NCBI GenBank assembly: GCA_001793945.1
Contig: MGIW01000006.1
Span: 202,239 to 266,238, forward strand
Direction of reading: 5' to 3'
DNA length: 64,000 nt
From: Candidatus Wolfebacteria bacterium RIFOXYD12_FULL_48_21
GTDB lineage: Bacteria > Patescibacteriota > Minisyncoccia > UBA6257 > UBA9933
Part shown: piece after piece, positions 1-64,000 of the stretch
Layout of the letters: the number at the start of each line of letters is the position of its first letter
Position numbering within the stretch: the stretch's first letter is position 1
The notes under the pieces: model-generated
Seen by the model: only the letters and a program-made list of their open reading frames with translations
What the model was told of the DNA's origin: nothing
Database searches by the model: none
Position numbers and translations under genes: made by a program

Positions 1-2
1 TG

Positions 3-854
3 ATCAAGACCGGCGAAGCCGTCGGTATCATCGCCGCACAATCCATCGGTGAACCGGGAACGCAGCTTACGCTCCGCACTTTCCACAAGGGAGGTATTGC
101 GGGAGTCGACATCACCCACGGTTTGCCGCGTGTACAGGAAATCTTCGAGTGTCGTTTGCCGAAAGGTAAGGCGATTCTTGCGGAAGGCGACGGCGTCGTA
201 GAAGAGATCGAAGACAAGGAAGCCTTGAAAGCGATCCGATTGAAGATCATGAAGGGCAAGAAGGAGAAGGTTGTCGAATACCTCGTACCGCGCAGCATCC
301 GATTGTTCGTGAAGGTTGGCGATGTTGTCGAGCGCGGATTCCAGTTGTGCGAAGGAAGTCTCGACTTGAAGGAGTTGTTTGAATATCGCGGCATCGAAGC
401 GGTAGAACGCTATGCGGTGAACGAGATCCAGCGCATCTATGTGCCGGAAGGTAACACGATCAACAACAAACACATTGAAATGATCGTGAAGCAGATGTTC
501 TCGCGCGTCATGATCAAGGAGTCCGGGGAAACCGACTTTGTTCCGGGAGAGGTGATCGAAAAGTCACGCTTCCTCGAGATCAATCGTGAAACTCGCAAGG
601 CCGGCAAGGCGCCGGCGAAGGCCAAACAGCTCTTGTTGGGCATCACGCGGGTATCGCTTTCCACCGAAAGCTTCCTGTCGAGCGCATCCTTCCAGGAAAC
701 CAACCGTGTACTCGTTGCCGCCGCTACGGAGGGCAAGGAAGACCGTTTGCGTGGCTTGAAGGAAAACGTCATCATCGGTAAGCTCATTCCTGCGGGAACC
801 GGCTATCATTTGACGGGAACCGAGGAGTTCCTCGACGAAGAAGTGTTGGAATGA
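3..854 (+). CDS. rpoC: DNA-directed RNA polymerase subunit beta' (C-terminal part, 5'-truncated by window edge)
   Basis: Translation from nt 3 reads [31 protein letters not shown]...[10 protein letters not shown], the conserved beta' C-terminal region; stop at 854. Confidence 0.9.
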
Positions 855-960
855 GGCAGAAACATGAGATTTGAGGTATGAGGTAAGAGGGGTCGCCGCA
901 CGACGCCCCCCCCATAGATTCGCTTTGACATTCATTGAATTATTTAGTACAGTACACACC

Positions 961-1392
961 ATGGAACAGCAAGTAAAAAAATATGAAATCGGGTTTTTGG
1001 TAAGGGAAGAATCCGAAGTCGACGAGATCAAAAACGCGCTCGCAGCCGCCAAGGCCGAGATCGTGTCCGAAGGTCGACTGAAGAAGATTCGCTTATCCTA
1101 TCCTATTAAAAAGGAGACCGTTGCCCATTTTGGTTACTACTGGTTCAACGCTGATACTCAGGCCATCAAGGAGATGGACGCAAAATTGCGTCTTAACACC
1201 AAGGTGTTGCGACATATCATTATCGCCGCACCGCTTGAGCTCAACGAAGAACGGGTAGCCGGAGTACGGGGCGACAAGACCGAAAGGACTCGAGAGCGAT
1301 CAACCGTCGAAAAGCCTGTAAAGAAATCAGCCGATTTCGGAGCAGTCGATAATGCGGTATTAGAAAAGACGCTCGAGGATATCCTCAAATAA
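961..1392 (+). CDS. rpsF: 30S ribosomal protein S6
   Basis: MEQQVKKYEIGFLVRE...HFGYYWF pattern typical of S6; first gene of the classic rpsF-ssb-rpsR cluster; internal ATG chosen over upstream alternative start. Confidence 0.8.
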   Translation: MEQQVKKYEIGFLVREESEVDEIKNALAAAKAEIVSEGRLKKIRLSYPIKKETVAHFGYYWFNADTQAIKEMDAKLRLNTKVLRHIIIAAPLELNEERVAGVRGDKTERTRERSTVEKPVKKSADFGAVDNAVLEKTLEDILK

Positions 1393-1533
1393 CATACTTC
1401 ATGTGTTTGGCGAGCTGCTGCGTTACGGGGCCCCATTGCCGCGGTCGAAGTGCTACTGCACATCTTCCTTGGCAATTTCCCCGTGCCTTGCATCTCATCC
1501 AAACATAAGAACTATGTATAAATCATCCATCCT

Positions 1534-2013
1534 ATGAATTTAAACAAAGTACTCATAGCAGGGCGTTTGACCGCCGATCCTGTGTTGAAGACCACGCCGC
1601 AAGGCCAGTCTGTCGCAACATTTTCCATTGCGACCAACAGCACATGGACCGATAAAAGCGGCGCACGCAAAGAGGAGGTTGAATACCACAACATCGTGGT
1701 GTGGGGACGCCAAGCGGAAACATCTGCGCAGTTTCTTACCAAGGGTTCGGTCGCACTCGTCGAAGGACGATTAAAGACCCGCTCATGGCAGAACCAGCAA
1801 GGCCAGACCGTAAAGACCACCGAGATCATCGCCGATCGTGTCCAGTTCGGACAGCGGGCGGGCGGGGGAGGCGGTATGGCTCCGCGAGGAGGCAATGTCG
1901 ACCAGCCTGCGCACGATGACTTCGGCTCGGGTCCGTCTTCTCTTGAAGAGGAAGCGCTTCCGCAGATCGATATCGACGAAGAAGATATCAAACCGGAAGA
2001 TCTGCCATTTTAA
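1534..2013 (+). CDS. ssb: single-stranded DNA-binding protein
   Basis: OB-fold N-terminus (LNKVLIAGRLTADPVLKTTPQG...HNIVVWGRQAE), Gly-rich linker, acidic C-terminal tail ending DLPF. Confidence 0.9.
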   Translation: MNLNKVLIAGRLTADPVLKTTPQGQSVATFSIATNSTWTDKSGARKEEVEYHNIVVWGRQAETSAQFLTKGSVALVEGRLKTRSWQNQQGQTVKTTEIIADRVQFGQRAGGGGGMAPRGGNVDQPAHDDFGSGPSSLEEEALPQIDIDEEDIKPEDLPF

Positions 2014-2186
2014 CCGATAACTAATAACCAATAACTAATAACGGAATGCGAAATGCATTTCGAGGTGTCATTCCCGCGCAGGCGGGAATCCAGTATCGGG
2101 TGTTCGAGTTCAGGTGTTGATACGCGTATCTACATAATAAGATCGGATATGTGTCCCACTAACCAATCAACTAACTATTTATCAAT

Positions 2187-2393
2187 ATGATGACCAAACA
2201 GTGTTTCTTCTGTTCACAAAACTTAAAAACGATCGACTATAAAGAAGTCGATTTGCTAAAGCGTTTCATTTCGGGCCAGGCTAAGATCATCGATCCGCGC
2301 CACACCGGAACCTGCGCCAAGCACCAGCGCATGATCGCGTCCGCTGTAAAGCGTTCCCGCTTCATGGCTTTGCTCCCGTTTGTAAAACGGTGA
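2187..2393 (+). CDS. rpsR: 30S ribosomal protein S18
   Basis: [43 protein letters not shown] is the S18 signature. Confidence 0.9.
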
Positions 2394-2399
2394 GCAGAA

Positions 2400-2435
2400 A
2401 CAAAAAAATCGTCTTCGGACGATTTTTTTGGTATA
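2400..2435 (+). terminator. rho-independent terminator after rpsR
   Basis: aaaaaaatcgtcttcggacgatttttttgg: GC hairpin with ttcg loop followed by T-run. Confidence 0.7.
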
Positions 2436-2625
2436 CTGGGCGTATACTTATATGGTCAATTATGTATTGCTAAAGGCATTCGACGCCAAATCAAAGGCGG
2501 AGGAGTTTCGGTTTTTGTTCGAAATGATGGGCCTCGATGTAAAAATTGAAGGCGGCAATTTATTGGTGGCGGAAGAGCATTTACCCAAAGCAAAGGAATT
2601 GGCACAGGATTACTTTAAGGATTGA
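2428..2625 (+). CDS. hypothetical small protein
   Basis: 65-aa ORF only; no recognisable motif. Confidence 0.2.
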   Translation: MVYWAYTYMVNYVLLKAFDAKSKAEEFRFLFEMMGLDVKIEGGNLLVAEEHLPKAKELAQDYFKD

Positions 2626-2800
2626 GGTATGAGGTGTGAGATAAGAGGTATGAGGTGCGAGATATGAGATATGAGGTATGAGCATAAGATATATCTCCCA
2701 TCTCCCACCTCTCATCTCGCATCTCACATCTCCCACCTCTCATCTCGCATCTCCCATCTCCCATCTCCCACCTCTCATCTCGCGTCTCATATCTCACATT
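2626..2800. repeat. strand-asymmetric low-complexity imperfect palindrome (GAGGTATGAG-type units, then CTCCCATCTC-type units)
   Basis: Purine-rich arm 2626-2690 is followed by its approximate reverse complement 2692-2800; ends at the htpX ATG. Confidence 0.7.
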
Positions 2801-2801
2801 C

Positions 2802-3707
2802 ATGACACTATATACGCATAAAGATTCCAATATCAGAAAAACATGGCTTTTGTTCACGATGTTTCTTGTCGTGGTTATCGGCATCGGCTGGTTCTTTTCT
2901 TATCTTTACCAATCTTCCGCCATCTTGTATGGCGTGGTTGCGTTCGCCATCTTCATGAATGTTTTTTCCTATTGGTTTTCTGATAAAATCGTCCTGTCCA
3001 TGGCCCACGCGAAGCCGATAGAGAAAAAAGATCATTTTGAATTATATACCATCGTCGAAAACCTGTGCATTACCGCAGGCTTGCCTATGCCTCGATTGTA
3101 TATCGTGCATGAGGCCCAGCCAAACGCATTTGCCACCGGTCGTGATCCAAAGCATGCGGTCGTCGCCGTTACGCAAGGCTTACTTGATCGGCTTGATCGG
3201 GCGGAGCTTGAAGGCGTCATAGCGCACGAGCTGTCGCATGTCGGCAATCGCGATATGCTGCTTTCGACCGTGGTCGTGGTCCTCGTAGGCTTTATTTCCA
3301 TCATTTCTGACATATTCATGCGCTCCGCACTGTGGGGCAGTTTTTCCCGTCGTGATGATCGAGAGGGCGGGCAGGCGGGAACCGTTTTGTTCATTATTGG
3401 CATTGTTGTTGCTGTGCTTGCCCCGATCTCCGCACAGCTGATGCATTTGGCCATTTCACGCAAGCGCGAGTTTCTTGCCGATGCTTCGGGTGCGCTGTTG
3501 ACCCGTTATCCGGAAGGGCTTGCAAGCGCATTGGAAAAGATATCCAGCTCTGCGACGCCCATGAGTGTGGCGAGCGGAACCACCGCACATTTGTGGCTCG
3601 ATAATCCGTTCAAGGGCCCGCAGAAGACGACATGGTTACAAAAAATGTTCATGTCCCACCCACCGGCCGAGGAGCGCATCAAGGCGTTGCGGAGTATGCC
3701 TTTGTAA
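2802..3707 (+). CDS. htpX: zinc metalloprotease HtpX (peptidase M48)
   Basis: N-terminal TM helices; HELSHV (HEXXH) zinc motif; overall HtpX architecture. Confidence 0.85.
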   Translation: MTLYTHKDSNIRKTWLLFTMFLVVVIGIGWFFSYLYQSSAILYGVVAFAIFMNVFSYWFSDKIVLSMAHAKPIEKKDHFELYTIVENLCITAGLPMPRLYIVHEAQPNAFATGRDPKHAVVAVTQGLLDRLDRAELEGVIAHELSHVGNRDMLLSTVVVVLVGFISIISDIFMRSALWGSFSRRDDREGGQAGTVLFIIGIVVAVLAPISAQLMHLAISRKREFLADASGALLTRYPEGLASALEKISSSATPMSVASGTTAHLWLDNPFKGPQKTTWLQKMFMSHPPAEERIKALRSMPL

Positions 3708-3719
3708 TCAAAAAGATCC

Positions 3720-4379
3720 ATGCAAAAACTCAAATTGGAGATCAAAAAACTCAAGGCGGATATTAGGCAGCTTAAAAAGGAGCTTGTACTTTCCGAACAG
3801 GAGCGATTAGCTTACCAGCGGGTCTCAGAGCGTGATTCGTTGACCGATGTATATAACCGACATGGTTTCATTCGTGAAGCGGAGCGATTTTTGAACGAAA
3901 TGAAAGGAGAGCGACAGCATCCCGGCAAGCGACGATCTTTGGTCGTTGGCAATATAGCAGTCATTTTTATCGATGTGGACGATCTTAAGAAGGCAAATGA
4001 TGTTTTTGGCCATGCGGTCGGCGATCAATATATCAAGTCCTTTGCAGCCGTGCTTACCAAGACGGTGCGATCCATAGATGTAGTCGGCCGCTGGGGTGGA
4101 GATGAATTTGCCATAGCGCTGGTCAATGCCGGAGAGGCTGAGGCACTTAGGGTTGCCAAAAAACTTCAATCGGGGGTTACTAAGATAAAGCTGGGCAAGA
4201 AGACAAAGAATTTTGTTTGCAGTGCAAGTTTTGGATTTATCGCCGTGGATAGTGATTCTCAAAAACGGGTGAACTATAATCTGTTTGACCTGATAGAAAA
4301 AGCTGATAAGGCCATGTATGAGGCAAAGATCAAGCGGGGGAAGGGCGTCATCGTTTCTTTTTCCGATATAATGGAGTAA
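3720..4379 (+). CDS. diguanylate cyclase (GGDEF domain) with N-terminal coiled coil
   Basis: RWGGDEFAI active-site motif, DSLTDVYNRHGF, IFIDVDDLKKANDVFGH. Confidence 0.8.
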   Translation: MQKLKLEIKKLKADIRQLKKELVLSEQERLAYQRVSERDSLTDVYNRHGFIREAERFLNEMKGERQHPGKRRSLVVGNIAVIFIDVDDLKKANDVFGHAVGDQYIKSFAAVLTKTVRSIDVVGRWGGDEFAIALVNAGEAEALRVAKKLQSGVTKIKLGKKTKNFVCSASFGFIAVDSDSQKRVNYNLFDLIEKADKAMYEAKIKRGKGVIVSFSDIME

Positions 4380-4384
4380 AATTA

Positions 4385-4621
4385 TTGCATATGGCTTTTT
4401 CATTTTTTCGCGTCAAATATGTGCCGATCTACACCGTGTTCGATGTAAATAGCGCATGGATCGCGCAGGATACGCTGTTGACCAATGGCATTAAGGCAAA
4501 CATTGAAGTGGAACCGTGTAAACATGCCGAGTTATGCAGCGGCGGGGAATCATACAGCGTGTGCGTTCCCGGGAACGATGCCGAAAAAGCAAAAGAGTTT
4601 GTGTGCAAGAAAATGCAATAA
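4385..4621 (+). CDS. hypothetical protein (DUF2007-like putative signalling domain)
   Basis: 78-aa ORF immediately after GGDEF gene; weak resemblance only. Confidence 0.3.
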   Translation: MHMAFSFFRVKYVPIYTVFDVNSAWIAQDTLLTNGIKANIEVEPCKHAELCSGGESYSVCVPGNDAEKAKEFVCKKMQ

Positions 4622-4624
4622 AAA

Positions 4625-4660
4625 ATCGTCAGCTCACGCTGACTATTTTTTATATAATCC
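4625..4660. terminator. bidirectional terminator between convergent genes
   Basis: aaaaaatcgtcagctcacgctgactatttttt hairpin flanked by A-run and T-run. Confidence 0.6.
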
Positions 4661-4664
4661 CATA

Positions 4665-5201
4665 TCATGCCTCGTCTTTTTTTCGTTTGATCTCTGCCAT
4701 TTCCGAATCCTTGCCGATCAATATCTTGTTCATCTCGGCGAGCTCGTCGTTCCGCTGGCGCATCGCCTGTTCGCGTTTTATGATTTCTGCCTCTGCCTTT
4801 TCTCTGTCCGTTACATCGATCGAATAGAACAAAAGCAGCGTTACCTTATCGCTCTCGTCTTTAATGGGGGATATGATCCCTTCGCACCACTCGTGGTTTG
4901 AGCCTTCTTCCGTGTGCTCCATGACTACGCGTGAGGATACGCCCATGAGACCCTTTTTGAATGCTTCCAGTACATGCGGCCGATACTCCGGCTTGACGGT
5001 GGCGACCCAATCCCATTTTGCAATATCATCCGTATCTTTTATGTCGTGCTCATCCCTGCCGCCCTTGTTTATGAAAATAAGCTTGCCGGCGCTGTCGAAT
5101 ACTTTAATGCAAACAGGAGTCGATTCTACAATCTGTTTGTATTGTGCGAGTTCCTCCTCCGCTACGCGCCTTTCCGGTGAATTGTTGGTTGCGTTGTCCA
5201 T
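4665..5201 (-). CDS. PAS-domain sensor protein with C-terminal coiled coil
   Basis: PAS-like core (STPVCIKVFDSAGKLIFINKGG...EHTEEGSNHEWCEGIISPI), convergent with the GGDEF gene. Confidence 0.55.
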   Translation of the reverse strand: MDNATNNSPERRVAEEELAQYKQIVESTPVCIKVFDSAGKLIFINKGGRDEHDIKDTDDIAKWDWVATVKPEYRPHVLEAFKKGLMGVSSRVVMEHTEEGSNHEWCEGIISPIKDESDKVTLLLFYSIDVTDREKAEAEIIKREQAMRQRNDELAEMNKILIGKDSEMAEIKRKKDEA

Positions 5202-5446
5202 GATAGGGAATTAGGAGATTTGTATTATTATGCATTATTGTATCACATTTTTCCTATTTTTGGGATAGGTGTTTATTTTATTGCCAAAGCCGCCTTTTTC
5301 CCTTACAATACGGAAGTATTTTGAGCCTATGTTATCGGTTATTGGTCATAGATTATCGGTTATTCGGAGGGTCGCATCCAGCCCAAGGCTGGTCCGCCCT
5401 GGGTAGAAGTTGTTATAGGTTATAGGTTATTGGTTATCAGTTATTT

Positions 5447-5533
5447 GGAGGGTTCGCATAGTGGTCGATTGCGCTCGCTTGGAAAGCGGGTATACCGCAA
5501 GGTATCAAGAGTTCGAATCTCTTACCCTCCGCC
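5447..5533 (+). tRNA. tRNA-Ser (anticodon GGA)
   Basis: Acceptor GGAGGGT/ACCCTCC, anticodon loop TTGGAAA, long variable arm, T-arm GAGTTCGAATCTC, discriminator G then CC. Confidence 0.8.
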
Positions 5534-5600
5534 TTCGTCCGCAGTAGCGGACTTCGGCGGACACAGTCCGCAAAGAAGTCTGCGAAGGCGGAATCCGCTT
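5534..5600. repeat. nested hairpin / MITE-related element immediately 3' of tRNA-Ser
   Basis: gccttcgtccgcagtagcggacttcggcggacacagtccgcaaagaagtctgcgaaggcggaatccgc: two tandem GTCCGC/GCGGAC hairpins inside an outer CGCCTTCG/CGAAGGCG stem; shares cgaaggcggaatcc with the MITE core. Confidence 0.5.
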
Positions 5601-5633
5601 GTTGTATCTTTGAGAAAAAAGCATTATAGATTT

Positions 5634-5870
5634 ATGCACACAGTTTACATTTTAAAATGTGCTGATGGAAAGCCATACACAGGTTGTACGGAAAATTTAG
5701 AAGAAAGATTGCAGAGGCATAATAATGGGCATGTTCCGGCCACAGAAAATCGGCGCCCAGTTAAGCTAATTATATACACTGTATTTTTTGATAAATATAA
5801 AGCATTTGAATTCGAGAAGTATTTAAAGTCTGGGTCGGGCAGGGCATTTATAAATAAGCATTTGATCTAA
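5634..5870 (+). CDS. GIY-YIG nuclease superfamily protein (YhbQ/UPF0213-like)
   Basis: VYILKCADGKPYTGCTENLEERLQRHNNG matches the GIY-YIG motif; the 146-aa ORF overlaps the tRNA, so the internal ATG at 5634 is used. Confidence 0.7.
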   Translation: MHTVYILKCADGKPYTGCTENLEERLQRHNNGHVPATENRRPVKLIIYTVFFDKYKAFEFEKYLKSGSGRAFINKHLI

Positions 5871-5957
5871 AGAGAGTCGTCGATGGAGAATTTGTGAAGC
5901 TTGTACTAAGTACTTGAGGAACGCTGAACAACGAGGCAAGAGGAATTCCTCCGCAAT

Positions 5958-5992
5958 AAAACAAACACCCTTAAAGGGTGTTTGTTTTTGGC
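5958..5992 (+). terminator. rho-independent terminator
   Basis: aaacaaacacccttaaagggtgtttgtttttgg. Confidence 0.7.
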
Positions 5993-6070
5993 GGGTAACC
6001 ACTCCACTTGATTTAAATGTTAGAATAATATAACATTATTTATAATAACCAATCATTTTTAACAAACCCT

Positions 6071-6454
6071 ATGACCGCAAAAAGATTTCAGCAAATAAAA
6101 TTGGTTTTCGTGGTTTTGATCGCCATGATCGTCGGGCAATCGATCGTGCGTAATGAATATCTCGTTCCGCTCATCGCGCTTGTCATTAGCGCATTGGTGC
6201 TTATGTATCTGCGCCGAAAGGTCACGGAAGTTGTTACGGACGAGCGCGATCATGCTATTGGCGGCAAAGCCGCGTTTTTAAGCATACAAATATATTCGTG
6301 GATCGCAGTTGTTATCATGCTCGTATTGTTCGGGCTGCGTGCAAGTAACCCCGCATATGAACCAATCGCTACTACTTTGGCCTATTCCACTTGTGCGTTG
6401 ATGTTGATCTATTCGGGATCGTTTCGTTACCTTTGTGGCCGTTGCGATAAATGA
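6071..6454 (+). CDS. small membrane protein (DUF2178-like), partner of XRE regulator
   Basis: Two or three TM helices; overlaps start of downstream HTH gene; DUF2178 assignment is from gene-pair context only. Confidence 0.45.
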
Positions 6455-6654
6455 CGCATATGAAAAATCGGATCAAGGAATCAAGGGCAAAGCTGAATAT
6501 GACGCAAGAAGAACTGGCTCGGCGCGCGGGCGTGCGGCGGGAAACGATTGTTTTCTTGGAGCAGGGGAAATACAACCCATCGTTGCAGTTGGCTCACGAT
6601 GTCGCGGTTGCGCTAGGCACAAGCATAGACGAATTGTTTGTTTTTGCCGGGTAA
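6451..6654 (+). CDS. XRE-family helix-turn-helix transcriptional regulator
   Basis: [49 protein letters not shown] is a Cro/CI-type HTH. Confidence 0.8.
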
Positions 6655-6706
6655 TGAGAAACGAATGCGTGACCGTTGCGCTTTCATAGGGTATACTGTA
6701 AGCAAT

Positions 6707-6961
6707 ATGACTCGTTGGCAAAAACTGGAGGTATTTCTTGAATTGCTTATTTTTGGAATAGTCATCGGCATCATCGAGGATCTGATTGCGATCAAGTTCG
6801 CCACCGGCGAGCCGATAACATGGGGTGTGGTTGGTATCGTTGTTTTGGTGGCGATTCCCTTCGCTATTTTAGGGGAGGTCGTTCTCGATAGAATAGACTT
6901 CGCCAGCATATTACAACGCATGTTCGAGAAAAAGAAGCCCGAGGATGACACTATGCAATAA
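6707..6961 (+). CDS. hypothetical small membrane protein
   Basis: Hydrophobic stretches (LIFGIVIGIIEDLIAIKF, VVGIVVLVAIPFAILG); start uncertain. Confidence 0.3.
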   Translation: MTRWQKLEVFLELLIFGIVIGIIEDLIAIKFATGEPITWGVVGIVVLVAIPFAILGEVVLDRIDFASILQRMFEKKKPEDDTMQ

Positions 6962-7014
6962 AGATAGTGTGGGTGTGTCTGGGTCTATTTATTAAATACT
7001 TTCGATTATGAAGC

Positions 7015-7125
7015 TCGGTATGTCATCCCGAGCGCAGTGAAACGAAGCCGAGGGATCTGCAGTAAAAAACAGATTCCTCGACTACTCCGCCTGCTGGCGT
7101 ATATGCTCGGAATGACAATAGTCAG
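7015..7125. mobile_element. MITE-like palindromic element (gtcatccc...ggaatgac family)
   Basis: tgtcatcccgagcgcagtgaaacgaagccgagggatctgcag...ctcggaatgacaa with terminal inverted repeats. Confidence 0.6.
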
Positions 7126-7164
7126 GCTTATGCCAAGATGAGGGGGTTGCGTAATTCAAAGTAA

Positions 7165-7200
7165 ATACATCTTTTATTTAAAAAGGCCTGCATATGCAGG
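7165..7200. terminator. perfect palindrome aaaaggcctgcatatgcaggcctttt (copy 1)
   Basis: Identical copy at 7717-7745; both flank the 7230-7625 gene. Confidence 0.7.
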
Positions 7201-7229
7201 CCTTTTGGGTGCCGGTTGACGGTCCATTA

Positions 7230-7625
7230 TTACTCACCACCGTACATTTCCGCGAACAATCTTTCCATGGTCCAGCCAATGATGACCGCCCGCAGAATAA
7301 ATCTGACTTCGCGCCCCGGTGAAAAGGGCATCCGGGGCGTTTCCTTAAATGAGATCCTTACCCCGCAGAGCATGTATGCCTCTCCGTTGTGATAGATGCG
7401 GATCTCGGTCAACGCATCTTCATCGTGGGGTGTGGCGATCGTTACCCTGTTGACGCCGCCCTCGCGGAGGATGATCCTTGACCCCATTTCGCGGTACTGC
7501 TCATGGTACTTCACCGGAAGGCGCAATTTCCGGTGAAGCGATTTGTTCGCTTCCTCGAATTGTTTCCATAGGCACCTCATCGGGCCTATGCCAGTGCATG
7601 ATGCTGCCCCTATCTTGGTCGTCAT
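7230..7625 (-). CDS. hypothetical protein
   Basis: 131-aa ORF bracketed by two identical palindromic hairpins. Confidence 0.4.
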   Translation of the reverse strand: MTTKIGAASCTGIGPMRCLWKQFEEANKSLHRKLRLPVKYHEQYREMGSRIILREGGVNRVTIATPHDEDALTEIRIYHNGEAYMLCGVRISFKETPRMPFSPGREVRFILRAVIIGWTMERLFAEMYGGE

Positions 7626-7716
7626 GGCTTTCCCCCCCCTATATTTTTTTGTAAAAGTTAAACTGCTTCTACAATTATATTGAACTACTATTTACTATTT
7701 GTCAAGTTTTGTTGGT

Positions 7717-7745
7717 GTAAAAAAGGCCTGCATATGCAGGCCTTT
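7717..7745. terminator. perfect palindrome aaaaaggcctgcatatgcaggccttttgg (copy 2)
   Basis: Identical to the 7165-7200 hairpin. Confidence 0.7.
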
Positions 7746-7764
7746 TGGCGAACACCTCGGTATT

Positions 7765-8304
7765 TCAGTAGCCGAACACCCGTTCCCAGAAGGAAGGTTT
7801 TCCTTGCTTTATTTTTGGGAGCGTGTCGGTTCGCCGGTCGCTTCGCTTGACGCAAAGGTCAGTATACAATTGGCTGGCGTCCAGTTTAAGGATGATTGCC
7901 TTAAGTACGGATTCAATATCGAGTTCCGGTAGGAAAAGTATCGTAGCCCACCGATCACTTGATTTGGTATCGAATCCGCCTATTTTATACTGCTGTATTT
8001 CGCGATCGTAGGAGATAAGGAGCGTACTGGTCGATCTGTTGGCATTGAGCCAGCTGAGCTGTATGCACCATATCCCGCCATCGATAAGCCTAATTGACTC
8101 AATCGCGTTGGGGTATATCTTTTTAAGGCGAATGTTCGTGGGTAACTTTTCGTTTTCACGCGCGAACCAGCACCATAGATCGCGCATCGGAACGATGCTC
8201 ATATATTCGGCGATCCTTAGCTTTTCTTCTCCTGTATCCTCTACTTGTTTCGCTTTTTGTTCCGCCTCCCATCGTTTGTTTGACTCATTTTCTGCCCATC
8301 CCAT
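7765..8304 (-). CDS. hypothetical protein
   Basis: 179-aa ORF; no motif recognised. Confidence 0.35.
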   Translation of the reverse strand: MGWAENESNKRWEAEQKAKQVEDTGEEKLRIAEYMSIVPMRDLWCWFARENEKLPTNIRLKKIYPNAIESIRLIDGGIWCIQLSWLNANRSTSTLLISYDREIQQYKIGGFDTKSSDRWATILFLPELDIESVLKAIILKLDASQLYTDLCVKRSDRRTDTLPKIKQGKPSFWERVFGY

Positions 8305-8463
8305 AGCGGTTCCTCCCGTGTTATGCAGTTATAAATGTTAGTAATGTCTTCTGCTCCTATACTGCTATTTTATTACTATTTTGTCAAACTTGTTTATTTG
8401 TGCAACGAAGAAAGACTTGTCGCTTTTTGTTATACTACAGACATAATCATTTACCTTATCTTT

Positions 8464-8910
8464 ATGACCACTATAGATAACATTTTGAAGAAAATATCGG
8501 AATCATTGGCCGGGGTCGAGTATGCGTTCATCGGCTCGGTCAATTTGTATATTCAAGGGTTCGCCATTGCTCCGCGAGACATCGATATATTAACGACCCC
8601 CGACGGAATCAAGGAGATCGATCGGCTTTTAGCGGACTATCGAACGAAAGACATTTATTTTGATGAAACAGAAGGAAGGAATTCGTTCCGAAGTTTTTAT
8701 ATGATCGATGGTGTGGAAGTGGAAGTGCTGGGAAATGTAAACAATCTGTATCGGGCCGTTGACGGGTTGCTGTATAAGCGGATCATCCCATTCAAGGATA
8801 TGGGGTTGCCCTGCATACCGCTCGAGGATGAGCTGAACGCATATAAAAATATGGGGAGGACCGAAAAGGCGGAAATGATCGAGAAGTTTTTGAAACAGCG
8901 GGCGTTGTAG
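8464..8910 (+). CDS. nucleotidyltransferase-fold protein
   Basis: FIGSVNLYIQGFAIAPRDIDIL fits the minimal NTase motif [GS]-x9-13-D-h-[DE]. Confidence 0.45.
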   Translation: MTTIDNILKKISESLAGVEYAFIGSVNLYIQGFAIAPRDIDILTTPDGIKEIDRLLADYRTKDIYFDETEGRNSFRSFYMIDGVEVEVLGNVNNLYRAVDGLLYKRIIPFKDMGLPCIPLEDELNAYKNMGRTEKAEMIEKFLKQRAL

Positions 8911-9077
8911 GTGTGGACGGCAAGGGACCATAATCCAAAAGAGGCTATTTATGAGTAAAGGCGCGAAATCCATCGGTGATCGGGTCAACCTGTTCGTTTC
9001 AAGCTGGAAGGTGTAATATAGATACATATAAAATTTGGTTTCAACATTGTAATAATCATTTAACCCAATACGCATAT

Positions 9078-9443
9078 ATGAACACCAAAAATATTATTTT
9101 AGTGGTAGTGGGGGCGGTCATCCTGGGTCTGGTCCTATTTTTCTCGATGCGACAAAAGACCGAAGCGCCTACGGTGCCGTCGGTTCCGGGCGCTTCAGTG
9201 GTCAATATCGATAGTTATAAATTCAATCCGAATACGCTGACGGTCAAGAAGGGGGCGACAGTCACTTGGACGAACAACGATGGTGCAACGCACACCGTCA
9301 CCTCAAATGGAGCTACCGGACCGACAAGCGAAATATTGGCTTCAGGACAAACATATTCGTATATGTTCGACACTGTCGGAACATACGCCTATCATTGCAA
9401 CCTGCATCCGTCGATGAAGGGAACGGTCATCGTAACGGAATGA
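9078..9443 (+). CDS. cupredoxin-like (plastocyanin/amicyanin-type) copper-binding protein with N-terminal membrane anchor
   Basis: TM helix followed by beta-rich domain ending YHCNLHPSMKGTV (Cys-His-Met type-1 copper ligand spacing). Confidence 0.65.
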   Translation: MNTKNIILVVVGAVILGLVLFFSMRQKTEAPTVPSVPGASVVNIDSYKFNPNTLTVKKGATVTWTNNDGATHTVTSNGATGPTSEILASGQTYSYMFDTVGTYAYHCNLHPSMKGTVIVTE

Positions 9444-9450
9444 TCCATCC

Positions 9451-9873
9451 ATGAAACTTTTCACCCAACCGATCAAATTTTGCATCGTTGTTGCCACGGT
9501 CACGCTGGGCATTGATCTGTTTTGGCATACATTTGCAACGCATCCTATGGAATCGTTCGACTATTTCACCGTCAAATGGCTGTTGGCGTTTTTTGTGGCG
9601 ACCGTCTTCATCAACCGGCCCAATGTGGTCATCGGGGCGAAAGCGAACTATTTTCGCAATGCCGCATTCGCGGGCGTGTTCAGCTTCTTGATGAGCTTTT
9701 ATTACCGCTGGTGGGAGTTCGCGATGGGGGCGCCACTCGGGTCCCGGGCGCCCGAGATCAATTTCATAGCGCCGAGCCATATGATTTTGTTCGTTATCGT
9801 GTGGTTTTTGGCGCATGCATCGTTTTTCTTCGTTGGCCTGTGGGTTGCGAATAAGGTGATAAAGAAGGCGTAA
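9451..9873 (+). CDS. hypothetical integral membrane protein
   Basis: Four predicted TM segments; immediately downstream of cupredoxin gene. Confidence 0.45.
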   Translation: MKLFTQPIKFCIVVATVTLGIDLFWHTFATHPMESFDYFTVKWLLAFFVATVFINRPNVVIGAKANYFRNAAFAGVFSFLMSFYYRWWEFAMGAPLGSRAPEINFIAPSHMILFVIVWFLAHASFFFVGLWVANKVIKKA

Positions 9874-9884
9874 ATAAGTACAAG

Positions 9885-9915
9885 TATATGGATAAAACCC
9901 GCCGGTCCAATATTG
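9885..9915 (+). terminator. rho-independent terminator
   Basis: aaaacccgccggtccaatattggcgggtttttg. Confidence 0.7.
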
Positions 9916-9929
9916 GCGGGTTTTTGTTG

Positions 9930-9981
9930 TGTAATATTTTCTTTCATATGTATTGACAGAAAATATTACATTGCATATACT
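9930..9981 (+). promoter_or_regulatory. sigma-70 consensus promoter (TTGACA-17-TATACT) embedded in a 12-bp perfect inverted repeat operator
   Basis: TGTAATATTTTC (9930-9941) and GAAAATATTACA (9959-9970) flank the -35 TTGACA at 9953-9958; -10 TATACT at 9976-9981. Confidence 0.6.
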
Positions 9982-9995
9982 GTAAATATAAACCT

Positions 9996-10784
9996 ATGAC
10001 CACATACTACGGGGCATATATTAAAAAAATGCGTGAGCGGGCGAATCTTTCGCAAGATTTTGTTGCAAAGAAGATTGGCGTCTCCCGCCCGACGATCACT
10101 CAAATAGAAAAAGATGAGCGCGAATTAACGCTTGCAGAAGCACAAGGGCTCGCCGATTTGTTTGATATGCGGATAGAAGAGTTTTTGGCGAAAAAGGATG
10201 CTTCAGAGCCCATTGTTGTTCTATCAAAAGCGGCGGTAAAAAAGAAAGAGGACAAGGCAGATATTCGCATCAATGTCCCACAAAAGAACCTCAAGAAATT
10301 CAAGGAGGTGCTTTTGTATGTGCTCGAGAAGGTCGGCGCAAAGCCCAACATTGGGGAAACGGCAATTTATAAATTGCTCTATTTCATCGATTTTGATTTT
10401 TATGAGAAATATGAGGAGCAGTTGATCGGAGCAACATATATCAAAAACAATTACGGTCCTACGCCCGTTGAATTCGCCAAGATAGTTGAAGATATGGAGG
10501 CAAAGGGCGAGCTGGAGCGCATCAAGAGCAAATACTTTGATTACGAACAGAAGAAGTATCTTCCTCGGCGTTCGTCCGATCTTGCCGTATTATCGGCACT
10601 CGAGATCTCTCATATCGATGATGTCTTGAATCGATTGTCAGACAAGAGCGCAAAGGAATTAAGCGATTACTCGCACGGAGATGTTCCTTGGGCTATCGCG
10701 GAAGATAAAAAAGTGATCAGTTACGAGAGCGTGTTCTATCGGGATAAAAACTATTCGGTGAGAAGTTACGACGATGAACTTTGA
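9996..10784 (+). CDS. HTH (XRE) + Panacea/DUF4065 domain protein (SocA/PanA-type antitoxin)
   Basis: N-terminal HTH (LSQDFVAKKIGVSRPTITQIEKDER); C-terminal KLLYFIDFDFYEKYEEQLIGATYIKNNYGPTPVEF typical of DUF4065. Confidence 0.6.
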   Translation: MTTYYGAYIKKMRERANLSQDFVAKKIGVSRPTITQIEKDERELTLAEAQGLADLFDMRIEEFLAKKDASEPIVVLSKAAVKKKEDKADIRINVPQKNLKKFKEVLLYVLEKVGAKPNIGETAIYKLLYFIDFDFYEKYEEQLIGATYIKNNYGPTPVEFAKIVEDMEAKGELERIKSKYFDYEQKKYLPRRSSDLAVLSALEISHIDDVLNRLSDKSAKELSDYSHGDVPWAIAEDKKVISYESVFYRDKNYSVRSYDDEL

Positions 10785-11103
10785 TATAACGCATGGCTTC
10801 GAGCGCGATTGTAAACGACTGGCCAAGCGGTATCGTTCACTCGAGGAAGACATTGGCGAATTAAAGAAGGTGCTTGCGTTATTCCCGGCCGGAAACGGAA
10901 AGCATTTTGCGACCCTTGTTGAAACGGATATGGTTAAGATTATTAAAGCGCGTTTGTTTTGCCGGTACTTGAAAGGATCTTCATTGCGCGTTATCTATGC
11001 CTATAACGAAGAAGCGGAACAAATCAATTTTATCGAGTTGTATTTTAAGGGCGATCAAGAAACGGAAAATGAAGCGAGAATCAAAGCATATCTAAAGGGA
11101 TAA
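10774..11103 (+). CDS. putative toxin partner of the Panacea antitoxin (RelE/ParE-like fold suspected)
   Basis: 109-aa ORF overlapping the antitoxin stop by 11 nt; ...RVIYAYNEEAEQINFIELYFKGDQ resembles RelE-superfamily C-terminus. Confidence 0.4.
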   Translation: MNFDITHGFERDCKRLAKRYRSLEEDIGELKKVLALFPAGNGKHFATLVETDMVKIIKARLFCRYLKGSSLRVIYAYNEEAEQINFIELYFKGDQETENEARIKAYLKG

Positions 11104-11104
11104 G

Positions 11105-11300
11105 CCCTTGTTGTCATTCCGAGTGAAGCCGTACTCGGCGCAACCGAGGAATCTGTAGTAGTTACCATGTTATTAACATAATCCATGACCCAAAGGTTGT
11201 CATTCCGGACTTGCCTCGCGCTGAGCTTGTCGAAGTGATCCGGAATCCAGAGCCTGTGTCATTCCGGCGGAGGCCGGAATCCAGATTTACTATTTTTTAC
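11105..11300. repeat. cluster of MITE-like hairpin units (gtcattcc...ggaatccag family)
   Basis: ttgtcattccgagtgaagccgtactcggcgcaaccgaggaatctg; gtcattccggacttgcc...atccggaatccag; gtcattccggcggaggccggaatccag. Confidence 0.7.
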
Positions 11301-11313
11301 TGCTAAACCACCC

Positions 11314-11339
11314 ATGACCCAAGACGAAGCATTTGCAAT
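11314..11339 (+). repeat. direct repeat copy of the first 26 nt of the helicase gene (atgacccaagacgaagcatttgcaat)
   Basis: Identical to 12170-12195; ~20 nt upstream also similar. Confidence 0.8.
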
Positions 11340-11393
11340 TTTGTACGAGTAATAAACTCGATACTCTGTATCAGATATTATATAATAAAGCTT

Positions 11394-11879
11394 ATGGTGA
11401 ATAATTATGCGTTTATTGATAGCCAAAATCTGAATCTTGCAATTAAAGACCAAGGATGGAATCTTGATTTTGAACGGTTCAGGATTTATTTAAAAGACAA
11501 ATATAGTGTGACAAAGGCGTTTATTTTTATTGGATATATACCAACGAATCAGCCTCTTTATACGGCTTTACAAAAATATGGATATATATTGGTATTCAAA
11601 CCTACGCTTGAATTGCCTGATGGTAGAGTGAAGGGGAATGTTGATGCCGAAATGGTATTGCATACCATGATCGAATATTCGAATTATGAAAAAGCATTAA
11701 TTGTGACGGGGGATGGTGATTTTTATTGTCTAGTGGATCACTTAAAAAACAATGGGAAATTAGCCGGAGTAATGATACCCAATGGGAAGAAATATTCTTC
11801 ATTGCTCAGAACATTTACTGGAGATACTATTTTTATGAATAATCTCAAGGAGAAGTTGGGATATAATAAAAATATGTAA
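11394..11879 (+). CDS. NYN-domain (LabA/PIN-like) ribonuclease family protein
   Basis: AFIDSQNLNLAI...VDAEMVLHTM...ALIVTGDGDF has the acidic-residue pattern of NYN/LabA domains. Confidence 0.7.
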   Translation: MVNNYAFIDSQNLNLAIKDQGWNLDFERFRIYLKDKYSVTKAFIFIGYIPTNQPLYTALQKYGYILVFKPTLELPDGRVKGNVDAEMVLHTMIEYSNYEKALIVTGDGDFYCLVDHLKNNGKLAGVMIPNGKKYSSLLRTFTGDTIFMNNLKEKLGYNKNM

Positions 11880-12009
11880 AAAAAGAGGCATAGCCGCGGG
11901 ACGGAACCCTTTGGTTAGCCTCTCATCGTGATAGTTAAAGTATAACAATTGGTCAATATATGTCAATATAAATCAATCCCGCACCTGCGGGATTTATGCT
12001 ATTATAGGT

Positions 12010-12140
12010 ACACATTTATGACCCTCGCATTGTCATTCCCGTCCTTCGACAAGCTTAGGATAAAACTTCGAGCGGGAATCCAGAGCCTGTGTCATTCCGA
12101 GCGGAGTGGTACTCCATGTAGTCGAGGAATCTGCAGTATT
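12010..12140. repeat. MITE-like hairpin units
   Basis: cattgtcattcccgtccttcgacaagcttaggataaaacttcgagcgggaatccagagcctgtgtcattccgagcggagtggtactccatgtagtcgaggaatctgcag. Confidence 0.7.
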
Positions 12141-12169
12141 CGTAATTTTTACTACAAACCTTATTACCT

Positions 12170-13894
12170 ATGACCCAAGACGAAGCATTTGCAATCTTAA
12201 AGACCGGACGAAATGTGTTTTTGACAGGAGAGCCGGGGAGTGGCAAGTCCCACATGGTCAATCGCTATGTGGAGTATTTGCGGTCCTGCGGGGTTGAACC
12301 GTCCATTACAGCGTCCACGGGCATTGCCGCCACGCACATCGGCGGCATGACGATCCACTCGTGGAGCGGCATCGGGGTACGGACCCGGCTGACCGACCAC
12401 GACCTTGAATTGATGCTCGACAAGGACCGGCTGGTCAAGCGGCTTCGGGCCGCGCGGGTGTTGATCATCGATGAAGTTTCCATGCTTTCGGGCGACACAC
12501 TGGCGGTGGTGGAGCAGGTTTGTCGCGTCTTGCGCGACTCCATAGAGCCCTTTGGAGGGCTTCAGGTGGTCCTGGTGGGCGACTTTTTTCAACTGCCGCC
12601 CATTATGCCAAAAGCCGACCAAGAGCGTGTAAAAACGATTTCTCTCGATGGGGAAGATCAGTGGTCACCCTTTGCATTCATGGGTACGGCGTGGGCAAAA
12701 GCGGACCCGACCATCTGCTATCTGACCGAACAGCATCGGCAGGAAGACACAGAGTTTTTAAAGGCACTTTCGGCCATCCGTCGCGGGGAGGTTACCGACG
12801 AGGTGCGCGAATGTTTTGCGGGCCGGCGTGTGGAGCCCGCCGTTGCGGACGATCATACCAAACTATATACGCACAATTTCGCGGTCGATAAGCTCAACGA
12901 TGCGCGGCTCGCAAAACTGCCGGGCGAGCGGCGCGACTTCGCGATGAAGAGCGAAGGCGCCCCGACGATCGTGGAGGGGTTGAAGCGTGGATGCTTGTCG
13001 CCCGAAACACTTTCGTTGAAATTGGGGGCGAAGGTCATGTTCACCAAAAACAGCGTCGAGGGAAAGTTCGTCAACGGCACCATCGGCGAGGTGGTCGGAT
13101 TTTCGCCCGTTACGGGCTATCCGCAGATCACGATGCACAACGGCAAGACGATCGAACCCGAGTTGGGCGAATGGAGTATCTATGACGGCATGAAGATGCT
13201 TGGCATGATCAAACAAATTCCGCTTCGCCTTGCCTGGGCCATCACGGTCCACAAGAGCCAAGGCATGTCGCTCGATACTGCAATCATGGATCTTTCACAA
13301 GCGTTTGAATACGGACAGGGGTATGTCGCGCTATCACGCGTGCGTACGCTCGCGGGGTTATATCTGTTGGGGTATAACGAACGGGCACTCGAAGTGCATC
13401 CCGATGTGTTTGCGAAGGATATCCAGTTCCGCGCCGCGTCCGAAAAGGCCCGGTATGACTTCGCCGCACTCGGCGAAGAACAAATCGCCGATCTGCAACT
13501 GCAGTTCATCAACACCATCGGCGGAGCCGTGGGCATGGGCATGCAGGCGCCTGCGCCCAAGGTTTCGACCTACGACGCAACGGCCGAGCTGGTCGCGCAG
13601 AAATTGTCGGTTGCCGACATGGCAGAAAAGCGTGGCGTAACCGAAGCCACGATCATCACGCATTTAGAAAAGCTGGTTGCCAATGGAACCCTCGATCCTG
13701 CAGCCGATTTGGAATACCTAAAGCCCGAACGCCGCCGGTTCGTGACCATGCAGGCAGCACTCGAAAAGACCTATAAAAAGAAGGGGAGCATGCTATTAAC
13801 CCCCGCCCAGTCCCTCCTCGGCCCCGGGTTTACCTTTGAGGAATTGCGGGTTGCGAGGCTGTTTTTGGGGAAAACCGAAGATCCGTCATCCTGA
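12170..13894 (+). CDS. Pif1/RecD2-family ATP-dependent DNA helicase with C-terminal HTH_40-type domain
   Basis: Walker A GEPGSGKSH, Walker B LIIDEVSML, motif QHRQ; C-terminal LSVADMAEKRGVTEATIITHLEKLV helix-turn-helix module. Confidence 0.75.
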   Translation: MTQDEAFAILKTGRNVFLTGEPGSGKSHMVNRYVEYLRSCGVEPSITASTGIAATHIGGMTIHSWSGIGVRTRLTDHDLELMLDKDRLVKRLRAARVLIIDEVSMLSGDTLAVVEQVCRVLRDSIEPFGGLQVVLVGDFFQLPPIMPKADQERVKTISLDGEDQWSPFAFMGTAWAKADPTICYLTEQHRQEDTEFLKALSAIRRGEVTDEVRECFAGRRVEPAVADDHTKLYTHNFAVDKLNDARLAKLPGERRDFAMKSEGAPTIVEGLKRGCLSPETLSLKLGAKVMFTKNSVEGKFVNGTIGEVVGFSPVTGYPQITMHNGKTIEPELGEWSIYDGMKMLGMIKQIPLRLAWAITVHKSQGMSLDTAIMDLSQAFEYGQGYVALSRVRTLAGLYLLGYNERALEVHPDVFAKDIQFRAASEKARYDFAALGEEQIADLQLQFINTIGGAVGMGMQAPAPKVSTYDATAELVAQKLSVADMAEKRGVTEATIITHLEKLVANGTLDPAADLEYLKPERRRFVTMQAALEKTYKKKGSMLLTPAQSLLGPGFTFEELRVARLFLGKTEDPSS

Positions 13895-14170
13895 ACTTGT
13901 TTCAGGATCTGGGCGGGGGTCATTCCCGCGAAGGCGGGAATCCAGTATCCCCGCATTGTCATTCCGGCCTCCGAGCCGGAATCCAGTATTTGTGTCATTC
14001 CCGTGAAAACGGGAATCCAGTATCCCCGTATTGTCATACCGGCCCGTTCGACAGGCTCAGGGTAAAACTCCGGCCGGTATCCAGCGCATTGTCATTCCTG
14101 CAAAAGCAGGAATCTACTTCGCATTTTTCGCATTGTCATTCCGGCCTCCGAGCCGGAATCCATCCCCACT
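13895..14170. repeat. tandem array of about seven MITE-like hairpin units
   Basis: Units gtcattcc-[cgcgaaggcg / ggcctccgagcc / cgtgaaaacg / tgcaaaagca]-ggaatccag separated by tatccccgcatt-like linkers; preceded by tcatcctgaacttgtttcaggat hairpin. Confidence 0.8.
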
Positions 14171-14291
14171 CCATAACCGTGAAAACATGCCATTGTACGG
14201 CCACTTTTCACGGTTATGGACGCAAAACCGTGAATGATCGTTTTCGTGACGTTAGTAAAATGGTTGATGCTTTCCAATCCCTCGTACTAAC

Positions 14292-14321
14292 TTGACAGTT
14301 TATTCATGTGTACGCTATTAT
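14292..14321 (+). promoter_or_regulatory. sigma-70-like promoter TTGACA-18-TATTAT upstream of Phd/RelE pair
   Basis: TTGACA 14292-14297, TATTAT 14316-14321, overlapping gtac...gtac palindrome. Confidence 0.5.
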
Positions 14322-14327
14322 GTACAT

Positions 14328-14687
14328 ATGGATAGCAAGACAACAATTTCAATTTCCGAAGCACGGAAGAAAATATTCGATATTGCCACCGAGGTACAGG
14401 CTCCCGGTAAGCACTATACATTAACTGAAAAAGGCCGACCAAAGGCGGTTATTATGTCTGCCGAAGAGTTTGAATCGTGGACGGAGACCATGGAAATCAT
14501 GCGTGAATTTCCTGACATTAAAAAAGATATTGCCCGTGCCGAGCGGGAATATAAGAGTGGTAATTATATAACCCTTGAAGATCTCTTGGAAAAAGAGGGG
14601 TATGTGTTAGCGGGTAAGACATCTAAAAACTATGCAGTATCGGATCATTCTGCCAAAAAGCGTACAAAAGGAGCTCGAAAAGCTTGA
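14328..14687 (+). CDS. Phd/YefM-family antitoxin
   Basis: ISISEARKKIFDIATEV...HYTLTEKGRPKAVIMSAEEFESWTETMEI is the Phd/YefM fold; unusually long C-terminal extension overlapping the toxin start. Confidence 0.6.
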   Translation: MDSKTTISISEARKKIFDIATEVQAPGKHYTLTEKGRPKAVIMSAEEFESWTETMEIMREFPDIKKDIARAEREYKSGNYITLEDLLEKEGYVLAGKTSKNYAVSDHSAKKRTKGARKA

Positions 14688-14883
14688 TAAGAAGATTAGA
14701 ATGCGGGTGATTGTAACCTTGCAGGAATTAAGCAAAGATCCTTTTGCCGGGAAAAAGTTGCAAGGAGAACACGCAGGCCAGTGGTCGGTACGCGCATGGC
14801 CATATCGGGTCATCTACAGGATAAACAAAGGCGAGCTCGTTGTACTTGTTATTCGCATCGCTCATCGGCAAGGAGCGTATTAA
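14632..14883 (+). CDS. RelE/ParE-family toxin
   Basis: MQYRIILPKSVQKELEKL...YRVIYRINKGELVVLVIRIAHRQ. Confidence 0.65.
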   Translation: MQYRIILPKSVQKELEKLDKKIRMRVIVTLQELSKDPFAGKKLQGEHAGQWSVRAWPYRVIYRINKGELVVLVIRIAHRQGAY

Positions 14884-15150
14884 AAACCCCCCCGCATTGT
14901 CATTCCCGCCCATTCGTCCGCCGGCTGGCGGATCAGGGTAAACTCCGGCGGGAATCCGTGGCCTGTGTCATTCCCGTGAAAACGGGAATCCAGTATCCCC
15001 GCATTGTCATCCCGTGCTCCGACACGGGATCCAGATCATGTGTCATTCCCGTGAAAACGGGAATCCAGTATCCCCGCATTGTCATTCCGGACTTGATCCG
15101 GAATCCAGTATTTGTGTCATTCCCGTGAAAACGGGAATCCAGAGTAGAGG
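14884..15150. repeat. tandem array of MITE-like hairpin units
   Basis: gtcattcccgtgaaaacgggaatccagtatccccgcattgtcat... repeated; includes ccgccggctggcgg core hairpin. Confidence 0.8.
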
Positions 15151-15199
15151 GGAAAATGGTACCCGACCCCTTTAATGACAACAAATTATTTCTAATGCA

Positions 15200-15275
15200 A
15201 ACAGATAAGATCCCTCATCCCTGCGGGATTTTTGGTTGGTTTATAAATGGGGTGGGATTTGGTAAGATTGAGTTG
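15200..15275 (+). promoter_or_regulatory. conserved terminator+leader module (copy b): atccctgcgggatttttggttggtttataaatggggtgggatttggtaagattgagttg
   Basis: Hairpin atccc-tgc-gggat plus T-run, followed by a conserved 40-nt tail; related copies at 19725-19770, 20345-20400, 21265-21325 and a partial one at 11965-11995. Confidence 0.6.
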
Positions 15276-15299
15276 TAGTTGAGGTAGTGACGCGTTAAT

Positions 15300-15653
15300 A
15301 TGGAGAAAATCAAAGCACTTACGCAGAAAATTGTTGCATTTCGAGACGAGCGGGATTGGAAGCAATTTCATAACCCCAAAGACGAGGCGTTGTCTTTGGT
15401 TTTGGAAGCAGCTGAAGTTATGGAGCATTTTCAATGGAAATCCGCCGAAGAAATGCAAAAACATGTCACGGATCAAAAGGAGGAAATCGGAGCAGAGCTT
15501 GCAGATGTCTTTTACTGGGTTTTATTAATGAGTCATGATCTCGACATCAATATCGCAGACGCGCTGGAGAACAAAATTAAGAAAAATGCCGAGAAGTATC
15601 CTGTTGAAAAGTCAAAAGGTAGCCATGCAAAATATATCAGGATAGAAAGCTAA
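15300..15653 (+). CDS. MazG-like nucleotide pyrophosphohydrolase (short single-domain form)
   Basis: LTQKIVAFRDERDWKQFHNPKDEALSLVLEAAEVMEHFQWK...ELADVFYWVLLMSHDLDINI...ENKIKKNAEKYP matches the MazG/NTP-PPase fold. Confidence 0.7.
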   Translation: MEKIKALTQKIVAFRDERDWKQFHNPKDEALSLVLEAAEVMEHFQWKSAEEMQKHVTDQKEEIGAELADVFYWVLLMSHDLDINIADALENKIKKNAEKYPVEKSKGSHAKYIRIES

Positions 15654-15670
15654 TAATATTATTGTGATCC

Positions 15671-16462
15671 ATGCCGAGAGAAATTATCATAACAGCAGAA
15701 TACTTTAAGCAATATCGCCGACGGTTGGGGTTTGCCACTCAGGCCGGAGTTAAAAATTTTTTCGGAGCAAAGGACATCGTTCCAGGCGTAGATTTTGATT
15801 ATGTGCAGTATTTAAACGATAGACTTTACGAGATCATTGATCGTATAAATGATGCGTTAGTTGATAGTATAAAGGTTGACAATGTGGACACATTCAAGCG
15901 GGAGCATGTCGATAGGGTTTTTGAAATAATAAAAGATAATAATATTTTGCCCGTATTGAATAATCAAGGAAGGAGACCCGAGGATGTGTACTTCTCTTGG
16001 ATGAGGGGATATGTTATTTCAAATTTATTTTTAAGGGCACTGGAAAGCATATTCGGTGTCGATGCATCGACCATTGAGCTCATCGGCGACGATGATTTGC
16101 GAAGCGTGGAAACTTTTAAGCGAACGCCAAAAGCCGACTTGGAGATTAATCTCGGGGAAAGGGGGCGAATACGAATAGAAATGCAATCGGGCTTTACAGG
16201 AATCAACGACATTAAGCAACATAAAGTCCTTGAGGCAAAAAGAGTTTTTAGTGATATGGGCGTTCATACATTGGCGGTTCATTTTGACCTGTATAACGGC
16301 CAAGCCGCCTTTGTGATGCTCGATGATGTCAGTGAAGATGATGTAAATTGGATTACAAGGCAACAAATGGAGGGACAAACTGTTTTTAACATAGATCAAA
16401 ATAAATTTATCTGGAAGATTACCGAAGATCCGATCAGGTATGCAGACATAATTTTCGAGTAA
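15671..16462 (+). CDS. hypothetical protein, candidate type II restriction endonuclease partnering the C5 methyltransferase
   Basis: 263-aa ORF ending 10 nt before the MTase start; no known motif; call rests on context. Confidence 0.3.
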   Translation: MPREIIITAEYFKQYRRRLGFATQAGVKNFFGAKDIVPGVDFDYVQYLNDRLYEIIDRINDALVDSIKVDNVDTFKREHVDRVFEIIKDNNILPVLNNQGRRPEDVYFSWMRGYVISNLFLRALESIFGVDASTIELIGDDDLRSVETFKRTPKADLEINLGERGRIRIEMQSGFTGINDIKQHKVLEAKRVFSDMGVHTLAVHFDLYNGQAAFVMLDDVSEDDVNWITRQQMEGQTVFNIDQNKFIWKITEDPIRYADIIFE

Positions 16463-16471
16463 GATTTAACC

Positions 16472-17596
16472 ATGGGAAAGATTAAAGTTGTTGATTTATT
16501 TGCGGGAGTGGGGGGATTGAGCTATGGTTTTGCACATGACCCCCATTTTGAAATTGTTGCAGCAAATGAGATATTGCCGAATATGGCAAAGGCTTATTCT
16601 CTGAACCACCCTGGCGTGCGGGTTTACGCCGAGGACATCAAGGATTTTAGTGCAAAAAAAATAGAAAAAGATTTAAAAATAAAACCCTCCGAGATTGATA
16701 TTATCGTGGGCGGCCCCCCTTGTCAGGCCTATTCGACCGTCGGGAAAAGGCTTATTGGCGATCCTCGAGGGCAACTTTTTCAAGAATATTATCGAGTGCT
16801 GAAGGAATTTAATCCAAAGCTTTTTATCTTTGAAAATGTAAAAGGTCTTTTGTCGATGCAAAACGGTGAATTGTTAAAAGCAATCATTGTCTTATTCGAA
16901 TCACTCGGTTACAGGGTTCAGTATAGAGTTTTAAATGCTGCGGATTACGGAGCGCCGCAAATAAGGGAACGGATTATTATTGTCGGATCAAAATTAAAAT
17001 CCGATTTTATATATCCCAAGCAAACCCATTGTGATCCCGTTCGATTGATGGGATTAGCGGGCGCATCTTTAAAGCCTTACCTAACACTTGGAGAGGCTAT
17101 TGGCGATTTGCCTTTTATGAGAAGCGGGGCGGAGAGCTTTGAGTATGCATCGGATCCGCAGAGTGATTTTCAGAGACTTATGCGAAAAGGTTCTCCCGAC
17201 AGGCTGATGGACCATTGCGCGCCAAATAATAATGCTAAGCTGGTTAACATGATGGAGCTTTTGCCCGATGGAGGTACGCCGGAAGATTTGCCCGAGCACT
17301 TGCGGCCGACATCGGGTTTTAAAAATACCTATTGCCGCTTATGGTGGAAAAGGCCTTCGACGACAATAACTAGGAATTTAAGTACACCCTCTTCGTCGAG
17401 GTGTATTCATCCAAAAGCGCCCCGACCTTTGACGACAAGAGAGGGTGCGAGACTCCAATGCTTTCCCGACTCCTATCAATTTTTTGGTTCTCGCAGCGAT
17501 AGAAATCTTCAAATTGGGAATGCGGTCCCAACTTTTTTGGCGAGCGCTATAGCCGCAGCGATTTTAAAAAATTTTAAAGCCGAAGAGCTCATTTAA
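16472..17596 (+). CDS. DNA (cytosine-5)-methyltransferase
   Basis: Motif I DLFAGVGGLSYGF, motif IV GGPPCQAYS, motif VI ENVKGL, motif X-like GNAVP. Confidence 0.9.
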   Translation: MGKIKVVDLFAGVGGLSYGFAHDPHFEIVAANEILPNMAKAYSLNHPGVRVYAEDIKDFSAKKIEKDLKIKPSEIDIIVGGPPCQAYSTVGKRLIGDPRGQLFQEYYRVLKEFNPKLFIFENVKGLLSMQNGELLKAIIVLFESLGYRVQYRVLNAADYGAPQIRERIIIVGSKLKSDFIYPKQTHCDPVRLMGLAGASLKPYLTLGEAIGDLPFMRSGAESFEYASDPQSDFQRLMRKGSPDRLMDHCAPNNNAKLVNMMELLPDGGTPEDLPEHLRPTSGFKNTYCRLWWKRPSTTITRNLSTPSSSRCIHPKAPRPLTTREGARLQCFPDSYQFFGSRSDRNLQIGNAVPTFLASAIAAAILKNFKAEELI

Positions 17597-17717
17597 AAAT
17601 AGACGGATATTTTCTCCAAGGAAAACCGCAGCGAGATATTGGCTGTAGTAAAGGGGAAGGGAAATATGACCACCGAGATTGCCCTGATAAAAATTCTGCG
17701 GGAGGAGAAAATAACCG

Positions 17718-17987
17718 GTTACCGACATGGCAGAAAAGCGTGGCGTAACCGAAACCACGATCATCGCCCATTTGGAAAAGCTGGTTGCCAATGGAACCCT
17801 CGATCCTGCAGCCGATTTGGAATACCTAAAGCCCGAACGCCGACGATTTGTAACTATGCAAGCCGCGCTTGAAAAGACCTACAAAAAGAAGGGGAGCATG
17901 CTATTAACCCCCGCCCAGGCACTCCTTGGGCCTAGTTTTACATTTGAGGAGTTGAGGGTGGCACGGTTGTTTTTAATTACCCCGTGA
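17718..17987 (+). pseudogene. duplicated 3' fragment of the Pif1-like helicase gene (HTH_40 tail), displaced copy
   Basis: MAEKRGVTETTIIAHLEKLVANGTLDPAADLEYLKPERRRFVTMQAALEKTYKKKGSMLLTPAQALLGPSFTFEELRVARLFL is about 95% identical to helicase residues encoded at 13611-13880; lacks the helicase core. Confidence 0.75.
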
Positions 17988-18077
17988 TGAGCGGAGCAGA
18001 TTTTATGGGAGGAGAAAGAGTGGATGAGTTTTTTGAAAATACCTTTTAGCATATTTAGGTAGTTTAACAGCACCTAT

Positions 18078-18110
18078 TGACACCATTATTCATGGTGTTA
18101 TTATTAGTAT
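18078..18110 (+). promoter_or_regulatory. candidate promoter TTGACA-18-TATTAG with caccattattcatggtg palindrome
   Basis: cctattgacaccattattcatggtgttattattagtatgc just upstream of the first small HTH gene. Confidence 0.4.
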
Positions 18111-18145
18111 GCAAGTTAAAAGAAATACTTAATAAAAATAAACAC

Positions 18146-18391
18146 ATGGAAAAATCTGAGGGACTATCTGAACTTAAAGAGCTTAACAAGAAGATTGAGG
18201 TAGTGATTGCTCTGCTTCTTAAAATGTTACCTAAAGATAATCAGGGAATTTCACTTAAAGATCAAATTAAATTGTTGGATAGTCTCCATATTCGGCCAAG
18301 TGAAATAGCTGAAATTATCGGACGAACTCAGAGCTATGTGAGTAAAGAGCTTGTGTACATCCGAAAGGATAAAAAACAAAAAATTAACTAA
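18146..18391 (+). CDS. small HTH protein, paralog 1 of 4
   Basis: MEKSEGLSELKELNKKIEVVIALLL...SEIAEIIGRTQSYVSKEL (sigma-70 region 4 / LuxR-like HTH pattern). Confidence 0.5.
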   Translation: MEKSEGLSELKELNKKIEVVIALLLKMLPKDNQGISLKDQIKLLDSLHIRPSEIAEIIGRTQSYVSKELVYIRKDKKQKIN

Positions 18392-18403
18392 TAATATATC
18401 TAT

Positions 18404-18619
18404 ATGAGTGAAAATGAAATTTTGTCATCAGTGTCAAAAAAGCTAGGAGTTTTAATTGCTTTGAATTTGATGACGCTTAATAGCAAGGCAACTGTAATTG
18501 ACAATGTTGCTCTACTTGATCGTTTTGGTTTATCTACTACTGAAATTTCGGAAATATTAAATACCTCTAAAGGTACGGTCGATGTTACGAAAAGTAGAAT
18601 TAAAAAAGGAAAAAAATAA
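18404..18619 (+). CDS. small HTH protein, paralog 2 of 4
   Basis: ...LGVLIALNLMTLNSKATVIDNVALLDRFGLSTTEISEILNTSKGTV. Confidence 0.5.
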   Translation: MSENEILSSVSKKLGVLIALNLMTLNSKATVIDNVALLDRFGLSTTEISEILNTSKGTVDVTKSRIKKGKK

Positions 18620-18623
18620 TAAT

Positions 18624-18806
18624 ATGGAAAGTAAAGAACTTATTAAAGAGTTAAAATCTTTAAATAAAACAATAAAAGATCAGTTCATCTTCCTTTTATG
18701 CCGAGAAGGTTATACTAAAGAACAAATTAGGATAATTATCGGAAGTATTGATAATACTAGGATAACCCAGATTAGTTCTGGGCTTAAAAAAATAAATAAA
18801 AAATAA
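18624..18806 (+). CDS. small HTH protein, paralog 3 of 4
   Basis: MESKELIKELKSLNKTIKDQFIFLLCREGYTKEQIRIIIGSIDNTRITQISSGL. Confidence 0.45.
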   Translation: MESKELIKELKSLNKTIKDQFIFLLCREGYTKEQIRIIIGSIDNTRITQISSGLKKINKK

Positions 18807-18808
18807 TC

Positions 18809-18979
18809 ATGACGAAACAGAAAGAGCAAAAGTTGGATACTTTGGAACAGATCAAGCGACTACTCATTCTTGCCCTAGTGCATCAAGGTGTCCAAGGGAA
18901 GGATGTTGCTGCGGTGCTCGGCGTTGATCCGGCGGTTGTCAGCCGTATGGTTCCAACTCGGCAAATAAAGAAGAAATAA
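18809..18979 (+). CDS. small HTH protein, paralog 4 of 4 (56 aa, below ORF-track cutoff)
   Basis: Own translation: MTKQKEQKLDTLEQIKRLLILALVHQGVQGKDVAAVLGVDPAVVSRMVPTRQIKKK; same architecture as the other three. Confidence 0.45.
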   Translation: MTKQKEQKLDTLEQIKRLLILALVHQGVQGKDVAAVLGVDPAVVSRMVPTRQIKKK

Positions 18980-18983
18980 TGAT

Positions 18984-19709
18984 ATGGCCCGCCCTCGCAT
19001 CCTTGATTTAAAACTAATGGTAAAAATTGCCAAAAAACTTGGCAAAAAGGATACTATTTCTATAAATAAGATGGTAAGTAGAAAAGCATCAAAACTTGGC
19101 ATATCTGCCGAGTCGGCTTTGATACTTTTAGCGAAGGAGTATGGGATAGGTGCATCTACATATCAGCGTAATCTTGGTGTTACGAAACAAGCGGAGGTGC
19201 GAGATGCATTGCCATCTATTTTTATACAAGCGCGGGCGATGAGTCATGAGAATAAGACAAAAAATAATAGCGAGGTAAAACCGTCTATTAGTAAAAAAAC
19301 AGCACTGAAGCTTACAATAGAGTATTTAATCGAGGATCAGGAATTACGAAGTAGATGTCAGGATATTCTTATGGCTTCTGCAAATTTTGATAGACCTATT
19401 AACCAAGCAACTTTAGTACTTGAGGATAGAATAAGGAAAAAAGCAAAACCTCTTACGAAAATGGTTGGGGAAAATTTAGTGGGGTATGCTTTTAATGAAG
19501 AAATTTCCAAAACAGTTCTTCGCGTTGCGAGTAATGATGCTGATGATCAGCGTGGATTTGCACAAATTTTGAGAGGTATTGTACCTGCATTTCGAAATAA
19601 AACACATCATCATATTGTTGAACATTTTTCTAGAGAAGAGGCAATCAGAGTTTGTGGGTTTATCGATGTTTTGTTACGAGTTGTAGATAATTCTGTAAAA
19701 ATAAAATAA
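18984..19709 (+). CDS. hypothetical protein with C-terminal CHP02391 (Hypoth_Ymh)-like domain
   Basis: C-terminal ...GFAQILRGIVPAFRNKTHHHIVEHFSREEAIRVCGFIDVLLRVV resembles the TIGR02391 family seen in defence contexts; assignment tentative. Confidence 0.35.
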   Translation: MARPRILDLKLMVKIAKKLGKKDTISINKMVSRKASKLGISAESALILLAKEYGIGASTYQRNLGVTKQAEVRDALPSIFIQARAMSHENKTKNNSEVKPSISKKTALKLTIEYLIEDQELRSRCQDILMASANFDRPINQATLVLEDRIRKKAKPLTKMVGENLVGYAFNEEISKTVLRVASNDADDQRGFAQILRGIVPAFRNKTHHHIVEHFSREEAIRVCGFIDVLLRVVDNSVKIK

Positions 19710-19779
19710 GCTTAATAGTCACTCCTGCGGGATTTTTGGTTGGTTTCTAAATAAGGTGGAATTTGGTAAAATTTTAAAA

Positions 19780-20280
19780 ATGCCGTATAAAGATCCAGCA
19801 AAATTTAAGGAGTTAAATTTTTTGTTTAAAGAAATAATAGACCGGATTATGATCGCTGATATCTTGCGATTAAAAGAACTTGACCCACTATTAAGATTTC
19901 ATGGTTCCGAATATTATGGTGGACGCGGGACGACTCCCATGGTTCTTTATATTTTTGTTTGCATGGAATTTTTGGGTTCTTTAATAATGGAAGTTGAAGC
20001 TAAGGGTTCCGGTAGTACACAGAAAAAAGTTTTGGCGTATATGGAGATGACTTTTGGTCCCGATATGGATTTGTTTATTACACACAGAAGGTTGTTTATT
20101 AAATTTTATCGCAACGCATTAGCTCACGGATTTTTTCCTGGAGGAGGGGGTATAAGTCGGGGCGGCTCGCAAGTATTAGGAGTAACAGCGAGAGGGGATT
20201 TAATTCTTGACGCTGATATTTTGCAGATATGTTTGTTAGGTCGGTGTGGCGTTTTAAACGGCTATTTCGTTCTCGGATAG
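19780..20280 (+). CDS. hypothetical protein
   Basis: ORF preceded by conserved module copy c; the ORF-track start at 19756 is a GTG inside the module, so the ATG at 19780 is used; no motif recognised. Confidence 0.35.
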   Translation: MPYKDPAKFKELNFLFKEIIDRIMIADILRLKELDPLLRFHGSEYYGGRGTTPMVLYIFVCMEFLGSLIMEVEAKGSGSTQKKVLAYMEMTFGPDMDLFITHRRLFIKFYRNALAHGFFPGGGGISRGGSQVLGVTARGDLILDADILQICLLGRCGVLNGYFVLG

Positions 20281-20420
20281 GCTTGACTACATATCCTTAT
20301 TTGGTAAATCAAGTTGTCGATAGATTTTTAAAAATACAGCAGAGATAACCCTGATCCTTTATAATTTATAAATGGGTCAGAATTTGGTAAGATTGAGTTG
20401 AAATGGGGTGTAATTATTAA

Positions 20421-21257
20421 ATGGAGAATACAATCGTGGAAATGTTAATACCGCATAATGATCCGAATGGACTTCGGATTATTAAGCTTGCTGGGTGGAT
20501 CGGAAGGGCATTTGTTATTCCTCGTGCAGATATTAAAGAGATAAAAGCATTAAAGGAGGCGAGTCATCCTGCTGTGTATTTTCTTATTGGAGAAGAGGAT
20601 GGTAAGGCAACTGTTTACATAGGACAAACTGATAATTTTGAGCGTCGACTTAATCAGCAGGTGGTAGCAAAAAATTATTGGGATATCGCCATGGTATTTA
20701 CCGGCGAATTGGATATTGATGTTCAATATTTAGAATATATTTGCACAAAAGAAGCAAGAGAGTCTGGTAGATATGAAATAAAAAATGCAACAGGAACGCC
20801 TGGGCGGAATATATCTGATTTTCAACGAGTTGCGAATAATAAGTTTTTTGAAAATATAAAGTTCGTTGTCTCATTGTTAAGTTACCCGATTTTCCAGGAA
20901 GTTCCGAAGGAGCAGCAGGCTGATAAAATCTATCACCTTAAACTTTCGAGGAGTAATGATGTTTTAGGAAGGGGTGCACTGCTTTCAAGCGGTGAGTTTG
21001 TAGTATACGCAGGATCTATGGCTCGAATAGTCGAAGCAAAAAGCTTTCAGGGAAGGAAGGGGTCTGGGCTTCGCAAACAACTTATCGATGAAGGTGTTTT
21101 GCAGAATCAAGATGGTATTTCTTATATTTTTACAAAAGATTATATTTTTGGAAGTCCAAGCGCAGCTGGTTATGTTATCACTGGTATGTCGACAAATGGG
21201 TGGACGAGCTGGAAAGACAAGAATGGAAAGACCCTCGATGAGAATGTGAGGAAATAA
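20421..21257 (+). CDS. GIY-YIG nuclease domain + DUF4357 protein
   Basis: PAVYFLIGEEDGKATVYIGQTDNFERRLNQ (GIY-YIG); C-terminal YIFTKDYIFGSPSAAGYVITGMSTNGWTSWKDKNGKTL (DUF4357-like). Confidence 0.65.
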   Translation: MENTIVEMLIPHNDPNGLRIIKLAGWIGRAFVIPRADIKEIKALKEASHPAVYFLIGEEDGKATVYIGQTDNFERRLNQQVVAKNYWDIAMVFTGELDIDVQYLEYICTKEARESGRYEIKNATGTPGRNISDFQRVANNKFFENIKFVVSLLSYPIFQEVPKEQQADKIYHLKLSRSNDVLGRGALLSSGEFVVYAGSMARIVEAKSFQGRKGSGLRKQLIDEGVLQNQDGISYIFTKDYIFGSPSAAGYVITGMSTNGWTSWKDKNGKTLDENVRK

Positions 21258-21363
21258 CTTGTAAAAATCCCGCATTCCTGCGTGATTTTTAGTTGGTTTA
21301 TAAATAGGGTGGAATTTGGTAAGCTTGGGAGTAATAAAGGTTACCCATGAAATTATTGGAATT

Positions 21364-23763
21364 ATGAGTCTCTACGAGAAATTACAAAAAGCTACGAGTG
21401 AAGAGGATGTTAAAGATATCTATATAAAAGCACTTGGGCTAAAGGAATATCAGAAAAATCTTATAGATATTCAAACGAAAGAAGTTTGGTTCGAAGCCAA
21501 GCAGAATTCTAAGCTGTCGACTTATGCCATGTTCACCCAGCTACTGCATTATGTGCAGGAGGCACTGGATAAGGGAGGATATGTTCCTCCATTTTTGGCC
21601 GTAATTGATACGCAAAAGGCAGCTATAATGAAAAGTGTCGATATTATTCCCTTTCTCGAAAAGAAAACTATTAAGTGGGGCAAGTCAGCAAGTAGTTATA
21701 CACAGGAAGCTCTCGATATTGTATCTGCGTATATTGGCACGCACTTTGTTTCTTTTAAGATTGAAACGCACGAGGAAGAATTTATACAAGCAATTAAAGG
21801 CGCTATTAAAAATGGCGATATTATTAGAACTCAAATTACCCCAGACAATTTAAAACAAGTTTTCGATAAGTGGGTACAGATGATCGGGCGAGAAATAAGG
21901 GATGTTAAAGAGGAGGATTATGTGCTGCTATTTTTTGCTGATATTATGCATGACGGTACTGTTTCTACGCATAATGATCTTCCTGCAGAGTTATTACACA
22001 AAAATAATGCTCCGGTATTTAGTCTGGGCGGGAAAATTTATGAACTCGGAAATAAAGAAGGTTATCGACAATTCTGGGCAATTTATCACAAACCGCCAAA
22101 AGCAGAATATCGCGATTATTTATTAGAACGGAGAGACAGTCTAATCCCAATTGATGAAAGAAGTTTTAAAGGTGCCTATTACACACCGCTCCAAGTGGTG
22201 GATAAGGCTTATGATAAACTTCTAGAAACCTTAGGAGATAATTGGCAAAAAGAGTATATCGTATGGGATATGTGTTGTGGCGTTGGAAATTTAGAGGTTA
22301 AACATAGTAATCCTCGCAATATTTACATGTCTACATTAGACAGTGAAGATGTGGATGTGATGAAAGCTACTAAAACCTGCGTAGCGGCGCAGCGGTTTCA
22401 ATACGATTATTTGAATGATGATATTGCTGATGATGGTAAAATAGATTACACACTAACTAATAAAGTGCCTGAAGGTTTACGCAAGGCTATTGCTGACGGC
22501 AAAAAGATTTTAGTGCTGATCAATCCGCCATATGCGGAAGCTATGAGTGCTGATAATATATCAAATAATGAAAAGGCGGAAAGTAAGTTAGGCGTTTCTA
22601 AGACTCGGGTTGCGTCAATAATGGATACTCAGGGTTATGCAACTAGGGAGTTATTCGTGCAATTTCTCGTGAGATTATCGCTTGAGATACCAAGTGCTAC
22701 CTTGGCGATGTTTAGCAAATTAAAATATGTAAATGCCCCTAATTTTGAGAAATTTAGAGAAACCTGGAATGCGAAATATAAGGGTGGTTTTATCGTGCAC
22801 AGCAAGGCTTTTGATGGATTAAAGGGTGATTTCCCAATTGGCTTTTTAGTGTGGCAAACAGATCAAAATGCAAAAGTGAAAACACCGATAATTGAATTAG
22901 TGGCTGAAGTGCTGGATAAAAATGCTAATCCAATTGGGGAGAAATATTTTTATAATCTATCAAACGACAAGCTTCTTGGAGATTGGATAAAAAGACCCAA
23001 AGCAAATAAGATCGATGTTGTGCCATTAAAAAATACAGTTACTCCAGCTACGGTTAGTAAAGATTTACGAGGAACAAAATGGTCCGATAATGCAATTGGT
23101 TGCATGATTTTTCAGGGTAGTGATGTTCAACATTCAAAAACAACCGCAATACTGTCCTCGGGTTTTGGTAGTGCGGGGAGTATATTTATCAATCCGGAAA
23201 ATCTTTGGCAAGCCTCGATCATTTTTGCTGTTCGCCGTCTCATTAAGCCTACTTGGGTGAACGATCGGGATCAATTTTTGCAACCAACAGAACCACTTAC
23301 CGATGAGTTTAAAAATGATTGTCTTGTATGGATGCTTTTTAATGGAAGTAATCTTACCGCCAGCGCAAATGATCTCGAGTGGAATGGTAAGAAATGGTCA
23401 ATTGTTAATCATTTTATCCCGTATACCGAGGAAGATGTAAACGCTCCAGAACGCTTTGAATCAGATTTTATGGTGCGGTATTTAGCTGGTAAGCAGTTCT
23501 CGCCTGAAGCGGTCGCAGTATTGAGAGAAGGAAAGTTGTTGTGGCAAGCATATTTTGCGAATACAGACACCAGAACGGTTCGAGATGAATTGATGTTGAA
23601 TCGTCCTGATGTGGGGTGGTATCAAATCAGAAAAGCGATCCAAGCGCGAAATGCGATTAGTGATTCTTCTCCAGTTAGTTTAGAATCTTTTGAAAAGGAG
23701 TACGGCGCTTTAACCGAAAAGCTAAAACCTCAAGTATATGCGTTAGGATTTTTAAAAATCTAA
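21364..23763 (+). CDS. Type IIG restriction-modification enzyme (MmeI-like: N-terminal PD-ExK nuclease + gamma-class N6-adenine MTase + target-recognition domain)
   Basis: N-terminal D-x8-E-A-K (LIDIQTKEVWFEAKQ) like the MmeI catalytic triad; MTase motif IV VLINPPYAEA; large C-terminal region. Confidence 0.7.
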   Translation: MSLYEKLQKATSEEDVKDIYIKALGLKEYQKNLIDIQTKEVWFEAKQNSKLSTYAMFTQLLHYVQEALDKGGYVPPFLAVIDTQKAAIMKSVDIIPFLEKKTIKWGKSASSYTQEALDIVSAYIGTHFVSFKIETHEEEFIQAIKGAIKNGDIIRTQITPDNLKQVFDKWVQMIGREIRDVKEEDYVLLFFADIMHDGTVSTHNDLPAELLHKNNAPVFSLGGKIYELGNKEGYRQFWAIYHKPPKAEYRDYLLERRDSLIPIDERSFKGAYYTPLQVVDKAYDKLLETLGDNWQKEYIVWDMCCGVGNLEVKHSNPRNIYMSTLDSEDVDVMKATKTCVAAQRFQYDYLNDDIADDGKIDYTLTNKVPEGLRKAIADGKKILVLINPPYAEAMSADNISNNEKAESKLGVSKTRVASIMDTQGYATRELFVQFLVRLSLEIPSATLAMFSKLKYVNAPNFEKFRETWNAKYKGGFIVHSKAFDGLKGDFPIGFLVWQTDQNAKVKTPIIELVAEVLDKNANPIGEKYFYNLSNDKLLGDWIKRPKANKIDVVPLKNTVTPATVSKDLRGTKWSDNAIGCMIFQGSDVQHSKTTAILSSGFGSAGSIFINPENLWQASIIFAVRRLIKPTWVNDRDQFLQPTEPLTDEFKNDCLVWMLFNGSNLTASANDLEWNGKKWSIVNHFIPYTEEDVNAPERFESDFMVRYLAGKQFSPEAVAVLREGKLLWQAYFANTDTRTVRDELMLNRPDVGWYQIRKAIQARNAISDSSPVSLESFEKEYGALTEKLKPQVYALGFLKI

Positions 23764-23847
23764 TCATTTTAACCTTAGGAGGTGGTCGTGGTATTGCCAG
23801 AGATAATATAATTAACAAAGGAAATTGATAAAAATTAATATTTAATT

Positions 23848-24330
23848 ATGGACCCACAAAACAAAGATTTTATAAAGCATCTTATTAAGGGGAAGATTGC
23901 AGAGATTATATTTGAGCAGATGTTTCGAGAATCGGGGAAGTATACCATCCTTCGTTCTGGTTATGAATACACGCTTCCTGAGCTTGCGCAGTACCAACAT
24001 ATTGCTGAGATTAAAGCCGTTATGGAAAATATTCGTAATGCACCCGATTTCATACTTGTTTCCCAGGATAAAACCGAAGTACATTTGGTTGAAGTTAAAT
24101 ATCGCGCTAACCGATATACAAATGAAGTAAATGAGCTTGCTACTAATCTGCTCGTACGATGGAATCCTTCTTGGCTTTTTGTCGCTTGCCCTGATGGATT
24201 CTTCTTTGAGCCGTGTAATACGATTGCCAATAAAGAAGGAGAGATTGGTCCGCTTTTTGAAAAATGGGTAGCCCCTGAAATTCAAGCTGAGTATTTAAAA
24301 CTACTTAATGAATTCGAGCCGAAGGGGTGA
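23848..24330 (+). CDS. PD-(D/E)xK nuclease-like protein
   Basis: NAPDFILVSQDKTEVHLVEVKYR gives PD...E-V-K spacing typical of the restriction-endonuclease fold. Confidence 0.4.
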   Translation: MDPQNKDFIKHLIKGKIAEIIFEQMFRESGKYTILRSGYEYTLPELAQYQHIAEIKAVMENIRNAPDFILVSQDKTEVHLVEVKYRANRYTNEVNELATNLLVRWNPSWLFVACPDGFFFEPCNTIANKEGEIGPLFEKWVAPEIQAEYLKLLNEFEPKG

Positions 24331-24345
24331 TATTTGATATAAATA

Positions 24346-24963
24346 ATGCTTGATATTGAAAATCTTCTCAAGGAATTATCTAAGAAGCGCCCGGTCTTTC
24401 ATTCGGAGGCTGATTTTCAGCATGCGCTTGCTTGGGGAATTCATGAAGCTTATCCGGACTATAAAATTCGACTGGAGATTCGGCCCGGGAATTCCAAAGA
24501 AAAGGAATATCTTGATATATTCATTGAATATAAAGGGATAAATTGTTTTATCGAATTAAAATATAAAACTAAGAAATATAGCGTAGAATTTGATCGTGAA
24601 AATTTTTCTCTCGCAGGACATAGTGCTCATGATATTGGGAGATACGATTTTATTAAAGATATTCAGCGGGTAGAAAAATTTTTGGGGAAAGATGACATGG
24701 CCGAGGGTTATGCGATTCTGTTGACCAATGACAGGGCTTATTGGTCCGAATCGTATCGCATGACCGTCGATAAGGATTTTCGTGTTCATGAGGGTAGAAT
24801 TTTACAGGGTCGCCTTGTATGGGATCAAAGGGCATCAGAGGGTACAAGGAAGGGGAGAAACAAAGAGCTTCATTTACGAGGGACTTATGAGTGTAATTGG
24901 AATGATTTTTCAAATATTGATTCTGAGAGTTTTCGATACTTGTTAATTAAGGTTAGAAATTAA
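24346..24963 (+). CDS. PD-(D/E)xK nuclease-like protein (second, unrelated in sequence)
   Basis: YLDIFIEYKGINCFIELKYK gives D...E-L-K; upstream acidic residues HSEADFQHALAWGIHEAYPD. Confidence 0.35.
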   Translation: MLDIENLLKELSKKRPVFHSEADFQHALAWGIHEAYPDYKIRLEIRPGNSKEKEYLDIFIEYKGINCFIELKYKTKKYSVEFDRENFSLAGHSAHDIGRYDFIKDIQRVEKFLGKDDMAEGYAILLTNDRAYWSESYRMTVDKDFRVHEGRILQGRLVWDQRASEGTRKGRNKELHLRGTYECNWNDFSNIDSESFRYLLIKVRN

Positions 24964-24978
24964 TGCTATAATTACCCC

Positions 24979-25560
24979 ATGAACCTCAAACCCCTCATAC
25001 AACTGACCATTGCAATTGCAATAGCCGAACTCGCGGGGATCATTGGGTCATTTTTTACTGTGGGTGCTATAGATACTTGGTATGCGGGGATCGTTAAGCC
25101 TGCGTGGAATCCGCCCGCTTGGGTGTTTGGGCCGGTGTGGGTGGTGTTGTATGCGATGATGGGGGTTGCGGTTTGGTTGGTGTGGAGGAAGATGGATTCC
25201 CGGCGCATTGCAAGGAGCGGGGAGATCCTGAAACAAGTTCAGGATGACAATGCAAGCGGGAATGACAAACTAATAAAGGCAGCACTCTGGGTTTTTGGGG
25301 TGCAGTTGGGTTTGAACGCCCTGTGGTCCACCATCTTCTTTGGCTTGCACAGCCCGGGATGGGCTTTTGTAGAGATCGTTCTGTTGTGGGCCGCCATCGT
25401 CGGTACGATCGGCGTGTTTTGGCGCATCTCGAAGCCTGCGGCGTTGCTGTTGGTCCCTTACATTTTGTGGGTCAGTTTTGCAGGGTATTTGAACTACACC
25501 ATTTGGGATTTGAACAAGATCGACGAGCAAATGGTGTTTTGCACTGCCGATGCCATGTAA
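24979..25560 (+). CDS. tspO: TspO/MBR tryptophan-rich sensory protein, carrying an in-frame MITE-derived insertion
   Basis: KPAWNPPAWVFGPVWVVLYAMMG...WSTIFFG...LVPYILWVSFAGYLN; the inserted segment SRRIARSGEILKQVQDDNASGNDKLIK is encoded by atcctgaaacaagttcaggatgacaatgcaagcgggaatgacaa. Confidence 0.8.
   Translation: MNLKPLIQLTIAIAIAELAGIIGSFFTVGAIDTWYAGIVKPAWNPPAWVFGPVWVVLYAMMGVAVWLVWRKMDSRRIARSGEILKQVQDDNASGNDKLIKAALWVFGVQLGLNALWSTIFFGLHSPGWAFVEIVLLWAAIVGTIGVFWRISKPAALLLVPYILWVSFAGYLNYTIWDLNKIDEQMVFCTADAM
25222..25268 (+). mobile_element. MITE-family element inserted in-frame within tspO
   Basis: gatcctgaaacaagttcaggatgacaatgcaagcgggaatgacaa matches the intergenic copies at 30130-30175 and 13895-13925. 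Confidence 0.7.
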
Positions 25561-25711
25561 TGCCCGGACGGAACATTCGTAGGCCGCACCGGCCCAAACT
25601 GCGAGTTCCAATGCCCTTGAATTCCCCCCCCCATTTTTCTCATCTAACCCATCTAATCTAATTCATCCAACCCACCCAACCAACCCATTCAACCCTACCC
25701 CACAAAAATGC

Positions 25712-25750
25712 TTAATAATATTGCTATAGCAATATTATTAAGCGTTTTCT
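25712..25750. repeat. perfect palindrome gcttaataatattgctatagcaatattattaagc (copy 1)
   Basis: 17-bp arms; identical copy at 26446-26480; the two bracket the 25789-26418 gene. Confidence 0.8.
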
Positions 25751-25788
25751 ATAATGAATATAATACACATGCGCATGAAGTGTGAAAT

Positions 25789-26418
25789 ATGAAAAAAAGG
25801 GTGGATGGCAAACAAAGGCGAATCAGTGGGGCTTCGAGGAGGGATAAGGCCAAGGATCTGACGGGGAAGATTCTTCGGTTCTTGCTAATTAGTGGAGGCA
25901 TCGCTATTGCGATGACTTCGCCGTATTTTGTTACCAAAGTCGTCTACCCTGCGCTTGGCAAGTTGTTGTCCGGGGATGATTCGCTTAGCGATCCGGAGAA
26001 GAAGGCTCAGCTGCGCAATACATTTTACTATCTTCGGAGTAAGGGCTTTATTGAATTTGAGGATAGGAATGGGCAGGTGTTCATTTCTTTGACCGGAGAA
26101 GGCAAACGGATGGCCGGTAAGTATCAGATCAACGACTTAAAGATCAGGAAAGATAAGAAGTGGGATAAAAAGTGGCGCATATTGATCTTTGATATCGCCG
26201 AAAAGCATAAGATCAAGCGGGAGGCGCTGCGGGGCAAATTAAGAGAGCTGGGGTTTTATCAGTTGCAGAAAAGCGTGTGGGTGTATCCGTATGATTTTGA
26301 GCGGGAGGCCGTGCTTCTGCGGGATTTTTTTGGCCTTGCCGTGAAAGAAATGACGATCATTGCGGAGGCGAAGATCGAGGAGGATGACAACCTTCGGAAA
26401 TTTTTTGATGTTGCGTAA
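25789..26418 (+). CDS. PaaX-like regulator family protein (tentative)
   Basis: WDKKWRILIFDIAEKHKIKREALRGKLRELGFYQLQKSVWVYP resembles the PaaX C-terminal W-x-W-x5-D-[IL]-PE...R...LR..L...GF..LQ.SVW segment; N-terminus contains a hydrophobic helix. Confidence 0.35.
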   Translation: MKKRVDGKQRRISGASRRDKAKDLTGKILRFLLISGGIAIAMTSPYFVTKVVYPALGKLLSGDDSLSDPEKKAQLRNTFYYLRSKGFIEFEDRNGQVFISLTGEGKRMAGKYQINDLKIRKDKKWDKKWRILIFDIAEKHKIKREALRGKLRELGFYQLQKSVWVYPYDFEREAVLLRDFFGLAVKEMTIIAEAKIEEDDNLRKFFDVA

Positions 26419-26445
26419 TATTTATAGTGTACGCAAGGAATTAAA

Positions 26446-26480
26446 AACGCTTAATATTATTGCTATAGCAATATTATTAA
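26446..26480. repeat. perfect palindrome gcttaatattattgctatagcaatattattaagc (copy 2)
   Basis: See copy 1. Confidence 0.8.
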
Positions 26481-26614
26481 GCGTTTTTGTAGGGTGCGAT
26501 AACGATGCGATTTGTGTGGTGTATGTGATATACTTGATGTAGTTGCCCGTTGGATGCTGGTTGGCAGATGGGGTAGGGGTTATGGTTTGGGAATTTTAAA
26601 ATAGTAGATTCGTT

Positions 26615-27025
26615 ATGGCGTCATCTATGCAAGAAATGATTAATGTTCCTTTAGTTGGTTCCGCTCCGTGCGGGGCGCCGCTTTTTGCGGAAGAGAATGT
26701 TGAGAAAATGATACCCGTGGCAAAGGAAAAGTTGCAGGGAGGTTTGCAGTATTTCATATTGCGCGCAACCGGGGATTCTATGGATGCGGCGGGGATTAAC
26801 GACGGTGATCTTATTTTGTGCAAGCAAAAGCTGACGGCGCGGGAGAACGATCTCGTCGTCGCGCTGATCGATGATGAAGCTACGGTTAAGGAGTTTCATC
26901 GGGAGGGAGATAAAATTGTGCTTAAACCGCGCTCGACAAATCCGGAGCATCAGCCGCGCTATCTTACCGAAGGAGTGCAGATACAGGGGATCGTGCAGGA
27001 GGTTGTGCGTCCACTTGAGAACTGA
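26615..27025 (+). CDS. UmuD-like S24 peptidase (LexA/UmuD C-terminal domain only, no HTH)
   Basis: Candidate Cys-Gly cleavage site (SAPCGAPLF), catalytic Ser in ATGDSMDAAGINDGD, Lys in DEATVKEF. Confidence 0.65.
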   Translation: MASSMQEMINVPLVGSAPCGAPLFAEENVEKMIPVAKEKLQGGLQYFILRATGDSMDAAGINDGDLILCKQKLTARENDLVVALIDDEATVKEFHREGDKIVLKPRSTNPEHQPRYLTEGVQIQGIVQEVVRPLEN

Positions 27026-27039
27026 TAGAGGGGATACGG

Positions 27040-27230
27040 TATAGGGTATAGGGTATATGGTATAGGGTATGGGAGGGGAGAGGAGAGGAGAGGAGGTATA
27101 AAGTATAAAGTATACGGTATATGGTTGGTATGGGAGAGGAGAGGAGGTATAAAGTATAAAGTATACGGTATATGGTATAGGGTATGGGAGGGGGATTTCA
27201 AATTTCAAATTTCAAATTTCAAATTAAAAT
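27040..27230. repeat. tandem low-complexity repeats (GGTATAGGGTAT-type, GGAGAGGAGAGGAGG, and (GATTTCAAAT)4)
   Basis: Direct duplication ggtataaagtataaagtatacggtatatggt x2; four GATTTCAAAT repeats at about 27198-27230. Confidence 0.8.
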
Positions 27231-27231
27231 A

Positions 27232-27345
27232 CTGGATTCCCGTCGGATCCGCCGGCTGGCGGACCCGTGCTGCGACACGGGGCCCGCAGTTTGGGAATGA
27301 TAGAACTCTGGATACCGGCCTCCGCCGGTATGACAATGCGGGATG
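27232..27345. mobile_element. MITE-like element (ggattcccgtcgg...ccggcctccgccggtatgacaat family)
   Basis: ctggattcccgtcggatccgccggctggcggacccgtgctgcgacacggggcccgcagtttgggaatgatagaactctggataccggcctccgccggtatgacaatgc. Confidence 0.7.
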
Positions 27346-27399
27346 CTAACCGATGACCGATGACTAATAACCAATAACGGGATGCGGGGGTATTGGTGT

Positions 27400-27430
27400 A
27401 TTGACATTGTATATACATTGTATATACTAC
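27400..27430 (+). promoter_or_regulatory. promoter TTGACA + tandem attgtatatac operator repeats upstream of dinJ-yafQ
   Basis: ttgacattgtatatacattgtatatactac. Confidence 0.5.
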
Positions 27431-27434
27431 TGAT

Positions 27435-27686
27435 ATGACTACTTTAACCGTGCGGATCGATGAAAAAATAAAGGCGAAGGCGAACAAGGCATTTGAAAAG
27501 CTTGGGCTTGATATGTCTGGCGCGATAAAGATCTTCCTCAATCAGGTCATCAAGGAAGATGGTCTTCCGTTTACGCCTACCAATAACGATGCCGTTATTA
27601 AGGCTCGTTGGGATAAGCAGGTTGCTGAAGCGAAAAAACGGCCTGGCTTTAAAACTGCGCACGAAGCGCTTAAGGATCTTTTATAA
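27435..27686 (+). CDS. dinJ: DinJ/RelB-family antitoxin
   Basis: LTVRIDEKIKAKANKAFEKLGLDMSGAIKIFLNQVIKEDGLPF matches DinJ. Confidence 0.75.
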   Translation: MTTLTVRIDEKIKAKANKAFEKLGLDMSGAIKIFLNQVIKEDGLPFTPTNNDAVIKARWDKQVAEAKKRPGFKTAHEALKDLL

Positions 27687-27697
27687 TTTATCTACCA

Positions 27698-27982
27698 ATG
27701 TACATCATTAAACGTACGAGAGATTTTGATAAATCTTTTACGAAGCTTGTTCGTGCGGGAATTACTGATAAACAGATTGGGGCGATCAAACTCGTGATTG
27801 ACACGCTTGCTATAGGGCAAATATTAGATAAGAAATACAGAGATCATCAGCTAAAAGGGAAGCTCGGAGATTATCGAGAATGCCATGTTTTAAATGATCT
27901 TTTACTTATGTATAGAATTGAAGAGGATGAATTATTATTAACATTGATCGATATCGGCAGTCATTCGCAATTGTTTGGGTAA
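27698..27982 (+). CDS. yafQ: YafQ-family mRNA interferase toxin
   Basis: ...LKGKLGDYRECHVLNDLLLMYRIEEDELLLTLIDIGSHSQLFG matches the YafQ C-terminus. Confidence 0.75.
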   Translation: MYIIKRTRDFDKSFTKLVRAGITDKQIGAIKLVIDTLAIGQILDKKYRDHQLKGKLGDYRECHVLNDLLLMYRIEEDELLLTLIDIGSHSQLFG

Positions 27983-27984
27983 GC

Positions 27985-28020
27985 GCAAAAATCCCATTGT
28001 TATGGGATTTTTGTCATATT
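27985..28020 (+). terminator. rho-independent terminator
   Basis: aaaaatcccattgttatgggatttttg. Confidence 0.7.
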
Positions 28021-28063
28021 GTATAGCCATTAAATAAATCGGATTATTTGGTATACTGAGCAC

Positions 28064-29356
28064 ATGGAACAGAAGATCGGCATGGAACAATCGGGTGAAA
28101 ATGACCATTATAAGGAATTCGCCGAGGGGCGTAAGCGGTTCGCCGGGGAAATAGGCGAGCGTACTTTGGATGTCGCAAAAGAGGGAAAGGAGGATAAGGA
28201 GCGCGATCTTGAAATGGCGCAACAACATGTTGAAGCATATAAGAAAAAGGCGGAGCAACTGCGCGATGCTATTGATGCGAAGAAAAGGGGCCTGATAGCA
28301 AAGATCATAAACTACAAACAGCTAAAGGAATTAAGAAAAGATCTGAGCCGGAATGAAGATGTTCTGCGCGAGCGCGAGGAAGAGCAACAATGGCGAACGG
28401 AGATGATTGGCTATTACGATCGTTTGATCGAGGAAGAAGAGCAGATGGGCGAGCTTATGGAAGAAGCGTATGCGGACAATGCACTGTTTGATGAGGCAAA
28501 GAAGCAGGAACTCATAATGGAAGAACAAGGGCGGAGCGTGATGGAGCAGGCAAAGAAACATAATGTATTTTTTGTGAGCGATATTGTTACCGCCGATTGG
28601 AAGCCAAGCGCGAACAACTATGTCATTGATACAAAAAAGCTTGATTTTGAAGATCAGCTTAATATCGTGTTAGGGTTTGAGCCCACGATAGCGGTTTCTA
28701 CACTGAGCCCTGATTCACCCAACCGGACATTCGGAACGGGGGCGTGGGGCGTGTTGCTTGCGGGTGGTCGGATTGTTGGGGGTGCAGAAAGTGACGCCGG
28801 GACCGTAGCAAAAGGATTGCGTAGCAGGTATATTGATCCGCGAAGGCGAAGTGTGAAGGCGATCGATGCGGCCATTGAGCGGCCATGGGGCGGCGGTAAG
28901 GAGGCGTCTACGAGCTATAACGAACTGGTTGTAGAGAAGCCCGAGGTTGCCGGAGTATATTTTAAACTTGAATCGGAAGATATTCCGCAAGATATGCAAC
29001 AAGGTAAAGAGATTACCCTCCCTAAGAACTATGGAGATATGTGGTGGGGGCAGGTTGGCCAAATCATGAAGACGGGGACTCCGTTGTTTGTCATAGAAAG
29101 AAACAACAATACGGTACGGATGATCTATGATGTCGATCTGGAAAATCGGTCGTTCAAGATGACCCCGGCGTATGATCCGGAAAATCTGACCAATATGCCG
29201 GGTGTCTATAAACAGCATACAGACGAGGCGCATCGACGGGATGCGGTGGGTAAGGTGTTTGATAAGGCGTCTCACCTGTTGACCGAAGAAGAGCGCGAGC
29301 AACATGAGCGTGAAAAGGACAAGGGAGATGCCAGTAATTTTATCAATGTGTATTAG
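28064..29356 (+). CDS. hypothetical protein (coiled-coil N-terminal third, globular C-terminus)
   Basis: 430-aa ORF, charged KE-rich N-terminus; no recognisable catalytic motif. Confidence 0.45.
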   Translation: MEQKIGMEQSGENDHYKEFAEGRKRFAGEIGERTLDVAKEGKEDKERDLEMAQQHVEAYKKKAEQLRDAIDAKKRGLIAKIINYKQLKELRKDLSRNEDVLREREEEQQWRTEMIGYYDRLIEEEEQMGELMEEAYADNALFDEAKKQELIMEEQGRSVMEQAKKHNVFFVSDIVTADWKPSANNYVIDTKKLDFEDQLNIVLGFEPTIAVSTLSPDSPNRTFGTGAWGVLLAGGRIVGGAESDAGTVAKGLRSRYIDPRRRSVKAIDAAIERPWGGGKEASTSYNELVVEKPEVAGVYFKLESEDIPQDMQQGKEITLPKNYGDMWWGQVGQIMKTGTPLFVIERNNNTVRMIYDVDLENRSFKMTPAYDPENLTNMPGVYKQHTDEAHRRDAVGKVFDKASHLLTEEEREQHEREKDKGDASNFINVY

Positions 29357-29382
29357 GTCTATTTTGTGCTACCATTTAAACC

Positions 29383-30090
29383 ATGAACAAGCTTATTTTT
29401 CTTGATACGGAGACGACGGGGAATGATGTGACCAGGGACCGGCTGTGTCAGGTGTGCTACAAAACGACTGATGGCATACGCACGGAGTTTTTCAAGCCGC
29501 CGATTCCGATTTCCGTGGAATCGATGAGCATTACGCACATTACCAATAAAATGGTCGCGGACAAGGCTCCGTTTGCGGGAAGCGCGATGGCGGGCGAGCT
29601 GGGGGCGTTGTTGAACGAAGGTATTTTGGTGGCGCATAATGCGGTGTTTGACAAGGCAATACTCGAAGCGGAGGGGCTTGCTGTACCAAAATACATTTGC
29701 ACATTGCGTGTTGCGCGCGCGCTTGATCCGGAAGGGGTTTTGCCGCAGTACAAACTGCAGTTTTTGCGGTATTACCTCGACCTTGATGTCGATGCGCATG
29801 CGCACGATGCGGAGGGCGATGTGAAGGTTTTAGTGGCGGTGTTTGATCGGCAATTTGCAAAACTGAAGCAGGAAGGGTTGAGCGATGATGAAGTCGTCGA
29901 AAAGATGCTGCATATTTCTACTACGCCGATGCTGTTCAAGAAGTTCACATTTGGAAAGCATATCGGCAAGGATATTGCCGAAGTGGCAAAAATCGACAAA
30001 GGATATTTACAGTGGCTCTTGGGGCAAAAAATGGCAGAGGCCATTCCGGACGAGGATTGGGTGCATACGCTGAATACATATTTGAAATAA
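29383..30090 (+). CDS. DEDDh 3'-5' exonuclease (DnaQ-like) with exonuclease-X-type C-terminal domain
   Basis: Exo I FLDTETTG, Exo II VAHNAVFDKAIL, Exo III HDAEGD; C-terminal KKFTFGKHIGKDIAEVAKIDKGYLQWLL. Confidence 0.8.
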   Translation: MNKLIFLDTETTGNDVTRDRLCQVCYKTTDGIRTEFFKPPIPISVESMSITHITNKMVADKAPFAGSAMAGELGALLNEGILVAHNAVFDKAILEAEGLAVPKYICTLRVARALDPEGVLPQYKLQFLRYYLDLDVDAHAHDAEGDVKVLVAVFDRQFAKLKQEGLSDDEVVEKMLHISTTPMLFKKFTFGKHIGKDIAEVAKIDKGYLQWLLGQKMAEAIPDEDWVHTLNTYLK

Positions 30091-30099
30091 TAAAAGGAG

Positions 30100-30175
30100 T
30101 GGATTCCGGCCTCCGCCGGAATGACAATACGGGAATTCAGATCCTGAAACAAGTTCAGGATGACAATTTATCCAC
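30100..30175. mobile_element. MITE-like element
   Basis: tggattccggcctccgccggaatgacaatacgggaattcagatcctgaaacaagttcaggatgacaat. Confidence 0.7.
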
Positions 30176-30500
30176 GCATTTTTATTTTGGTTGTTCGTTG
30201 GGCGAGGTCGCCGTGGGCGGGATGATGCGTATGTTTTCCGGCAATTGTTCCTCAATTTTCCACAAAAGTAGGACGACGATGATTATGATCAGCCCGATGA
30301 TGATATGAACCGACCATTTGAAATAGTGTTTCATGGGGTATGTGTTTAGTAGATCTTTCCTATAATGATACACCTCACAGGGGGGTGCAGTACAGGTTGG
30401 ATTTTGAGCGCTTGTTGACAAGAAGTGCTTTTATGGTAAAGTTTGTCTTAGTTGCCATATGATGTGGTGATACAGAACCTTTACTTTGTGAGGAAATACG

Positions 30501-30980
30501 ATGGAAAAAGACAGCAAGATGAGCATCGAGGAACTCTTGGTCGGTACCCCGCTCCTTATGTTTTTGCAGGAGCTGGCGGCGATCAAGGACGAAGAGATCG
30601 TGGACGATCTCCCCCCGATCAAAGAGGGTGAGATTCCCCTTGGTGATATGACGCCGTTTGAAAAGCGGCTCAACCTTTGGGTTGATCGGAGAGCCGAAAA
30701 AGAAGATTCTATCCGCGCCGAGGCTTTGTCTGGCGATGGCGGCACGATGTGCTTGTCGGCGTATGAGTTTGGCGCCGAAACAAGCAGGCGGTTTGCCTTG
30801 TTGGGGGAATCTGTTCCGGTGCGCTATCCGCAGATAAAAACTACGAACTGTGCCCTCAGGCAAGGATTCAAGATCGTGACCAATGTGCGCGCGGAAAACC
30901 CGCTGGCCACGGAGTTTGACATCGCTCATGTGCTCGCAATATTTACCGGGCATGATTTGAGCGGTAGAAAGCCTCGCTAA
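30501..30980 (+). CDS. hypothetical protein, tandem paralog A
   Basis: SIEELLVGTPLLMFLQELAAIKDEEIVDDLPPIKEGEIPLGDMTPFEKRL...LRQGFKIVTNVR; paralogous to 31136-31669. Confidence 0.5.
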   Translation: MEKDSKMSIEELLVGTPLLMFLQELAAIKDEEIVDDLPPIKEGEIPLGDMTPFEKRLNLWVDRRAEKEDSIRAEALSGDGGTMCLSAYEFGAETSRRFALLGESVPVRYPQIKTTNCALRQGFKIVTNVRAENPLATEFDIAHVLAIFTGHDLSGRKPR

Positions 30981-30994
30981 ACTTTCTCTCTGTT

Positions 30995-31050
30995 TGTTAT
31001 AAAGCCCGTTCGTCCATCCGCCAACTGGCGGATGGACGAACGGTATTTTT
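30995..31050 (+). terminator. terminator after paralog A
   Basis: cccgttcgtccatccgccaactggcggatggacgaacggtatttttttg. Confidence 0.7.
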
Positions 31051-31135
31051 TTGACAAAAAAATACCGTGTGGTACATTTTATCTTAGTTGCCATATGGCA
31101 TGGCGATACAGAACCTTTACTTTGGGAGGAATACG

Positions 31136-31669
31136 ATGGAGAACGCGATAAAAAAATCGGTAAGCATCGAGGAGCTGTTGGTGGGCATGTCGTTGCTGAC
31201 ATTTTTTCAGGAGCTGGTGGCGATCAAGGATGAGGAGCTTGTTGATAAGTTGCCGCCGATTAAGGAGGGCGAGATCCCCCTCGGCGATATGACGCCGTTT
31301 GATAAGCGGCTTAGCCATTGGTTTGATCTGAAGGCAAGCGAGATCGTGGCATGGGGCGAAGAGATGCAGGAATCCATCTGCGTCACATGCAAAGTATGTG
31401 GTACTGCAGATGCGGAAATGGCTCCGTGCGCCGATATGTTCAAGCTGGGCGATTATGTTAGCGAGCGGTTCCATTCATTTATAAGCGAATCGGTCAGCGA
31501 GCGATTCCCGCGCGCAAAAGGAGACATAGCCTTGCGCCAAGGATTCAAGATCGTGACGAATGTCCGTGAAAAACCTGAAAATCATTTTGTTTGCATTGGC
31601 AATTTCGAGGATATCGCTGAACTGCTCGGCCCGTTGTCTATGCAAATGTCCGGCAAAAAGCCTCATTGA
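31136..31669 (+). CDS. hypothetical protein, tandem paralog B (with Cys-rich insert CVTCKVCGTADAEMAPC)
   Basis: SIEELLVGMSLLTFFQELVAIKDEELVDKLPPIKEGEIPLGDMTPFDKRL...LRQGFKIVTNVR. Confidence 0.5.
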   Translation: MENAIKKSVSIEELLVGMSLLTFFQELVAIKDEELVDKLPPIKEGEIPLGDMTPFDKRLSHWFDLKASEIVAWGEEMQESICVTCKVCGTADAEMAPCADMFKLGDYVSERFHSFISESVSERFPRAKGDIALRQGFKIVTNVREKPENHFVCIGNFEDIAELLGPLSMQMSGKKPH

Positions 31670-31689
31670 TCTTTACCTCTTGAGGCGAT

Positions 31690-31730
31690 ACAGCGCCCGT
31701 CCGCCAGTTAGCGGACGGGCTTTTTTGTTT
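31690..31730 (+). terminator. terminator after paralog B
   Basis: cgcccgtccgccagttagcggacgggcttttttgtttg. Confidence 0.7.
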
Positions 31731-31765
31731 GTCGGAACGGATGGGGTATACTTTTTATACAAATC

Positions 31766-32326
31766 ATGCCGAAACAGAAAAAGACAATTCTTTTATGCGA
31801 TCGAGCTATCGCATATGACCTGAAGAAAAGCAGTCGCGCAAAGCGGATGCGGATCGCCGTTTCTGCGGGTGGTGTGCTTTCTGTTACCGTGCCATATCGG
31901 TTCCCCGACATGTTCGTGGAGCGGTTTTTACATGAAAAGGCGGAATGGATCCTGCGGCAAATGGACCACATGCGCCAGCGGGGTGGACTACTTGCGCGCT
32001 ATGGCCGTGCGCACTATTTTGAACACAAGGAAGCCGCTCGGGCATTGGTGCATGCACGGCTCGCACACTTCAATCAATTTTATGATTTTGATTATGGTGC
32101 CATTAGCATTCGCGATCAAAAGACGCGCTGGGGGAGTTGTTCCCGCTCGGGCAACCTGAACTTCAACTATAAACTTGCCGTTGTGCCCGAACATGTTGCC
32201 GATTATGTCATCGTGCATGAGCTGTGTCATTGCAAGGAGTTCAACCACTCCAAAGCGTTTTGGAAACTGGTCGAGCGGACTGTTCCGAACCATCGGGAGA
32301 TCAGAAAACAGTTGAATCGCCTATAA
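31766..32326 (+). CDS. YgjP-like metal-dependent hydrolase (DUF45 / M48-related, HExxH)
   Basis: YVIVHELCHCKEFNHSKAFWKLV. Confidence 0.7.
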   Translation: MPKQKKTILLCDRAIAYDLKKSSRAKRMRIAVSAGGVLSVTVPYRFPDMFVERFLHEKAEWILRQMDHMRQRGGLLARYGRAHYFEHKEAARALVHARLAHFNQFYDFDYGAISIRDQKTRWGSCSRSGNLNFNYKLAVVPEHVADYVIVHELCHCKEFNHSKAFWKLVERTVPNHREIRKQLNRL

Positions 32327-32381
32327 ATCGCCGAAACGGTTTATTGCGATATGCCCTGTGAATTGCTATAATAACCGCACT

Positions 32382-33416
32382 ATGTCAGACAAACTTTCCG
32401 GCATCAAATCGGCTTTTGAAACCGATATTCGCATGGTTGCGGACCTCGACCAGTGGGAAGCGGTGCGGGTGGCCTATCTTGGCCGCAAAAGCGCGCTGAG
32501 CGAAGTCATGGCGGCCATGAAGGACCTTTCCGTCGAGCAGAAGCGTACGCTCGGTAAAAAGGCAAACGAGGTCCGGACCTTTTTGGAAACGGCGCTTGCG
32601 CAAAAGCGCATCGAGCTTGAAGCAAAGGGAACGCATGCGAATTTGATCGATGTAACCCGACCGGGTGTCAAGCGACACGCGGGGCATTTACATCCGCTGA
32701 CGCGCGTTGAAGAAGAGATCAAGCAGATCTTTTTGGCCATGAACTTTTCGGTCGTGGAGGGACCCGAAATCGAAACCGAGCATTATAACTTTGACGCATT
32801 GAACATTCCGGCGAGCCATCCGGCGCGCGAGATGTGGGATACATTTTGGGTCAAAGATACGGAAAAAGGAAAAAGGAAAAAGGAAAAAGGAGTCGGGGAT
32901 AGCGTGCGGCATTTGTTGCGCACGCATACCAGCCCGATGCAGATTCGCTACATGGAAAACCACCGGCCGCCGTTTCAGATCATCGTACCGGGGCGCGTGT
33001 TTCGCTATGAAGCGACCGATGCTTCGCATGAAATAAACTTTTATCAAATGGAGGGGTTGATGGTCGGCACGAATGTTTCTTTGGCGAATTTCAAATATGT
33101 TATCGAAGAATTTTTCAAAAAGTTCTTCAATGATCCCGACATGCAGTTTCGTTTTCGCCCGAGTTATTTCCCATTTGTGGAGCCGGGCGTGGAGGTGGAC
33201 ATCAAGCGCAAGGGGGATTCGAAATGGCTTGAGGTCATGGGTGCCGGCATGGTGCACCGCAATGTGCTCAAAGCGACCGGGTATAATCCTGACGAAGTGC
33301 AGGGGTTTGCATTTGGCATGGGCACCGATCGGCTTGCCATGTTGAAGTATAAAATACCGGACATACGATTCTTCTATAATGGGGATCTGCGGTTTGTAAG
33401 ACAATTTAAGAAATAA
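32382..33416 (+). CDS. pheS: phenylalanine--tRNA ligase alpha subunit
   Basis: HPLTRVEEEI, LLRTHTSP, FRPSYFPFVEPG, AFGMGTDRLAML class II motifs; contains (AAAAAGG)4 microsatellite at 32868-32895. Confidence 0.9.
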   Translation: MSDKLSGIKSAFETDIRMVADLDQWEAVRVAYLGRKSALSEVMAAMKDLSVEQKRTLGKKANEVRTFLETALAQKRIELEAKGTHANLIDVTRPGVKRHAGHLHPLTRVEEEIKQIFLAMNFSVVEGPEIETEHYNFDALNIPASHPAREMWDTFWVKDTEKGKRKKEKGVGDSVRHLLRTHTSPMQIRYMENHRPPFQIIVPGRVFRYEATDASHEINFYQMEGLMVGTNVSLANFKYVIEEFFKKFFNDPDMQFRFRPSYFPFVEPGVEVDIKRKGDSKWLEVMGAGMVHRNVLKATGYNPDEVQGFAFGMGTDRLAMLKYKIPDIRFFYNGDLRFVRQFKK

Positions 33417-33429
33417 CGATACGATTGCT

Positions 33430-33475
33430 GGATACCGGCCTCCGCCGGTATGACACAAAGAAAAGGCGAGGATGA
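33430..33475. repeat. MITE fragment
   Basis: ctggataccggcctccgccggtatgacac. Confidence 0.5.
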
Positions 33476-33584
33476 TAGAAGAGCGGGATGAATGACAGAA
33501 GAAGATCAGAATGACAGAAAAACGCGGGGGGTGGCACAAGAAGAACGGGGTGACAGAAGAAATAGTAGATAGCAGAAATATTGC

Positions 33585-35618
33585 ATGAAATTTTCCTATA
33601 CCTTATTAAAAAAACTGGTTCCTGAAATAAAAAATGCCAAGGCGCTTGAGCAGCATCTTTCGTTGTATGCGTTTGAAGTGGACAGCGTAGAAGGCAAGAC
33701 ATTCGACATTAAGCTGCCGGCAAACCGGTATGGTGATGCCGCATCGCATTGGGGTGTTGCCCAAGAAATTGCCGCCACCATGGGGGTGAAGTTTGGTGAA
33801 CAGCGCGCCATTGCATCTTTGCTCAGCAAACAGGTAGCGACCACGGGCAAGCAGCCGCTGAAGATTACCGTAGAAGATAAAGAGCTATGTCCGCGTTATA
33901 TCGGCGCTTATTGTGAAAATGTTAAGGTGGGGGAATCGCCGAAGTGGATCAAGGATGTGTTGATCGAATGCGGCATGCGACCGATTAACAATGTCGTTGA
34001 CATCATGAATTATGTCATGCTTGAAACAGGTCAGCCGTTGCATGCGTTCGACTACGATAAACTGCAGGGAGGAACGCTTGTGGTCCGACGCGCAAAAGAC
34101 GGAGAGAAGATTACGACGCTTGATGATCAGCATGTTTCTTTGACGCCTGACATGCTGGTAATAGCTGATGCGAAACATCCGCTCGCCATTGCCGGCATCA
34201 AAGGCGGCAAGCTGGCCGAAGTAGATAAGCACACAAAACGCATCGTTATCGAGGCGGCCAATTTTGAGGCGGTCAGTATTTATAAAACATCCCGCGCCGT
34301 GAATATATTGACCGATGCATCGGCCCGTTTTTCACGCACACTGAGCCCCGAGCTTGCAACGCTTGGCGCTATCCGCGCGAAAATGCTTTTGCAGTCCATT
34401 ATGGGTATGACGCAAAAAGGCGTCGTGGATATCTATCCGAAAAAGCAGGCAAAGCGCATGGTAAAGTTCGAGCTTGCGAAGTGCAATGCGTTTTTGGGTA
34501 CGCAATTCGACGCGAAGACCGTGCGTACTTATTTTGAGCTACTTGGTTTTGTGATTGCGCCTATCGATAAAAAAATGCCGGTTTCGACGGGTATGTTTTT
34601 GGTGACCGTTCCGCCGTTGCGCACCGACATCGAACATCCGCATGACCTATATGAAGAAGTGGTGCGATTGCACGGGTTCGGGAATCTGCGTTCTTCCGCG
34701 CCGCACATCCATCTGGTTCCATCCGGTTTTGAAGATGAGATCATCTTGAAAGATAAAATTCGCAGGGAACTCGTTTCGCTTGGCATGGACGAAATGTACA
34801 ATCATTCGTTCGTAGGCGAGCACTTTGGCGCGCACGATGCGGACATTCGCAAGGAGCTGGTAGAACTGGAAAACCCGATCAGTAAGGATTATGTATTCAT
34901 GCGTTCGACGCTTGCCGCGGGGTTGCACGAGAATGTTGCGTCGAACAGTCGTTATTTTGACGCGGTTGCCGCGTTCGAGATCGGGCGGGTGTTTGCGAAA
35001 TACAATAAAGACATCAAAGAAAGCAACATGCTTGGCATCGTATTGGCAGGGAAGGGCAAGGAGCAATTTTTTGAATTGAAAGGATCGTTGTCGGAATTGT
35101 TCGCGCGTATCGGTCTGCGTGATGTTGCGTTCGTGGAAGACACCGAGCGGGAGCCGCGATTTGCCGGTCCGTATGTTAGCGAACGGGAAATGCTTTGCAT
35201 CGAATCTGCCGGTGAACATGTTGGATATATGGCAAAGATGAAGCATGTACCGGCGAAATGGCACGGCAGCATTGCAGAGCTCGACATGGCGGTTTTGACC
35301 AAGTTGATTGTTGCGGAACATGAATACCTGCCGCTGTCGAAATATCCGTCGATCGCGCGGGACCTTTCTATTTTGGTGAGCGTCGATGCGCGCGTTGGCG
35401 ATATCATGCAGGAGATCCAAGGCGTGGACATGCATCTTATCGAAGATGTCGACTTGATCGACGAATACGAAAACGAGAAATTGGATCGCAAGCGCAGTCT
35501 TACATTCAGGATCATTTTTCAATCTACCAATCGTACATTGACCGATGCGGAGGTAAATGGAGATATGGAACGCATTGCGGCGGTTCTGCATAAAAAGTTT
35601 TCCGCCGAGGTTAGGTAA
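33585..35618 (+). CDS. pheT: phenylalanine--tRNA ligase beta subunit (short form lacking N-terminal tRNA-binding extension)
   Basis: MKFSYTLLKKLVP... B3/4 and B5 regions, C-terminal FDVN-like domain. Confidence 0.85.
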   Translation: MKFSYTLLKKLVPEIKNAKALEQHLSLYAFEVDSVEGKTFDIKLPANRYGDAASHWGVAQEIAATMGVKFGEQRAIASLLSKQVATTGKQPLKITVEDKELCPRYIGAYCENVKVGESPKWIKDVLIECGMRPINNVVDIMNYVMLETGQPLHAFDYDKLQGGTLVVRRAKDGEKITTLDDQHVSLTPDMLVIADAKHPLAIAGIKGGKLAEVDKHTKRIVIEAANFEAVSIYKTSRAVNILTDASARFSRTLSPELATLGAIRAKMLLQSIMGMTQKGVVDIYPKKQAKRMVKFELAKCNAFLGTQFDAKTVRTYFELLGFVIAPIDKKMPVSTGMFLVTVPPLRTDIEHPHDLYEEVVRLHGFGNLRSSAPHIHLVPSGFEDEIILKDKIRRELVSLGMDEMYNHSFVGEHFGAHDADIRKELVELENPISKDYVFMRSTLAAGLHENVASNSRYFDAVAAFEIGRVFAKYNKDIKESNMLGIVLAGKGKEQFFELKGSLSELFARIGLRDVAFVEDTEREPRFAGPYVSEREMLCIESAGEHVGYMAKMKHVPAKWHGSIAELDMAVLTKLIVAEHEYLPLSKYPSIARDLSILVSVDARVGDIMQEIQGVDMHLIEDVDLIDEYENEKLDRKRSLTFRIIFQSTNRTLTDAEVNGDMERIAAVLHKKFSAEVR

Positions 35619-35639
35619 TAGGAATGAAATAAAAAAAGC

Positions 35640-35672
35640 GCCCCCGATGTGGGGGCGTTTTACGGAGGCGAG
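35640..35672. terminator. bidirectional terminator
   Basis: aaaaaagcgcccccgatgtgggggcgtttta. Confidence 0.7.
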
Positions 35673-35679
35673 TCCTCGC

Positions 35680-36060
35680 CTATTTTTGAAAATCGCGGAC
35701 AGCCTGCCGCGCGAGATTTTTGACCGTGCGCCATTCACTTTTTGGGAGTTGCTTTTGCTCAAGGGCGCAGGGTCCCAAGCCCAGGTCGATGCCGCTACCG
35801 TCGAGTTTGATCACGATTTGTACGATGTACTTATTTTTGATCGCCTCCCGTTCGGTAGGGAAGTCGATATCGATCCGGTACTCGCCGGGGATGTCGACCT
35901 GTTTCGTGATGTACAGCATGTGCCGGGGTGGCTGTTTACCGATGTTGGCAATATTCTTGATGTCGACCACCTCCGCCAATATGCGGTACATTACTTCGGC
36001 GATATCCTGAATGCTTGCCGGTTCGGTTTTTACTTCCGCCATCACTGCCTGCTGGGTCAT
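35680..36060 (-). CDS. hypothetical protein
   Basis: 126-aa ORF; preferred over the overlapping + strand ORF on compositional grounds only. Confidence 0.25.
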   Translation of the reverse strand: MTQQAVMAEVKTEPASIQDIAEVMYRILAEVVDIKNIANIGKQPPRHMLYITKQVDIPGEYRIDIDFPTEREAIKNKYIVQIVIKLDGSGIDLGLGPCALEQKQLPKSEWRTVKNLARQAVRDFQK

Positions 36061-36134
36061 AAGTGCACCTCCTGAGAAAAAGTTAATTTGCTGACTTTTT
36101 TATAACATGGATATGGCGCGTCTGTCAATTATTT

Positions 36135-36390
36135 CTCTGCTAACGCACATTTCGGACAAAAAAAGAAGCGCAACGCTTGATGGTTATGAGGGGGTTTGTC
36201 ATTCCGAGCGCAGCGGAGCGGAGCCGAGGAATCTGCTGTCACTAACAGCTACAGATCCCTCGTCCGCCAACCCTGCCTGCCGGCAGGCAGGTGGCGGATC
36301 GGGATGACACAAGCCACATCACTTCTCAGCTAAAGACAGATTTCATGCGAATTGCAGTCCGAATTTGTCCGAAATGTGCGTTAGCGGAGC
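36135..36390. mobile_element. ~255-bp element bounded by 26-bp terminal inverted repeats, with a nested MITE-family core
   Basis: ctctgctaacgcacatttcggacaaa (36135-36160) and tttgtccgaaatgtgcgttagcggag (36365-36390) are reverse complements with one mismatch; interior carries gtcattccgagcgcagcggagcggagccgaggaatctg...cgggatgacac. Confidence 0.65.
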
Positions 36391-36394
36391 AATT

Positions 36395-36420
36395 ATAAAA
36401 AAGCCTTTTGGGGCTTCTTG
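36395..36420 (-). terminator. terminator of the minus-strand tRNA operon
   Basis: On minus strand: caagaagccccaaaaggctttttt. Confidence 0.6.
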
Positions 36421-36423
36421 GTG

Positions 36424-36510
36424 TGGTGCCCAGAGCCGGACTCGAACCGGCACGACTTTTTAGGTCAGGGGATTTTAAGTCCCCCGTGTCTACCATTCCA
36501 CCATCCGGGC
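36424..36510 (-). tRNA. tRNA-Leu (anticodon TAA), CCA encoded
   Basis: Reverse complement GCCCGGATGGTGGAATGGTAGACACGGGGGACTTAAAATCCCC...long variable arm...GCCGGTTCGAGTCCGGCTCTGGGCACCA. Confidence 0.85.
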
Positions 36511-36522
36511 GTTATTTATTTG

Positions 36523-36594
36523 AGGTCCGGGCGGGAATCGAACCCACTCATAGCGGTTTTGCAGACCGCCGGCTTCCCATTTGCCTACCGGACC
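36523..36594 (-). tRNA. tRNA-Cys (anticodon GCA)
   Basis: Reverse complement GGTCCGGTAGGCAAATGGGAAGCCGGCGGTCTGCAAAACCGCTATGAGTGGGTTCGATTCCCGCCCGGACCT; anticodon stem GCGGT/ACCGC. Confidence 0.8.
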
Positions 36595-36639
36595 GGCACG
36601 CTCATTAGTATATCGCACAATGAGCGTTTGAAAAAGAGG

Positions 36640-36984
36640 TTACTTATCTTCCGTTAGGCCTTCTTCCAATAAGATCTTCTCTACCTTCTGTGCCTTTTCC
36701 AGGCCCGGGTCGTATTCGAACCGAATGTAGGGGATGCTGCGCATGGACAGCTTTCTGATGAGCAGGCGCTGCAGGTGTCCGGCATTTTGATCGAAGACCT
36801 TGGACACTTCCTTTGCCTTGGTCGACGGAATAACGCTGAACTTTACATCCGCGAAATCTGCGTCGTGCGAGATGCCTACATCGGTGATGGTTACCAGTGC
36901 ACCATCAAACTCAAGCTCGCGAACAATGAGCTTCGAGAGTTCTTCCGCTATGAGATTACTGAGCCGTTCTTTTCTGTACTTCAT
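36640..36984 (-). CDS. rbfA: ribosome-binding factor A
   Basis: [22 protein letters not shown]...VTITDVGISHDADFADVKFSV...IPYIRFEYDP. Confidence 0.85.
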   Translation of the reverse strand: MKYRKERLSNLIAEELSKLIVRELEFDGALVTITDVGISHDADFADVKFSVIPSTKAKEVSKVFDQNAGHLQRLLIRKLSMRSIPYIRFEYDPGLEKAQKVEKILLEEGLTEDK

Positions 36985-38434
36985 GTGATAATAGATCTCC
37001 TATTTGTATGTCTACACTTGATTCGAACACCATGCCGAATTCCATGGGGAACTCCACTTGGGTCACATCGCGCTTTGATGATTGGAGATTGGTCAATTTG
37101 CCCGTGCCGAGCACTTCGCCTGCTCGCGTTACGGCCAGGGTAGTATTGTTCTTTATGATGCCGTTGGTTATTTTTCCACCGATGACCTGCTTTTTTCCTT
37201 TTTGGCTGTAGGTCGCCATGATCTCTGCGATGCCGAGTGGAGCCGGTTCTTCGATCGCTTTGATTTCTTCTTCGATCGTTTCTACCAGTTTATAGATGAT
37301 GTTTCCGGTTATGATGCGGATCTTTTTTATCTGCGCCATTTGTTCGGCAGACTTGGATACCTTTGCGTTGAATCCGATGATAATCGCATCGCCTGACGCC
37401 GCTGCCTTTACATCGCTGTCGGATATTTCGCCGACCGATTCACCCATGATACGGATGTTGACCGTGGTCTGGTTGAGGCTTTTTACGATGGCGGCGAACG
37501 CTTCAAGCGAACCGCTTACATCCGCCTTTAGAATAAGGCGCAGTTCCGGATTGCCGGTTTCCTTGATGAGCGATTTTTGCATCGTCGGGGGAACTATGAT
37601 CGCCGCTGCGTATTTGTCGAACACCGCAAGCTCGATGTCTCCGCTGACGAATTTTTCGCCAACCTTTGGCAGGGTATCAAAGCCCATAATAACTACCGGC
37701 GCCGATGGTTCCATTTTAGTCGCACGCTTGCCGAGAAAATCTTCAAGCAGTTTTATTTTGCCGCAAGCACTATCGGTTTCGATGTTCTTGCCGGTCTTGA
37801 GCGTGCCGTTTTTGATGATGCCGGTCGCTATGATACCTCGTTGTTTATCGAGCTTTGATTCGAGAATGATGCCTTCCGCATTTGCATGCGGATCGTAGGT
37901 AAAGTTTTCGAGTTCTGCGGCGAGCAAAAGTAGATCGAGCAGTTCGTCTACGCCTGTGCCTTGTTTTGCCGATATCTTTTGCCAGCTGATGTTTCCACCG
38001 GCTCCTTCCAAATAAACGCCATGTTGCATAAGACTTGCCTTGGTCTTTTCAATGTCGGCATTTGCTTTGTCTATTTTATTGATTGCCACTACGAACGGAG
38101 TGTTCGAGCCGATGAGCGTCTCGATTGATTCCTTGGTCTGTGGCTGGACGCCGTCGTCTGCGGCAACAATAAGGATCGCGAGATCCGCTACATGTGCGCC
38201 GCGGGTGCGCATGTGGGTAAATGCTTCGTGCCCTGGGGTGTCGATGAATGTCATCTTTTTCCCTGCGTGCACTATTTCATATGCACCGATGGCCTGCGTA
38301 ATACCGCCCGCTTCGCGTGCCGCAATCTGGGTCTTTTTGATGGTGTCGAGTAATGTGGTCTTGCCATGGTCTACATGGCCCATGACGACGACGATCGGGG
38401 GACGGGGGAGGAGTTTGTTCTTTGTATGTGGCAT
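36956..38434 (-). CDS. infB: translation initiation factor IF-2 (compact form: G domain plus C-terminal domains)
   Basis: [34 protein letters not shown] GTPase motifs; overlaps rbfA start by 29 nt. Confidence 0.9.
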
Positions 38435-38585
38435 GGTGGTGGAAATTAAAAATTAGGGTAGCGGATGGTGCTCTTTTTCGACTGAAATGCGAGCAGATGG
38501 CGCAAATGCGTGTTTTTTGCACCCATGTTTTCATACCATACCAAAAAAAGGCCTAAAACGCAAGGAATAATCGGCAAAGAACCGT

Positions 38586-39065
38586 TCAGAAATAATTACC
38601 GATGAATGTTATCTGGTAAGCCTTTGGAACGCGCTTTTGCACATCCTCAAGCTTTTCCCTGATAACTCCCTTTGCTGATTGCGCATGGATGATCTCATTT
38701 GTTTCTTTGATGTAAATGCCAACATGCCCTATGAGAATTTCGCGACCGTTAAAAAGATTGTCGTTATAGTGTCCGCGGTCGCCGCGAAAGAACAATAGGT
38801 CCCCGGTTTGCGCTTCGCTTAACTGTTTGACTTCCCGCTGGCCGGTAAATGCTTCCGCTGCTTGTTCGAGCGAAGATAGCGGGAGGCTTTTTTCGATCGC
38901 TTGGTTGAATACATAATGGGTAAAAAATGAACAATCGAAACCCTTCGGATCTTCTCCTAACTTTGCGTCACGGTATGCACCGTATGCATATGGGAAGCCG
39001 ACATATTTCTCTGCGGTGGCGATCAATTTAGCTGTTTGTTCTGCTCGATTCATTACTTGTAGCAT
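38586..39065 (-). CDS. NlpC/P60 (C40) family peptidase
   Basis: GFDCSFF catalytic Cys context and downstream GHVGIY His. Confidence 0.7.
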   Translation of the reverse strand: MLQVMNRAEQTAKLIATAEKYVGFPYAYGAYRDAKLGEDPKGFDCSFFTHYVFNQAIEKSLPLSSLEQAAEAFTGQREVKQLSEAQTGDLLFFRGDRGHYNDNLFNGREILIGHVGIYIKETNEIIHAQSAKGVIREKLEDVQKRVPKAYQITFIGNYF

Positions 39066-39165
39066 AGGCGATATTGATCGACTTCGTCAACGCAGCTTTT
39101 CGGAAGCGCTCTTTACAAAAGGAAGGCGTATTTGCTATACTAACAAAACTGTGTTACCAGTGCAT

Positions 39166-39239
39166 CGCGGGTTAGAGGAACGGTTACCTCGTAAGGCTCA
39201 TAACCTTGAGAACCGGGTTCGACTCCCGGACCCGCAACC
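39166..39239 (+). tRNA. tRNA-Met (anticodon CAT), initiator-like (C1-A72 mismatch, A73)
   Basis: CGCGGGT...anticodon loop CTCATAA...T-arm CCGGGTTCGACTCCCGG...ACCCGCA A CC. Confidence 0.7.
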
Positions 39240-39244
39240 GCGTA

Positions 39245-39295
39245 AAAACAAAAATGCCTCTCTATACTACATAGAGAGGTATTTTTGTTCACGCG
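39245..39295 (+). terminator. rho-independent terminator
   Basis: aaaaatgcctctctatactacatagagaggtatttttg. Confidence 0.7.
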
Positions 39296-39387
39296 GCGAG
39301 CCGTTTTTACGAAACACATTTCTTAGACTAAGATTATTTACTTGATAAAAGGTCTATTTTTTGTTTAAATTATGACCGTAGTGCCTC

Positions 39388-39459
39388 GCCTCCGTAGTTC
39401 AAGGGTTAGAACGGATCACTCATAACGATCAGACAATGGTTCGACTCCATTCGGAGGCA
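39388..39459 (+). tRNA. tRNA with CAT anticodon (elongator Met or lysidine-modified Ile)
   Basis: GCCTCCGTAGTTCAAGGGTTAGAACGGATCACTCATAACGATCAGACAATGGTTCGACTCCATTCGGAGGCA. Confidence 0.7.
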
Positions 39460-39461
39460 CA

Positions 39462-39520
39462 AATAGAAATAAACACAAACACCGTCCGCCAATTTGGCGG
39501 ACGGTGTTTGTGTTTTGTGG
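39462..39520 (+). terminator. rho-independent terminator (long stem)
   Basis: acacaaacaccgtccgccaatttggcggacggtgtttgtgttttg. Confidence 0.7.
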
Positions 39521-39535
39521 TATCATAAAGAGAAT

Positions 39536-40390
39536 ATGGAAATCGTATTTTTATTCGCGATAGTGCTTAGTATGGCCGCCATTGGCGGATTGCTTTATTT
39601 TCAGAACAAGGAGCTTGTGTTGAGCAGGCATACGATCGGGTCTGAATTTCTGCCGAAAGAATTCGACGGGTTTACTATCGTGCATTTGTCCGACCTGCAC
39701 AACAAGCAATTTGGCAAAGGGCAGTGGCGGCTTATAGGCATGGTACGCAAGGCAAGGCCCGACATTATCGTGATGACGGGGGATATGGTGGATTCGACAT
39801 TTTATCATTCCGAGCCTACTGTCGAACTCATGCGTGGTTTGCGCGAGATGGCCCCTATCTATTATGTAACGGGGAATCATGAGTGGTCCCGGCCTGAACT
39901 CGGCGAGCTATTGCGGCAATTCGCCGAGCTCGGCGTAAGCGTGCTTGATAACCGCGTGGAAATCATTACACGAGGCGATAAGGAATTTGCCATTGCGGGA
40001 ATTGATGACCGTGCGCGATATGTGGGAGAAGAAGATTCGCGACAGACGCTTCATCGGGAGCTCGACCGGGTGCGTCATTCCATCGACGAACGCGCATTCA
40101 AGATATTGCTGGCCCATCGCCCCGAGCTGTTGCATGAATATATGCAGCATCATTTCAGTATTGTTTTTTCGGGGCATGCGCATGGCGGTCAGTGGGACCT
40201 TCCGGTGATTGGCCCGGTGTTTGCTCCCGGGCAAGGTCTGTTTCCTAAATTGGTTTCCGGTGTTCATAAGCGACACAATACGCACATCGTGATCAGTAGG
40301 GGGATCGGCAATAGCGGTATTGCGTTTCAGCGGTTGTTTAATAAGCCCGAAGTTGTCGTGGTCGTGTTGAAAAATCTTGCAGGCAAATAA
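39536..40390 (+). CDS. calcineurin-like metallophosphoesterase (YkuE-like) with N-terminal TM anchor
   Basis: IVHLSDLHN, IVMTGDMVDS, YVTGNHE, FSGHAHGGQ motifs. Confidence 0.8.
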   Translation: MEIVFLFAIVLSMAAIGGLLYFQNKELVLSRHTIGSEFLPKEFDGFTIVHLSDLHNKQFGKGQWRLIGMVRKARPDIIVMTGDMVDSTFYHSEPTVELMRGLREMAPIYYVTGNHEWSRPELGELLRQFAELGVSVLDNRVEIITRGDKEFAIAGIDDRARYVGEEDSRQTLHRELDRVRHSIDERAFKILLAHRPELLHEYMQHHFSIVFSGHAHGGQWDLPVIGPVFAPGQGLFPKLVSGVHKRHNTHIVISRGIGNSGIAFQRLFNKPEVVVVVLKNLAGK

Positions 40391-40394
40391 AAAA

Positions 40395-40438
40395 GCCGTG
40401 CGTCCGCCAGCTGGCGGACGCACGGCTTTTGCCGTCGA
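40395..40438 (+). terminator. rho-independent terminator
   Basis: aaaaagccgtgcgtccgccagctggcggacgcacggcttttgcc. Confidence 0.75.
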
Positions 40439-40483
40439 GATTGTTCAGATCCTCTCGCTTGTCATAAGGGTCTGTTTTTTTGA

Positions 40484-41344
40484 TCACACGGCATATTTTG
40501 AGTTCATCAAATACCCGAGCTTGCCCTTTTGTGAAGGATGGCGCAGTTTTTGCAGTGCGCTCGCTTCGATCTGCCGTACGCGCTCTTTGGATATGTTCAG
40601 CGCATCCGCTATCTGCTGCAGTGTTTGCGCTTCGCCTTTCCTCCCGATGCCGAAGCGCAGTCGTATGACTTTTGCTTCGCGCGCGGCGGGGAGTGTTTTC
40701 AGCACTTGGTCGATATATTGATGGGCGGTAGGCGACCATCGGGGCGCGATGTACCTGCGGAGCGCGTTCGCGGTGTATGCGGCAAAGCCTTTTTCCATCT
40801 CTGCGGTGTTTTTGGGCGGCAAGATGCGTTCGGTGGCTATATCTGAAAGATAATTGTACCAAAGGCTCTTTGCGGACAAGCGTGCTTCGATCATTTTGTT
40901 GCTAAACACCTCCTTTAAGAGCTCGACATATCTGCGTTGCTCTGGCGCGTGATCCGGCAGGCGCAGCGCAGCGGTCAACATATCCAGCGATCTGAATGTC
41001 GCCGTGACCGCTTCGACTCCCAGCCATTCTTCGATTAGTTTTTTTGCCCACTGGATTTCCCGATCTTTTTTGTTTTGGAAGTCGTAGTTTGCATAATGCC
41101 AGAGTACTTTTTGAAATGCTTTTCCTCCCATGGGGGGTCTTCCGCGCGCGCTTTTATCGCCAAGCCGCGCAACGGTTCTGGGATTGATCCCCAGTTGCAT
41201 TGCAATCCAGTTCGTCGGGATGCCCGACAGGTGAAGCGTTTTGGCGATTCGTTTGCGTTTCTCGTGCTCTTTCTGGTCGAAATTTCTCACAGGCCACCTC
41301 GTTGATGAATGGAATTGATAAGGATACTGAAAGCAACATAGCAA
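40484..41344 (-). CDS. sigma-70 family protein (clear region 4; divergent N-terminal part)
   Basis: C-terminal AREAKVIRLRFGIGRKGEAQTLQQIADALNISKERVRQIEASALQKLRHP = sigma-70 region 4.2; start codon uncertain. Confidence 0.5.
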   Translation of the reverse strand: MLCCFQYPYQFHSSTRWPVRNFDQKEHEKRKRIAKTLHLSGIPTNWIAMQLGINPRTVARLGDKSARGRPPMGGKAFQKVLWHYANYDFQNKKDREIQWAKKLIEEWLGVEAVTATFRSLDMLTAALRLPDHAPEQRRYVELLKEVFSNKMIEARLSAKSLWYNYLSDIATERILPPKNTAEMEKGFAAYTANALRRYIAPRWSPTAHQYIDQVLKTLPAAREAKVIRLRFGIGRKGEAQTLQQIADALNISKERVRQIEASALQKLRHPSQKGKLGYLMNSKYAV

Positions 41345-41426
41345 TAAAGTTTGACTTTTGTCAAACGGTGTTATTTCGCTGCGTGTTTATTTTTTGTCCG
41401 ACATGTGGTATAAAAAAGTTACTTAT

Positions 41427-42704
41427 ATGCGTCAATCACACCTGTTCACTAAAACGAGAAAGGAGGCACCAAAGGACGAAGAGGCAAAAAATGCCCAGCT
41501 ACTTATTCGCGCCGGCTATCTGGATAAACTGATGGCAGGAGTGTATACCTATCTGCCCTTGGGCTTGCGAGTATTCAAGAACATTGAGACTATTATTCGC
41601 GAAGAGATGGAAGCGTTAGGAGCGCAGGAGATCCTGATGCCGTCCTTGCAGCCGAAAGAAAATTGGCAGACAACCGGGCGCTGGGAAGGGCTAGACAATC
41701 TGTTCCGTTTTACCAGTCATTACTCGAAGATCGACTACGCGCTTGGCGCAACGCATGAAGAGATTGTGACCCCGTTGATGAGTAGTTTCATTTTTTCATA
41801 CAAGGATATGCCGAAAGCGGTGTTTCAGTTCCAGAACAAGTTTCGCGACGAGAAGCGCGCTAAGTCCGGCATTTTGCGTGCGCGAGAATTTGTCATGAAG
41901 GATCTGTATTCGTTCCATACGGATGAGGCTGACATGGACGCATATTATTTGAAGGTAAAGGAGGCTTATGTGCGCATTTTTGAACGCGCAGGGCTTGGCG
42001 ACATTACCTATTATACATACGCATCAGGTGGGACATTCTCAAAATATTCACACGAGTTTCAGACATTGACCGATGCGGGCGAGGACATCATCCATATTTG
42101 CGACAAGTGTCACATTGCCATCAATGAAGAGATCATTGCAGACCAGCCGAATTGTCCCGAGTGTGGCAATACCGAACTACACGCAGAAAAGGCAGTGGAG
42201 GTTGGCAATATCTTTAAACTGAAGACAAAGTATTCTACGGCATTCAACCTTTCCTATAAGGATGCGGAAAATGTAGAGCAAGAGGTGATTATGGGTTGTT
42301 ATGGTATCGGCCTGGGCCGATTGCTTGGTACGATTGTCGAGGCCTATCATGACGACAATGGCATCATTTGGCCGGAAGGCGTAGCGCCCTATCGCGTGCA
42401 TTTAGTCAACTTGCATGCGCAAAATGAAGAGGTTTCCGCGCTTGCGGACGAAGTATATGCTGCTTTACAGGGTGCAGGCGTTGCGGTATTATATGATGAC
42501 CGTAGAGAAGCGGGCATCGGAGAGAAATTAAAGGATAGCGACCTTGTCGGCATTCCGCTTCGGGCCATTATTAGTGAAAAAAATGGCGCACAGATCGAAG
42601 TGAAGAAGCGCAAGGAAAAAGATGCCCATTTGGTGTCGAAAGAGCAGTTGCTTGGATTGTTTACAGTTGATGGCCAACAGTCAGCAGTTCACGGTTCACA
42701 GTGA
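41427..42704 (+). CDS. proS: proline--tRNA ligase
   Basis: Class II aaRS motifs (FRDEKRAKSGILRAREFVMKDLYSFH; GCYGIGLGRLLG) and zinc-binding CxxC...CxxC in the C-terminal domain. Confidence 0.85.
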   Translation: MRQSHLFTKTRKEAPKDEEAKNAQLLIRAGYLDKLMAGVYTYLPLGLRVFKNIETIIREEMEALGAQEILMPSLQPKENWQTTGRWEGLDNLFRFTSHYSKIDYALGATHEEIVTPLMSSFIFSYKDMPKAVFQFQNKFRDEKRAKSGILRAREFVMKDLYSFHTDEADMDAYYLKVKEAYVRIFERAGLGDITYYTYASGGTFSKYSHEFQTLTDAGEDIIHICDKCHIAINEEIIADQPNCPECGNTELHAEKAVEVGNIFKLKTKYSTAFNLSYKDAENVEQEVIMGCYGIGLGRLLGTIVEAYHDDNGIIWPEGVAPYRVHLVNLHAQNEEVSALADEVYAALQGAGVAVLYDDRREAGIGEKLKDSDLVGIPLRAIISEKNGAQIEVKKRKEKDAHLVSKEQLLGLFTVDGQQSAVHGSQ

Positions 42705-42802
42705 ACTGTTAACTAATAACTGTGAACGATATATGAGCGCAGCGCCTTATTTTGGGAAACGGCAGACGGGCGGAAATTATAATCAGTCAGTGAAATAAAA
42801 AA

Positions 42803-43846
42803 ATGGGCTTGTTCAATTATTTTGTAAAAGATATCGGAATCGATCTGGGAACCGCAAATTCATTGGTGTATATCAAGGAGCGGGGCATTGTCATCAATGA
42901 ACCATCCATTGCGGCAACGAACAATAAGACGGGGCAGATACTCGCCATCGGTGATGAGGCCAAAAAAATGCTCGGCCGTACGCCTGCACACATTACCGTC
43001 ATCAAGCCGTTGGTCAATGGCGTTATTTCCGATTTCGAAATGGCACAGGAAATGCTGCGCTATTTTTTGAAGCGCGTAAACAACGATCGCATGTTCAGCT
43101 ATTACCGCGCGGTCATCGGCATCCCGCCGAACTTGACCGAAGTGGAGCGCAAGTCCGTTGAGGACGCGGCGATCAACGCTGGTGCGGCAAAGGCTTTTCT
43201 TGTTGAGGAGCCGGTTGCCGCCGCATTGGGCGCGCGTCTTCCCATACAGGAAGCCATGGCGACTATGGTGGTCGACATCGGTGGCGGCACTACGGACATT
43301 GCAATTATTTCCATGGGGAGTAGCGTCATCAGCCGCAGCCTGAAGGTTGCGGGCGATAAGCTGAACGATGATATCATCAAATTCGTCCGGGAAGAGTTCA
43401 AGCTCATGATCGGCGAACCGACTGCGGAAGAATTGAAGAAGACGATCGGTTCTGCTATTCCGACGGAAGAACGCATGGAATTCGCTGTTCGCGGACGCGA
43501 TATGGGCACCGGGCTGCCGCGGGAAGTTATCGTTAAAAACACCCAGGTCCGTGCTGCCATCGGACGATCATTGAGACAGATCGTGGAATGCATTAAGGAA
43601 ACCATCGAGAAGGCCCCGCCTGAGTTGGTGGGTGACATCTATGATCGGGGTATCTATTTGTGTGGTGGCGGCAGCTTGTTGCGCGGCATCGATCAATTGA
43701 TTGCAAAGGAAGTTACCGTGCCGGTTACCGTTATCGATGACCCGCTTACGGCGGTCGTGCGAGGAACCGGCGTGATTGCCGAAAATATCGAGGCTCATGC
43801 GCAGCTGTTTGTTACTTCGCTTAAACCGCTGGACATCAACATCTAA
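42803..43846 (+). CDS. mreB: rod shape-determining protein MreB
   Basis: DIGIDLGTANSLVYIKERGIVINEPS, MVVDIGGGTTDIAIIS, LCGGGSLLRGID. Confidence 0.95.
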   Translation: MGLFNYFVKDIGIDLGTANSLVYIKERGIVINEPSIAATNNKTGQILAIGDEAKKMLGRTPAHITVIKPLVNGVISDFEMAQEMLRYFLKRVNNDRMFSYYRAVIGIPPNLTEVERKSVEDAAINAGAAKAFLVEEPVAAALGARLPIQEAMATMVVDIGGGTTDIAIISMGSSVISRSLKVAGDKLNDDIIKFVREEFKLMIGEPTAEELKKTIGSAIPTEERMEFAVRGRDMGTGLPREVIVKNTQVRAAIGRSLRQIVECIKETIEKAPPELVGDIYDRGIYLCGGGSLLRGIDQLIAKEVTVPVTVIDDPLTAVVRGTGVIAENIEAHAQLFVTSLKPLDINI

Positions 43847-44004
43847 CAAAATCCATTCCTTTGGCGAATTACTTTGTTGCGGGTCCCCATTGCCTCGGTC
43901 GGAGTACTGCTGTACACCTTCCTCGACAATTTCCCCCGCGCCGCGTACTTCGCTCAAAGGAATGAATTTTGACTCTAAAAAGATATGTTTTATGTAATAA
44001 CGCC

Positions 44005-44688
44005 ATGCAAAGAATCGCTCTTATAAGCATTACCATCATCATTCTTGTCGTAACATTCTTTTCGGGTATTTTTATCCCGAAGCAGGCGTTGGTTGCTTCT
44101 TCGAATTTTGTGCGGCAGTATTTTAAGATCGATTTTTATCAGGAGAATGTATTGTTGAAATTGCAGAATGAAAACCTGAAGGCCCAGCTGCAACGGGCAA
44201 AAGATGGCGTCGTCGCTCCTGTTGGCACGCCCGACGGTCATTCGCAAACAGAAGCGCGAATCTTTTCCACTTACCCGTTCAATATGAAGGATACGATTAC
44301 CGTCGATCGGGGAGCCGCCGATGGTATCGTGTCGACGATGATTGCGACCGTTTCTGATTCCATTTTGCTCGGGCAGGTCGTGGGCGTCGAGGAACATTCC
44401 GCCGTCGTTCGCACCATTTTCGATTCTCATTGGCAACTGCCGGTGAAGATCGGCTCTGATCATATCAATGGATTATTCGAAGGAGGCAATGACCCAAAGG
44501 TCATTCTTGTCGAGCAGTCTATTAAGGTGGGTGATGGCGTGTTCTCCGCGGCAAAAGAGTTTCCGATGGGCATCAAGATCGGCGAGATCAAAGAAATAAA
44601 AGAAGACGCCGGAGGCATTTTCAAAGAAGCGACCATACGGACGCCGTACGCCATTGGCGACATAGCAACTGTCTATCTTTCCCAATAA
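44005..44688 (+). CDS. mreC: rod shape-determining protein MreC
   Basis: N-terminal TM helix, coiled coil LKLQNENLKAQLQRA, downstream beta domain; follows mreB. Confidence 0.7.
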   Translation: MQRIALISITIIILVVTFFSGIFIPKQALVASSNFVRQYFKIDFYQENVLLKLQNENLKAQLQRAKDGVVAPVGTPDGHSQTEARIFSTYPFNMKDTITVDRGAADGIVSTMIATVSDSILLGQVVGVEEHSAVVRTIFDSHWQLPVKIGSDHINGLFEGGNDPKVILVEQSIKVGDGVFSAAKEFPMGIKIGEIKEIKEDAGGIFKEATIRTPYAIGDIATVYLSQ

Positions 44689-44758
44689 CGGCACGCTATT
44701 GACAGAAGTACATTCATTTTTATAATCAAAAGCAAACTCTAAAATATTCATACGCATT

Positions 44759-45253
44759 ATGGAAGATAACACACAGCAGAACGCGGAACCTCAGGAGTAT
44801 GTGGCCGCTGAAGGCGGCGACATCGAGCAGCTTACCAAAGAGCGCGATGAGTACCTCGACGGGTGGCAGCGCGCGCGGGCGGATCTGGTAAACTATAAGC
44901 GCGACGAATCAAAACGGGCGGACGATCTGATGAAATTTGCCAATGGGGCGCTCATCCGGGAATTGATCGCGGTCGTTGATAATTTCGAACTTGCCATTGC
45001 GGCAATGGAACGGCAAGGCGCGGTAGAAAAAGGAATCTATCTCATCAAGGCGCAGCTGGAAGATATCCTCAAGCAATATGGACTTGAAAAGGTTCCTGTT
45101 GCTATCGGGCAGGAATTTGATCCTTCACTGCACGACGCGATCGCGTCGGTTGCGTCGGAGCTTCCTTCCGGGGCTATCGCAGAAGAGGTTGAACGGGGAT
45201 ATTATCTGCACGGTAAACTTCTGCGGCCTTCCCGCGTGAAGGTTGCACAATAA
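44759..45253 (+). CDS. grpE: nucleotide exchange factor GrpE
   Basis: RARADLVNYKRD...LIAVVDNFELA; immediately upstream of dnaK. Confidence 0.9.
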   Translation: MEDNTQQNAEPQEYVAAEGGDIEQLTKERDEYLDGWQRARADLVNYKRDESKRADDLMKFANGALIRELIAVVDNFELAIAAMERQGAVEKGIYLIKAQLEDILKQYGLEKVPVAIGQEFDPSLHDAIASVASELPSGAIAEEVERGYYLHGKLLRPSRVKVAQ

Positions 45254-45317
45254 CCAACAACTTATAACTTATAACAAAAATTCAGACAATTTTTTTAAAA
45301 ATATTTAATTAAACATT

Positions 45318-47201
45318 ATGGCAAAGATTCTTGGTATTGATTTAGGAACGACCAACTCCGCAATGGCGATCATCGATGGCGGTGAGCCGCGTGTGTTGGA
45401 AAATCATGAAGGAAACAGAACAACCCCTTCTATCGTGGCTGTTAGCAAGGCGGGCGAGCGCCTCGCAGGATTGCTTGCAAAGCGACAGGGTGTGGTCAAT
45501 CCGAAAAATACTATTTTTTCGGTGAAGCGTTTTATCGGTCGCAAATTCAGCGATCCGGAAGTACAGCATGATAACGCATGGCTTCCGTTCGACATGCGGG
45601 AGTCTTCTACAGGCGGCGTAGAAGTACAAATGGGGGACCGCTGGTACAAGCCGGAAGAGATATCCGCGATGATCCTTTCAAAATTGAAGGCTGATGCGGA
45701 AGCGAAGGTCGGGGAAACCATCAACGAGGTGGTCATTACGGTGCCCGCGTATTTTGACGATTCCCAGCGCCAGGCGACAAAAAATGCCGGCGAAATCGCA
45801 GGTTTTACCGTAAAGCGCATCATCAACGAGCCGACTGCGGCTGCGCTTGCATATGGATTGAACAAGCAAAAGAATGAAAAGATTGTAGTATACGATTTTG
45901 GCGGCGGAACATTTGATGTTTCGGTATTGGAGATCGAGGGCGGTGAAGACGGACTGGTCAAGGTGTTGGCGACCGGGGGCGATACGCACCTCGGCGGTGA
46001 CGATTTCGACAAGACCATCATCGAGTATCTGGTGAGCGAATATAAAAAGCAGGACGGGATCGATCTTTCAGGCGATTCGCTCGCGTTACAGCGGTTGAAA
46101 GAAGTTGCCGAGCGCGCAAAGCATGAATTGTCAACTGCGTTTGAAACGGAGATCAACATCCCGTATATCACTTCCGACGCATCGGGTCCGAAGCACTTTT
46201 TGATGAAGATGACCCGTGCGAAGCTTGAAGAGCTTGTTGGGCCGCATATCGACAAGTCTATCGAGATAGCCAAGCGCATCGTAAAGGATGCAGGGTTGCA
46301 GATTTCAGATATCAATGAAGTCGTGCTTGTCGGCGGACAGATCCGCATGCCGAAGATCCATGAAGCGGTAAAAAACCTATTCGGCAAGGAGCCACACAAA
46401 GGCATCAACCCCGACGAAGTGGTCGCGATCGGTGCGGCAGTGCAAGCCGGCATTTTTCAGGGAGACATAAAGGATGTATTGTTGCTTGATGTTACCCCGT
46501 TGTCTTTTGGCATCGAAACGATGGGTGGCGTATTCACGCCATTGATCGAAAAGAACACGACCATCCCAACCCAAAAGTCGCAGGTGTTTTCGACCGCGGC
46601 GGACAATCAGACTTCCGTTGAGATACATATTTTGCAGGGCGAGCGGCCGATGGCTACCGACAATAAAACATTGGGTCGGTTTATGCTCGACGGTATTCCG
46701 CCGGCACCGCGCGGTATTCCGCAAGTTGAAGTTTCGCTTGATATCGATGCAAACGGCATCTTGAATGTTTCTGCAAAAGACAAGGCGACCGGAAAGGCAC
46801 AGTCGGTACGCATTGAAGCGTCAACTCAGCTGTTCAAGGAAGAAATAGAAAAATTGAAACAGGAAGCGGCGGTACATGCCGAGGAAGACGCAAAAAAGCG
46901 AGCCTTGATAGAGGCGCGCAATCATGCCGAGCAGCTGTTGTATACCGCCGAGAAGTCGCTCAAAGATGTGGGCGATAAAATTTCCGATGATATTAAACAG
47001 GGTGTGCAAGCCGCCATCGATGCATTGAAGGCCGCAAAGGACGGCGAGGACAGCGAAGCCATCGTTGTGAAGACGGAAGCGCTTTCTACCGAGCTTCAAA
47101 AAATAGGCTCCGCGATGTATACTCAAAAGGATGCATCCGCCCCACAAGAACCGGGCGAAACACCTAACGAAGGCGATACCACTCATGGATCTGACCAATA
47201 A
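45318..47201 (+). CDS. dnaK: chaperone DnaK (Hsp70)
   Basis: [42 protein letters not shown]. Confidence 0.95.
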
Positions 47202-47220
47202 TCAAAAGGGGAATGCCGAC

Positions 47221-48174
47221 ATGATCGGCATTCCCGGATTGGTAAAAATAGGACTGTTGGCCCTTGCGGGAATATTTTTTGCGCTGGGGTTTAGCTGGTT
47301 CCTGCGTTCCTTTTTGTTGGCCGGCGAATGGCGCAGCCTTATCGTGAGTACGGGCTTGGCGATCGGTTTTTTGGTCGTGTTCACGCTGCAAACTTTTTTC
47401 ATGCGTTCGAATATGCATTTTGCGATCGCATTTTTTCTGCAAAGCCTTGCGCTTACGGCATTCTTTTTCTCGTTTACCGCGCCGGTCATGACATTGTTCG
47501 TTACCGTATATTTGCTTCTGTTGACCGCGAGTTATGGCGGACGCAAGATACTTGATAATACGCTCAAGATCGATTTTTGGAACATCAGTAAGCTGGTCGC
47601 GCCTAAAGGCATTATCGCTGTTACGCTGTTGGTCAGCGTGTTCATTCCGTTGCATCTGCAGGAGCACCGCGATGAACTTCCACTTTCGCTGGCAACATTC
47701 GACAAGGTGCTTGCATCGAGTAATGTGTTTATTCGTCGCTTTTATCAGGATTTTGATTCCTCGCAGAGCGTCGAACAAATGGCTCGTGCGGCGACCGAAC
47801 GCCAGCTTGCAACCATTCCGCAGGCAAAGAACTTAAGTCCGCGCGAACGCGAACTGTTGATCGGCAATGCCATGCAGGATTTTTATGATCAGTTGTTCGG
47901 ATATACCGGCGTGAAGATTGATCCGAAAAGCCCCATATCCGTTGCGGCATACGGCGTATTGCAGGAAAAGTTTACCGGAATGGGAGACAATGCAAAATTG
48001 TGGATCTATATCATTTTCGGAAGCATCGTATTCGTTTCCATTGCAAGCATCATGATGCCTATTCGCATTCTTGTGGCACTGCTTGCATGGGTCATATACG
48101 GGATGTTGATCGCGCTTGGCTTCGCGCGTGTTTCCATAGTGAGCCGGTCAAAAGAAATCTTGTTATTGGACTAA
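47221..48174 (+). CDS. hypothetical integral membrane protein
   Basis: Multiple TM helices; ATG at 47221 chosen to avoid overlap with dnaK. Confidence 0.4.
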   Translation: MIGIPGLVKIGLLALAGIFFALGFSWFLRSFLLAGEWRSLIVSTGLAIGFLVVFTLQTFFMRSNMHFAIAFFLQSLALTAFFFSFTAPVMTLFVTVYLLLLTASYGGRKILDNTLKIDFWNISKLVAPKGIIAVTLLVSVFIPLHLQEHRDELPLSLATFDKVLASSNVFIRRFYQDFDSSQSVEQMARAATERQLATIPQAKNLSPRERELLIGNAMQDFYDQLFGYTGVKIDPKSPISVAAYGVLQEKFTGMGDNAKLWIYIIFGSIVFVSIASIMMPIRILVALLAWVIYGMLIALGFARVSIVSRSKEILLLD

Positions 48175-48196
48175 AAAAATGAAATGATAAAAACAC

Positions 48197-49300
48197 ATGA
48201 GCAACGATTATTATAAGATACTCGGCGTCGAGAAGAATGCTTCCGATGACGACATAAAAAAAGCCTATCGGAAACTTGCCCATCAGCATCATCCCGACAA
48301 AAAGGGAGGCGATGAAAAAAAATTCAAGGAGATCAACGAGGCATATCAAACGCTTTCTAATAAGGATAAGCGCGCCCAGTATGATCGCTTTGGTAATACT
48401 ACGCATGGCGGTGCGGGCGGCCCCGGCGGATTTGGCGGGTTTTCACAGGGCGGTTTCGGCTTTGATTTTCAAGGAGGCGATTTTGGCGACCTTGGCGATA
48501 TTTTTGAGGCCTTTTTTGAAGGCATGAACGGGCAGAAGCGTCGTACTTATGCGCATGGTTCGGACATGGAAATGACCCAGGAAATCACGCTGGAAGAAGC
48601 ATATGCGGGAGTTGAAAAAACCGTTTCCTACAAGGTTAATGTGCGGTGTGCTTCTTGCAATGGATTGGGGCATGATACGAAGGCGACATTTTTACAGTGC
48701 AAAAAGTGCGACGGACGCGGAGAGGTGCGCGAAACACGCAGTACATTCTTCGGCAATTTTGCGCAGGTCAAGGCATGCGTTGAGTGTCATGGCGTTGGAC
48801 AGGTGCCCGATAAGCGTTGCGCGACCTGTTCCGGGTCGGGCGTCGTTCGCGGCGATAAAAAGATTGCCGTCAAAATATTGCCTGGCATCGCCGATGGACA
48901 GATCATCAAGATGGTCGGCGCCGGTGAGGCGGGAGAGCGCGGCGCGCAGGAGGGCGATCTGTTCTTGCATGTGCGCGTTCGGCCGCATGCGACATTCGCC
49001 CGACAGGATGATCATTTGATCGTGGAAAGGGAAATAGCACTTATTGATCTGTTGGCCTATGTTGCCGATCGCGAGGCGCATCCTATTGCGATTACCACGA
49101 TCGCAGGCAAAAAACTAAGCTTGGATATTTCGTCCGACTTTGCCTTCAATAAGCCGCTCAAGGTGCCTGGCGAGGGTATGCCGCATTTTAACCGCACGGG
49201 AAAGGGCGACCTGTTCGTACATTTCAAAGTCGTGCAACCGCATAAAATGAACAAAGACGCAAAGCGTCTCTTGGAGGAGTTGCGCAAAGAAATGCGGTAA
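48197..49300 (+). CDS. dnaJ: chaperone DnaJ
   Basis: J domain [34 protein letters not shown] region, four CxxCxGxG zinc-finger repeats. Confidence 0.95.
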
Positions 49301-49314
49301 ACCGCTCGATCACG

Positions 49315-49794
49315 ATGCGCATCACCACTGTCCAGCACATGAACAAAGAAACCCTGCGATTTTCCATACTCGGTGCCGCGCTTTTTGTTGCGGGTCTGTT
49401 GCAGTTTTCCGGCATTGCGATCTTGGGGGTGGCGCCCAATTTTGTCTTGGTCGTCATCGTCATGGCATCCCTTTTGTTGCGCGATTTTTGGCATATACTT
49501 TTTTTGCTTTCCATCGCCGCGTTTTCCTTGAAGTTTTCGCCGTCCGCGGAACGGGACATTGTTGCGTTCTTTTTAATCGGGCTGGCGCTTGTTGTCGGTG
49601 AGCGGAAACTGCCGTGGCATACGCTGGTAAACGGGATCTTTTTGATACTGTGCGCGACGACGGCGTTGTACTTGTTCGTAGATCGCATGGCCATCGTTTC
49701 CCTTATGTTTGCGTTGGAATTGGGATATAATGTGATATTGACCTACGCGTTATATCACGGACTCACCTCATTCCGATTGTTCCGTCATCGCTGA
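49315..49794 (+). CDS. hypothetical membrane protein
   Basis: Four or five TM helices. Confidence 0.35.
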   Translation: MRITTVQHMNKETLRFSILGAALFVAGLLQFSGIAILGVAPNFVLVVIVMASLLLRDFWHILFLLSIAAFSLKFSPSAERDIVAFFLIGLALVVGERKLPWHTLVNGIFLILCATTALYLFVDRMAIVSLMFALELGYNVILTYALYHGLTSFRLFRHR

Positions 49795-49840
49795 CGGGTC
49801 TACTTGTTTGGCTGGCCTATTTTATTTTTATATACACATC

Positions 49841-50512
49841 ATGGAAACTCATTATAACGAACTGACTGATGCGTTGATGCAGGATGGTTATCTGAAGACA
49901 CAAGAGATCATTGACGCGTTTGATCGCATAGACCGAGCCGATTTTGTTCCCGATGATCAAAAGGAACATGCCCATCAGAATGTGCCGCTTTCGATCGGTT
50001 TTGACCAGACCATTTCACAGCCGCTTTCCGTGGCATTCATGCTTGAGTTGTTGCAGCCCAAGGCAGGGGAACGCGTGCTTGATGTCGGTTCGGGCAGCGG
50101 ATGGCAGACTGCCATTCTTGCGGACATCGTCAGTAAAAAAATGTCCGATGGAAAAGAGAGCGAAGAGGAGGCGTCTCGGGGTTCGGTGGTCGCCGTTGAG
50201 CGCATTCCCGAATTGCAGGCCATCGCCAATGCGAATCTTGAACGGTATGGATTTGTAGGACAGGGCGTCGTATCGGTCGTCGTAGGGGACGGAACAAAAG
50301 GATTTAAAAAAGGCGCGCCCTACGACAAGATCATTGCATCGGCGAGTTCCGAGGGTGAGGTGCCAGTGGCATGGAAGCGACAGCTGAAGATCGGCGGAAG
50401 AATCGTAGCACCGGTTGGTAGTAGCATTGTGGTCATCGATAAGGTTTCAAAAATGAAGTATGTCAAAAAAGAGCATTTTGGATTCAATTTTTCGCCGTTG
50501 ATCGTGCCATGA
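49841..50512 (+). CDS. pcm: protein-L-isoaspartate O-methyltransferase
   Basis: QTISQPLSVAFMLELL, VLDVGSGSGWQTAILA SAM motif, with an acidic insertion. Confidence 0.8.
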   Translation: METHYNELTDALMQDGYLKTQEIIDAFDRIDRADFVPDDQKEHAHQNVPLSIGFDQTISQPLSVAFMLELLQPKAGERVLDVGSGSGWQTAILADIVSKKMSDGKESEEEASRGSVVAVERIPELQAIANANLERYGFVGQGVVSVVVGDGTKGFKKGAPYDKIIASASSEGEVPVAWKRQLKIGGRIVAPVGSSIVVIDKVSKMKYVKKEHFGFNFSPLIVP

Positions 50513-50521
50513 TTTGAGCAT

Positions 50522-50548
50522 AAAAAGCGCCTTTTGGGCGTTTTTTTG
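50522..50548 (+). terminator. rho-independent terminator
   Basis: aaaaagcgccttttgggcgtttttttg. Confidence 0.75.
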
Positions 50549-50644
50549 TTGTTTTGGATGGAACGGGAACAGGCTTGACAACTTTTGTCAAATATGTTAA
50601 CTATATATCAGAACCTAATTCAAAACTTTATTGGAGGTAGTCCC

Positions 50645-51550
50645 ATGAGACGGACGGTAATCGCAGTAATAGTAGCGGCAGCAGTGGCCATTTTGGCTTC
50701 CGGTTGTGCAACCAATCACCCGAGGTCGATCGTAACGCATGTGCAGTATGTGCAGTTGCCTTCGGCCCCTCCTGTCGATCAGTATGCGGCTCCGCCGCAA
50801 CCTGCGCCGCAAATGGTGCAGGCGGGCAAGCCAGTTGAGGTGCGCAAGTACCTCAACATCGGAGCAAATCCGGTGGACGAGAAGCGGCCGACGCGCCCAA
50901 ACGAGCGCGTGCTGATTCTTGCGGATGACGCATATGTCGTTACGCGAGATCGGGCGGGGAAGATTTCCGAGGGGTGGATCAAGGCGGGCGAACAGGTGTT
51001 CGCCGTGCCGGCAAGCGATCCGCGGTATTGGGAAGCCATTGCGATCAAACGCTGTGGCAACCCGATCTTGAATCGCTTGCATGGCGTGGCGCCGATCTGG
51101 ATCTTTGATCCTTCGGCGCAACCGCAGCCCGTGGTGCAGCAATCTATTGCGCCGCAGGTCGTGGGCCAGCAGCAGCTCGCTGCCGTTCCTGTGCCAGCTC
51201 CCGTTTCTTCGGAACCGGTCCCGTGCGCCCAGCGTAAAAGCGGCTGGGGTTCGGTAATCGGCGGTGCGGTCGGTTTCGTGGGTGGCTTGATCACCCGGAA
51301 GCCTGCCCTTGCTGCTGCAACAGCAGCAGGGGGCGCACTGATCGGCGGGTGGTTCGACGGCGAATGCCTCGAACCGCAAGATGTTGCGGTCGCGGCGGGT
51401 TGGGGTATTGCAGGCTACGGCCTGACTAAGCCCCGTTCGCACGGCGGCGGCCCTGCCACCTCGTCTTCCTCCGGCTCCGGCTCTGGCTCCGGCCCGGCCT
51501 CGCTTCCGTCAAACGGCGGTGGTGGCCCCGGGGGCATCCCCGGGAATTGA
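50645..51550 (+). CDS. lipoprotein, Pro/Gln-rich with Gly/Ser-rich C-terminal tail
   Basis: Signal peptide plus lipobox (ILASGC); low-complexity tail SSSSGSGSGSGPASLPSNGGGGPGG; SD ggaggtag upstream. Confidence 0.55.
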   Translation: MRRTVIAVIVAAAVAILASGCATNHPRSIVTHVQYVQLPSAPPVDQYAAPPQPAPQMVQAGKPVEVRKYLNIGANPVDEKRPTRPNERVLILADDAYVVTRDRAGKISEGWIKAGEQVFAVPASDPRYWEAIAIKRCGNPILNRLHGVAPIWIFDPSAQPQPVVQQSIAPQVVGQQQLAAVPVPAPVSSEPVPCAQRKSGWGSVIGGAVGFVGGLITRKPALAAATAAGGALIGGWFDGECLEPQDVAVAAGWGIAGYGLTKPRSHGGGPATSSSSGSGSGSGPASLPSNGGGGPGGIPGN

Positions 51551-51773
51551 GCCTATCGGCTCGACCTCACAGAGGGGTGAAGCAATTCACCCCCCTCTTC
51601 TACAGCGCCTTGATTGCAAGACATTGTAGAAGGGGAAGCCCTTGTTAATCCACCCATTCAATTGCGTGTATTGACAAACATAACAATAATTTCTTTACTG
51701 TACAGATCGCATTGCCTGTGTTTCGATATACGGAGCAGCGCATATTCACATCAATCATTTATTATTCAAACAC

Positions 51774-53903
51774 ATGACGAACATCATAAAAAAAATCACG
51801 GTCGCCCTTTTGAGCCTCGTTGTCGTAGCGGGTGCTTTTGCGCCGGCTGCAAGCGTACTTGCGGCGACATTCAATAACGATGCGCAGGATTATTCGACGA
51901 TTCAGGTTTCCAACTATACGCGAAACCCGGGAAGCAATGCCAATTGGTCCAATTCCGTTTCCGCAAATGCGGGTGAAATAGTGAGCTTTTTGGCTTACTA
52001 CCACAATACCGCTTCTGATGTCGCGCAGGGAACCACCGTGCGCGTGCAGTTGCCGACGGGCTCGTTTACATCTACGACCGTAAGTGGCGAGGTTCGCTCG
52101 TCCAACGCGGCTTCGGCGACGGGCATTGTTTCCGTCAACCTTTCTTCTACGCAGACATTGACCTATGTACCTGGCTCTTTGAGCTGGTATCCCGATAAAA
52201 GCGCAACTCCGCGTGCATTGTTGAATGGCCAGAATGGAAGCGAAATCGTTTCGAACGGGCTCGTTGTCGGCGATATCGCCGGTGGATGGGCTACTCAAGG
52301 ATATGTAGTGTTCCGTGCGCAGGTGAATAACACCGGCGGCACCGGAACCATTATAACTCCGGGAACGAATGGAGCGGTACCGGCGGCGATAACCAATTCC
52401 GTCTATTCCGTTACGCAAAGTTCCGCAGTGCTGCAGGGAACGGTAAATCCGAACAATGCCAATGCAGTCGCATGGTTTGAATATGGAACGACCCAGTCGT
52501 TCGGTTCTACCGCAGGCAATCAGACCGTTGGCACGGGCAATTCCGCCACGAACATTTCGGGCTACCTGTCCAACCTTTCTCCGAACACGACCTATTACTA
52601 TCGCGCCGTCGCGCAAAATGTATATGGTACCACTTATGGCACCACGATGAGTTTTGCGACCCAAGCGGCCAATTACGGATATGGTTCGAACAACAATGCT
52701 CCGTCCGTATACACCAATACTGCAAGCTCCATAGCCGCCAATTCTATGACCCTTAATGGTTCCGTGAATCCGAACGGCAATGCGACCAATGCATGGTTTG
52801 AATACGGAACGACTCAGTCGTTGGGATATACCGCCGGTTATCAGACCATCGGATCGGGGAATTATGTATCGACATTGACATCGACCGTGTATACTCTTGC
52901 GCCGAACACGACCTATTATTATCGCGCCGTTGCGCAGAACGCATATGGCACGACCTATGGCACCATCATGAGCGTTACGACTGGAGGAACTTCTGTAAAT
53001 AGTTACGGTAATACTCCGTATGTCACGACCCATGCCGCACAATCCGTGTTTCGCAATTCCGCGTTGATCAATGGCAATGTGAACCCGAATGGATCCCTTA
53101 CAACCTCATGGTTTGATTGGGGAACCACGACAGGCTTCGGCAATCGCACCATCGTTATGCCGGTAGGGCAAGCTTCCTATGTAAGCAGCTATTCCGCGGT
53201 ATTGAGCGGATTGCAGGTGAACACGACCTATTACTACCGCGCAGTTGCGCAGAATGCATATGGCACGACCTATGGTAATACATTGAGCCTTACCACAGGG
53301 GGAGCGACCATTATTCCGACGGTCGTGATCGGTACCACTCCGGTGGCACCGCGCGTCATTGTGATACAACAGCCGTCGGAATCCGTTTCAGTTGTCACGC
53401 TGACTCCGTCGATAGATAAAAAGAATCCGAATGCAGGTGATACGGTCGAATATTCGATCCAGTATCGCAACGAATCCAAGAGCCCGATTACCGGCGCAAC
53501 GCTAAAGATCGAGCTGCCGAGTGAGGTAACATTCGAAAGCGCATCATTGCGCGCGAGCACATCGACCGATGGCATGGCCATATTCGATCTCGGCACCATA
53601 GCCGGAAACACACAGGGTGTGATTACTATCAAGGCGACTATCGACCGCAGTGTTGATGCGGATGATGCATTGATCTTTGGCGCGACCATGACCTACACCA
53701 ACGCACAGAAGCAATTCCAGTCGACGACCGCCTATCTGACCGTTGTGGTTGGTTCGGGTGTCGCAGGATTGGCATCGTTGCTGAGCGTTCTCGGTGATTT
53801 GTTCACTAATTGGTTCGTCGATCTCATCCTCGGATTGCTTATCGGTTTCGGTATCTATCATTTCTTCGTACGACAGAAGGAAGAAGAGGTCATCATCAAG
53901 TAA
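51774..53903 (+). CDS. cell-surface protein with three tandem ~107-aa repeats, flanking DUF11-like domains and a C-terminal TM anchor
   Basis: Signal peptide; 321-nt DNA repeats encoding WFEYGTTQS.G.TAG.QT.G.GN...L.PNTTYYYRAVAQN.YGTTYG starting at about 52474, 52795 and 53110; C-terminal hydrophobic helix then KEEE. Confidence 0.65.
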   Translation: MTNIIKKITVALLSLVVVAGAFAPAASVLAATFNNDAQDYSTIQVSNYTRNPGSNANWSNSVSANAGEIVSFLAYYHNTASDVAQGTTVRVQLPTGSFTSTTVSGEVRSSNAASATGIVSVNLSSTQTLTYVPGSLSWYPDKSATPRALLNGQNGSEIVSNGLVVGDIAGGWATQGYVVFRAQVNNTGGTGTIITPGTNGAVPAAITNSVYSVTQSSAVLQGTVNPNNANAVAWFEYGTTQSFGSTAGNQTVGTGNSATNISGYLSNLSPNTTYYYRAVAQNVYGTTYGTTMSFATQAANYGYGSNNNAPSVYTNTASSIAANSMTLNGSVNPNGNATNAWFEYGTTQSLGYTAGYQTIGSGNYVSTLTSTVYTLAPNTTYYYRAVAQNAYGTTYGTIMSVTTGGTSVNSYGNTPYVTTHAAQSVFRNSALINGNVNPNGSLTTSWFDWGTTTGFGNRTIVMPVGQASYVSSYSAVLSGLQVNTTYYYRAVAQNAYGTTYGNTLSLTTGGATIIPTVVIGTTPVAPRVIVIQQPSESVSVVTLTPSIDKKNPNAGDTVEYSIQYRNESKSPITGATLKIELPSEVTFESASLRASTSTDGMAIFDLGTIAGNTQGVITIKATIDRSVDADDALIFGATMTYTNAQKQFQSTTAYLTVVVGSGVAGLASLLSVLGDLFTNWFVDLILGLLIGFGIYHFFVRQKEEEVIIK

Positions 53904-54050
53904 TGCAGGACATATGGGTTACAAAAGCCTCGCGCATCGCGCGGGGCTTTTGTTTTTACCAGTATCACTGCGAACATTGCTTTTTGTTTTGTCGCGTGGT
54001 TGAATGGGTTTAGTAGTTTATCATGTCATTGACAAAAGGAGGGTGCGGAC

Positions 54051-54629
54051 ATGGACAAGAGAATTATTGGCGTATTGGTTGTTCTGGCGGTATGCATGGT
54101 TTCGAATGTGCAGGCGGAAACGAACGGGCAAAAGCGACCCGTGCACACCATTGCCATAGCGTTTGCCGATCGCATGCTGCGCGTATACGACCCCGTGGGA
54201 AATGAGCTGTTTTCCTGCAAGGTGTCTGTGCCTCGGGTCCCAATGCGACTTCCTATCAAAGGGAAAGTCGTTGCGATTGAACGAGATCCACGGTGGACGC
54301 CTCTTCCGGGAGTGCGGGAATATGTGTTAGATACCGAAGGGAGGATGCTTCCTGAGACGGTGCCGCCCGGGCCGGATAACCCGATGGGGTCGGTAAGGTT
54401 CGCACTTGCGTTTGATGCTCCTGATGCCGCGCGGGTAAGCAATCTGCATGGTACCAACCATCCGGAACTTATCGGGAAGCGGGCGACTAGCGGATGTATC
54501 CATCTTCGCAATGAGCGGATACTTGCGCTTGCTGATGTTATCGAACCGCTGTTCCGGGCAGGGTCCGAGATCAGGGTGGTGTATACGATAACCCTTAAGG
54601 GGGAGTGGGTTGCGGTGGCGAGTCAGTGA
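54051..54629 (+). CDS. L,D-transpeptidase (YkuD-like)
   Basis: NLHGTNHPELIGKRATSGCIHLRN matches the catalytic H-G-[ST]...S-x-G-C-[IV]-R motif; N-terminal signal peptide. Confidence 0.75.
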   Translation: MDKRIIGVLVVLAVCMVSNVQAETNGQKRPVHTIAIAFADRMLRVYDPVGNELFSCKVSVPRVPMRLPIKGKVVAIERDPRWTPLPGVREYVLDTEGRMLPETVPPGPDNPMGSVRFALAFDAPDAARVSNLHGTNHPELIGKRATSGCIHLRNERILALADVIEPLFRAGSEIRVVYTITLKGEWVAVASQ

Positions 54630-54711
54630 CGGTTTGTAGGCAGCGGGCGGGGGAAAATCCCCGCCCTATTTTTTTGAAAGTGGGCACCGTTTATTGTATA
54701 GTGTTCGTATC

Positions 54712-55413
54712 ATGCGATTACATCGATTTATTGGAAACTTTGATTGTTCCGGCGAACGCATCGAGATCACCGATGCGGATGTTGTGAACCAGATCTTGCG
54801 CGTATTGCGGCTTGGCGTTGGCGATCGCCTTATTTTGAGTGATGGTGTTGGAAATGAATGTATTGGCGAGATTGCGGACCGGCAAAAGGAGCGATTGACC
54901 ATACATGTTGTTGAACGATACAAGAATGCCAATGAGCCTGCCGTTACGAGCGTGCTGTATTGCGCCATTTTGAAGCGCGAGAACTTCGAGCTTGTTGTGC
55001 AAAAGGCCACGGAAATCGGCGTAAGCGAGATTGTTCCGCTTATTACGGAGCGTACGGTCAAGCTGGATATCAAGGAAGATCGTTTGCGAAAAATAATCGC
55101 GGAGGCCGCCGAGCAATCGGGACGCGGGCGCTTGCCGATATTGCATGCCCCGATGCAGTTTGCGGATGCGCTCAGCGATGCAAAGCGCAATGTCGTCAAC
55201 CTATTTTTTGCCCTGAGCGAAGCGACCATTGAAACCGTCGACCTGCATGGCAAGCAGAGTAGGGGAATCTTCATTGGACCGGAAGGCGGGTGGACCGAAG
55301 AAGAAACGGCGGCCGCCCGTGGTGCGGGGTGCGCCGTTGTATCGGTGGGTCCGTTGACATTGCGCGCGGAAACCGCCGCAATCGTTGCGGCATATATTGC
55401 GACCCGGGAGTAA
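54712..55413 (+). CDS. rsmE: 16S rRNA (uracil1498-N3)-methyltransferase RsmE
   Basis: PUA-like N-terminus, SPOUT knot region GPEGGWTEEE. Confidence 0.75.
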   Translation: MRLHRFIGNFDCSGERIEITDADVVNQILRVLRLGVGDRLILSDGVGNECIGEIADRQKERLTIHVVERYKNANEPAVTSVLYCAILKRENFELVVQKATEIGVSEIVPLITERTVKLDIKEDRLRKIIAEAAEQSGRGRLPILHAPMQFADALSDAKRNVVNLFFALSEATIETVDLHGKQSRGIFIGPEGGWTEEETAAARGAGCAVVSVGPLTLRAETAAIVAAYIATRE

Positions 55414-55494
55414 TGCATGCATTGTGAAAACTAAAACAGGAAGCGTAGAAAACTTTGCATTACGAAGCTCATTTTGCTGCTTTAAAATAGCGCT

Positions 55495-55580
55495 GTCATC
55501 CTGAATTTATTTCAGGATCTCTTGGTGATATCAAACAGATTCTGAATCCGCCGGCTGGCGGATCAGAATGACAAATCGAG
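55495..55580. mobile_element. MITE-like element
   Basis: gctgtcatcctgaatttatttcaggatctcttggtgatatcaaacagattctgaatccgccggctggcggatcagaatgacaaatcg. Confidence 0.7.
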
Positions 55581-55653
55581 TTTCGTAATTCAAAGTAGAA
55601 AAGCCCCGGCGGGGCTTGCGTTCCGTGGTATACTGTTGTATAGATAGTTTGCT

Positions 55654-57501
55654 ATGGGCATTTTTAATCTCACATCCGAATACGGGCCGTCGGGCGACCA
55701 GCCGGAGGCGATCGAGCAACTGAAGGCAGGGCTTGATCGGGGCGAGCAATATCAGACCTTGCTTGGCATTACCGGGTCAGGAAAAACTTTTACGGTCGCC
55801 AATGTAATCCGGCATTTTAATAAGCCGGTTCTTGTGATTGCGCCAAACAAGGCGCTTGCCGCTCAGTTGTATCGGGAATATAAGAATTATTTTCCCGAGC
55901 ATTCGGTGAATTATTTTGTTTCCTATTACGACTATTATCAGCCTGAGGCGTATATGCCGGGGACCGATACCTATATTGAAAAGGAGGCTATGATCAACCA
56001 AGAGATCGATCGGTTGCGCCATCAGGCTACATCCGCATTGTTGACCCGCAAGGATGTGATCGTGGTCGCGTCGGTTTCGTGCATCTATGGTCTTGGCGTG
56101 CCGATGAATTATTTTGCATCCGCAATCCACTTGGCGGTCGGGCAACAGATCACCCGCGGCGACCTCATCAGCCAATTGATCAAGATCCAATTTACCCGTA
56201 CGGCAGGTGTGTTGAAGCGCGGCGAGTTTCGCGTGCGCGGGGATGTATTTGAAATCATGCCCGCATCCGAGACCATGAGCTATGCGATTGAGCTCGGACC
56301 TGATCAGACCGTTACGGACATCGCGATCATCGATCCGGTGACGCGGACCATGATCGATCACCCGCAGGATGTCGCCCTGTTCCCGCCGAAGCATTTTATT
56401 TCAAGCGCGCCCGAGATTGCGCGTGCGGTAAAGGATATCAAGACCGAGCTGGACGACCGACTTGCGTATTTTAACGAACACAAGCTGTATCTTGAGGCTC
56501 AGCGTTTGGAGCGACGCGTGCGCTATGACATGGAGATGCTGAAGAGCCTCGGTTTTTGTCATGGCGTGGAAAACTATTCGCGCCATTTGAGTGGCAAGCT
56601 TGTCGGCGAAGCACCCGATACATTGCTGGATTATTTTCCGCGCGACAAACAGGGCAAGCCCGACTTTTTGTTGGTCATGGACGAATCTCACATTGGCGTA
56701 CCGCAGGTGCGTGGCATGTACGCGGGCGATCGAAGCCGCAAGGATACTTTGGTGAAATATGGCTGGCGTTTGCCGTCGGCAATGGATAACCGGCCGCTTA
56801 TGTTCAAAGAATTCGAACAGCGCATCGGGCAGACGATCTTTGTGTCGGCAACGCCGGGCGATTGGGAACTGGAACATTCGAAGACCGTCGTAGAGCAGGT
56901 CATTCGGCCGACCGGGTTGATCGATCCGCCTATTACAGTGCGTCCGGTATTTGATAAAGACAAGAACCGCAGTCAGATCATCGATGTCATGGAGGAATTG
57001 CATGGCGTGGTCAAAAAAGGGGAGCGCGCATTGGTCATCACGCTTACGAAAAAGCAGGCCGAGGATCTGAACGATCATTTGACGAACGAAGGATTCAAAT
57101 CGCGCTACATCCATTCTGAAGTAAAGACCTTCGAGCGCACGGAGATATTGATGGATTTTCGCAGGGGAATATTCGATGTGCTGATCGGCGTGAACCTTTT
57201 GCGTGAAGGGCTCGACCTGCCGGAGGTAACCTTGGTCGCCATTTTGGATGCGGACCGGGAAGGGTTTTTGCGCAGTGAAACATCGTTGATACAGACCATG
57301 GGACGCGCGGCTCGGAATGTGAGCGGAACGGTTATTCTGTATGCAGATAAGGTAACGGGTTCCATGCAACGCGCCATGGATATTGTCGACAAGCGAAGAA
57401 AATTGCAAATGGCGTACAATAAAAAGCACGGCATTACGCCGAAGACCATTCATAAGGCCATCGAATACATGCTTGATTTTAGCGGGTCCGCGGGCGAATG
57501 A
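55654..57501 (+). CDS. uvrB: excinuclease ABC subunit B (compact form)
   Basis: PSGDQPEAIEQL, LLGITGSGKTF Walker A, helicase motifs, VLIGVNLLREGLDLPEV. Confidence 0.9.
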   Translation: MGIFNLTSEYGPSGDQPEAIEQLKAGLDRGEQYQTLLGITGSGKTFTVANVIRHFNKPVLVIAPNKALAAQLYREYKNYFPEHSVNYFVSYYDYYQPEAYMPGTDTYIEKEAMINQEIDRLRHQATSALLTRKDVIVVASVSCIYGLGVPMNYFASAIHLAVGQQITRGDLISQLIKIQFTRTAGVLKRGEFRVRGDVFEIMPASETMSYAIELGPDQTVTDIAIIDPVTRTMIDHPQDVALFPPKHFISSAPEIARAVKDIKTELDDRLAYFNEHKLYLEAQRLERRVRYDMEMLKSLGFCHGVENYSRHLSGKLVGEAPDTLLDYFPRDKQGKPDFLLVMDESHIGVPQVRGMYAGDRSRKDTLVKYGWRLPSAMDNRPLMFKEFEQRIGQTIFVSATPGDWELEHSKTVVEQVIRPTGLIDPPITVRPVFDKDKNRSQIIDVMEELHGVVKKGERALVITLTKKQAEDLNDHLTNEGFKSRYIHSEVKTFERTEILMDFRRGIFDVLIGVNLLREGLDLPEVTLVAILDADREGFLRSETSLIQTMGRAARNVSGTVILYADKVTGSMQRAMDIVDKRRKLQMAYNKKHGITPKTIHKAIEYMLDFSGSAGE

Positions 57502-57800
57502 TTTTGTGTTGCAGTTATTATTCCCGTCTGCCAGCTGGCGGAGGAGTCCGCTTCTATTTTAAAATAAATGTTTTTCCACTTTTTTTATAAAAAGTGGAGT
57601 AAAAAATCACGAACCGGGAATAGTTCGGGGTCGCCTCCAAAAAGGCTGAAACTCCGAACTCGCGCGCTTTGCATAAGCGCACTCAAACAACGGAGTTTCT
57701 TCCGTTCTTTTTTCGGCTCCCTTTATCCGAACTATTCTCCATGTTCGTAAAAAGTATTTGACCTTCCATTCTCACAGGCTTGCATGACCCTTAACCCAAT

Positions 57801-58153
57801 AAAAAAGCCGGGATAAATCCCGGCGTTGGTAAAACATTCGCTCGCCCCGAGCCCTTTTGGTAATCCCGGTGCCTGACGCGCGATATCCGCGTTTTCTTCC
57901 GGTTTTTCTCCCAGGTAGGAGAGGTATCTCACTGGCGGCTCCATCCCAACCGGAGTCGGAACTTCATAGCCTCCCTCCTATACTGCGCACTACCTTCGCC
58001 TTGGGGCGAAACAGGGCGGATTCGAACCACCAGCAAATAAGGGATGCGTGCCTCCTATGCGTTTCGTTGGTCAGTGCCAAGCGAAACAGGATCATCTCAT
58101 ATCTGCCAAGCCAACTTCAGCTTCAGGGCGAGCGAAATCCGTATCAATGTAAC
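57801..58153 (-). ncRNA. putative ~350-nt non-coding (or dual-function) RNA with its own promoter and terminator
   Basis: Minus strand: -35 TTGACT (58190-58185), 18-nt spacer, -10 TATGAT (58166-58161); intrinsic terminator CGCCGGGATTTATCCCGGCTTTTTT at 57825-57801; contains T-arm-like GGTGGTTCGAATCCGCC and a 12-codon ORF with SD AGGAGGGAGG (57967-57929). Confidence 0.45.
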
Positions 58154-58184
58154 TGCGTGTATCATATACTAATAGGGATAAACA

Positions 58185-58199
58185 AGTCAATCGGTTGAC
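58185..58199. promoter_or_regulatory. palindromic shared -35 region of divergent promoters (AGTCAATCGGTTGACA)
   Basis: TTGACT on minus strand and TTGACA on plus strand are arranged back-to-back upstream of uvrA. Confidence 0.4.
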
Positions 58200-58237
58200 A
58201 AACCTTTTCTACGGTGTCATAAGTAAGTACTAACGAC

Positions 58238-60742
58238 ATGGAAGACAAAATAAGCATCAAGGGCGCGCGCGTCCATAATTTAAAGAATATCAACCTCGAG
58301 ATACCAAAAAACAAGTTGGTGGTATTTACGGGTGTTTCGGGTAGCGGCAAATCGTCGCTTGCGTTTGATACCATTTTTGCCGAAGGACAACGCCGGTATA
58401 TCGAATCATTGTCGCCGTACGCCCGACAGTTTTTGGGCCAAATGGAACGCGCCGATGTGGATGAGATTGTCGGCCTGTCGCCGGCCATCGCCATCGACCA
58501 ACGGGCGCTTTCGCACAACCCGCGTTCGACCGTGGGAACGCTGACGGAGATCTATGATTATTTGCGCATTTTGTTCGCGCGCTTGGGTGATGTACATTGT
58601 CCAAATGACGGCACGAAAATAGAAAAATTGTCCGTCGATGAAATGATCGACATCGTAATCGCGCGCGCAAAAAAAGCGAAGCAGAGTATGGTCACCGTGC
58701 TTTCGCCAGTGGTGCGCGGACGCAAGGGGGAGTACTATCAACAGTTGTACGATTATCTTGGACTCGGATTTTCACAGGTGCGCATTGATGGCGTCATGCA
58801 TTCGTTGCACGAAAAGATCGAGTTGTCGCGCTACAAGGAGCATTCGATCGATCTGGTCATCGACAAGGTTCTTTTGACGGATGTCGCGCGCTTGCACGAG
58901 GCCGTTGAAAGCGCACTTGATCAAAGCAAAGGGCTGGCCACCATTTTAATGGGCGAGCAGACGGAAGCTCCGGAGGAGTTCATGCTTTCTTCGAAGTGGA
59001 CCTGTCCGGTGGATAATTTTGTGTTTCCCGATATCGAGCCGCGGCTGTTTTCTTTCAATAGTCCGCATGGCGCATGCGAGACCTGTTCCGGACTTGGCAA
59101 GACCGACCTGTTCTTAAAGACCATCTGCCCCGATTGTAAGGGGAAGCGATTGCGCCCCGAAGCATTGTCCATTCGCATCGACGGGAAAAATATTTATGAA
59201 GTGGCTTCCATGACCAACGCCGATTCGCATGCATTTTTTACGGCGTATGAAAAAAAGATGACCGAGCGTGAAAAAACCATCGCCGCGACCGTAGTAAAGG
59301 AGATCACGGATCGGCTGCACTTTTTACTTGAAGTGGGGCTTGATTATTTGACCATGACGCGCGAAGCGGAAACATTGTCGGGTGGTGAAGCACAGCGCAT
59401 CCGGCTTTCTTCGCAAATAGGCTCCCAGCTTTCCAATACGCTCTATGTGCTTGATGAGCCGACAATTGGTCTGCACGAACGCGATACCGACCGGCTGGTG
59501 GGAATATTAAAGAAACTTAAGGCGCAGAACAACACCGTGATCATTGTCGAGCACGACGAACTGACCATCCTTGAATCTGACCACTTGGTCGACTTCGGGC
59601 CGTTTGCCGGCAAACATGGCGGCGAGGTCGTCGCACATGGCGATACGGCAAAACTGTTGAAGAATCCGGGCGAAATGAACTCCATGACCGTGCAATATTT
59701 GCGTGAAGAACGGAAGATCGCGGTGCCTGAGCGGCGGAGTAAGATAGCCGAAAAGTTGTCGATCGTCGGCGCGACCGCGCATAATTTGAAAAATGTGAAT
59801 GTGGATATTCCGTTGCGCAAGCTGGTGTGTGTTACAGGTGTCTCGGGTAGTGGTAAATCGACTTTGATACAGGATGCGCTGTATGAAAATTTGAATTCGT
59901 TGAAGTCGCGCATGAACGAACCGCTTACGGGCGTCGCGAACATTACCGGTTCCGAATATATCGACCGGGTCATTGCGGTCGACCAGGCGCCGATCGGGCG
60001 CACTCCGCGTTCCAATCCTGCCACTTACACGGGTATCCTTACGCCGGTCCGTGAGTTCTATGCGCAATTGCCCGAAGCGCGCGAACGGGCCTATACCGCG
60101 TCGCGGTTTTCATTCAATGTGGCGGGTGGCCGATGCGAGTCGTGCCAAGGGGCGGGACATAACTTGATCGAGATGCACTTTTTGCCGCCGGTATTGGTGG
60201 AGTGTGAAGTGTGTCACGGCAAGCGATACAACCGCGAAACATTACAGGTAAAGCACAACAAGAAAAGCATCAGCGATGTGCTCGCCATGACCATCGATGA
60301 AGCGGCGGAATTTTTTGACGGCATATGGCAGATTACCGACAAACTGAAGGTACTGCAATCCGTGGGATTGGGTTATCTGCAGTTGGGTCAAAGTGCCACC
60401 ACGCTTTCGGGCGGGGAAGCGCAGCGCATCAAGTTGGCGCGCGAATTGACGCACCCGCTGGGCAAGCGTGTGTTGTATTTGCTCGACGAACCTACCGTTG
60501 GGTTGCATTACTATGATGTCGAACTGCTGTTGACCGTACTGAACAAGCTGGTAGACAAAGGACACTCCGTTGTGGTGATCGAGCATAATATGCACCTCAT
60601 CAAATCGGCCGACTATGTCATCGACCTCGGGCCGGAAGGAGGCGAGCGGGGAGGTTCCATCGTTGCCAAGGGCACGCCCGAAGAGGTCGCCGCAAACAAA
60701 CACAGTATTACCGGCAGTTACCTGAAGCATTTTCTGAAATAA
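58238..60742 (+). CDS. uvrA: excinuclease ABC subunit A (compact form)
   Basis: Two ABC modules ([15 protein letters not shown] and [15 protein letters not shown] Walker A; LSGGEAQRI signature twice), zinc-finger Cys clusters. Confidence 0.95.
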
Positions 60743-60754
60743 TACGAGCGATGT

Positions 60755-60960
60755 GCCAAAATAGCATTGCCTCCGTCAACCCGCTCACGGACTTCGTCCT
60801 GCGCTTTCGTTTGGGTTTCCGGGAGGCAATTCTATTTTGCATCGCGTATTAAAAAATAATGCAAGATGCATGCCAAAATCGCAAGTGGCATCAGGAGGAG
60901 GGCTCTTTCTATCCTCCTAATACCACTTGCGATTTTGGCTTGTTGTCTTGTATCTGGTAT
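60755..60960. repeat. nested inverted repeats / complex hairpin between uvrA and the transporter gene
   Basis: gccaaaatagcattgcctcc...ggaggcaattctattttgc, then gccaaaatcgcaagtggcatcaggaggagggctctttctatcctcctaataccacttgcgattttggc (17-bp perfect arms with inner aggagga/tcctcct palindrome). Confidence 0.7.
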
Positions 60961-61008
60961 TATATTGCAGTGATCTTATCATTACGAAAACGATATTTTG
61001 AAGGGGAT

Positions 61009-62181
61009 ATGGCGCGGGGGTTCATGGCGCTGTATACCGGTAAAACGATTTCCAATATTGCGGTAAATCTGTTGGGGATGTTTTTGCCTATTTTTTTGTA
61101 CACCCTGTTTGACGGCAATTTTACCTTGGTCGCGTTGCAATTTTTGCTTGGGTATTTGGCCTATGGTCTTTCCGTTCCGATCGGTGGTTTCTTTTTGAAC
61201 CGCTACGGATTCAATCATTCGCTTCGTTTGAGTACATTCTTTGCGGCGTCATCGTTTGCCTTTTTGTATTTTATGCGGCCGGACAATGTGCTGTATCTGT
61301 TGCCATTTCAAATAGCCGCGACCACCTTGTATCGGCTGTTGTTCTGGCTGCCGTTCCATGTCGACTTTGCGGAGTTTTCCGATGCGAGCAAGCGCGGAAG
61401 CGAGATCAGTTTTTTTGACGCGACGGTCAATGTTATCGGAATCGCTACACCAATCTTGGCCGGGTTCATCATTACGCGCTACGGATATGATGCGCTCTTT
61501 GCGCTTGCGATGATCATCTTCCTTATGGCACTGGTACCGTACCATTTCATTCCCGAGATCGGAGAGCGGTTCAGCTGGTCATATCGGAGAACGGTTCGCG
61601 AGCTGTTTGTAAAACGCAATCGCAAACCGACCTTGGCATTCATGGCCGATGGCGCGGAGGAGATCGTTGGGTATCTTGTGTGGCCTATTGTAATCTATCA
61701 ACTTCTCCACGGTGATCTTTTGAAGGTCGGCATCATTTCCACCGTTATTGTTGGTGCGACGGTCATATTGGAATTGGCGGTAGGGAAGTATACTGACAGC
61801 CGTTTTGGGAAAGAAAAGTTGGTAAAGTATGGCAGTATCCTGTCTGCGATCGGATGGATCATAAAGATATTTATCGCCACGGCGTTTCAGATATTTATTG
61901 TGGACACCTACCATAAGTTCACCAAGATCATCATGCGCATTCCGTTTGCGGCCATGGCGTATGAACGCGCCGCCGATCGCGGGCATTACATCGATGAATA
62001 TACCGTCTTATATGAAATGGCGATCAACATGGGGCGCGTGCTTATGATCCTTGCGGTCATGGTCGCCGCACTGTTCATATCGTTGCAATGGACATTCCTC
62101 TTTGGCGCGTTCGCCTCGGTCTTTCTTAATCTCTTGCGCGTAAAGCATCATCCGCATGCGTTGCGCCCGATCGCAGCGTAA
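61009..62181 (+). CDS. MFS-type membrane transporter
   Basis: About 12 predicted TM helices in two halves; start chosen at ATG 61009 (MARGFMALYTGK). Confidence 0.55.
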   Translation: MARGFMALYTGKTISNIAVNLLGMFLPIFLYTLFDGNFTLVALQFLLGYLAYGLSVPIGGFFLNRYGFNHSLRLSTFFAASSFAFLYFMRPDNVLYLLPFQIAATTLYRLLFWLPFHVDFAEFSDASKRGSEISFFDATVNVIGIATPILAGFIITRYGYDALFALAMIIFLMALVPYHFIPEIGERFSWSYRRTVRELFVKRNRKPTLAFMADGAEEIVGYLVWPIVIYQLLHGDLLKVGIISTVIVGATVILELAVGKYTDSRFGKEKLVKYGSILSAIGWIIKIFIATAFQIFIVDTYHKFTKIIMRIPFAAMAYERAADRGHYIDEYTVLYEMAINMGRVLMILAVMVAALFISLQWTFLFGAFASVFLNLLRVKHHPHALRPIAA

Positions 62182-62184
62182 TTT

Positions 62185-62230
62185 TATGGGAATAAAAAAG
62201 CCGGTCCGTTACATAACGGACCGGTTTTGC
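62185..62230. terminator. bidirectional terminator
   Basis: aaaaaagccggtccgttacataacggaccggttttgcttcg. Confidence 0.7.
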
Positions 62231-62251
62231 TTCGACTATCGTCGAAGCAGT

Positions 62252-62555
62252 TCAGTTTTTGATGAGCGCGAGAAACTGCGTCGCGACCTTCGTCATGACA
62301 TTATACTCCTCGCGCGATATGCGGGTGTTCTCCGCATATTTTGGGGACCTGCGCATGATCTTTTCCATGAGGTGGTTCATGAGCGCCGCCCCCATGGCCG
62401 TCAGGGGCATGTCCTTTGGGTCGCTCGTGTCTTTGAAGAGCGAACCAGCCGCATCCATGTACTGGACTTGGCCCAGTAGAATGGAACAGAACCGGTAGAA
62501 CTCCCATATTTCATCAGCATCTTTCGGAAACTCTTGCTTCTCTGGTTTCGCCACA
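62252..62555 (-). CDS. hypothetical protein (GTG start with AAGGAG Shine-Dalgarno)
   Basis: In-frame GTG at 62555 preceded by aaggag 6 nt upstream; the ORF-track start further upstream gives an implausible basic N-terminus. Confidence 0.35.
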
Positions 62556-62579
62556 GTAAATCTCCTTTTCGTAAAATTT

Positions 62580-62891
62580 TTAGTTGTCCTTCTTTTCGAA
62601 TATGGCGAGGAATTCTTCCGCAGCATGGAGCGTGGCGTGCACATCATCAATATTGGTCAGGTTGTGGCTCGCGAAGTCGCCGCTTAGGCCCATCTGCAGG
62701 CTCGGGTGGTTTAGGATGCCGGCGCTTAATACCGATAGGGTGTAGAACGCGCTACTCCCTTCTTTTGGCTCATAAAGTCGCTCGGCTTCCTGCAATTCCT
62801 GCGCTTTTGCGAAAAGCGCCTGCATAAAATTGAAATTGAAACCGACGATCGTTTCCGTCGGGTCTATCGCCATTTTTTGGGATTGATCCAT
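62580..62891 (-). CDS. hypothetical protein
   Basis: 103-aa ORF forming a two-gene minus-strand unit with 62252-62555. Confidence 0.35.
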   Translation of the reverse strand: MDQSQKMAIDPTETIVGFNFNFMQALFAKAQELQEAERLYEPKEGSSAFYTLSVLSAGILNHPSLQMGLSGDFASHNLTNIDDVHATLHAAEEFLAIFEKKDN

Positions 62892-62962
62892 GACATGCCT
62901 CTTTGTGTGGAAGGTTGTAGGGTTGAATGTGAGCTGAAAATAGAGTACATTATTTGTGTATA

Positions 62963-64000
62963 TATGTCAAATCTTCTCGAACAGGTAAAGCAATTTCCGG
63001 ATAGCCCCGGAGTTTATCGATTCCTTGATGCAAAAGGGGGTATTTTGTATATCGGCAGGGCTACATCGCTGCGCAAGCGGGTGGGGAATTATTTTACCAA
63101 GCGCATCGATGCGCGCATTGCGGAAATGGTATCGCTTGCACGGGATGTGCTGTATGAGCAGACCGATACTGTATTGGAAGCAGTCATCCTTGAGGCTAAC
63201 CTTATAAAAAAGCATTGGCCGAAATACAATGTAAAGGACAAGGACAATCGGTCATTTCTTTATATCGTAATTCCGAAAGCGGGGATAGATTCCCGCCGGA
63301 GTTTACCCCGTGCTGTGACACGGGGCCCGCAATTTCGGAATGACAGAGGGGGCTCGGCCGATTATCCGAAACCGCTCATCGTGCGGCATCGTGAATTGGA
63401 AAAGTTTTCCGCGGTCAAGGCGGATATCTTTGGACCGTATCAAAGCGTTACATTGATCAAAAACGCATTGAAGATCATTCGCAGAATATTTCCGTACGGC
63501 ACCTGTACGCCCCATAGTGCCTCTGTAAAGTCGCCGGCGGGCGACCGCGTTGCAGGTAAGCCCTGCTTTGATTATCAGATCGGATTGTGCCCGGGTGCAT
63601 GTGTTGGGGCTATTTCAAAAAAAGAGTATCAAAAAAATATTCGCAACATTGTACTCCTGTTGTCGGGTAAAAAGGAGCTGCTGCTCAAGCGGCTTGCCAA
63701 GGCGCATCCTGAAAAGGCGGTGAGCTTGAAGCATATTCAGGATGTTTCATTGATCACGCGGGACGAACTGGTGCGCAGACAGGTGGACGCGCATCGCATC
63801 GAAGGATATGACATATCGCATTTGACCGGTAAGGAAACATATGGCTCGATGGTCGTGTTCACCGATGGTGAACCAGACAAGGAGGCCTATCGGTTGTTTG
63901 CCATAAAAGAAGCCGTGGCGGGCGACGATTTGCATGCACTCGAGGAAATGCTGGTGCGACGATTTCGCCACGCAGAATGGGACATGCCCGATTTGGTCAT
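62963..64000 (+). CDS. uvrC: excinuclease ABC subunit C (N-terminal part, runs off window), with in-frame MITE insertion
   Basis: Own translation: MSNLLEQVKQFPDSPGVYRFLDAKGGILYIGRATSLRKRVGNYF (GIY-YIG)...EANLIKKHWPKYNV..., Cys-rich region, then continuous reading frame to the window end; not in the ORF track because there is no in-window stop. Confidence 0.85.
63286..63352 (+). mobile_element. MITE-family element inserted in-frame within uvrC
   Basis: gatagattcccgccggagtttaccccgtgctgtgacacggggcccgcaatttcggaatgacag closely matches the intergenic copy at 27232-27300; encodes IDSRRSLPRAVTRGPQFRNDR inside UvrC. Confidence 0.7.

What the first reader, a model, noticed from the sequence alone, without database searches (positions are those of the whole stretch)
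57790..58200. Orphan transcription unit divergent from uvrA: putative ~350-nt ncRNA with a tRNA-like T-arm and a 12-codon ORF
A 700-bp gap between uvrB and uvrA has no plausible protein gene. The minus strand carries a good promoter (TTGACT-18-TATGAT) whose -35 box forms a palindrome with the uvrA -35 (AGTCAATCGGTTGACA). About 350 nt downstream is an intrinsic terminator (CGCCGGGATTTATCCCGGC followed by a run of six T). The transcript contains GGTGGTTCGAATCCGCC (a tRNA T-arm consensus), a CGAAACG...TGTTTCG pairing that could close an acceptor-like stem without an anticodon arm, and a strongly SD-preceded 12-codon ORF (MKFRLRLGWSRQ). It might be a divergent tmRNA-like or tRNA-like regulatory RNA, a small protein gene, or a leader.
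Basis: seen in the sequence. Interest (0 to 1): 0.6.

Follow-up and report, generated by a model that had tools for sequence, protein, structure and literature searches.

The report
Small RNA copying ribosome's L1 stalk
Between the DNA-repair genes uvrB and uvrA of a Candidatus Wolfebacteria genome lies a real, separately transcribed, about 350-base structured RNA gene of no described family; it is neither a tmRNA nor a peptide gene, and one arm is a near-copy of the ribosome's L1 stalk, so it probably acts as a decoy for whatever binds that stalk.

Summary

**Interpretation: partly right.**
- It is a genuine non-coding RNA gene, window about 58154 to 57801, minus strand.
- Three diverged Wolfebacteria lineages carry it at this locus. 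Its core is 64-88% identical, while fourfold-degenerate sites of uvrA are only 34-50% identical.
- Nine base pairs keep pairing after both sides changed.
- ARAGORN and Rfam find no tmRNA, tRNA, RNase P, 6S or SRP RNA.
- The proposed acceptor pairing and the ORF are not conserved.

**New result.** Positions 57919-57988 (minus strand) match the 23S rRNA L1 stalk (helices 76-78): 43 bits, E about 4e-12. The homologous place in a relative scores 44 bits. The supposed Shine-Dalgarno sequence and ATG are simply the rRNA motif GGGAGGCU(A/U)UGAAG.

**Architecture.** Five arms closed by an invariant 14-bp helix.

**Best guess (confidence about 0.4).** An L1-stalk mimic that binds ribosomal protein uL1, or else the tRNA elbow.

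**Main caveat.** I could not establish whether this lineage encodes uL1.

The family looks rare and dispensable: at least 10 other sampled relatives have lost it.

The parts
58161..58190 (-). Sigma-70-type promoter of the RNA: -35 TTGACT (58190-58185), 18-nt spacer, -10 TATGAT (58166-58161). It lies back to back with the uvrA -35 box TTGACA (58195-58200, plus strand).
   Evidence: 10 of 12 consensus positions. TTGACT with a TACGAT -10 box is kept in L002 and L037.
57801..58154 (-). Predicted primary transcript, about 354 nt, running from about 7 nt after the -10 box to the end of the U run. Both ends are inferred, not measured.
   Evidence: Homologues are L002:3561-3924(-) and L037:2076-2471(-).
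58142..58154 (-). Conserved, apparently unpaired 5' end AGUUACAUUGAUA.
   Evidence: 12 of 13 positions are identical in all three lineages.
58123..58136 (-). 5' strand of the closing helix P1, UUCGCUCGCCCUGA.
   Evidence: I3. 13 of 14 pairs are invariant in three lineages.
57837..57850 (-). 3' strand of the closing helix P1, UCGGGGCGAGCGAA.
   Evidence: I3.
58033..58106 (-). Long irregular hairpin arm, variable in sequence.
   Evidence: Identity to the relatives is only 31-35%, close to neutral, yet a nested hairpin forms in all three minimum-energy folds.
58015..58031 (-). T-arm-like hairpin GGUGG-UUCGAAU-CCGCC: a 5-bp stem with a 7-nt T-loop.
   Evidence: The third pair is U-G, U-A and C-G in the three lineages. 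Only a 17-nt match to a tmRNA model T-arm.
57994..58011 (-). Small hairpin UUUCGCC-CCAA-GGCGAAG.
   Evidence: One pair changes C-G to U-A in L002.
57919..57988 (-). Look-alike of the 23S rRNA L1 stalk (top of helix 76, helices 77 and 78). It includes both T-loop bulges, GGCUAUGAAG and UGAGAUACC.
   Evidence: cmscan against LSU_rRNA_bacteria, model positions 2136-2205: 43 bits, E 3.7e-12 to 7.1e-12. L002 scores 44.2 bits. Helices 76 and 78 covary.
57929..57967 (-). The 12-codon ORF MKFRLRLGWSRQ. It lies wholly inside the L1-like arm, and I do not consider it a gene.
   Evidence: Not conserved. SD-like motifs are rare in this genome.
57866..57902 (-). 3' arm: CCGG / 7x7 internal loop / CGCG hairpin / CCGG. 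It is preceded by the A-rich junction GGGAGAAAAA.
   Evidence: The 3' third of the RNA is 79-88% identical between lineages.
57825..57836 (-). Conserved single-stranded 3' tail UGUUUUACCAAC.
   Evidence: GUUUUACC is invariant.
57801..57824 (-). Intrinsic terminator: 7-bp G+C-rich hairpin (57824-57807) and U6 run (57806-57801).
   Evidence: An equivalent hairpin plus U run is present in L002 and L037.

Best explanation
This is a stand-alone gene for a highly structured non-coding RNA of about 350 nt, found in a subgroup of Candidatus Wolfebacteria (CPR/Patescibacteria).

**Expression (inferred).** It is transcribed from its own sigma-70-type promoter, divergently from uvrA, and ended by an intrinsic terminator.

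**Fold (shown by comparison).** An invariant 14-bp helix formed by the two ends closes a junction with five arms:
1. a long arm of variable sequence;
2. a T-loop hairpin;
3. a small hairpin;
4. an arm that is a near-copy of the 23S rRNA L1 stalk;
5. a hairpin with a 7x7 internal loop.

**Mechanism (inferred, not shown).** The RNA works by molecular mimicry. It presents a free copy of the L1-stalk core to whatever normally binds that stalk.
- **First candidate: ribosomal protein uL1.** The nucleotides kept in all three variants are a 5-bp helix, GA, GGC...GCC and UGAGAYACC. From my own knowledge these are what 23S rRNA shares with the minimal uL1 operators on mRNA. Helix 78 and the first T-loop are replaced in one lineage, and those parts are not needed for uL1 binding. 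The RNA would then titrate or store free uL1 in trans.
- **Second candidate, if the lineage lacks uL1: the elbow of deacylated tRNA.**
For: **It is a gene for a structured RNA**
- The promoter and terminator are present and kept in homologues.
- Three lineages carry it at the same locus and in the same orientation.
- uvrA fourfold-degenerate sites are 34-50% identical between these lineages. The RNA's 3' third is 79-88% identical and its T-hairpin/L1 region 64-75%.
- Of 50 modelled pairs, 94.7% of cells are paired. Nine pairs changed on both sides, against 4.6 +/- 1.5 in shuffles (2 of 500 shuffles reach 9). Controls with the 3' partners slid by 1-3 columns give only 38-51% paired.
- Folding z-scores are -3.3, -3.0 and -3.0.

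**The strand is the minus strand**
- G-U pairs in P1 and in the T stem would be mismatches on the other strand.
- The rRNA match is on the minus strand.

**Mimicry**
- The LSU rRNA model matches positions 2136-2205 at 43 bits, E about 4e-12. The homologous place in L002 scores 44.2 bits.
- The match extends to unpaired nucleotides: GGGAGGCUAUGAAG against GGGAGgCuuuGAAg, and UGAGAUACC against UGAaAUACC.
- L037 keeps GGGAGGC...GCC..UGAGACACC but not helix 78 or T-loop 1.

**Precedent**
- uL1 binds the same structural motif in 23S rRNA and in its autoregulatory mRNA. A 55-nt rRNA fragment or a 36-nt mRNA fragment is enough for binding (PMC2175363).
Against: - **No binding or expression data exist.**
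- **The lineage may lack uL1.** A large Parcubacteria subgroup lacks it (PMC5220378, PMC9297842). That subgroup largely coincides with lineages lacking the anti-SD motif (PMC9297842). This window is SD-poor, with 5 of 51 ORFs showing an SD-like tetramer. I found no rplA or rplK in the DNA I held, which is uninformative.
- **Most of the RNA is unexplained.** The T hairpin, the invariant P1, the conserved tails and the 3' arm are not needed for uL1 binding.
- **The mimic has partly decayed in L037.** The rRNA model no longer detects it there.
- **The tRNA-elbow version is weakened.** L037 has lost T-loop 1.
- **The RNA is dispensable.** It is missing from at least 10 other sampled relatives.
- **Only three full sequences are available.**
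Confidence: 0.4

Rival explanations
1. **Structural module only.** An rDNA fragment was captured and reused as a self-folding three-way junction inside a larger structured RNA. The real job of that RNA, as a ribozyme, an RNP scaffold or something else unknown, has nothing to do with L1-stalk ligands.
For: - Most conserved sequence lies outside the L1-like arm: the invariant P1, the 5' and 3' tails, the T hairpin and the 3' arm.
- L037 has remodelled the arm, with a longer helix 78 and an extra hairpin, while keeping everything else.
- From my own knowledge, T-loops are general tertiary-contact modules.
Against: - The unpaired rRNA nucleotides of the arm are kept, not just its helices.
- GGGAGGC and UGAGAYACC are invariant in all three lineages while the neighbouring helices covary.
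Confidence: 0.3
2. **tRNA-elbow binder.** The two interdigitated T-loops of the L1-like arm stack on the elbow of tRNA, as the ribosomal L1 stalk, T-box Stem I and RNase P do. The RNA would then sense or sequester deacylated tRNA. This is a sub-case of the mimicry explanation with a different ligand.
For: - Both T-loop bulges are kept in the window and in L002.
- The motif and its role in docking tRNA are described in PMC3664808.
- It would still work in a lineage without uL1.
Against: - In L037 the first T-loop (UAUGAAG) is replaced by CAGCG and helix 78 is remodelled.
- The rRNA model gives no match there.
Confidence: 0.15
3. **tmRNA-like or tRNA-like RNA** (standard or circularly permuted tmRNA, or a Y-RNA-like tRNA mimic).
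For: - A canonical T-arm sequence is present.
- It is followed by 7 nt and then GCC in all three lineages, which resembles a tRNA 3' end.
- In the window, CCA sits in the next hairpin loop.
Against: - ARAGORN, which also looks for permuted tmRNA, finds nothing.
- No tRNA, tmRNA or Y-RNA-like family appears even at E up to 10, apart from a 17-nt T-loop match.
- No conserved acceptor partner and no G3-U70 pair. The CCA is absent in L002 and L037.
- No conserved tag frame.
- No Ro-family (rsr) gene nearby.
Confidence: 0.03
4. **Small-protein gene** (MKFRLRLGWSRQ), or a non-functional decaying rRNA fragment.
For: - The ORF is preceded by a GGAGG-like motif in the window.
- Part of the region is rRNA-like.
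Against: - The ORF is broken in L002 (VNP-stop) and absent in L037.
- The genome hardly uses SD motifs.
- A pseudogene would not keep 79-88% identity where neutral sites are saturated.
- A pseudogene would not show compensatory changes or keep its promoter and terminator.
Confidence: 0.04

Closest known systems
L1 stalk of bacterial 23S rRNA (helices 76-78)
   Same: 70-84 nt align to the stalk in both sequence and structure. The match covers the GGGAGGC junction, the 3-bp helix, the 8-bp hairpin with a tetraloop and both T-loop bulges.
   Different: - It is not part of an rRNA gene. Nothing else in the RNA matches rRNA.
- It is embedded in a 350-nt RNA with its own promoter and terminator.
- In L037 the arm is remodelled.
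uL1 autoregulatory operator on mRNA (L11/L1 operon leader in bacteria; L1 mRNA in Methanococcus)
   Same: It is an rRNA look-alike carrying the motif that uL1 recognises on both rRNA and mRNA (PMC2175363). The L037 version is reduced to roughly that minimal core.
   Different: - Known operators are short and act in cis, just upstream of or within ribosomal-protein mRNAs.
- This one is a trans-encoded RNA ending in a terminator, between uvrB and uvrA, with no ribosomal-protein gene nearby.
- It carries the full stalk and four further arms.
Double T-loop modules that dock the tRNA elbow (T-box Stem I apex, RNase P J11/12-J12/13)
   Same: It has the same pair of T-loop bulges as the L1 stalk, the structure to which those modules are compared (PMC3664808).
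   Different: - No T-box or RNase P features, and no Rfam match.
- No downstream gene to regulate.
- The T-loop pair is not kept in L037.
Bacterial Y RNA / YrlA tRNA mimics, and tmRNA
   Same: - A T-arm with canonical T-loop sequence.
- A long stem formed by the 5' and 3' ends.
- A modular build.
   Different: - No D-arm or acceptor equivalent.
- No Ro-family (rsr) neighbour.
- No tag frame.
- No match to the models.
Large structured bacterial ncRNAs of unknown function (OLE, GOLLD, ROOL, raiA class)
   Same: - Several hundred nucleotides long.
- A multi-arm fold supported by covariation.
- Narrow phylogenetic range.
- No known function.
   Different: - No sequence or structure match to any of them.
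- It contains an arm that is recognisably derived from rRNA.

Membership tests
tmRNA (standard or two-piece/permuted) | A tRNA-like domain with a 7-bp acceptor stem carrying G3-U70 and a 3' (N)CCA next to the T-arm. | tested here: not met
   - No conserved partner for the strand after the T-arm.
- The local hairpin that does form starts with C in L002 and L037.
- The CCA is present only in the window.
tmRNA (standard or two-piece/permuted) | A conserved tag-peptide reading frame. | tested here: not met
   The only ORF, MKFRLRLGWSRQ, is not conserved: VNP-stop in L002 and replaced in L037.
tmRNA (standard or two-piece/permuted) | Detected by ARAGORN or by the Rfam tmRNA models. | tested here: not met
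   ARAGORN finds none. Only a 17-nt T-loop match to beta_tmRNA, 8-10.6 bits against a gathering score of 84.
Y RNA-like tRNA mimic (YrlA) | Encoded next to a Ro-family (rsr) gene, with T-arm, D-arm and acceptor mimic. | tested here: not met
   The neighbours are rsmE, uvrB, uvrA, an MFS transporter and uvrC. Only a T-arm is present, and there is no Rfam match.
RNase P RNA / 6S RNA / SRP RNA | A match to the family covariance model, meaning the conserved core (P4 for RNase P, the central bubble for 6S, domain IV for SRP). | tested here: not met
   - No match from any RNase P or SRP family at E up to 10 on the RNA itself, in the window or in L002, or at E up to 1 in L037.
- The one 6S-type match on the wider region is a chance-level hit to Bacteroidales-1 (16.7 bits against a gathering score of 60, E 2.6). 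It lies at 57612-57724 on the plus strand, outside the RNA.
23S rRNA gene or gene fragment | Contiguous similarity to 23S beyond one sub-domain. | tested here: not met
   Only model positions 2136-2205 match (2129-2212 in L002). The score is below the family's gathering score of 50, and the flanks are unrelated.
uL1 autoregulatory rRNA mimic | Carries the uL1-binding motif shared by 23S rRNA and the mRNA operator. | tested here: met
   - Tested at sequence and secondary-structure level only.
- GGGAGGC...GCC...UGAGAYACC with the flanking 5-bp helix is present in all three lineages.
- That these are the binding determinants rests on PMC2175363 and on my own knowledge.
uL1 autoregulatory rRNA mimic | Located in or just upstream of a ribosomal-protein mRNA whose translation it controls. 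| tested here: not met
   A terminator follows, there is no downstream gene on that strand, and no rplK or rplA is found in the window or loci.
uL1 autoregulatory rRNA mimic | The organism encodes uL1, and the protein binds the RNA. | not testable with these tools
   - Only 64 kb of the genome is available.
- The literature says a Parcubacteria subgroup lacks uL1 but, in the texts I could read, does not say whether Wolfebacteria belong to it.
- Low SD usage hints that they may.
Double T-loop tRNA-elbow docking module | Two interdigitated T-loop bulges on a helix 76/77-type scaffold. | tested here: inconclusive
   Met at sequence level in the window and L002. Not met in L037. The three-dimensional fold and tRNA binding cannot be tested here.

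The most novel reading that the evidence does not exclude
In a bacterial lineage that has lost ribosomal protein uL1, a free-standing rRNA-derived RNA carries a spare L1 stalk together with a T-arm and acts in trans on translation. It might capture deacylated tRNA by the elbow, or dock at the ribosomal E site. That would make it a new class of rRNA-derived riboregulator.
Probability: 0.12. Interest if true: 0.85.

Novelty: new variant of a known kind. Interest (0 to 1): 0.55.

Why it matters
**What is already known.** Mimicry of rRNA by RNA is the classic way ribosomal proteins regulate their own synthesis. To my knowledge it has been described only for short cis-acting sites on ribosomal-protein mRNAs.

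**What would be new.** A separately transcribed 350-nt RNA that carries an almost complete L1 stalk would extend that principle to a trans-acting decoy.

**Why this organism.** It sits in the Candidate Phyla Radiation, where the L1 stalk itself is unusual: some lineages lack uL1 and some lack helix 78 (PMC9297842).

**A testable link.** That paper leaves open how such ribosomes cope without the missing parts. This RNA offers a concrete handle on the question. Do the genomes that carry it encode uL1, and does it bind uL1 or tRNA?

**Side benefits.**
- It adds a well-defined, covariation-supported family to the small set of large structured bacterial RNAs of unknown function.
- It shows that a local rRNA match can be missed by a whole-window Rfam scan at gathering thresholds.

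Tried and rejected
**Rejected identities**
- **tmRNA, permuted tmRNA, tRNA-like:** rejected.
- **RNase P, 6S, SRP, riboswitches:** no Rfam match on the RNA. Chance-level hits only: c-di-GMP-II (17 bits), drum (14.6 bits) and, outside the RNA on the plus strand, the 6S-type Bacteroidales-1 (16.7 bits).
- **Small protein:** rejected.
- **Leader or cis-regulator of uvrA:** in L037 another ORF lies between the RNA gene and uvrA. No gene lies downstream on the RNA strand.
- **Mobile-element or att-site remnant:** no flanking direct repeats and no integrase.
- **Phage or plasmid origin:** no phage match. The single plasmid match is a 68-nt, 80%-identical stretch in a Scytonema record with no annotated feature under it. 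Three viral-contig pattern scans gave nothing real.

**Searches for more family members**
- The genome-collection scan with UvrA gave 22 loci. Only L002 has the RNA.
- The metagenome pattern scan gave only a duplicate of L002 and two chance hits in G+C-rich coding DNA.
- Eleven further contig look-ups through UvrA relatives added L037.
- Searching the protein database with the spurious ORFs that gene callers place on the RNA found only the three known types and one partial fourth, P0124.

**Other dead ends**
- **Base-pairing targets for the conserved tails:** nothing above chance in the window.
- **Folding z-score to choose the strand:** uninformative, since the plus strand scores -4.2.
- **Does Wolfebacteria encode uL1?** Four of my eight literature searches were aimed at this. 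Text look-ups in four papers, two empty supplement look-ups and one failed fetch (Brown et al. 2015 is not held) did not settle it. tblastn with E. coli L1 and L11 found nothing in the DNA held.
Full report
**1. Where the window comes from, and the locus**

UvrA of the window (58238-60742, plus strand) is up to 99% identical in its best aligned segment to UvrA of Candidatus Wolfebacteria genomes (CPR/Patescibacteria). uvrB (55654-57501) and uvrA are separated by 736 bp. The wider neighbourhood is rsmE, uvrB, the gap, uvrA and an MFS transporter. In related contigs uvrC follows. Nothing in the gap matches Pfam.

**2.

| Feature | Coordinates (minus strand) |
|---|---|
| Promoter TTGACT-18-TATGAT | 58190-58161 |
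| Terminator hairpin plus U6 | 57824-57801 |
| GGTGGTTCGAATCCGCC | 58031-58015 |
| ORF MKFRLRLGWSRQ | 57967-57929 |

- The two -35 boxes lie back to back in AGTCAATCGGTTGACA (58185-58200).
- Nineteen contigs from ENA, JGI and NCBI carry the identical UvrA. All seven loci read from them hold the RNA with identical model scores.

**3. It is a conserved, structured RNA gene**

*Homologues.* They sit between uvrB and uvrA, in the same orientation:
- L002 (GW2011_GWE2_44_13; UvrA 93% identical).
- L037 (ENA ERZ27237587; UvrA about 88% identical).

*Selection.* These lineages are old relative to neutral change.

| Region compared | Identity between lineages |
|---|---|
| uvrA fourfold-degenerate sites | 34-50% |
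| RNA, 3' third | 79-88% |
| RNA, T hairpin to L1 region | 64-75% |
| RNA, long 5' arm (window against either relative) | 31-35% |

The long 5' arm still folds as a nested hairpin in all three.

*Base pairing.*
- Of 50 modelled pairs, 94.7% of cells are standard pairs. Controls with the 3' partners slid by 1-3 columns give 38-51%.
- Nine pairs changed on both sides, against 4.6 +/- 1.5 in shuffles. Only 2 of 500 shuffles reach nine.
- The covarying helices are the T stem (U-G, U-A, C-G), the small hairpin, the helix-76-like stem and the helix-78-like stem.

*Folding energy.* z-scores are about -3 in each lineage. The opposite strand also scores well, so energy does not choose the strand.

*Strand.* It follows from three things:
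- the promoter and terminator;
- G-U pairs in P1 and the T stem;
- the orientation of the rRNA match.

*Limits.* Three sequences are few, and the closing helix is invariant. An invariant helix gives no evidence for or against pairing.

**4. What it is not**

- **No known RNA family.** ARAGORN finds five tRNAs elsewhere in the window and nothing here. Rfam at gathering thresholds finds only those tRNAs. At E up to 10, the only tRNA-related match on the RNA is a 17-nt T-loop fragment.
- **No acceptor stem.** CGAAACG is unique to the window. In all three lineages the strand after the T-arm forms a local hairpin that covaries.
- **No permuted tmRNA.** In L002 and L037 that hairpin begins with C, has no G3-U70 pair and has no CCA in its loop.
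- **No peptide gene.** The ORF is not conserved. SD-like tetramers precede only 5 of 51 ORFs in this window, so an SD-like string is not evidence of translation here.

**5. What the tools added**

- Scanned alone, the RNA shows a significant local match to bacterial 23S rRNA. Window 57919-57988 (minus strand) aligns to model positions 2136-2205 at 43 bits, E 3.7e-12 to 7.1e-12.
- The homologous part of L002 aligns to positions 2129-2212 at 44.2 bits.
- These positions are the L1 stalk: the top of helix 76 plus helices 77 and 78.
- Agreement extends to unpaired nucleotides: GGGAGGCUAUGAAG against GGGAGgCuuuGAAg, GGAGCC, and UGAGAUACC against UGAaAUACC.
- The two bulges are the interdigitated T-loops that dock the tRNA elbow in the ribosome (PMC3664808).
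- The whole-window scan missed the match because the fragment scores below the family's gathering score of 50, and that scan also runs with Rfam's own fast filters.

**6. Architecture**

- **Closing helix P1:** 58136-58123 pairs with 57850-57837. Thirteen of 14 pairs are invariant.
- **Arms, in order:**
  1. a variable arm (58106-58033);
  2. the T hairpin (58031-58015);
  3. a small hairpin (58011-57994);
  4. the L1-like arm (57988-57919);
  5. an A-rich junction, then a hairpin with a 7x7 internal loop (57902-57866).
- **Conserved unpaired ends:** AGUUACAUUGAUA at the 5' end and GUUUUACC before the terminator.
- **L037 variant:** helix 78 is longer, an extra hairpin is inserted and the first T-loop is replaced. 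The rRNA model no longer detects the arm. The 5-bp helix, GA, GGC...GCC and UGAGACACC remain.

**7. Distribution**

- The RNA is absent from this locus in at least 10 other sampled Wolfebacteria: L004, L033, L034, L001, L035, L036 and L038-L041.
- In those relatives the gap ranges from 37 to 221 bp.
- L037 serves as an outgroup and carries the RNA at the same locus. The RNA's divergence tracks host divergence. Ancestral presence with repeated loss is therefore the simplest history.
- The RNA is therefore dispensable.
- No further members turned up in the metagenome or viral scans, or in a search of 5.8 billion predicted proteins with the spurious ORFs called on the RNA. The exception is one partial fourth variant, P0124.

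**8. Mechanism**

*Shown:*
- a selected, structured, separately bounded RNA;
- an arm that looks like the L1 stalk.

*Inferred:* the RNA acts by mimicking the stalk.

*For uL1 as the ligand:*
- uL1 recognises the same motif in 23S rRNA and in its mRNA operator, and small fragments are enough for binding (PMC2175363).
- The nucleotides kept in all three lineages correspond, from my own knowledge of those operators, to that minimal motif.
- The parts lost in L037 are the ones needed for tRNA docking, not for uL1 binding.

*The main obstacle:*
- A large Parcubacteria subgroup lacks uL1 (PMC5220378, PMC9297842).
- That subgroup overlaps most lineages that lack the anti-SD motif (PMC9297842), and this window is SD-poor.
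- I could not establish whether Wolfebacteria belong to that subgroup.

*Probabilities I assign:*

| Reading | Probability |
|---|---|
| Mimicry in total | about 0.4 |
| of which uL1 as ligand | about 0.2-0.25 |
| of which tRNA or another stalk ligand | about 0.15-0.2 |
| rRNA-derived structural module with an unrelated function | about 0.3 |
| Everything else | the remainder |

**9. Comparison and novelty**

- It works like an rRNA mimic.
- It is not a member of the known uL1 operators, because it is trans-encoded, ends in a terminator, is far larger and has no ribosomal-protein gene nearby.
- It is not a member of any Rfam family.
- I class it as a new variant of a known kind.
- Interest is moderate to high for RNA and CPR-ribosome specialists. 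It is tempered by the narrow distribution, by having only three sequences and by the absence of any functional data.

Noticed in passing
window 57502-58237; L004:3780-4000, L034:2799-3000, L037:1937-3000, L001:3951-4000: The uvrB-uvrA spacer is hypervariable among Wolfebacteria, from 37 bp to about 1065 bp, and is built from interchangeable modules. A long inverted-repeat element is shared by L004, L034 and L037. A different element is shared by the window and L002. The RNA gene is present or absent independently of both. In L001 the uvrB stop codon lies inside the uvrA -35 box.
   Followed up: partly
window 57560-57790 (core hairpin 57575-57598): A second conserved non-coding stretch lies between uvrB and the RNA terminator. 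About 45 nt, including the A+T-rich hairpin CCACTTTTTTTATAAAAAGTGG, are nearly identical in L002. Further on, 11-nt arms at 57618-57628 and 57727-57737 are complementary, and terminator-like hairpins occur on both strands. It has no Rfam match and is absent from L037. It may be another small RNA or a bidirectional terminator.
   Followed up: partly
window 57567-57578 and 57827-57838: A 12-nt inverted repeat (11 of 12 complementary) links the RNA's conserved 3' tail to the start of the neighbouring conserved element. It is weaker in L002, and its meaning is unknown.
   Followed up: no
whole window (51 ORF starts): Only 5 of 51 predicted gene starts have a GGAG, GAGG or AGGA tetramer upstream. 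This fits the Parcubacteria lineages reported to lack the anti-SD motif.
   Followed up: partly
L045:350-870 (ENA ERZ909579, 986-bp contig): A copy of the RNA that matches the window's except for one uncompensated C-to-G change in the 3' strand of the otherwise invariant closing helix. It could be a sequencing error or a rare variant.
   Followed up: yes
protein P0124 (66 aa; 3478-bp contig, JGI/ENA; DNA not fetched): A spurious ORF whose translation spans the RNA's 3' end (KGSGRANVLPTPGFIPAFL) and then sequence resembling the uvrB-proximal element of L037. This suggests a fourth, partly different variant of the locus.
   Followed up: no
L037:2578-2982 (+): In L037 a 134-aa hydrophobic ORF with no Pfam match lies between the RNA promoter and uvrA. 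The back-to-back arrangement of two -35 boxes is kept there, but with this ORF rather than uvrA.
   Followed up: partly
L035:6892-7575, L039:6429-7115, L041:6429-7115: Some relatives carry an IS200/IS605-type Y1 transposase gene (PF01797) between the MFS transporter gene and uvrC. The window has no such gene there.
   Followed up: no
window 58006-58015 and 58081-58090: GCGAAACAGG (CCUGUUUCGC on the RNA strand) occurs twice within the RNA, in the window only. This is why alternative pairings with CGAAACG looked attractive in the single sequence.
   Followed up: yes

Follow-up and report, generated by a model that had tools for sequence, protein, structure and literature searches.

The uvrC locus and the segment within it

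The window, which is the whole 64-kb stretch of Candidatus Wolfebacteria DNA analysed here, closes within uvrC, and as uvrB and uvrA are both intact, a complete excision-repair set is present, arranged with the same uvrB/uvrA gene order in the loci of relatives (Table 1). In the translated uvrC product, Pfam assigns residues 14-88 to the GIY-YIG domain and residues 274-344 to UvrC_RNaseH, and alignment with orthologous proteins reveals the GIY-YIG and Cys residues to be invariant. A protein search yielded 5757 UvrC homologs, the majority of which are Patescibacteria UvrC of about 385-390 aa. To our knowledge, uvrC is not an essential gene in general, and the designation of its product as an essential repair protein in the original prediction is hence not retained.

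Table 1. Positions of the genes, insertions and repeat copies in the window
Feature	Position	Strand	Description
uvrC CDS, 5' part	62964-64000	+	ATG at 62964, 345 codons, truncated by window end (ORF, translation)
In-frame insertion in uvrC relative to empty orthologous sites	63281-63358	+	78 nt, 26 extra residues (protein alignment and DNA junctions of L004, L010)
Core repeat element of uvrC	63288-63346	-	Canonical orientation TGTCATTCC-GAAATTGCGGG-CCCCGTGTCACAGCACGGGG-TAAACTCCGGC-GGGAATC; long composite family variant
Inner 7-bp hairpin of uvrC copy	63306-63325		CCCCGTG-CTGTGA-CACGGGG; sole strong stem (DNA folds)
Host codons V-I-P-K	63267-63278	+	GTA ATT CCG AAA; directly upstream of insertion point
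Block identical to uvrC of Candidatus Wolfebacteria RIFOXYB1_FULL_54_12	63250-63382		133 nt; genes otherwise 91.0% identical
Second in-frame palindromic insertion in uvrC	63519-63554	+	36 nt, ASVKSPAGDRVA; between Cys181 and CxxxQxxxCxxxC cluster
uvrB	55654-57501	+	Intact (Pfam)
uvrA	58238-60742	+	Intact (Pfam)
tspO (TspO/MBR family)	24979-25560	+	Pfam 6.9e-53; second gene with in-frame family insertion
Nested pair of family hairpins in tspO	25195-25267	-	Inner unit 25224-25249; TM2-TM3 loop
Intergenic long-form copy	27233-27304	-	Nearest window relative of uvrC copy; followed by short copy 27311-27335
Two head-to-tail arrays	13918-14160, 14898-15142	+	Short and long members; either side of Phd/YefM-like gene
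Two more arrays	11112-11281, 12031-12131	+	Flank NYN-domain gene, upstream of PIF1-like helicase gene

As predicted, the uvrC frame stays open from its ATG to the window end through a segment resembling a dispersed hairpin repeat, and this segment is indeed flanked by the GIY-YIG domain on one side and by the Cys cluster (C181...C201) on the other. Most Patescibacteria orthologs have the empty junction IVIPK-[A/T]-DYPKP; the insertion point falls between codons K105 and D, with the DNA junction against empty sites ambiguous by 2 nt, and the insert together with a split Ala codon encodes AGIDSRRSLPRAVTRGPQFRNDRGGSA. The in-frame nature of the insertion stood; its size had been underestimated at ~67 nt and ~22 residues (63286-63352). 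In minus-strand reading, the copy in uvrC has the sequence TGTCATTCC...GGGAATC, and a 22-mer from its core has exact matches in the window only in uvrC itself and in the intergenic long-form copy, with 0.00 expected in shuffled sequences, so that the resemblance to this copy (originally placed at 27232-27300) holds. These two copies share their ends and the inner module and are 90% identical over 41 nt, and an exact 21-mer from the 3' part of the core, GGGTAAACTCCGGCGGGAATC, is common to the uvrC copy and the copy at 14898. In DNA folds the outer stem ATTCCCGC/GCGGGAAT, with ~40 nt inside, is down to ~5 bp, and the fold z-score of the copy is just -1.0 to -1.1. The outer stem is decayed, and for this reason the window uvrC copy is probably no longer mobile.

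Substitutions relative to a 91%-identical relative fall on codon position 3 in 23 of 28 cases upstream of the insert and in 44 of 65 downstream (p = 1.6e-8), a pattern indicating purifying selection on either side of the insert with preservation of the frame. Insert lengths at this site in the window and relatives are 78, 45, 39, 45 and 12 nt, all five multiples of three, and together with the third-position bias this argues that the insert is translated. With a probability of roughly 0.85 as judged from sequence, the segment is a REP-type repeat that became inserted in-frame in uvrC and is translated, for which the predicted junction-spanning peptides are ...IVIPKAGIDSR and FRNDRGGSADYPK. In the AF2 model of a full-length 95%-identical ortholog (mean pLDDT 84.9), the insert with pLDDT <50 is placed between a strand at 119-124 and another at 158-161; it is hence predicted to be disordered and to occupy a surface loop, at the tip of a beta-hairpin just past the GIY-YIG nuclease domain. 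Solved UvrC fragments in the PDB end at about residue 99, just before the insertion site, and the next solved part begins with the RNase H-like domain.

Occupancy of the uvrC site in relatives and further in-frame palindromes

Empty-site DNA was directly seen in the loci L004 and L010, and 70 of the 74 further metagenomic orthologs are empty at the uvrC site. Among 105 database orthologs, 67 have the modal segment length and only about six have residues inserted between IPK and DYP (IPK|DYP). Homolog search and metagenome contigs yielded no empty-site relative at 90% identity or above, the nearest uvrC in the metagenome contigs being 79% identical. In keeping with the original prediction, the alignment defines a lineage-specific indel coinciding exactly with the repeat, and orthologs from repeat-free genomes lack these residues. 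The flanks of the uvrC loci in this clade contain the hairpin family, which is missing from those of about 75 other loci in Patescibacteria, 80 uvrC loci from metagenome contigs serving as the negative control for the family. Within the clade, the closest relative, the sister genome L001, carries a canonical 28-nt hairpin at the same uvrC codon, and other relatives hold further variants, or remnants, at exactly this position; the copies of L001 and L005 fold into 8-bp stems with 4-nt loops. In a neighbour-joining tree, insert-bearing uvrC genes occupy at least three separate positions, corresponding either to several gains or to one old gain with precise losses and core swapping. The residues might instead constitute a native lineage-specific UvrC loop that resembles the repeat by chance, or a uvrC fragment might have given rise to the intergenic copies, as the weak fold of the window copy and its misfit to the canonical unit could suggest. 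This explanation is nevertheless extremely improbable given the 22-mer match with none expected, the presence of both terminal motifs and the exact 21-mer, the occurrence in the sister genome of a perfect canonical unit at this very codon, different subfamily variants at that codon in other relatives and the lack of these residues in orthologs outside the repeat-bearing clade.

The 133-nt block around the insert that is identical in RIFOXYB1_FULL_54_12 has a permutation P of ~1e-4, and the 24-nt long-form core searched against genome contigs gave its sole match in the uvrC gene of that genome, with no further copies. A search of a 30-residue insert peptide against 1.84 billion representative proteins returned one spurious match to a repeat protein, the query being too short to inform. 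The source being a metagenome-assembled genome and repeats being classic sites of mis-assembly, an artefact that placed the repeat into uvrC, or a decaying uvrC pseudogene, has to be considered; both are scarcely credible, as three assemblies made independently from separate data sets have the same in-frame insert, the third-position bias extends to both sides and the catalytic residues are conserved. Comparison of the relatives' sequences shows that the uvrC repeat was remodelled in place after its arrival. Conversion of the long into the short form by simple deletion between direct repeats was considered and rejected, for its product would mismatch the L001 core. At the uvrC site the host V-I-P codons spell GTCATTCC, and the V-I-P-K codons of the L005, L007, L008 and L010 orthologs spell GTCAT(T/A)CC, the 5' terminus of the repeat itself. 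Target mimicry by these host codons is left at the level of speculation because the tspO insertion site has no such motif.

The second in-frame palindromic insertion in uvrC, located in the Cys region, is a single copy in the window with the consensus CCCCGTAAAGTCGCCGGCTGGCGACCACGTGGCAAG in relatives, and DNA comparison revealed its presence in the window, L006, L004 and L005 and its absence in L001, L007, L008 and L010. In tspO, whose product is 100% identical to a protein of Candidatus Wolfebacteria bacterium RIFOXYD12_FULL_48_21, the nested hairpin pair is translated as DSRRIARSGEILKQVQDDNASGND and folds with z = -4.2. Its position in the TspO loop was derived by alignment to mouse TSPO (2MGY) and to orthologs, and the DNA of relatives displays empty, single, tandem and decayed states of this loop. 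An adaptive role, in which the insert would alter UvrC activity or partner binding, for example with a mutator or repair-modulating phenotype, and be retained for that reason, could be argued from the two separate insertion hot spots within UvrC, from the perfect conservation of insert and flanks between two genomes 9% diverged elsewhere in uvrC, and from the overrepresentation of REPs that Di Nocera et al. noted in genes for UvrABCD, RecBCD and polymerases when proposing this idea (PMC3733652). Such a role is quite improbable, since the inserts at the uvrC site vary widely in sequence as well as length and are missing from most relatives, the same repeats occupy a loop of an unrelated membrane protein (TspO), the uvrC insert is predicted to be disordered, and in the sister lineage the second insert is gone and the first is shorter. 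Most likely, the uvrC insert is a selfish element that is tolerated as a passenger, and not an adaptation.

The repeat family and its class

About 27 hairpin units with the common termini TGTCAT(T/A)CC...GG(A/T)ATC are found in the window, the canonical unit of 25-28 nt being TGTC-ATTCCCGN-loop-NCGGGAAT-CCAG. They are mainly intergenic, with copies near gene 3' ends (for example 12-15 nt past the stops at 30090 and 33416) and head-to-tail arrays with regular spacers, and gene-internal copies are found at just two loci, uvrC and tspO. An Rfam search of the window identified tRNAs only. The host is a tiny groundwater bacterium, across whose window the hairpin repeat is abundant.

The uvrC segment fits a REP-type hairpin of the CGTC-1/dRS3/NTS class. 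CGTC-1 REPs are defined by a CGTC tag at one end (often TGTC or CCTC), an 8-bp stem with A-T in its first two positions, a 4-nt loop and a short unpaired tail of consensus CCA (Di Nocera et al. 2013, BMC Genomics 14:522, PMC3733652). Nearly all window units including the uvrC copy have the TGTC tag (GGTC at 13918), most end in GGAATCCAG with CTA instead in the uvrC copies, and short copies such as ATTCCCGT-GAAA-ACGGGAAT have the 8-bp stem and 4-nt loop, which the window uvrC copy does not, being a long composite variant. In abundance and position the family also agrees, with its ~27 units in 64 kb lying chiefly between genes near 3' ends, for CGTC-1 REPs are likewise mostly intergenic near gene 3' ends, clustered and devoid of a flanking transposase, with some copies in-frame within genes, most prominently those of nucleotide-excision repair. 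The published phyla are, in contrast, Proteobacteria, Chlorobi, Bacteroidetes, Spirochaetes and Thermotogae, Patescibacteria not having been listed before, and head-to-head dimers predominate there as against the head-to-tail arrays of the Wolfebacteria window. GTAG and CGTC REPs lying in-frame within genes were described in that study for several phyla, and many of these copies are in UvrABCD and other repair genes; uvrA and uvrB are named in its main text, in which uvrC was not found as an example (PMC3733652). In-frame REPs in excision-repair genes have therefore been on record since 2013 (PMC3733652), and a case from the Candidate Phyla Radiation was not found in the literature searched.

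A close likeness exists to the dRS3/NTS repeats of Neisseria, which are oriented hairpins clustering around particular genes: over 28 nt the window copy at 2066, TGTCATTCCCGCGCAGGCGGGAATCCAG, is nearly identical to the consensus CGTCATTCCCGCGMAVGCGGGAATCYRG (PMC11893778). Against the NTS consensus, the copies at 2066 and 13918 have one mismatch each and the L001 uvrC copy has two. Six window units match the Ssn-related motif (SRM) pattern HGTCWYN(0-2)YYVSBRHN(0-5)WNVSBRGN(0-2)RNCYNB as compared to 0.3 in shuffled sequences; the L001 uvrC copy also matches, and the window uvrC copy falls outside the pattern, its loop being too long. SsnA is a GIY-YIG ssDNA nuclease that is hairpin-specific and linked to NTS repeats, with a role of NTS/SsnA in limiting transformation shown in Neisseria only (PMC11893778). 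Unlike the NTS/SsnA system (Nat Commun 2025), the 64-kb window contains no Ssn-like gene, and that report covers neither intragenic or in-frame copies nor Patescibacteria (PMC11893778).

Rickettsia palindromic elements (RPEs; Ogata et al. 2000, 2002) are also found in-frame in conserved proteins at fold-compatible positions and differ in presence between relatives, and the uvrC and tspO inserts share these properties, being in-frame palindromes at fold-compatible positions with empty sites in relatives. They differ in that classic RPE-1 is ~100-150 bp with a conserved peptide, as against 25-28 nt for Wolfebacteria units and 78 nt for the composite, and in belonging to another phylum, the likeness to RPE-6 resting on the equation of RPE-6 and RPE-4 with CGTC-1 and CGTC-4 REPs by Di Nocera et al. 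(PMC3733652). The analogy to Rickettsia drawn in the original prediction is accordingly sound, arguably extending to the same element class, while the claim that such behaviour is rare elsewhere was overstated (PMC3733652). The RAYT-mobilised GTAG REPs/BIMEs resemble the family as short GC-rich hairpins in clusters and at gene 3' ends with a proposed single-strand hairpin mechanism; the Wolfebacteria units have no GTAG tag, and no RAYT gene flanked by the family was seen. MITEs (Correia/NEMIS, ERIC, RUP, Nezha) are similarly small, non-autonomous and at times intragenic and in-frame; they are, however, 70-300 bp long with terminal inverted repeats of 15-30 bp derived from an insertion sequence and target-site duplications, none of which were seen in the Wolfebacteria family. 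The initial labelling of the element as a MITE was for this reason abandoned, the units measuring 25-28 nt with asymmetric ends (TGTC.../...CCAG) and the junctions of four independent variants having no common target-site duplication.

Proposed origin, spread and significance

In the proposed course of events, a REP-type copy would have inserted between uvrC codons K105 and D in a recent ancestor of the Candidatus Wolfebacteria lineage. The surviving versions contain no stop codon and have lengths divisible by three, so that the ribosome would read through them and UvrC would gain a flexible, charged loop of 26 residues (IDSR...RNDR). Later remodelling in place would have given the sister lineage its canonical 28-nt hairpin and the window a long composite made from modules of other copies. 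Spread of the family may proceed via single-stranded hairpin intermediates and an enzyme encoded elsewhere, a mobilisation step that is put forward only tentatively; the best candidate would be a GIY-YIG ssDNA nuclease of the Ssn type, such as is linked to NTS repeats, and existing copies could draw in further copies or gene conversion. No enzyme mobilising the family was found in the window, and no small GIY-YIG (Ssn-like) gene in the window or in the relatives' uvrC loci. Two candidates were rejected: the other GIY-YIG-like ORF of the window, a 278-aa DUF4357 protein, is not flanked by the repeats, and the Y1 transposase (Y1_Tnp) beside uvrC in L005 is flanked by unrelated palindromes of the TATCGTCTTGCGATGACGATAA type.

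The copy could also have been written in without transposition, by replication template switching or by gene conversion from a copy elsewhere in the genome, at a hairpin-prone site, with the short and long changes as more conversion. Consistent with this are the lack of a consistent target-site duplication with junction microhomology of just 1-2 nt, the identical extended flanks around different cores in sister genomes, the long form as a mosaic of modules from other copies, the 133-nt identity block and the report of CGTC REPs without a dedicated transposase (PMC3733652). Template switching or conversion leaves unexplained, however, the ~27 copies per 64 kb and the regularly spaced head-to-tail arrays, and NTS-type repeats in other phyla do have a hairpin-specific ssDNA nuclease (PMC11893778). 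This origin is rather doubtful, and it and transposition are not mutually exclusive. A more far-reaching and unlikely proposal regards protein loops of these Wolfebacteria as landing pads that renew themselves: a loop codon already occupied by an NTS-like hairpin would attract further copies, exchanges of the core and precise losses, so that close relatives come to differ in having single, tandem, nested or composite states. The insertion allele would also cross species by short-patch recombination, as the 133-nt block would suggest, with an Ssn-type hairpin-specific ssDNA nuclease driving all of these events.

With the preferred reading of a translated REP-type repeat, the occurrence of translated selfish hairpin repeats in conserved proteins, described before in Rickettsia and others, would be extended to Patescibacteria/Candidate Phyla Radiation. 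Rickettsia RPE-6, Neisseria dRS3/NTS and "CGTC-1 REPs" would form one recognisable sequence class that is present in a very distant phylum, and Patescibacteria peptides of the type [LIMV]DS[RG]...[RG]ND[KRN] would stem from the repeat, so that masking them is advisable in alignments, in phylogenies and in the prediction of structures. The UvrC and TspO hot spots, with empty, single, tandem, nested and composite states in near relatives, offer a tractable system for the study of repeat movement, and the recently described Ssn nucleases make the question of movement testable. If the landing-pad reading were true, CGTC/NTS repeats would be actively generating diversity in protein loops throughout Patescibacteria and would not be fossil passengers.

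The repeat copy within uvrC

The uvrC gene begins with an ATG at 62964 and, according to ORF search and translation, stays open to the window end, and its product carries Pfam matches to GIY-YIG (residues 14-88) and, starting at residue 274, to the RNase H-like domain of UvrC. The uvrB and uvrA genes are located close upstream. The homologs found are Patescibacteria UvrC proteins of ~385-390 amino acids, and the ortholog P0001, 95% identical to the window protein, is encoded by Candidatus Wolfebacteria bacterium RIFOXYB1_FULL_54_12. The clade's UvrC (window protein and P0001) is short (~390-425 amino acids) and terminates directly past the RNase H-like domain; its Pfam matches are solely GIY-YIG, UvrC_M and the RNase H-like domain, with no match to a UVR or helix-hairpin-helix domain.

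Between the GIY-YIG domain and the Cys cluster, a repeat copy reads, on the minus strand from 63346 to 63288, TGTCATTCC GAAATTGCGGG CCCCGTGTCACAGCACGGGG TAAACTCCGGC GGGAATC. The original prediction that this segment lies in the uvrC reading frame and resembles an intergenic copy at 27 kb was borne out. A 22-mer of its core has exact matches at just two places in the window, in uvrC and at 27267-27288 (shuffles 0.00), the uvrC and 27 kb copies have 41 nt in common at 90% identity (repeat pair D20), and the 3' 21-mer, GGGTAAACTCCGGCGGGAATC, is the same in the copy at 14898. Because of these three matches, the likeness is real and not due to chance.

The hairpin family amounts to ~27 units per 64 kb with common termini TGTCAT(T/A)CC ... 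GG(A/T)ATC(CAG), present as short units of 25-28 nt, in which an 8-bp stem closes a 4-nt loop and a CCAG tail follows (e.g., TGTCATTCCCGTGAAAACGGGAATCCAG), and as long units of 42-73 nt with additional inner hairpin modules. Units are chiefly intergenic, several of them 12-15 nt past stop codons (e.g., after 30090 and 33416); other units are strung head to tail in arrays at 11.1-12.1 kb and at 13.9-15.1 kb. The family fits published definitions. It is built like CGTC-1 REPs, with a CGTC or TGTC tag, a stem of 8 bp that starts with AT, a loop of 4 nt and a CCA tail; this is the class with which Neisseria dRS3 and Rickettsia RPE-6 were equated (Di Nocera et al. 2013, PMC3733652). The copies at 2066 and 13918 have one mismatch to the Neisseria NTS consensus CGTCATTCCCGCGMAVGCGGGAATCYRG, and six window copies match the generalised Ssn-related motif (SRM) as compared to 0.3 in shuffles. 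The earlier label of MITE could not be retained, because long terminal inverted repeats were not found in the family, nor was a common target duplication at the uvrC junctions compared.

The arrays at 11112-15142 bracket single genes. A second copy of the initial ~33 nt of the helicase gene lies upstream of the NYN gene, which suggests a cassette-like rearrangement at the arrays, reminiscent of Neisseria intergenic mosaic elements. The helicase gene 3' end is the first copy of a 266-nt direct repeat (88% identity). The island at 15207-21332, which also encodes a Hypoth_Ymh protein and a protein of 815 amino acids that lacks any Pfam match, has a direct repeat of 36-64 nt (TTTATAAATGGGGTGGGATTTGGTAAGATTG...) upstream of several genes that may be a shared promoter or cassette boundary. 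Tandem repeats resembling satellites, with periods of 7/14 nt (of the CATCTCC/CACCTCT and GGTATAG types, and runs of TTCAAA), adjoin hairpin copies in intergenic DNA. A 709-aa ORF with three tandem coding repeats (315-321 nt, 72-83% identity) encodes a repeat-domain protein.

Coordinates of features in the window and states of the uvrC and tspO sites in DNA of relatives' loci
Feature or locus	Position or site	State
NYN-domain gene	11394-11879	bracketed by arrays
PIF1-like helicase gene	12170-13894	bracketed by arrays
Phd/YefM-like gene	14292-14687	bracketed by arrays
Helicase 5' duplication	11310-11342	
266-nt direct repeat	13601-13866, 17709-17974	
C5 cytosine methylase	16472-17596	in island
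GIY-YIG-like DUF4357 protein	20421-21257	in island
Satellite-like repeats	2623-2806, 27010-27230	
709-aa ORF	51774-53903	coding repeats 52470-53296
uvrB	55654-57501	intact
uvrA	58238-60742	intact
uvrC insert, window	63281-63358	+78 nt (also L006)
133-nt block	63250-63382	
Second uvrC insert	63519-63554	nested palindrome
L004	uvrC site	empty: ...CCAAAAACT / GATTATCCG
L010	uvrC site	empty: ...CCCAAAGCC / GATTACCCT
L001 (closest relative, 95.1% DNA identity)	uvrC site	+45 nt; extended flanks as window; canonical core GATTCCCGC-TTTC-GCGGGAATGAC
L005	uvrC site	+39 nt; core of another subfamily (CCGGCCTCCGCCGG), other flanks
L007	uvrC site	+45 nt; degenerate copy
L008	uvrC site	+12 nt; remnant
L005 Y1_Tnp gene	3040-3890 of L005	
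tspO, window	24979-25560	nested pair of family hairpins, 25195-25267
L095	tspO loop	empty
L094	tspO loop	one hairpin
L093	tspO loop	two in tandem
L092	tspO loop	two decayed

Occupied and empty sites among relatives

In the UvrC protein alignment, the majority of sequences read IVIPK-[A/T]-DYPKP, while the window protein and P0001 read IVIPK-AGIDSRRSLPRAVTRGPQFRNDRGGSA-DYPKP. The length of this segment is modal in 67 of 105 parsable database orthologs, with an insert at the IVIPK/DYPKP junction in only ~6, and the site is empty in 70 of 74 further metagenomic orthologs. The hairpin family is found in the flanks of the clade's uvrC loci (L001, L002-L004 and L005) and is essentially absent from those of ~75 other Patescibacteria uvrC loci. 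The question of whether orthologs without the family carry the same residues is thereby answered in favour of insertion, and the predicted lineage-specific insertion is upheld by these loci and by the insert-free orthologs.

Insert-bearing uvrC genes fall at at least three separate places in a neighbour-joining tree, reflecting either repeated gain at the same codon boundary or a single old gain, later subject to precise losses and to replacement of its core. The copy in L001 fits the SRM pattern and has two mismatches to NTS. By DNA folding, the L001 and L005 inserts form clean 8-bp hairpins, and the window's long-form copy keeps an inner 7-bp hairpin as its sole stem, with the outer stem lost, and is probably immobile. 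In several orthologs, the host codons V-I-P upstream of the insert site spell the family's own terminus. A 133-nt block, comprising the insert and ~30 nt of host sequence per side, is identical between the uvrC genes of the window and RIFOXYB1_FULL_54_12, which differ at 9% of sites outside it (permutation P ~1e-4), and its flanks are also common to L001. One reading of this identity is short-patch recombination spreading the insertion allele; DNA-level constraint is another possible source.

A second in-frame insert, the 36-nt palindrome ASVKSPAGDRVA (consensus among relatives, CCCCGTAAAGTCGCCGGCTGGCGACCACGTGGCAAG), lies between Cys181 and Cys201, is patchy over the tree and is missing in the sister L001. 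Other repeat-like peptides occupy this stretch in many other Patescibacteria UvrCs, and the region is a general hot spot for them.

Reading frame, protein position and the tspO insert

All five inserts at the uvrC site have lengths divisible by three, substitutions relative to a 91.0%-identical relative fall at codon position 3 in 23 of 28 cases upstream of the insert and in 44 of 65 downstream (p = 1.6e-8), and the alignment shows no variation at the catalytic or Cys residues. Taken together, these comparisons show at the sequence level that the reading frame continues through the insert and that uvrC is under purifying selection. As the solved UvrC N-terminal domains (1YD6 and 1YCZ) end at ~residue 99, short of the insert site, an AlphaFold2 model of P0001 was used (101 homologs, mean pLDDT 84.9). 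The model puts the insert at 126-152 (pLDDT <50 over 137-149), between strands 119-124 (LYIVIP) and 158-161, and hence its predicted location is a beta-hairpin tip.

The TspO protein of the window is 100% identical to one from Candidatus Wolfebacteria bacterium RIFOXYD12_FULL_48_21. In tspO, the in-frame hairpin pair encodes the peptide DSRRIARSGEILKQVQDDNASGND in the TM2-TM3 loop (fold z = -4.2); the modal TspO has 158 amino acids without the insert, and a [LIMV]DS[RG]...[RG]ND[KRN] signature is found at this loop in 7 of 121 orthologs. GTCATTCC is antisense in every in-gene copy seen (uvrC and tspO DNA). From the second uvrC palindrome and the tspO states it follows that loops already holding one copy accumulate and exchange copies, like intergenic arrays. 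In-frame residence in genes is shown to be a general behaviour of the family, beyond uvrC.

Movement of copies and significance

These comparisons establish that the copy belongs to the family, that the insertion is restricted by lineage, that the reading frame is preserved and that copies turn over in place. As to how copies move, CGTC REPs reportedly lack a dedicated transposase (Di Nocera et al. 2013, PMC3733652), and NTS-type repeats were tied in 2025 to SsnA, a small nuclease of the GIY-YIG type whose binding and cleavage of the hairpin are limited to single-stranded DNA and whose gene typically has repeats on its flanks (PMC11893778). The best guess is that copies would be mobilised in trans via single-stranded hairpins, with gene conversion between copies in addition; the main rival is that template switching or conversion alone moves them. 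No Ssn-like small GIY-YIG gene was found in the window or the fetched relatives' loci. The Y1_Tnp gene (IS200/RAYT-like, 230 amino acids) adjoining uvrC in L005 looks like a separate REP/RAYT-type system, because its flanks carry an unrelated palindrome family (TATCGTCTTGCGATGACGATAA) and not the hairpin family.

Rickettsia is the classic case of in-frame palindromic repeats. [quoted passage not shown] 2013, PMC3733652). The Ssn paper makes no mention of Patescibacteria or of copies inside genes (PMC11893778), and no description of in-frame hairpin repeats in the Candidate Phyla Radiation was found in the literature searched. The uvrC case is thus a genuine, well-supported new example of an already known behaviour, with some extra features: one codon boundary is used repeatedly, copies turn over in place, and the repeat is near-identical to Neisseria NTS.
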